Part shown: in pieces, positions 1 to 20,000 of the stretch | Position numbering within the stretch: position 1 is the stretch's first letter | Layout of the letters: the number at the start of each line of letters is the position of its first letter | Assembly (NCBI GenBank): GCA_010093605.1 | Contig: MU004199.1 | Span: 1,428,613 to 1,448,612, forward strand | Source of the DNA: Lophium mytilinum | Taxonomy: Eukaryota | Direction of reading: 5' to 3' | Length of the DNA stretch: 20,000 nt | The notes under the pieces: model-generated | The model's database searches: none | What the model saw: the letters and a program-made list of their open reading frames with translations, nothing else | Told to the model about the DNA's origin: nothing | Translations under genes and position numbers: made by a program

Positions 1-442
1 GGCACGCAGTCAGCGAGATGATTTCGGGGACGTGGCGCCACTTGCGCGAGATCTTGGGTTGGGCTGGAGCTGTCGTGGTAGTTGTAGTTGTAGTGGTAGC
101 ATTGGCTGTAGTGGTGCCGTCTCCATTCCCATCCCCATCAGCGCCGTCGCCCTCCTGGGCCTCGTCCATTTCATCGTCGTCATCTTCTTCCTCTTCGTCC
201 TCGTCTTCCTCTCCATCCTCTTCGTCCTCTTCATCCTCATTGTCCCCGCCTTCGTCTTCGTCCAGCAAATCGCCGCCAGCAGGCAAAGGCTGGCCAGCAT
301 CGGCAAGCTCCTTCAGCTCGCGCCTGCCAAACCAGTCTCGCAGCAGGTTCTTGGGGCCGTCCTCGCGCGCGCAGACATGGCCGTAGATCTCGTGGCGCAC
401 CTCGAGTGGGATGCTCAGCAGGGTTAACTCGGAGGTAGCCAT
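1..442 (-). CDS. 5' portion of an F-box-like domain protein with a long acidic (D/E) tract and poly-Thr; runs off the window start
   Basis: ATG at 442 (minus) opens a stop-free frame to the window edge, absent from the ORF track: MATSELTLLSIPLEVRHEIYGHVCAREDGPKNLLRDWFGRRELKEL...DEDEGGDNEDEEDEEDGEEDEDEEEEDDDDEMDE...TTTTTTTTTAPAQPKISRKWRHVPEIISLTAC. LLSIPLEVRHEIY matches the fungal F-box-like LLxLPxEIRxxIY motif. Confidence 0.75.
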   Translation of the reverse strand, partial: MATSELTLLSIPLEVRHEIYGHVCAREDGPKNLLRDWFGRRELKELADAGQPLPAGGDLLDEDEGGDNEDEEDEEDGEEDEDEEEEDDDDEMDEAQEGDGADGDGNGDGTTTANATTTTTTTTTAPAQPKISRKWRHVPEIISLTAC

Positions 443-1481
443 TGTGATAGTGGGGTAGCTTGGAGCTAGGTGTAGGGGCGTGATGCTGGTGTAGGTAGTT
501 CTAGCTGTTGAAGTTGATGGTTGTTGGAGGTTGGCGGGGTCTGAGGCTGGCAGCTGAGGGCAGGCGCAGAAGTTCGGTCAAGTGAGGTGCTGGCTCGGCG
601 TTCACAGTCGCTCTCACGTCGTCCCCCAAGTCAAGGCAGTCTGTTGCCTGGAAACAGCCTTATCGAATCGCGCAGTGCGGGCATGTGATTCGAACATGGC
701 CTGCACCAATTCTGAACGCAAGAATGCTCGAAGGCGACAGGGAATGTTGCCATGACTGTAATTGGACTGTGGTTTGACGGGGCCTTTCGTTTGGTGGTTG
801 ACCAGATGAATGTGGTTGGTGACGATGCTTCCCCAGTTCTAGGCCAATCGCGGGGGGGGCACGTGACTATCGCACTACGATCAACTGTTCTATTTTAATA
901 ACCAGGTCTTACACGTGTATGATAATTGGAAACAAACTCACGTTTATATGGATCCCGACTGGGTCACAACGCAGTGACTCCGAATGACTCGATCTGCAAT
1001 GAATGTCGATTCACTATGGCAACTCCTGAGTGATCAATGTACCGCGAGCTACGACGACAGAAAAAGTCGAGTGGACATTGGCAATTTATTCCCCTATCAT
1101 TGAAAACCATCCACATTTATCCCTTGTTCCAAAACCCCGTTTGACTATCTGTCCAAGATTGGCCAACCTAGCCTGGCGCCTATCCGATATTCAGGAACCA
1201 AATCGATGGAGTGCATCCGCACCGCGAACGCCTTAGCCCTTACTAGATAAACCAAAACTGCCATCATAGACTCATTAGAATGAAACGCCTTTCCCAAGAT
1301 CGAATTCCGTAGCTCCGTGATCCTAGGAGCTCTCATTACTAAATCTGACCTCGCCGCCACTCTCAATCAGTACCCCTTTTCAGCCTTGGAAGCTTACCTA
1401 AACCGGTTCACCGGATCAAAGGCAGGAAACCATTTTCCCAAGCTCTCCCTTAGCTTCTATACCCTCTCTTCTTTTAGACCC

Positions 1482-2009
1482 CTAGCTCATACTTTTCTTC
1501 AACCCCTCCAGCCGTTCCAGTACGTCCTCAACCCGCCACACCAGCACCGCCAACTGCGCACCCACCTCCACTCTTCCCATCCTCTCAAACTCCATCTTCT
1601 TCATCCTCACTCTTTCTAGCTCACGCGTAGGGACCGGGCCAAGCTTCTTGGTAAGATATTCCATGATCCGAGCGCCGGAAGTGGACGTGGAAGTGGTCCG
1701 AAGAGCTTCGATCTTGGCAAGGGCAAACTCCCAGTCGGAAATAGTAGTGGTGAGATTGGAGATACCCACGAGGCGGTCGATGTAGGTGTCTGGATCTGTG
1801 GGGTGGGTAGTGTTGCGGGAGAGGTGAGCTTGGGCACGGTTCTTTATTGACTTATTTGCGGCGGTGATGGTGTAATAGTTTGTAGACTTGTTTTCGTGCG
1901 ATTGCGCAAGGGAGAGCTGTTGAGGTTGAAGTTGAGATGGAGAAGTTGCATCCGCCTTTGGGTTTGACCATGTCGGCCAGAATACAGCGACGGGATAGAG
2001 AGATGGCAT
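1482..2009 (-). CDS. Hypothetical protein (~175 aa), possibly truncated by a premature TAG
   Basis: Longest ORF in this interval (first ATG at 2009, MPSLYPVAVFWPTW...ELERVRMKKMEFERMGRVEVGAQLAVLVWRVEDVLERLEGLKKSMS*), with a helical-looking C-terminal half. No family recognised. Confidence 0.4.
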   Translation of the reverse strand: MPSLYPVAVFWPTWSNPKADATSPSQLQPQQLSLAQSHENKSTNYYTITAANKSIKNRAQAHLSRNTTHPTDPDTYIDRLVGISNLTTTISDWEFALAKIEALRTTSTSTSGARIMEYLTKKLGPVPTRELERVRMKKMEFERMGRVEVGAQLAVLVWRVEDVLERLEGLKKSMS

Positions 2010-3605
2010 TTTGGGTGGCGTCCGGTTCAATTGCCTTTATGTGGTGATGGTCCGATGGTAGCAGTACTAGTGGAGGTGAGAGAGTGGGAGGTGGGGGCGT
2101 CCGCTGGAGAGTTGTATGAAGCGTCGTAATAAGGTGAATCTGGCACGTGTTTGAGGTCATATGGTCTAATGATGGCGTAATCTTGTGAGAGGTACCATGC
2201 TGGTCTTCGAATGCAGAGCCGCCATTATTGTAGTTTATGAGTCGTTACCTGTTGGTTCTTGTGATTTTCGTAGTTCATGGCTCAGAAGTCGTGGAATGAA
2301 AGCTGAAAGTGATGTAATTGGACCAGCGCTCGAGATGTTGCATCCGACTCAAGACTAGTCAAAATTTTACGTACAGTATTCACTTAGTTCTAATTTCGTC
2401 TCTTTCGCAAGGCACCTACTGCTGAGGCTTAGGTTAGGACCTTTCGTCTATAGGCACTACGGCGAGGGCTTCGGCTTTCTCTTTGCGGCGTTTCATGAGC
2501 CAAGGGTCCATTTTATTTGACATGTGAACGATGATAGCCATCTTTTGTTCTGCCACAAATCTACTATGTGTGTCCTCCTCGACCATCTTGCCAAGCTACG
2601 GCTAGTAGTCTCTGCCATCCGGAGGTGGAGTGACTTCTGGTCTCTACCTCAGACAAATTGAGGTACAAGACGAGCCAATCGAGATTGTTGAGCGAAATTT
2701 TAGTATGATGCGCCCTGATCTGTCTCATTCGGTGTATGATCCTCTTCAGATAGGACTCAGATCTAAAACTGTGCTCTCCAGTCGTACCAAGATAAGCTCG
2801 CAGCTCGGGGATCAAAGTATCTGCTAAGGAAGAGAGATCGAGAGGCTCGTCTACGTTGGTCTTGATCGTGATTTGCGGGTAGATCCAATGGGGTGAAAAG
2901 TGATACTGGTGAATTTATGGTACTTTGACTGCTAGAGTGGCTTGCTTCGACACGCTGCAAGCAGCTTAAACGGCCCACAAGCGCATGGGTTTGAAGGGTT
3001 TTTTTGACATCTCGTTTGATGGGAGATTCGCAAATAACGGCGCGACTATTTTTCTTTCGATAGAGATGCGGGAGACCGTAAAGTTCTTCTTACCGGAATG
3101 ACCAGCTACGTTAGTGAAGGAATCGATCCCAAAGAAAGCGCCAGGCAAACGTCACAGATACCATCATTCGGCAACACAGGTTGAGTATCGGGAAAAGGAA
3201 AGTATACTATCAGATAATGTGTATCTGACCCAGGCTTGACCGTCGCTAACAAAAGCCACGACTTCTGAGGTTCTGGTCGGAGGGCGGTAGAAGGCTGCAG
3301 GTGGGCTGATGCAGAGGTCTTCATCCAATTATCTCTCCAAACTACAGGCAAGCTTTAAGATTGGACAGAGATGGTGGTCAGGTTTTAAAGATGGGACTGT
3401 TGATGGCGGGGATGTATGAGGTGTCGTCTCGGGCAGATCTGGGGTGTGCCTGGATAAGATGACGCTATCGCCGGCTACCTATCACCAAGCCAACTCAACC
3501 CCAAGCTTCACCTGCAGCTCCACCCACCACGACAGCTCCATCCATCACCCCAACTATACAACCCATTCTCACTCCTCTCGTATCCTTCCTTAAGCTTCCT
3601 ACACG

Positions 3606-4816
3606 ATGAAGTCTCCTTTGATCCTATCGCTATATGCTACAGCAATCACAACCGCTCTTGCTGCGCCACGAATAGAACAAGCAGTGCTTCAACAGCCAGA
3701 GCAAGAGCAGTTCCTCATCGAGCTAGCTCCAGGACAGAGACACTATGTTACTGAACATGAGAAATGGGAGCTTCGCAAGGTCAGCAGCGCAAAAACTGGA
3801 CAAGGCAGCTGGAAACTTTCACTGACACTCCGTAGCAAGGCATCAACTTCTTCGACATAACCGACAATGAAGACCTGGGCCTCATAAACCATAAGGTCGG
3901 CATCCAGGCCGTCACCTTTCCCTCCAAGACGTCGCACAACAAGACCATCGCGCCTATGCTCAAGAAGCTGGAAAAGAAGAACATGCGAAAGCACCTCGAG
4001 AAGTTCACATCATTCCACACTCGATACTTCAAGTCGGACTACGGGAAGCAGTCATCTGCGTGGCTACTGGGACAAGTCAACGATACTCTGTCAGAGGCGG
4101 GAGCGTTGGAGAAAGGAGCGTTCGTCAAGCCATTCGAGCATCCTTGGGGCCAGAGTAGCATCATTGCCACCATACCCGGCAAGAGTGACAAGACAGTTGT
4201 CATCGGCGCACATCAGGACAGCATCAACCTATGGCTGCCCGCTTTCCTGGCTGCCCCTGGCGCTGATGACGATGGTAGCGGAACGGTCACTATTCTGGAG
4301 GCTCTGCGTGTTCTGCTTACGTCGAAGGACATCATCGCGGGCAAGGGCGAGAACACGCTCGAGTTCCACTGGTACTCTGCTGAAGAAGGCGGTCTTCTGG
4401 GCTCGCAAGCGATATTCCAGTCATACGAGAAGGAAGGACGGAAGGTCAAAGCCATGCTCCAACAGGACATGACTGGCTACGTTCACAAGACGATCGAAGC
4501 AGGGGAGCCTGAAAGCGTCGGAGTCATCACAGATTTTGTGGATCCGGGTCTGACCGAGTTCATTAAGGAGGTCATCACCGACTACTGCGAGATCCCATAC
4601 ATCCTCACGAAGTGTGGATACGCTTGCTCCGACCACGCCAGCGCTTCCAAGGCCGGTTATCCGTCTGCCTTTGTCATCGAGAGCGACTTCAAGTATTCCG
4701 ATGACAAGATCCACACGACGGAGGACAAGATCGAGTACCTCAGCTTCGATCACATGCTGCAGCACGCCAGGCTGACGCTGGCTTTGGCGTACGAGTTGGT
4801 GTTTGCGAAGCTGTAG
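3606..4816 (+). CDS. LAP1: Secreted leucine aminopeptidase 1 (peptidase M28, Aeromonas-type); exons 3606-3779 and 3836-4816, ~384 aa
   Basis: Signal peptide [19 protein letters not shown]. Propeptide FLIELAPG...[20 protein letters not shown] is joined by a 56-nt intron (GTCAGC...CTGAC...TAG, 3780-3835). M28 zinc-site motifs: [48 protein letters not shown]. Confidence 0.95.
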
Positions 4817-5367
4817 ATATTGACAGGCAAGAGCATATATCAAAGACGCATAGCTTGGAACATGGTGGAGCGGGAGTCTTGGGGTATTCCTATCTTCGTA
4901 GTAAATGCAATACTATCTTCATTTTGATATTCTCACAGATCTTGCGTGACTGGAATCTAAGATGTTCGATGCAGCTGACGTTATACAAACTTGACGGGTC
5001 TGACACCGCAAGCAGTACGTGTTTCAGAGCTCAGAGAACAATACGAGCCCATTCATACCACGTTTGCAGCATGACAGTAACCTACGCGTACATGACTGTC
5101 CAGTGACAACAGATTGGTTCTCCACATGTCTCGCTTATGCACGGAATGACTCCATGACTTTGGTCCGGGCCGCCCTATCGCAGCTATCTGAGCCGCACCC
5201 CCGAACCTCCTCCGCCTCAGCTCTCCGTGCTCCTTCACTTCCGCATCTCTCGCCAGGGGCCTGCTATTGAAGGGCACTTCTTCATCTTCTTGCATTTGCA
5301 TTTGCTTTCTCTTCTCTATTCTGTCGTTCAACTTCATCTCCAGTTAGAAAGACCTACGTCATCCATC

Positions 5368-6499
5368 ATGGCGATCCATCCTACAGCTCCCGCGCCCCAG
5401 AGCCAGGCTCCAGCTGCAGCTGCAGCTCCCATCGACATTGAAGCCTGGACCGAGCAGGCGACGGCTGCGCTAAGCTCTGTCACCATCTCTGTGGCTCCCT
5501 CCGTTCCAAGCACGGGTGTCACTCTCCAGATCCCCCTGGATGACCACCCTGTATCCCGCGATGCTTCCGCTGCGCAAGCTGTTCGCGCTGGCTACGTCAA
5601 GCGGCGCGAGCCAATACGTCGGGATAGCATGAAAAGCCGCGAAGCGCTGCTGAAGGGCAAGGAGGGCAGCCGGCGGCGTCAGCGATGGGAGAATGGTGCG
5701 TATTAGTCTCGGTCTTGCCTGCGCATCAAAAGCGAGGCATTGCGGTCCTTCGAAGATCCATCATTGACGCGTTTAGATCGTCTCCTCTCCAACCCGCACG
5801 CGCAACCCCCTCAGCCGCATGACTGGGAGATCCGCCCCACGTACCCCGTCCGTAACGTTCCCTACTACCTCGCGCCACTCTGGGACACAACCTTCGCGGC
5901 CGCCTCCTCCACGCGCAAAGCTAAAGCTTCCGCTGCGAAGCAGACCCCAAAAGGCGCTGATAACGCGGGCAAAGTTCCCAAGGAGCTGCGCGAGAAGCTG
6001 AAGCGCGCGCGTGGCGCAAAGAGCTTGCTGGAGAACCTGGAGACCGAGGTTCGTCGGTTTGTCGCAGGGTGGGAAGATAGCGAGAAGATGCGTCTGGAGC
6101 GTGAGGCGGAGGAGGGGATTCCGCTCGAGCCGGACTCCGAAGACGAGGAGATCGTGTTCGTGGGCCGCAATGGGATGATGAATGACATGCGCAGCCCAAG
6201 GACTAGCGGGGAATTCGAACGGCGCGAAATGCTGCTGTTCGAAAGTCCTGCTGATGACCACGGGGCCAGCTTTGGGTGAGTTGTGTTCGGGGCGTAGATG
6301 ATGAGCTGTCGCTAATAAGAATAGACGCTTCCTCGTCCATCATATCGGCTCCTACTACGGCCTCCGCACCTGGTCTGTCACCACTGGCAATCCTGCTCGC
6401 CGCGAAGCATACATTGGCCTCAAAGACGCGAAGCTTAAATCTGGCCGGAAGCTCTTGACCCACTCTACCTTACCACGGCCATTGTACGGCCTGGTTTGA
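5368..6499 (+). CDS. R3H-associated N-terminal domain / R3H domain protein; exons 5368-5695, 5777-6275, 6325-6499
   Basis: Two introns (GTGCGT...TTGAC...TAG 5696-5776; GTGAGT...CTAAT...TAG 6276-6324) join RRDSMKSREALLKGKEGSRRRQRWEN-DRLLSNPHAQPP...DWEIRPTYP to the R3H-like C-terminus FG-RFLVHHIGSYYGLRTWSVTTGNPARREAYIG...LPRPLYGLV*. Confidence 0.88.
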
Positions 6500-7253
6500 G
6501 CACTTTCGGGCAGGAGTGCGATGCTGGAGCCCGTGTTATACTAAGCAACATTATAATCGAATTCTGTGAGTTCTGCGTTTGATGCCGCAGGCGGGGCGGT
6601 CTATGTTTCTTTCTCCTTCGAGCCGTGTCAATATACGCTTTTCAAACACTTTTGGCGGCATGAGAAATGCATCTGAGAGTCTGTTAGATGGCATAATTAG
6701 CAATACACAATAGCCATTATCCAAGATATTGACCGTGTAGTATATATATGCTTGTGCACGGGAAACTCCTCCGTTTGGCCTCTACTCTTGCTCGCTCGAT
6801 GGTATCAGTGTGGAGACTAACGCAGCCGACACATATTGAGTAAATTTGGAAGCAAACTAACTCCCACTGCATTGGTGAGGTTGTTTCAGCGTTTTCCGTA
6901 CATGGAAATGCTGTAGTGGGAGCTCTTGCACATAGAAGCTTTTTTGGTTCAATTCTGACACAGCAATACCCTAATCCCGTCTTCCTAATCCGGCCTCTCA
7001 GTTTCTCACGTGTATTCTGAAAGGCGTGTCGTTGTTCTGGATGTTGAGGCGGGTATAAGCGGTTTAGCGGGGGATTGAAAAAGAACGTCAATAGAAATCA
7101 TCTCGCGTCACCACCACTTTTCCTTTCTTTCACGCCACCACGACTCTCCCGTCCCACACCAAGTCATTGCTCCCAGATCCCATACACCTCGAAAATCTCA
7201 ATTCAAACGCCAGACCCTCTCAAAAGCAATCCTCACTACTCAACCCCGCATCC

Positions 7254-8910
7254 ATGGCCTCCAAAACCCGCCCCGCCATCCCACCCGTCGTAATGGACAC
7301 AATCACGCAGAACATCGGCAACACGCCCCTCGTCCGCCTGAACAAAATTCCCCAATCTCTCGGCATCCCCTGCACCGTCTATGCCAAGCTCGAAATGTTC
7401 AACGCTGGCGGCAGCGTGAAAGACCGCATCGCCTTGCGCATGATCGAGGAAGCCGAGAAGAGCGGGCGCATAAAACCGGGCGATACCCTCATCGAGCCCA
7501 CGTCTGGCAACACCGGCATCGGGCTCGCGCTCGTGGCGGCTGTGAAGGGATATAAGACGATTATTACGCTGCCGGAGAAGATGAGCCCAGAGAAAGTGGC
7601 GGTGCTGAGGGCGTTGGGAGCCGAAATTATCAGGACACCGACGCAGGCCGCGTGGGATAGTCCCGAGAGCCATATTGGGGTTGCGAGGCGATTAGAGAAG
7701 GAGATTCCGAATGCGCATATTTTGGATCAGTACGCCAACCCTGACAACCCGCTCGCGCATGAGTATGGCACTGCGGAGGAGATTTGGATGCAGACCGAGG
7801 GGAAGATTACGGTGTTGGTGGCAGGTGCTGGGACTGGCGGAACGATTACCGGAATATCAAAAGGGTTGAGGAAGCATAAGAAGGATGTCAAGATCGTCGC
7901 GGCAGATCCGTTTGGGAGTGTGCTGGCGGTCCCCGAAGCGTTGAATCAGGAGCATGCGAACGAGGGGTATAAGGTTGAGGGGATAGGGTATGATTTCATT
8001 CCAGATGTGCTGGATCGGGAGGCGGTGGATGTGTGGTACAAGACAGACGATCGGGCGGCGTTTGGGTATGCGAGGAGGCTAATTGCGGAGGAGGGGATTT
8101 TGTGTGGTGGAAGCAGTGGAAGTGCAATGGATGCTATGGTGAAGGCTGTGAAAGACCTCAAATTGGGAGCGGATGATGTTGTCGTCGTCGTGCTGCCAGA
8201 TAGCATACGGAGTTATCTCAGCAAGGTATGTTTCTCTCTCCGCTCAATTCATCGCTCCAAAATCCCCCCAGATGTACTTGTTGATCGATGATGCTGATTT
8301 TCCACAGTTCGTTGACGACGACTGGCTCGCTGCAAATGACCTCCTCCCTCCTTCGCCCCCGATCACTCCAGCAACTCTCTCTCGCCGCGCATCCACTTCC
8401 AAGAAGGACGACCCTTTTCAGGGCGCAACTATCGCATCCCTCCGCCTCAAGCCCGTCACTACCATCTCCGCCGCCTCTCCCTGCGCTGATGCCATCGAAA
8501 CAATGCGCGAGAAAGGCTTCGACCAGCTCCCTGTCTCCTCCGCAGCCGGCTCGCGCCTCGTGGGTCTTGTCACCCTTGGCAATCTCCTCTCCTACATCAG
8601 CTCCGGTCGCGCAGGCCCCAATAGCCCGGTCAAAGATGTGATGTTCGATTTCAGCAAACTAAGCGAGGTCGTGACTGACGTGCGGGACCTGCATATCAGT
8701 GACGACAAGGAGGAGAAAGACGGGAAGAAGCCCCGGGAATTCCTGGAAATCACGCGAGATACTCCGTTGAGCGCGCTTAGTCGGTTTTTCGAGTGGAATT
8801 CGGCGGCCGTGGTGACGGAGAAGGGAGAAAGTGGTATGAAGGCTGTTGCAGTGGTGACGAAGGTCGATTTGCTTGGGTGGCTGGTCAAGCACCGGAAGGA
8901 GGCGGCATAG
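7254..8910 (+). CDS. CYS4: Cystathionine beta-synthase (fungal type, no N-terminal heme domain); exons 7254-8225 and 8308-8910, ~524 aa
   Basis: [13 protein letters not shown]-lysine motif [28 protein letters not shown] phosphate loop, [12 protein letters not shown]. An intron (GTATGT...CTGAT...CAG, 8226-8307) joins SYLSK-FVDDDWL. C-terminal CBS (Bateman) pair: [11 protein letters not shown]...[10 protein letters not shown] and [10 protein letters not shown]. Confidence 0.96.
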
Positions 8911-9373
8911 ATGAGTAAGTTGGTAGTATGCCGGATACTGTCTTATTCAACATGACATTATCAGGAGTCATTTCAATCGACGAGAGCGCGGGATGTAGAA
9001 CGAAACGAGGGTTCCGGAAAGCATTGCAAAGGCGTTTTGGAGGTGCATGTGGTAAGCTGGGGTTCTTCCACGACGGGGCGATCAGGTAGGGTAGCAGAAA
9101 TGAAGCTATTCTTATATCGAATACGCAAAGACTTCATCTCACAATTCTAACACATACTTCTATTTCGGCAAACGGGGTTGTACTCGCTTTCACTTCTTCT
9201 TTCTCCTATTTTCAAAATCATCAATGAACATGAACAGTCACTGAATATATACCTTTTCTCCCGTTTTCGTTGCAACCTATCCTCAATCCGATTTGGACGC
9301 AGCTTCTTATTTTCTCCCTATCACCCTGGTTTAGTCATACTTCTCATCTTCGCTAGAACTCCTACGTTCACGT

Positions 9374-10225
9374 TCAGGCCAGCTCTCCGCCATCAATTGA
9401 GTAAGCCACCCCAGTAATGAACCGACTTTCGTCCCCCAGCAGAAACGCGGCCAGACTCGCAACTTCCTCCGCTTTCCCTATCCTCTTCAGTGGGTTCGAT
9501 GGTATGTAGTCCGGGTATATCTCCATCGTCAGATCAGCCATTGGCGTTTGGACCATCGCCCTAACACACTGTTAGCTCTCGCACCACTCAACGAGACTCC
9601 AATTCGAGCATCAAAACGATTGGTAAGGTGACACATACGGACAAAAACAATTAACCCTCACCCCCCTCCCCGCAACTGTCGGATCCTTGGCTGCGCTCTT
9701 CGTCAACCCTACAACCCCATGCTTACTCGCGGTGTACGCCGCGCCCCCAGCCGCCCCGTGCAAGCCTGCGATACTCGACGCATTTACTATGCTCCCGCCG
9801 TCCCTTATTACCTTGAGCTGCTCCCGCATGCAGTACATCACTCCTGTCAGATTCACCGCGAGCAGGAAATCCCACTCTTCATCATCTACGTCCGTGATCG
9901 CTGTGAAGCCCCCAGCGCGTGTCTTGTTCAGCACGCCCGCGATGTTTGCTGCGCCGTCCAGAGGGCCCAGCTTCTCAACGGTCCCAGAAATCCAGGCGCG
10001 TACTGAGGCAGCGGAACGCACGTCCACCGCTGTGATGCTCAGCCGTACTGTTGGGGCGGCCGCCCGGATGGATGATGAAGCTTCGGCTAGCGCGGCAGAG
10101 TTGATGTCTGCGAGAGAGAGAGTGGCGCCGCGGACGGCGAGGTAGGTTGCAAGCGAGAGGCCGATACCTGAGGCGGCGCCGGTGATCGCGATAATTTTGC
10201 CAGCGAAGGGGTGCGGAGAGGCCAT
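9374..10225 (-). CDS. Classical short-chain dehydrogenase/reductase (probably NAD(H)-preferring); exons 10225-9639 and 9560-9374, ~257 aa; alternative start at 10267
   Basis: TGAASGIG Rossmann motif, acidic residue in LADIN, NIAG, NASS, catalytic YTASK. An intron (GTATGT...GCTAAC...TAG, 9638-9561) joins RVNCFCP-AMVQTPM...PLKRIGKAEEVA...FITGVAYSIDGG. Confidence 0.93.
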
Positions 10226-11356
10226 AGTGCGGGGAATCTGGGGTATGGGGTAAGGGAAGGGTGGCATTCTTTATGGTTGGCGAAAAGTTGCGGAATCTGG
10301 GGATGTCCGGAATCGGAATTCGACAAGGTGTGTGGTAGGATTCCGGGTTCTGCTTTCTTATTGGTACGTTGGGTTGGAGGTAAGGGGACGAAAGTCGGCG
10401 GGCGAGACTGATACTGAGACATGGAGGGAGAGAGAACGGATTCTCGCGTACTTGGAGCTGCGATGTGAGAGGTCTGTTTCGGGTACGAGTCTTCAGAACT
10501 TCGTTTTGTTCTGATTCAAGGCGTAAGAGGAGCCTTCCCATTATTGTAATCTCCTTGATCTTGTTCTCACTCCTCCTGTCATACGAAACCAGCTGTGGAA
10601 GTCGTGTAATGAAAGATCCCGACCACTACGCCTACCCGGACTTACTGCTGCTCGTTGGCTAAAGTTAAGGATGCCGATTTTAACGAGGGTGGATCCACGA
10701 CTGGTCGATGCTGGATGTTCCCAGAGTCATCACCATTTTCTCACTGGGCCACCGAACCAACGGCAGACTACTCGGCTGGTATAGAACGTACGCCTAGGCG
10801 AGAGGGATATCCGCTCCGGCCGGGCTCTAGCAAACGCGTGGTTGGCGGCCAGGGAAGAGCTTTTCGACGCTACGGAGGCCGATGGTAAGTCTGAAGCTTA
10901 ACCATCGCTCCTCATACAAAGATCGACCACTTCTCCAGGGTGCTGAGAGGAGCAATCCGCTTAAACTTCTCTTCTGGGACTTATCTACATCTAATTTCAC
11001 TTACTCTATTCCGATATGTACTTTGGGGTTAGGGTTGGACGTTTCATATTTGATGATCGTTAGTCTATTCAACATCGTTCCTCCTACTGTAAAGCCTGCA
11101 ACACCGCTAGAGCCCGAGTTGTATCTTCTCCTCGCGCGCAAAGCACCAGAACTTGTAGCAAGCAATCTTTTATTGTCTTCCCTGATCCATGTCTTTGAGC
11201 GTCCGAGGACTGTAATAGTCTGCAGATATACAAGCACTAATGAGTCCGTATCCTTCGTCAAATCATTTGGCTACCAGCCTCTCTTCAGTAATTCCATGCC
11301 CTTCCGCTAATGATAGTTCCGCTGCTCTAATCATCTTTCTTAACCTTCTAATCCAT

Positions 11357-11527
11357 CTAGTGCTTCCATGCCGCGCTGCCCCAGTAGACTGCAGTAGAGA
11401 CTGCCCACACCGTCCCCAAGACAATCGGAAGACCGAAGCTAGCTATTGCCGCACTCTGAAAGATGGCGAAGAGAGAGCCCGCAACCACGTTCCCGATGCC
11501 GGCCTGGATGCCAACGGCAACACTTCC
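11357..11527 (-). pseudogene. Exon of an ISG12/IFI6-IFI27-like (interferon-induced 6-16 family-like) small membrane protein, probably inactivated by RIP
   Basis: Minus frame, not in the ORF track: GSVAVGIQAGIGNVVAGSLFAIFQSAAIASFGLPIVLGTVWAVSTAVYWGSAAWKH*MD*KVKKDD*. It is preceded by a TTGAC branch site and TAG acceptor (11529-11527). GSxAxxIQxGIGNVxAGSLFAxxQSA is the ISG12-like motif. Three in-frame TAGs follow. No upstream exon identified. Confidence 0.6.
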
Positions 11528-12754
11528 TATCTTTCCTCGTCAAGCCCACCATCTCATCCATGGCCTCAGGGCTGACGCTCTCCTTCGGCATTCGTGCCTG
11601 CCAACCTCGGACCCCGTCGCTCGCCGGCAAAGGCCAGCGAACGAAAGACCGTCAGATGGCCTTATCAGAGAGGTATGATCGTTGGTCTGCATACCACAAT
11701 GGATAGCTAATGCGGCGTGTCAGTTCAGGTATCTTCGTTCTAAGCCGTCGTGAATGTCGGTTAGGCTTCGGGAGATTTGACGGGATAACGGTACTTATTG
11801 GATCGCTTCAGCACGTAGTACTGGGCACATCAACTCCTAAGTCACAGGAGCATCAGCAGCGTTCAAAAGGAAATACGCATCACGAGGAACGGCGCTTTCC
11901 CATGTATGTGATCCGGGTATTTCGAGTATGCGTGGTGTCGGAGGTGCCGGAGAGAGTATCACGATCGGGCGTGTTTGCGAGTGGGTGGAGTAGAGGGCCC
12001 GTGAGCCGCAAGAGTAGTAGAGTGTGGATATAATCGCTTTCCTCTTCTTTCCGTGCCTAGAAATCAATATAGAAGTCTAGCCGACGTCGTGCGCCGGTTT
12101 GCGCTGCCGGAGACTTCGCTAGGCGACGTAGATAACGGCGGGTACGAGTACGCCATACGGAGACCTTGCTAGGTCCCGTGGCGTAGGCGACTAAGGGCCA
12201 GTTCGGTTGCGTCCTACGGTAGAGTATCTCGGTGAGTATATTACTTAATAATCCACCTACGCTGCCTTTCTACGCCCTATTCGGAACTATAGGTATATTT
12301 TAAAGCGTAGCTTCTAAAATATAGTTATTACTAGCCCGTATATTAGCCTACCTCTACCTATAAGCTAAAATATTATATTTCTTATTTAAAATTAGCTTCT
12401 ATAGTAGATTTTACTATATACTACTATTAAAATATAATTAATCTAGGCCTCTTTTCTAGCTATAAATCTAGTACGTGCCTAGAAGTTATATACTTACTAG
12501 AAATATTATTATTCTACTACTAGTATACTTTTAGATAGAATTATAAGTAGCTTTATACTTTAGCTTCTTATAGTATATTTTATAATATAATTCTACTTTT
12601 TATTCTATATATTTCTATATCTTACTATCTATAATACTATATACTATTTAAATATATAACTTTTTTTTCTATAGCTTTAATTACTTATTATAAAGTTATA
12701 CTAGACTATACTACTAGTAGCCTTAATACTATTACTTTAGTAGTATAGCTTTTT

Positions 12755-13065
12755 AGCTTAGTTATATAGCCTATAGATACTAATTTCTTTAAGATTTTAC
12801 TACTAGTCTATAGACTACTTAGTTAAAATAGTCTATAGACTACTTAGTTAATATAGTCTATAGACTACTTAGTTAATAAGTTTATAGGCTACTTATTAAT
12901 TAGCCTATAAATTAGCCTAGTTAAAATACCTAGTTTATAGCCTATAGATTAGCTTAGTCTATAGCCTATAGATTAGCTTAGTTAATTTACTTAGTATATA
13001 GCCTATAGATCTACTTAGTTATATATTTATAGGTATATTTAAATAGATCTATAAATTTACTTAGA
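12755..13065. repeat. Tandem/clustered repeat: three near-perfect 25-bp units (12804-12878) plus degenerate copies
   Basis: TAGTCTATAGACTACTTAGTTAA at 12804, 12829 and 12854, followed by variants such as TAGCCTATAGATTAGCTTAGT. Confidence 0.85.
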
Positions 13066-13423
13066 ATTACTAATAATAAGTAGCTACTTAAATTCTAGCT
13101 TTAAATAGTCTTACTATAAGCTATTATATACTTACTATATAAATACTTCTTTCTTTATATTATATAAATTTAATAGGCTATATAGACTTTTCTATATTAA
13201 TTACTATATACTAATTTAACTTAAAATCTAGAACTAGCTACTTTTACTTTCTTTTTCTTTTTTACTTTCTTATTTACCTTCTACTTATAATTTCTTTTAT
13301 AAAGCTATAAAAAATCTACTTCTATACTATTCTATATAGCTATTAATTACTAGTATAATCTATAGGTTAATAATTTCTCTATTATTTTATATAATATATA
13401 GATTATATATTATAGCTACTACT

Positions 13424-14156
13424 TATTATAAACTATCTATTTACCTAAAGATTATACTAAGAAACTTTAGAAGAAGAGTTTAGATAGTTAGATTTCTACT
13501 TACCTACTAGTTAACTATATTATAGGCTAATATATAATATAAAGTTTAAGTATAAATAGGTAGAATATTAAAAGAGAGGTGGCTTTAATAGTATTAGAAG
13601 TATATAAAAATAGTTAAGATACTTAAGTTATAATTAATTACTATTAAGTTCTATATGCTAGATATAAATATAAAAGTTAAGTATAAAAAATAAAAGATAA
13701 TAGAGAATTCTCTAGACTCTTATAGTTATTTAACCTTTATATAATTTAGTTCTACTTTCTCTATTCTCTCTAATCTCTATTCTTAATATAAGATTACTAA
13801 GATTATAGAAATTACTCTCTACTCTTTTTAATTTTACTCTTAGTATTTATACTAAGTAAGATCTAGAAGATTAGTTATATAACCTTATATTCTATAACTA
13901 CTACCTTTTCTAGTTATCTTTTTACTATTTTCTAAATACCTTTCTATATATAGATATAGCTAGAACTATATCTATTATACTATACTAGATCTTTTTAGAT
14001 TCTAGTATCTCTATTCTAGAACTATACTTATTCTAGAATATTTATTCTAGAATAGCCTATATTCTAGCATACTATTAGTTCTAGAATATTTATTTTAAAG
14101 TTATTCTACTTCTAGAATATCTATTCTAGAATAGCTTATATTCTAGGTTTATAATA
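13424..14156 (-). repeat. Putative 3' LTR of the chromovirus; right boundary well supported, left boundary tentative
   Basis: Starts immediately after the PPT as TATTATAAAC (RIPped TG... start) at 14156. It contains many TTCTAGAA(TA) subrepeats (~13960-14146) and a TATATAAAGG box (13742-13733). A 10-bp inverted match to the start (TATTATAAAC, plus strand) lies at 13424-13433. No second LTR in the window to confirm. Confidence 0.55.
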
Positions 14157-14168
14157 CTTACTCCCCCT
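14157..14168 (-). other. Polypurine tract of the LTR element
   Basis: Minus strand AGGGGGAGTAAG directly abuts the LTR start, downstream of pol. Confidence 0.75.
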
Positions 14169-14276
14169 ATAAGGCTTTTAGCCTAAAAGTTAATCTATAC
14201 TATTTTAGTTTTATATAAGGCTAGAAATACCCCTATACTCTTAAGATAGTATTCTCTACTCTTTCTTCTTCTTACT

Positions 14277-14858
14277 ATATCTAAGGTTAAAACCTTAACT
14301 ATCTATTATAAATATCTAGCCTTTAAGATTTATAATTATAATTATAATATACTAAACCTCTATAGAAACTATTAGTGCTTCTATTAGCGCTATCTAGTAG
14401 ATACTATATCTAGTTAGTACTCTAAGTATCTTAATTATAATCTAAAGTTCTATAATCTAGTAGTAACTAAGAAATACTAGACTTAAGTTAAGAAAGTAGA
14501 GGCTAAGCTCTAGACTTAGCTATTTACTATAGAGGCGGCTATACTTACTTATAAAGAGGTAGAGTAAGTAATACTTATATATAAAATTTATATTTAAAAG
14601 TAATTCTAGCTTCTTAAGTATTACTATAAGAAGATATTTAAGTAGAAGCTTACTTCTATTAAAAAGTTAGAGAATTTAGAAAAGGTAGAAAAGTTAGCTA
14701 CTATCTAATTCTCTAGATAGCTATTACCTAGGTTCTTTAATCTACTAGTAAATATTAATTAGGCTACTCTAGAGTCTCCCTCTATCTAGAATCTAGCGCT
14801 GCTAGATTTCTTTAGTAAAACTAGTTTACTAATTATTAGTAGTTTCTTAGGTTCTTAA
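14277..14858 (+). pseudogene. RIPped antisense accessory ORF of the retrotransposon (~193 codons): Zn2Cys6-like cluster, coiled coil, Ser/Pro/acidic tail
   Basis: In one plus frame, TAT/TAC codons (=TGT/TGC after RIP) at 14361, 14370, 14391, 14418, 14427 and 14451 give C-x2-C-x6-C-x8-C-x2-C-x7-C. The frame starts at ATA (=ATG) 14277 and ends at GGT TCT TAA 14858. Confidence 0.75.
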
Positions 14859-14964
14859 TAGGTTTCTAAGTATTTTAGTCTATTTTCTATTCTTTCTACT
14901 TAACTAAGTACTTCTACTAATTATTAATCTTCTATAGTTCTAAGATTTCTTTAATCTTATATTT
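14803..14964 (-). other. Chromodomain at the integrase C-terminus
   Basis: KYKIKEILEL*KINN**KYLVK*KE*KID*NT*KPIKNLRNY de-RIPs to EYEIEEIL...EYLVKWKGW...NTWEPIENL.NC, the canonical chromodomain pattern. Confidence 0.9.
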
Positions 14965-17914
14965 ATTCTCCTTTTTAAGTTATATAGCAGTTTAGAGTTT
15001 AGTATTTACTAGTACTAGTTTAAGTAGTAATATATAGAATACTAGGTAGATTTTTATATTTTTTAGTAGTTTTAGTTTATAGTTTATAGAACTAATAACT
15101 TTATTAACTTTAAATAGTTCTATTTAAATATAATTAAGTTTTTTACTAGGTCTTCTAGTTTTAAGGTTTTTTTAGTATAGGTAGACCTTATTTCCCTTCT
15201 TAAAAGTTAGTTTATTTAACTACTTCTTATCTATATATATCTAAGTTATCTTATTTCTAGCTTAAATACTTTAGTTAAGGTATATATATAAGTTTCTTAG
15301 TAATACTACTATTTCTATAACTATTTATATATTTATTATATCTTCTCTAGCCTTTTAATATATCTTTAGCTTATAGCTATAGTTTATATAGAATAGAAAC
15401 TTACTAGTTATAGCTAATTTAGCGCTATTATAGGTAAACTATACTATAGAAAGTAGTTCTATCTAGTTATTCTACTAATAGTTAATATAGTTTTATAGAT
15501 ACTATTTAAAAGTCTAGTTTATTTATTCTATCTATTTATCTATTTATAGGTAGAAACTTATTAAGAGCTTATAGTTTACCTCTAACCTTACTATAAGGGT
15601 CTTCTAGAAGTATAAAATAAAGAGTTTATCTCTATTAGTAATAAATTCCTTAAATAGCTAGTAGCTACTTAGTAGAATTTATAGTACTATATAAGCTAGC
15701 TTAGCTATACTATATATCTCTTATACTAGTATAAAGTATAAAAATTTAGTAAGTTAATTAATAAGTACTAAGATTAAGTTATAGCTTATATTAGTCTCTA
15801 GTTTTACTAATAGAGGTAACTTTATAATAAAGTCTATTATTACTAAATTCTATAGTTATTTAGAAACTCTTAGATTCTAAAGTAATCTATAGAGTATATA
15901 TTTTACTATTCTATTTTTTCTATAGTCTTTATAGTTCTTAATTACTTCTTTTACTATTATTCTTATCTAGGGAAACTAGTAGTTTCTTAAAAGTCTCTTT
16001 AGGGTTTTTTCTTATTCTTAGTATTTATATATTAGCGCGCTATAGTATTTCTTAGTAAGTTTCTTATAGTATACTTCTAGTACCTATAATATTCTCTTTA
16101 TTAGGTATATCTAGTTACTATCTTTATCTAAGATTATAGAAGTATTATATTAGAAGGCTTCTATATATCTATCTTCTTTCTAGAATTTATCTATCTAAGT
16201 ATTACTTATCTTAAGTATTACTACTAGTTTTAGATTATTATATTATAAGGTACTATCTATAGCTCTTATAAGTACTATATTATATACTAGTTTAGTATAA
16301 GGTATATAGTCTAATTAGCGGCTAAGCGCATTTATAGCTCTATTCTCTAATTCTTTCTAGTAATAGATTTTAAAGTTAAATAAGGCTAGTATCTCTATTT
16401 ATCTTACTTATTATCTACTTTAACTACTTTATAGTAGTAAAAACTATAAGGTTCTTATAGTTAAAGTAGACTATTATCTAGTATTTTAGTTCTTTAAGGT
16501 AGAATCTCTATTACTTAAATACTACTATAATTACTATTAACTTCTTATTATAGATATTATAGTTAAGTTCTTCTAAAGTAAGTTTTCTTAAATAGAATAC
16601 TACTAGTTAGTGTTTTCTATCTAGGTACTTTTAACTTAAGTAGGCGCCTATAGTATAGTTTAAGGCGTTTACCTTAACTATTATTTCTAGTTCTAGGTTA
16701 AATATTATTAGAATTAGAGTAGTAGTAAACTTCTTCTTAAGTTTATTAAATATAGTCTATATTTCTACCGTCTATTAAAATTCTTTATCTTTCTTAGTTA
16801 TCTCTATAAGGGGTGCGGTAGTTTTTAAATATTCTTAAATAAACTTTCTATAGAAGTTTATAAAACTAAGAAATAACTATATATTCTTTATATTTTATAA
16901 TATTAGCTATTCTAAGACTACTATAGTCTTTTTAGAGTTTATCTTAATTCTATTATAGAAGATAATAAAGCTAAGAAAGTCTATTATTATAATATAAAAC
17001 TTACTTTTATCTAGGTATACTAGAAGTCTAAATTCTTATAGCTTTATAAGTACTTTTTATATATATTTCTTATATTCTTTTAAGGTTCTATTAGTATATA
17101 CTAATATATTATCTAGATATATAGTTATAAATATATTAAGGTATTATTATAGCGCGTAGTAAATAAGCGCTTAAAGTATTACTAGAGCATTAGTTAAGCT
17201 AAAAAGTATTACTCTATACTTATAGAGTCTAAACCTTATTCTAAAGGCTATTTTTTATTCTTTACTAGGTATTATTCTAATATAGTAATATTCCTCTTAA
17301 ATATTAAGCTTAGTAAACTACTTAGCTTCTTATAAGTAGTCTTATAACTTCTAAATAAATAGTAATAGGTAGTAATTCTTAATTATTATATTATTTAGTC
17401 TTTAATAGTCTATATATAGTTATATTTTTCTATTCTTCTTAGATATAAAGAGAATTAGTAAGGCTATTAGGCTTTTACTTTTCTTAATATAGCTCTTAGC
17501 TAGGTTTATCTTAATATATTCTTATAGCGCCTTATACTAATTTTAAGATAATAAATAGATAGGTTCTAGAGTTAGCTTTACCTCTTTTTTAAGTAGTATT
17601 ATATAGTTCTATAGTTAGTTTTAAGGTAGCGTGTTCTTAATATTCTTTTTAAAAAGTTTCTTAAACTCTAAGTAGTTCTTTTATAGTATTTCTATAACTA
17701 CTTCTTTAATAGTAGCTATTTATTATAGCTAGATAATTTCTATATCTACTAGTTATTTATTATAGATTCTCTTAATCTTATATAGAGAGATTTATTCTAT
17801 AAAAAGTTCTTTCTTCTAGTTTTCTAGTTATTACTAAACTAATTATCTAATTCTAGCTACCCGGGCTGCTAGTCTTATTTCTCTCTTTTTCTAGTTAATT
17901 ACTAGATTATTTTA

Positions 17915-18693
17915 GGCTATAAGTATTTCTACACCCTTCTATTATATATTAATACCCCCTAATATTAGTAGATATATACCCTTCTTCTATTTAATCTTTT
18001 AATTAGTTTAGAGGGCTTAAATTACTACTATTTTATTATATATTCTTACTATTTCTAGTAGTCTATTAAGGCTATAGATAAGGCTATATATATAATCTAT
18101 ATATAAGACTATATATAAGGCTATATATAAGACTATATATAAGGCTATATATAAGGCTATATATAAAGCTATATATAAAACTATAGTTATAGTAAGGCTA
18201 TATAGTATACCTATTTTACTATATATACTTTCTATTTTCTATAGTATATATAGACTATTATATTACTATTTATATACCTATATACCTATAAGTATACTAA
18301 AATAGTTAAATTCTTACCTTATTATAGCCTCTCTATATTAAATCTAGCCCCCCTTATATTACTACTATACTCTACTAGCTATTCTTCTTATATAATACTA
18401 TTTAATATTAGAGCTCCTTATAAGAAAGCCGCGCTAGTACTATCTAAGGCTAAGAAGTAGGCTAAGACTAAGGCTAAGGCTTAGAATAGGTGCTTTTAAG
18501 TTACTATACTACCTTTTATAGTACTACTACTATTCTATAATACTTTTCTTTAAGCTAGATAGCTAGCTACTAGAGCTTTAAATAAAAGTCTAAGCTATTC
18601 TAGCTAATTAAAAGATTAGATAATAGGGATATATATCTACTAAAGTTAGAGGGTATTATTATATAATAGAAGGGTATAGAAATACTTATACCC
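17915..18693. mobile_element. Non-autonomous DNA transposon (779 bp) with ~100-bp imperfect TIRs and 8(-9)-bp TSD, Mutator- or Merlin-like, nested in the retrotransposon protease
   Basis: Left end GGCTATAAGTATTTCTACACCCTTCTATT... versus reverse complement of right end GGGTATAAGTATTTCTATACCCTTCTATT...: 58/64 identical, similarity continuing to ~18020/~18590. TTATTTTA(G) is duplicated at 17907 and 18694. Removal restores the protease frame. Confidence 0.92.
18067..18186 (+). repeat. 12-bp minisatellite (TAAGGCTATATA)n, about 10 copies, inside the TIR element
   Basis: Directly visible: ...taagactatata taaggctatata taagactatata taaggctatata taaggctatata taaagctatata taaaactata... Confidence 0.9.
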
Positions 18694-19084
18694 TTATTTT
18701 AGTAGAGCTAATTTTAACCTAGAATTATATCTAGCTCTTTAATATCTATAATATTTATATATAGTATCTCTATATAGCTAGCTACTAATAATATTATAGA
18801 TTAGATTTTAAGATTAATTACTTCTTCTCTATACTTTAGTAGTTAGTTATCTACTAGTTATACTTTCTTAGGTTTCTATTTCTTTTAGTAAGAAAGGCCT
18901 TTATTCTCTATCTATTTTAGTAATATAAAGCTCTAGAATACTCTACTATCTATTAATACTTTCTCTTTAAGTTTCTTATTAATTTTAAAGTTAATATATA
19001 AGTATAACCGGGGCTATATACTATATATATTTCTTAGAAATATTTTTACTATATTTTCTAGTAATTTCTTAGTCTAGTAGCCTA

Positions 19085-19385
19085 CTAGTTTTTTAAATCT
19101 ATTAGAATTCTAGGCTATAGGTCTATACTATAAATATAGTATCTAGCACCCTTAAAGTATTCTACTAAGTATAAGAGTAGATAGTACTAGTTCTTAGTAT
19201 TCTATTCTATTACTCTCTTTTCTTTTTAGTAGTGCCTATATCTATTTTTATACTATATTTAATAGAGTACTTAGTATTTATTACTTCTATAGTTATTCTT
19301 ATTACTAGACTTCTTATCTATAGAGGCGTCTATTAGTTCTACTATAGTCTCTTCTATCTAGTTAAGCTAGTTTCTAGTACTAATA
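19085..19385 (-). pseudogene. gag: 3' end of gag, ending at an A-AAA-AAC-TAG slippery site
   Basis: One frame de-RIPs to an acidic stretch followed by an H..LHW..C...C.HH..EK Cys/His motif, then TTA AAA AAC TAG (heptamer 19094-19088). The -1 frame runs directly into the protease. Confidence 0.7.
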
Positions 19386-20000
19386 TATAAATTAATTAGA
19401 ACGCGGGCCTATTCTAATTATTTTATTAGTAGGCGCACTAGTATATAGAGCCTATATTCTAATTACTATCTTTATAGAATTAGAACGCGCATTTCTTAAT
19501 AGAAGAAATAGATATAAATAATACTAAAGGTATAATTTATACTAGCGTATTAAATATACTATCTATATATAAAAAGAATAATAGATAATAGTTATAATTA
19601 ATAAAATAAGATATTAGTAAAAAAATATTAATAGAGTTATATTACGCACGGAACTATTAGAGTTTTATACTACTAATAACTATAACTACTAGAGAGATAT
19701 GCGCGTATAAATAATAAGAAGATACTTTATATTTAGCGCATTTTATATTATTATAAAATAGTAGAGTATAAAGTAATTATATATAGACTAAAGCTACTAT
19801 TAAGTGCATTACTTAATAGAGTTAGTAGCCTAGATACCTTATATACGCATCTATTAGTCTATAGTGCACTAAAATATATAAATCTTAAAATCTAGTAGCC
19901 GCCTTTACTATTTATAAATATAATATCTATATAGATATAGAGTAGAATTATTATAGTTAATATATATATTAAGATAATTATATTATATATATATTTATAA
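19386..20000. repeat. Unclassified RIP-degenerated sequence that appears to truncate or interrupt gag
   Basis: The gag-like reading is lost above ~19390. The segment begins with repeated and inverted AATTAGAA/TTCTAATT motifs (19393-19490) and retains more CG/GC words. No protein motif recognised. Confidence 0.4.

Follow-up and report, generated by a model that had tools for sequence, protein, structure and literature searches.

A conserved antisense accessory gene with a Zn2Cys6-like cysteine pattern in one clade of ascomycete chromoviruses and its probable RIP-destroyed copy in Lophium mytilinum

Boty-like elements are fungal chromoviruses in which a third gene, brtn, lies antisense in the interval from pol to the 3' LTR, as set out in the parts of the literature concerned with it (PMC8365987, PMC7264820, PMC4227169, PMC5987419), and a gene in this place and orientation is thus already known among fungal chromoviruses. 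In plants, the aORF-3R genes of the Grande, RIRE2, Retand and PvRetro13 elements are likewise antisense and located between pol and the 3' LTR; the section of the survey that covers them considers that antisense aORFs in this position may matter for retrotransposition, with a function that is not known (PMC7264820). The locus described here lies in a window of 20,000 nucleotides of Lophium mytilinum DNA (the whole stretch that was analysed), in which positions 14277 to 14858 of the plus strand very probably (a probability of about 0.85) hold a copy, destroyed by RIP, of a conserved accessory gene of one ascomycete chromovirus clade. This gene, termed aORF below, has in common with brtn, as far as the published descriptions of the latter go, that a chromodomain-bearing Ty3/Gypsy element carries it antisense, in the interval from pol to the 3' LTR, and that its function is unknown. 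The likeness is one of position and orientation as given in those descriptions. Boty is hosted by Leotiomycetes, whereas the named members of the aORF family come from Dothideomycetes only, and the name BRTN does not occur among the 120 family clusters listed of at least 218. With the plant aORF-3R genes the family shares position, orientation, conservation within families and an unknown function; these are genes of plant elements likened by their description, and the section of the survey devoted to them makes no mention of a zinc-cluster domain (PMC7264820). As in the aORF-3R class, the relic in the window occupies the interval that separates pol from the 3' LTR and is read in the direction opposite to gag-pol, and its family is conserved as a protein among copies (dN/dS 0.074-0.21, at least 218 clusters).

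The element carrying the relic is a Ty3/Gypsy chromovirus on the minus strand, recognised in a RIP-mutated block at 12300..20000 from GC content, RIP indices and pol relics, and it extends past the end of the window. GC is 0.20-0.25 in the block compared with 0.48-0.60 upstream. At 12301-20000 the TA/AT index is 1.73 and the (CA+TG)/(AC+GT) index 0.04, against 0.68 and 1.23 at 1-12000, and comparison of the window with other copies (sequencing run X1) gives 60 T>C, 45 A>G, 25 C>T and 11 G>A differences and 12 transversions. The block therefore bears all three marks of a RIP relic, namely high TA/AT, low (CA+TG)/(AC+GT) and C:G to T:A differences between copies. No 5' LTR was seen in the window and no long direct repeats in 12000-20000. 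The minus frames contain relics of the RT active site (YLDN, formerly YxDD, at 17108..17119), of integrase and of a C-terminal chromodomain at the end of pol (14806..14976, minus strand; placed with the help of an alignment with proteins P0003-P0009), which identify the element as a chromovirus. For protein searches the frames of the window were translated with stops read through as X, of which there are 50 in the part of pol that spans integrase, an SH3-like domain and the chromodomain (P0002; 14785..16323, minus strand). Relatives of P0002 were found with E-values down to 4e-59 and carry PF17921, PF00665, PF24626 and PF00385; searched directly against Pfam, P0002 matched SH3_Tf2-1 only, at 27.5 bits and under the cut-off of 30.

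In pol sense, a polypurine tract, TAGGGGGAGTAAG, stands directly before the 3' LTR (14157..14169, minus strand) and was located by eye against the junctions of polypurine tract and TGTT in three related loci, L003, L006 and L008. A purine run at 14253-14275 had also been taken for the tract and was dropped for 14157-14169 after comparison with the relative loci. The inner part of the 3' LTR occupies 13995..14156 (minus strand), with 14156 as its first base in pol sense, and opens with TATTAT, formerly TGTTAY. Contigs of other copies break at 14154-14156, leaving loose ends there, and summed contig depth is greater over 13900-14228 than over 14229-14800. Short tandem repeats fill the stretch 13995-14146, a 14-nt unit being present in about nine copies and a 79-80-nt unit in two, and an inner LTR end with short tandem repeats is seen in L003, L005, L006, L008 and L015 as well as in the window. 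From the junction of tract and TGTT to the ATG of the antisense gene there are 94-106 nt in L003, L006 and L008; in the window the start relic is 120 nt from the LTR edge, which agrees with the distance of about 120 bp proposed in the preliminary description.

The aORF relic (14277..14858, plus strand) runs antisense to pol from ATA, formerly ATG, at 14277-14279 to a TAA at 14856-14858, and its last 17 or so codons overlap the chromodomain relic. The frame comprises 193 codons with 16 in-frame stops (11 TAG, 5 TAA and no TGA). Because the ATG is now ATA, 16 stops interrupt the frame and all six cysteines are lost, the window copy cannot be functional. Six TAT or TAC codons at 14361, 14370, 14391, 14418, 14427 and 14451 form the zinc-cluster relic (14361..14453, plus strand) and place tyrosines at Y29-x2-Y32-x6-Y39-x8-Y48-x2-Y51-x7-Y59, which is the C-x2-C-x6-C-x8-C-x2-C-x7-C spacing that had first drawn attention to this frame. 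A TGC survives at 14376, inside the first loop. The pattern is the sole match in the six frames of the RIP block, in every one of which tyrosine makes up 9-13% of residues. In 500 dinucleotide shuffles of the block, matches average 0.5 and at least one occurs in 39.8%; within the 711-nt spacer between pol and the LTR alone, the pattern arises in 0.8% of 3000 shuffles. The stop density of the frame (16 per 193 codons) is also unremarkable, at the 10.8th percentile of all frames and windows of the block. Taken alone, the tyrosine pattern is no better than chance, and it acquires significance only through the un-mutated relatives.

These relatives were reached by way of pol. The un-mutated integrase-chromodomain relatives of P0002 were aligned and led to the retrieval of 80 metagenome chromovirus loci, nine of which are matched by the family HMM. 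All nine matches are antisense to pol and adjoin or overlap the end of the chromodomain, and each of the nine un-RIPped loci contains an intact antisense ORF of 165-207 aa. The gene ends within the final codons of the chromodomain and begins some 100-120 nt from the polypurine tract and 3' LTR. The relatives have the spacing C-x2-C-x6-C-x8/9-C-x2-C-x6-C, and the strict pattern C..C.{6}C.{5,12}C..C.{6,8}C is present in eight of the nine loci. In a quick IQ-TREE tree of the integrase-chromodomain region the nine loci and the window fall into one clade of 14 rows with an SH-aLRT of 100, in which the window groups with L001 and L002 (96). The gene is absent from the other 66 loci. One locus inside the clade, L004, also lacks aORF, although 738 nt follow its pol. 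Antisense ORFs cluster close to the chromodomain end in other clades too, and these look like by-products of homologous DNA.

The window copy was tied to this family by a RIP-aware alignment of codons to profile, which covers codons 2-89 (14280-14543) with a score of 36.2 bits. None of the five remaining frames of 12301-20000 exceeds 14.8 bits, a reversed profile reaches 13.2, and 1000 codon shuffles have a mean of 12.2, a standard deviation of 1.8 and a maximum of 21.4. In this alignment Y29, Y32, Y39, Y48, Y51 and Y59 sit on the six invariant cysteine columns, where the relatives carry real cysteines, and the tyrosines are probably former cysteines. The TAG of codon 68 (14478..14480, plus strand) sits on the column of the invariant tryptophan (TGG) that follows the cluster, W75 of alignment A4. 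The codon-phase relation between aORF and pol, worked out by hand from the coordinates, is the same in the window as in L001 and L002; the last cysteine loop has seven residues in the window compared with six in all members that show the pattern. The residue-by-residue reconstruction offered in the preliminary description fared unevenly. Its CLVDTTSGRC corresponds to CFVDTATGRC of L001, and arginine in place of Tyr102 is what a less mutated copy encodes (CGC), but other guesses depart from that copy, which reads AAG (Lys) at K103 and CTC (Leu) at F110. Among the 40 variant places listed, of 162 between the window and other copies, none is at the middle base of the six tyrosine codons.

Ordinary searches returned a blank for the window frame. 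It matched no Pfam family, a word-indexed search gave 51 candidates of which none reached E<=10, phmmer over 1.84 billion representatives gave nothing at E<=1e-3, and tblastn found no match in the 80 loci. Standard hmmsearch of the family profiles against the six frames of the window found nothing at the aORF site, the best E-values elsewhere being 0.87 and 6, and RIP-tolerant pairwise DNA alignments to five locus ORFs were not significant (z -0.3 to 1.9). The alignment with L001 did land on the right region. The link between window and family consequently rests on the purpose-made scoring together with position, phase and pol phylogeny.

The aORF family numbers at least 218 protein clusters at E<=1e-3, a lower bound since scoring covered the top 8000 word-sharing candidates. 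Among the 120 clusters listed of these, 102 have the strict cysteine pattern and none has a precomputed Pfam family; the named members are called either 'hypothetical protein' or 'Zn(2)-C6 fungal-type domain-containing protein' (UniRef) and belong to Dothideomycetes only. A look-up in the ESM Atlas returned only Ascomycota clusters without names. The six cysteines are invariant in seven of seven locus ORFs and in all 89 aligned members, and one tryptophan is also invariant in the 89. In the aORF frame the pairs among L006, L007 and L008 give dN/dS values of 0.074, 0.097 and 0.11 (dS 0.44-1.1) and the pair L001/L002 gives 0.21, the aORF frame having the lowest dN/dS of the six frames in every pair. 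These values from un-RIPped copies, which lie between 0.07 and 0.21, indicate strong purifying selection on the protein frame. The accessory gene has a fixed position and strand, is conserved, evolves under purifying selection and is restricted to one pol clade.

The protein encoded by intact relatives is 165-220 aa long and consists, in order, of a basic N-terminal helix, a six-cysteine cluster with Zn2Cys6 spacing, the invariant tryptophan, a helix of about 60 residues, homodimeric in the model, and a disordered tail that contains a conserved aromatic motif. The compact layout outlined in the preliminary description is recognisable here, down to the long helix, the aromatic and acidic tail and an end in '...GSS'. 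The AF2 model has a mean pLDDT of 78, with values above 90 in the cluster and helix blocks. Thirteen of the 14 Foldseek matches in the PDB at E<=10 are Zn2Cys6 DNA-binding domains (Leu3, Gal4, Put3, Pho7, Ppr1, Hap1), the best having an E of 1.1, and VIA-align gives weak matches to Ppr1 (Z 3.0, rmsd 3.3 Å, 58 aligned) and Pho7 (Z 2.2, rmsd 2.3 Å, 36 aligned). The fold model bears only a weak resemblance to Gal4-type domains. The intact relatives conform to the Zn(II)2Cys6 spacing CX2CX6CX5-12CX2CX6-8C, but the gathering score of 21 for the Pfam family Zn_clus (PF00172) is not reached, the best of eight locus ORFs scoring 17.5 bits (E 0.0045) and five of the eight having no Zn_clus match at E<=1. 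Zn_clus is nonetheless the family most frequently matched, by 12 of 89 members at E<=0.01 with a best value of 1.7e-4. A PDB sequence search with the family profile found nothing significant, GAL4 standing at E 0.55.

The predicted homodimer has a score of 0.62, the best of three controls 0.00; the mark for a dimer is reached by 21 of 30 proteins solved as one-chain pairs and by none of 23 solved as single chains, and on eukaryotes by 17 of 29, but by only one of seven with no older solved relative. The dimer was predicted without an alignment, and its runs agree in at least 96% of contacts with a partner pLDDT of at least 87. The model supports dimer binding and does not show it. The helices are modelled as antiparallel, with contacts at i+j of about 184-192 (for example 78 with 106, 70 with 117 and 92 with 92), and the clusters would therefore be placed at opposite ends of a rod, unlike those in the parallel dimers of Gal4, Ppr1 and Put3.

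Gal4-type factors (Gal4, Ppr1, Put3, Leu3, Hap1, Pho7; PF00172) share with the aORF protein six cysteines in the arrangement CX2CX6CX8-12CX2CX6C followed by a dimerising helix, which in aORF is that of the model. The aORF protein differs from them in being tiny (165-220 aa), in lacking the fungal transcription factor middle homology region, in being encoded by a retrotransposon rather than at a host locus, and in having a first loop poor in basic residues, an antiparallel coiled coil in the model, weak fold scores and, in the ORFs tested, Pfam scores below the gathering threshold. The loop between the second and third cysteines of Gal4 carries lysines that contact DNA. This basic contact loop is not conserved in aORF, where the six-residue loop has a mean of 1.25 K+R in 110 members and the commonest residues along it are F/E, E/L, K/E, N/G, L/R and R/D. 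The 30 residues before the cluster have a positive net charge, with a mean of +2.7. Some of these features argue against DNA binding of the canonical Gal4 type, and because the fold likeness is weak, the dimer antiparallel and the basic contact loop not conserved, the function is one that we infer.

The mechanism favoured here, which is put forward tentatively and at somewhat less than even odds, is that an antisense transcript starting in or beside the 3' LTR would make the protein, that its product would be a putative zinc-binding, dimeric nuclear factor, and that this factor would regulate transcription of its own element by binding DNA, plausible sites being the short tandem repeats of the inner LTR end. 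The functional analogue proposed is HBZ of the vertebrate retrovirus HTLV-1, a bZIP factor whose antisense transcript comes from the 3' LTR. Both would be small factors with a basic region and a coiled coil encoded antisense at the 3' end of a retroelement; HBZ has a bZIP and not a zinc cluster, the two are without homology, and the likeness is a functional analogy. A fuller version, which is possible and rather more doubtful, would have the chromovirus clade acquire a host-type Zn2Cys6-like module, express it antisense at the 3' LTR and use it as an HBZ-like regulator that binds the tandem repeats of its own inner LTR, where the antiparallel dimer might connect a pair of sites or a pair of LTRs and set the balance between sense transcription, and with it transposition, and silence. 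The literature search found nothing that joins a zinc cluster or Zn2Cys6 domain with an antisense ORF of an LTR retrotransposon.

That the tyrosine spacing is an accident of tyrosine-rich, RIP-mutated DNA and no relic of a gene is hardly credible. Such an accident would fit the half match expected per RIP block and the ordinary stop density, but not a score of 36.2 bits where 1000 shuffles stop at 21.4, nor a site, strand and phase that recur in relatives of the same pol clade. Also very improbable is that a C-terminal extension of pol keeps the antisense frame open as a side effect, or that the antisense RNA is functional and the protein incidental. The pol frame does stay open for 467-809 nt across aORF in L001, L002 and L003, and the database proteins P0003-P0006 include this extension; in L005-L008, however, pol stops 44-89 nt into aORF. 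For L001/L002 the dN/dS is 1.67 in the phase of the pol extension (phase assigned by hand) against the 0.21 of the aORF frame, and the invariance of six cysteines and one tryptophan in 89 members speaks for the protein as well.

Where the gene is accepted as real, its product may still not bind DNA, and the cluster and antiparallel coiled coil could serve contacts with protein or RNA, for example in particle assembly, nuclear entry or the choice of integration site together with the chromodomain. This explanation, unlikely though far from negligible, draws on the unconserved DNA-contact loop, the antiparallel dimer model, Zn_clus matches that are below threshold only, and the suggestion, in the part of the survey dealing with them, that antisense aORFs may be important for retrotransposition (PMC7264820). 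The predominance of DNA-binding Zn2Cys6 domains among the fold matches and the positive charge ahead of the cluster are against it. An anti-silencing factor directed at host defence (RIP, quelling or heterochromatin) in place of an LTR regulator, the alternative named in the preliminary description, is improbable. The strong purifying selection means that the protein matters to the element. Against such a role, the window and other genome copies are heavily RIP-mutated with differences that are mostly T>C and A>G in the other copies, and the Pfam and PDB sequence searches found no similarity to known suppressors.

LTR retrotransposons are usually taken to encode gag and pol only. If the reading of aORF as a regulator of its own element is true, the element would come with a regulator of its own, encoded by a conserved third gene with a zinc cluster of the transcription factor type. 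In fungi with AT-rich, RIP-mutated isochores made of such elements, this would be relevant to the ways in which the elements evade or adjust silencing. The RIP-aware scoring of codons against a profile recovered a relic that every ordinary search had missed, and it may be applicable to other RIP-mutated regions. On the reading of aORF as a regulator, many small Dothideomycete proteins annotated as 'Zn(2)-C6' or 'hypothetical' would be retrotransposon genes and not host transcription factors, and since members of the family bear these names, counts of host Zn2Cys6 proteins in Dothideomycetes may include transposon genes.

The first 12000 bases of the window have a GC content of 0.48-0.60, which is ordinary fungal composition, and carry ordinary ORFs for a peptidase M28 (3956-4813), an R3H-associated domain protein (5227-6276), an enzyme with PALP and CBS domains (7167-8907) and a short-chain dehydrogenase (9614-10267); the PALP and CBS enzyme is cystathionine beta-synthase-like. 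From about 12300, some 300 nt past the last ordinary ORF, to the end of the window the GC content drops to 0.20-0.25 and a RIP block sets in, with a TA/AT ratio of 1.73 versus 0.68 in bases 1-12000 and a (CA+TG)/(AC+GT) ratio of 0.04 versus 1.23. The RIP-mutated DNA that separates the gene-rich part from the LTR contains two tandem copies of 61 nt with 79% identity (12892-13013); the stretch 12300-13990 may be further LTR or some other degraded repeat. The minus strand of the block harbours Ty3/Gypsy pol relics, comprising the RT motif relic YLDN (17108-17119), an integrase relic and a chromodomain relic (14806-14976). The integrase-chromodomain part of this pol, P0002, in which 50 stops are read as X, has un-mutated relatives down to an E value of 4e-59 that carry the integrase, SH3-like and chromodomain Pfam families.

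Opposite pol, the plus-strand frame from 14277 starts with ATA, ends with TAA at 14856 and contains 16 in-frame stops, 11 TAG and 5 TAA. Reading this frame confirmed the preliminary description's claim of Tyr codons at Zn2Cys6-type spacing: they lie at 14361, 14370, 14391, 14418, 14427 and 14451 (x2, x6, x8, x2, x7). Taken alone this pattern is within chance. Tyr makes up 9-13% in all six frames, 500 dinucleotide shuffles of the RIP block gave a mean of 0.5 pattern matches with at least one in 39.8%, and the stop density of the frame is only at the 10.8th percentile. Ordinary database searches with the frame (P0001) returned no match. Another copy, seen on one loose contig end, has CGC at codon 102 where the window has TAT; Tyr codons in the RIP block may therefore also derive from Arg, and thus the Tyr pattern alone is insufficient for the claim.

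Other copies were seen in two DNA sequencing runs, X1 and X2, of one sample that is possibly the window's own source, so that this evidence is not independent. In the two runs, 112 and 113 pieces of contigs aligned to the stretch at a likeness of 80%. The differences in X1 (T>C 60 and A>G 45 versus C>T 25, G>A 11 and 12 transversions) fit a window copy that belongs to the more heavily mutated ones. None of the 40 variant places listed, out of 162, coincides with the second codon position of any of the six Tyr codons. One contig in each run joins 14374 to 14751 and is another element copy without 376 nt of the antisense ORF (aORF).

Seven un-mutated integrase-chromodomain proteins were aligned and used to scan metagenome contigs, which yielded 597 pattern matches, 591 of them confirmed, and the best 80 of these 591 loci were taken. 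By tblastn L002, L003, L001, L004 and L015 are nearest to the window pol among them. Eight of the best 80 (L001, L002, L003, L005, L006, L007, L008 and the truncated L032) possess an antisense ORF that overlaps the chromodomain end and has six real cysteines spaced C-x2-C-x6-C-x8/9-C-x2-C-x6-C; its length is 166-207 aa in seven loci and 82 aa in L032. The L001 sequence CKRCEEKNFRCFVDTATGRCAGCIAVKAEC corresponds to YRNY*CFY*RYLVDTISS*YSKYLNYNLKFY in the window. These intact ORFs support the structural reading proposed earlier, namely a zinc cluster and coiled coil encoded antisense to pol. Sequence of 600 nt or more follows 64 chromodomain ends, spread over 61 of the best 80 loci. A family profile run over six frames of the 80 matched nine loci, all nine on the strand opposite pol and adjoining the chromodomain end. 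In a quick IQ-TREE phylogeny of the integrase-chromodomain these nine, the window and four other loci form one 14-row clade with support 100, where L001/L002 are sister to the window (support 96), itself on a long branch. Within the clade, the sequences of L010 and L075 end at pol with nothing downstream, L014, whose contig stops within the ORF, retains its coiled-coil and tail part, and no aORF was found in the 738 nt beyond pol in L004. The same profile found no such ORF in six frames of the other 66 loci outside the clade.

Because standard hmmsearch with the family profile did not detect the window copy and RIP-tolerant pairwise DNA alignment to the locus ORFs was not significant (z at most 1.9), RIP-aware codon-versus-profile scoring was used. 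The score is a likelihood ratio of each window codon against each profile column that sums over every ancestral codon from which C>T and G>A changes alone can produce the observed one, with the same mutation model in the null; the profile was that of the L001/L002-like subfamily (42 sequences). For the window aORF frame the score is 36.2 bits across codons 2-89 (14280-14543), compared with at most 14.8 bits for the other five frames of 12301-20000, a mean of 12.2 (sd 1.8, maximum 21.4) for 1000 codon shuffles, 13.2 for the reversed profile, at most 19.2 for 300 column-shuffled profiles and 15.3 for the alignment without the RIP model. The six Cys columns receive Y29, Y32, Y39, Y48, Y51 and Y59, with the last loop one residue longer, and TAG68 falls on a Trp column that is invariant in 89 aligned members. 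By eye, TAG162-A-T-L resembles the W-S-T-L of L006-L008 and the window end ...LGS* resembles ...GSS*, and a hand calculation from coordinates gives the window ORF the codon phase of L001/L002 relative to pol. With a probability of about 0.95 the window frame is a relic of the antisense zinc-cluster gene family. The gene is dead in this copy.

The dN/dS comparison (pairwise, NG86) that had been proposed for un-RIPped copies gave the aORF frame the lowest ratio of the six frames in every pair: 0.074, 0.097 and 0.11 among L006, L007 and L008 (dS 0.44-1.1), 0.21 for L001/L002 and 0.475 for the distant pair L003/L005. The sole other frame with low dN/dS is the antisense frame with shared wobble positions. 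The pol stop lies 44-89 nt into the aORF in L005-L008; in L001-L003 pol remains open past the chromodomain over 467-809 nt, spanning the aORF (L001:272-1080, L002:5240-6033, L003:2839-3305). With a dN/dS of 1.67 in its phase (L001/L002), this extension does not appear to be the selected reading. Open pol tails of the same kind are also contained in the database proteins P0003-P0006.

L003, L006 and L008 each show, 94-106 nt past the aORF ATG, a purine run and then TGTTAC. Matched to these junctions, the window PPT is at 14157-14169 (TAGGGGGAGTAAG followed by TATTAT), with 14156 as the LTR edge; the distance to the ATA at 14277 is 120 nt, in agreement with the earlier estimate of about 120 bp between the start and the 3' LTR. 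Breaks in the contigs of other copies fall at 14154-14156, consistent with solo LTRs or differing flanks. The contig ends of L001, L003 and L006 are identical or near-identical over 164, 157 and 127 nt (98-100% identity), so that these contigs are circular permutations of whole elements with one LTR, the ORF lying within the element. Either the assembly may have merged the two LTRs, or one-LTR circles may really exist. Short tandem repeats occupy the inner (U3) LTR end of the window element (13995-14146) and of L003, L005, L006, L008 and L015: about nine copies of a 14-nt unit TATTCTAGAATAAA (pol sense) in the window and 3.2 copies of CAACCACGCCG at L006:1963-1997 and L008:5253-5287. TGATCA-type motifs are, by eye, common to L003, L005, L006 and L008, and together with the repeats they are candidate binding sites. 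TATA-like strings occur in the spacer of about 100 nt between the PPT and the aORF start. In L006 (1843-1879) and the same region of L008, GCTTATAAC and the palindrome GCTTATAAGC lie 14-50 nt upstream of the ATG, and the window has TATATAA 59-65 nt upstream of the start (14212-14218), weak evidence in AT-rich RIP DNA. Judging from these sequences, the core promoter of the aORF may sit within the internal part of the element and not in its LTR.

Searching protein clusters with a profile built from seven locus ORFs gave at least 218 matching clusters at E≤1e-3 among 8000 scored candidates. The strict Cys pattern is present in 102 of the 120 matches listed; the others are short at the N terminus, contain longer loops or have acquired Cys-to-Tyr changes themselves. 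P0072, P0083 and P0104 have Tyr at one or two cluster Cys positions, which suggests that lightly RIP-mutated copies may be annotated as genes in databases. No member among the 120 listed has a precomputed Pfam family, and their names are 'hypothetical protein' or, in UniRef, 'Zn(2)-C6 fungal-type domain-containing protein'. The organisms named are Bipolaris maydis, Stemphylium lycopersici, Pyrenophora teres, Periconia macrospinosa, Sporormia fimetaria, Macroventuria anomochaeta, Boeremia exigua, Exserohilum turcicum and Elsinoe australis, two of them confirmed as Dothideomycetes by taxonomy; the remainder also belong to this class. The ESM Atlas holds Ascomycota clusters of 62-122 members.

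AlphaFold2 modelling of the L002 ORF with 89 members aligned (mean pLDDT 78) gave a helix (15-29), a compact cluster region (31-66), a long helix (72-131, with 10-residue blocks mostly above pLDDT 90) and a disordered tail. Foldseek against the PDB returned 14 weak matches at E≤10, 13 of which are Zn2Cys6 DNA-binding domains (Leu3, Gal4, Put3, Pho7, Ppr1, Hap1), the best E being only 1.1; VIA-align gave Z 3.0 for Ppr1 (3.3 Å over 58 residues) and 2.2 for Pho7 (2.3 Å over 36 residues). Pfam Zn_clus scores L002 below cut-off (17.5 versus 21 bits) and reaches E≤0.01 in 12 of 89 members, and a PDB sequence search with the family profile found nothing significant. Since these matches are weak or below cut-off, the cluster is called Zn2Cys6-like rather than a member of the Zn2Cys6 domain family.

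Homodimer prediction, modelled without alignment and with zinc included, scored 0.62 (best of three controls 0.00). Among proteins of solved structure, 21 of 30 pairs of one chain and 0 of 23 single chains reach the mark for a dimer; eukaryotic proteins do so in 17 of 29 cases, but in just 1 of the 7 cases that lack an older solved relative. Runs agreed in at least 96% of contacts with partner pLDDT of at least 87, and contacts of 78 with 106, 70 with 117 and 92 with 92 give an antiparallel arrangement. The model supports, but does not prove, pairing of the protein with itself. Gal4 has four basic residues between Cys2 and Cys3; the same loop has a mean of 1.25 in 110 members. This poverty in basic residues argues against canonical Gal4-type action, as would the predicted antiparallel homodimer. 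The main rival explanation, a cofactor role without DNA binding, is to be weighed against the fold matches to DNA-binding domains and is considered rather unlikely.

Plant elements, and Boty of Botrytis and Sclerotinia, are described as carrying extra antisense ORFs between pol and the 3' LTR, the Boty gene being termed brtn, and the function of these ORFs is given as not known (PMC7264820; PMC8365987; PMC4227169; PMC5987419). As far as those descriptions allow comparison, brtn shares with the window family its antisense orientation and its position between pol and the 3' LTR. A full-text literature search, with subscription journals mostly outside its coverage, found no paper tying a Zn2Cys6 or zinc-cluster domain to an antisense LTR-retrotransposon ORF. 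The antisense-gene class is already known, and the zinc-cluster and coiled-coil family with its breadth and selection appears to be undescribed so far. It is tentatively proposed, at somewhat under even odds, that the element would encode a zinc-cluster regulator that functions as a dimer and acts on the element's LTR.
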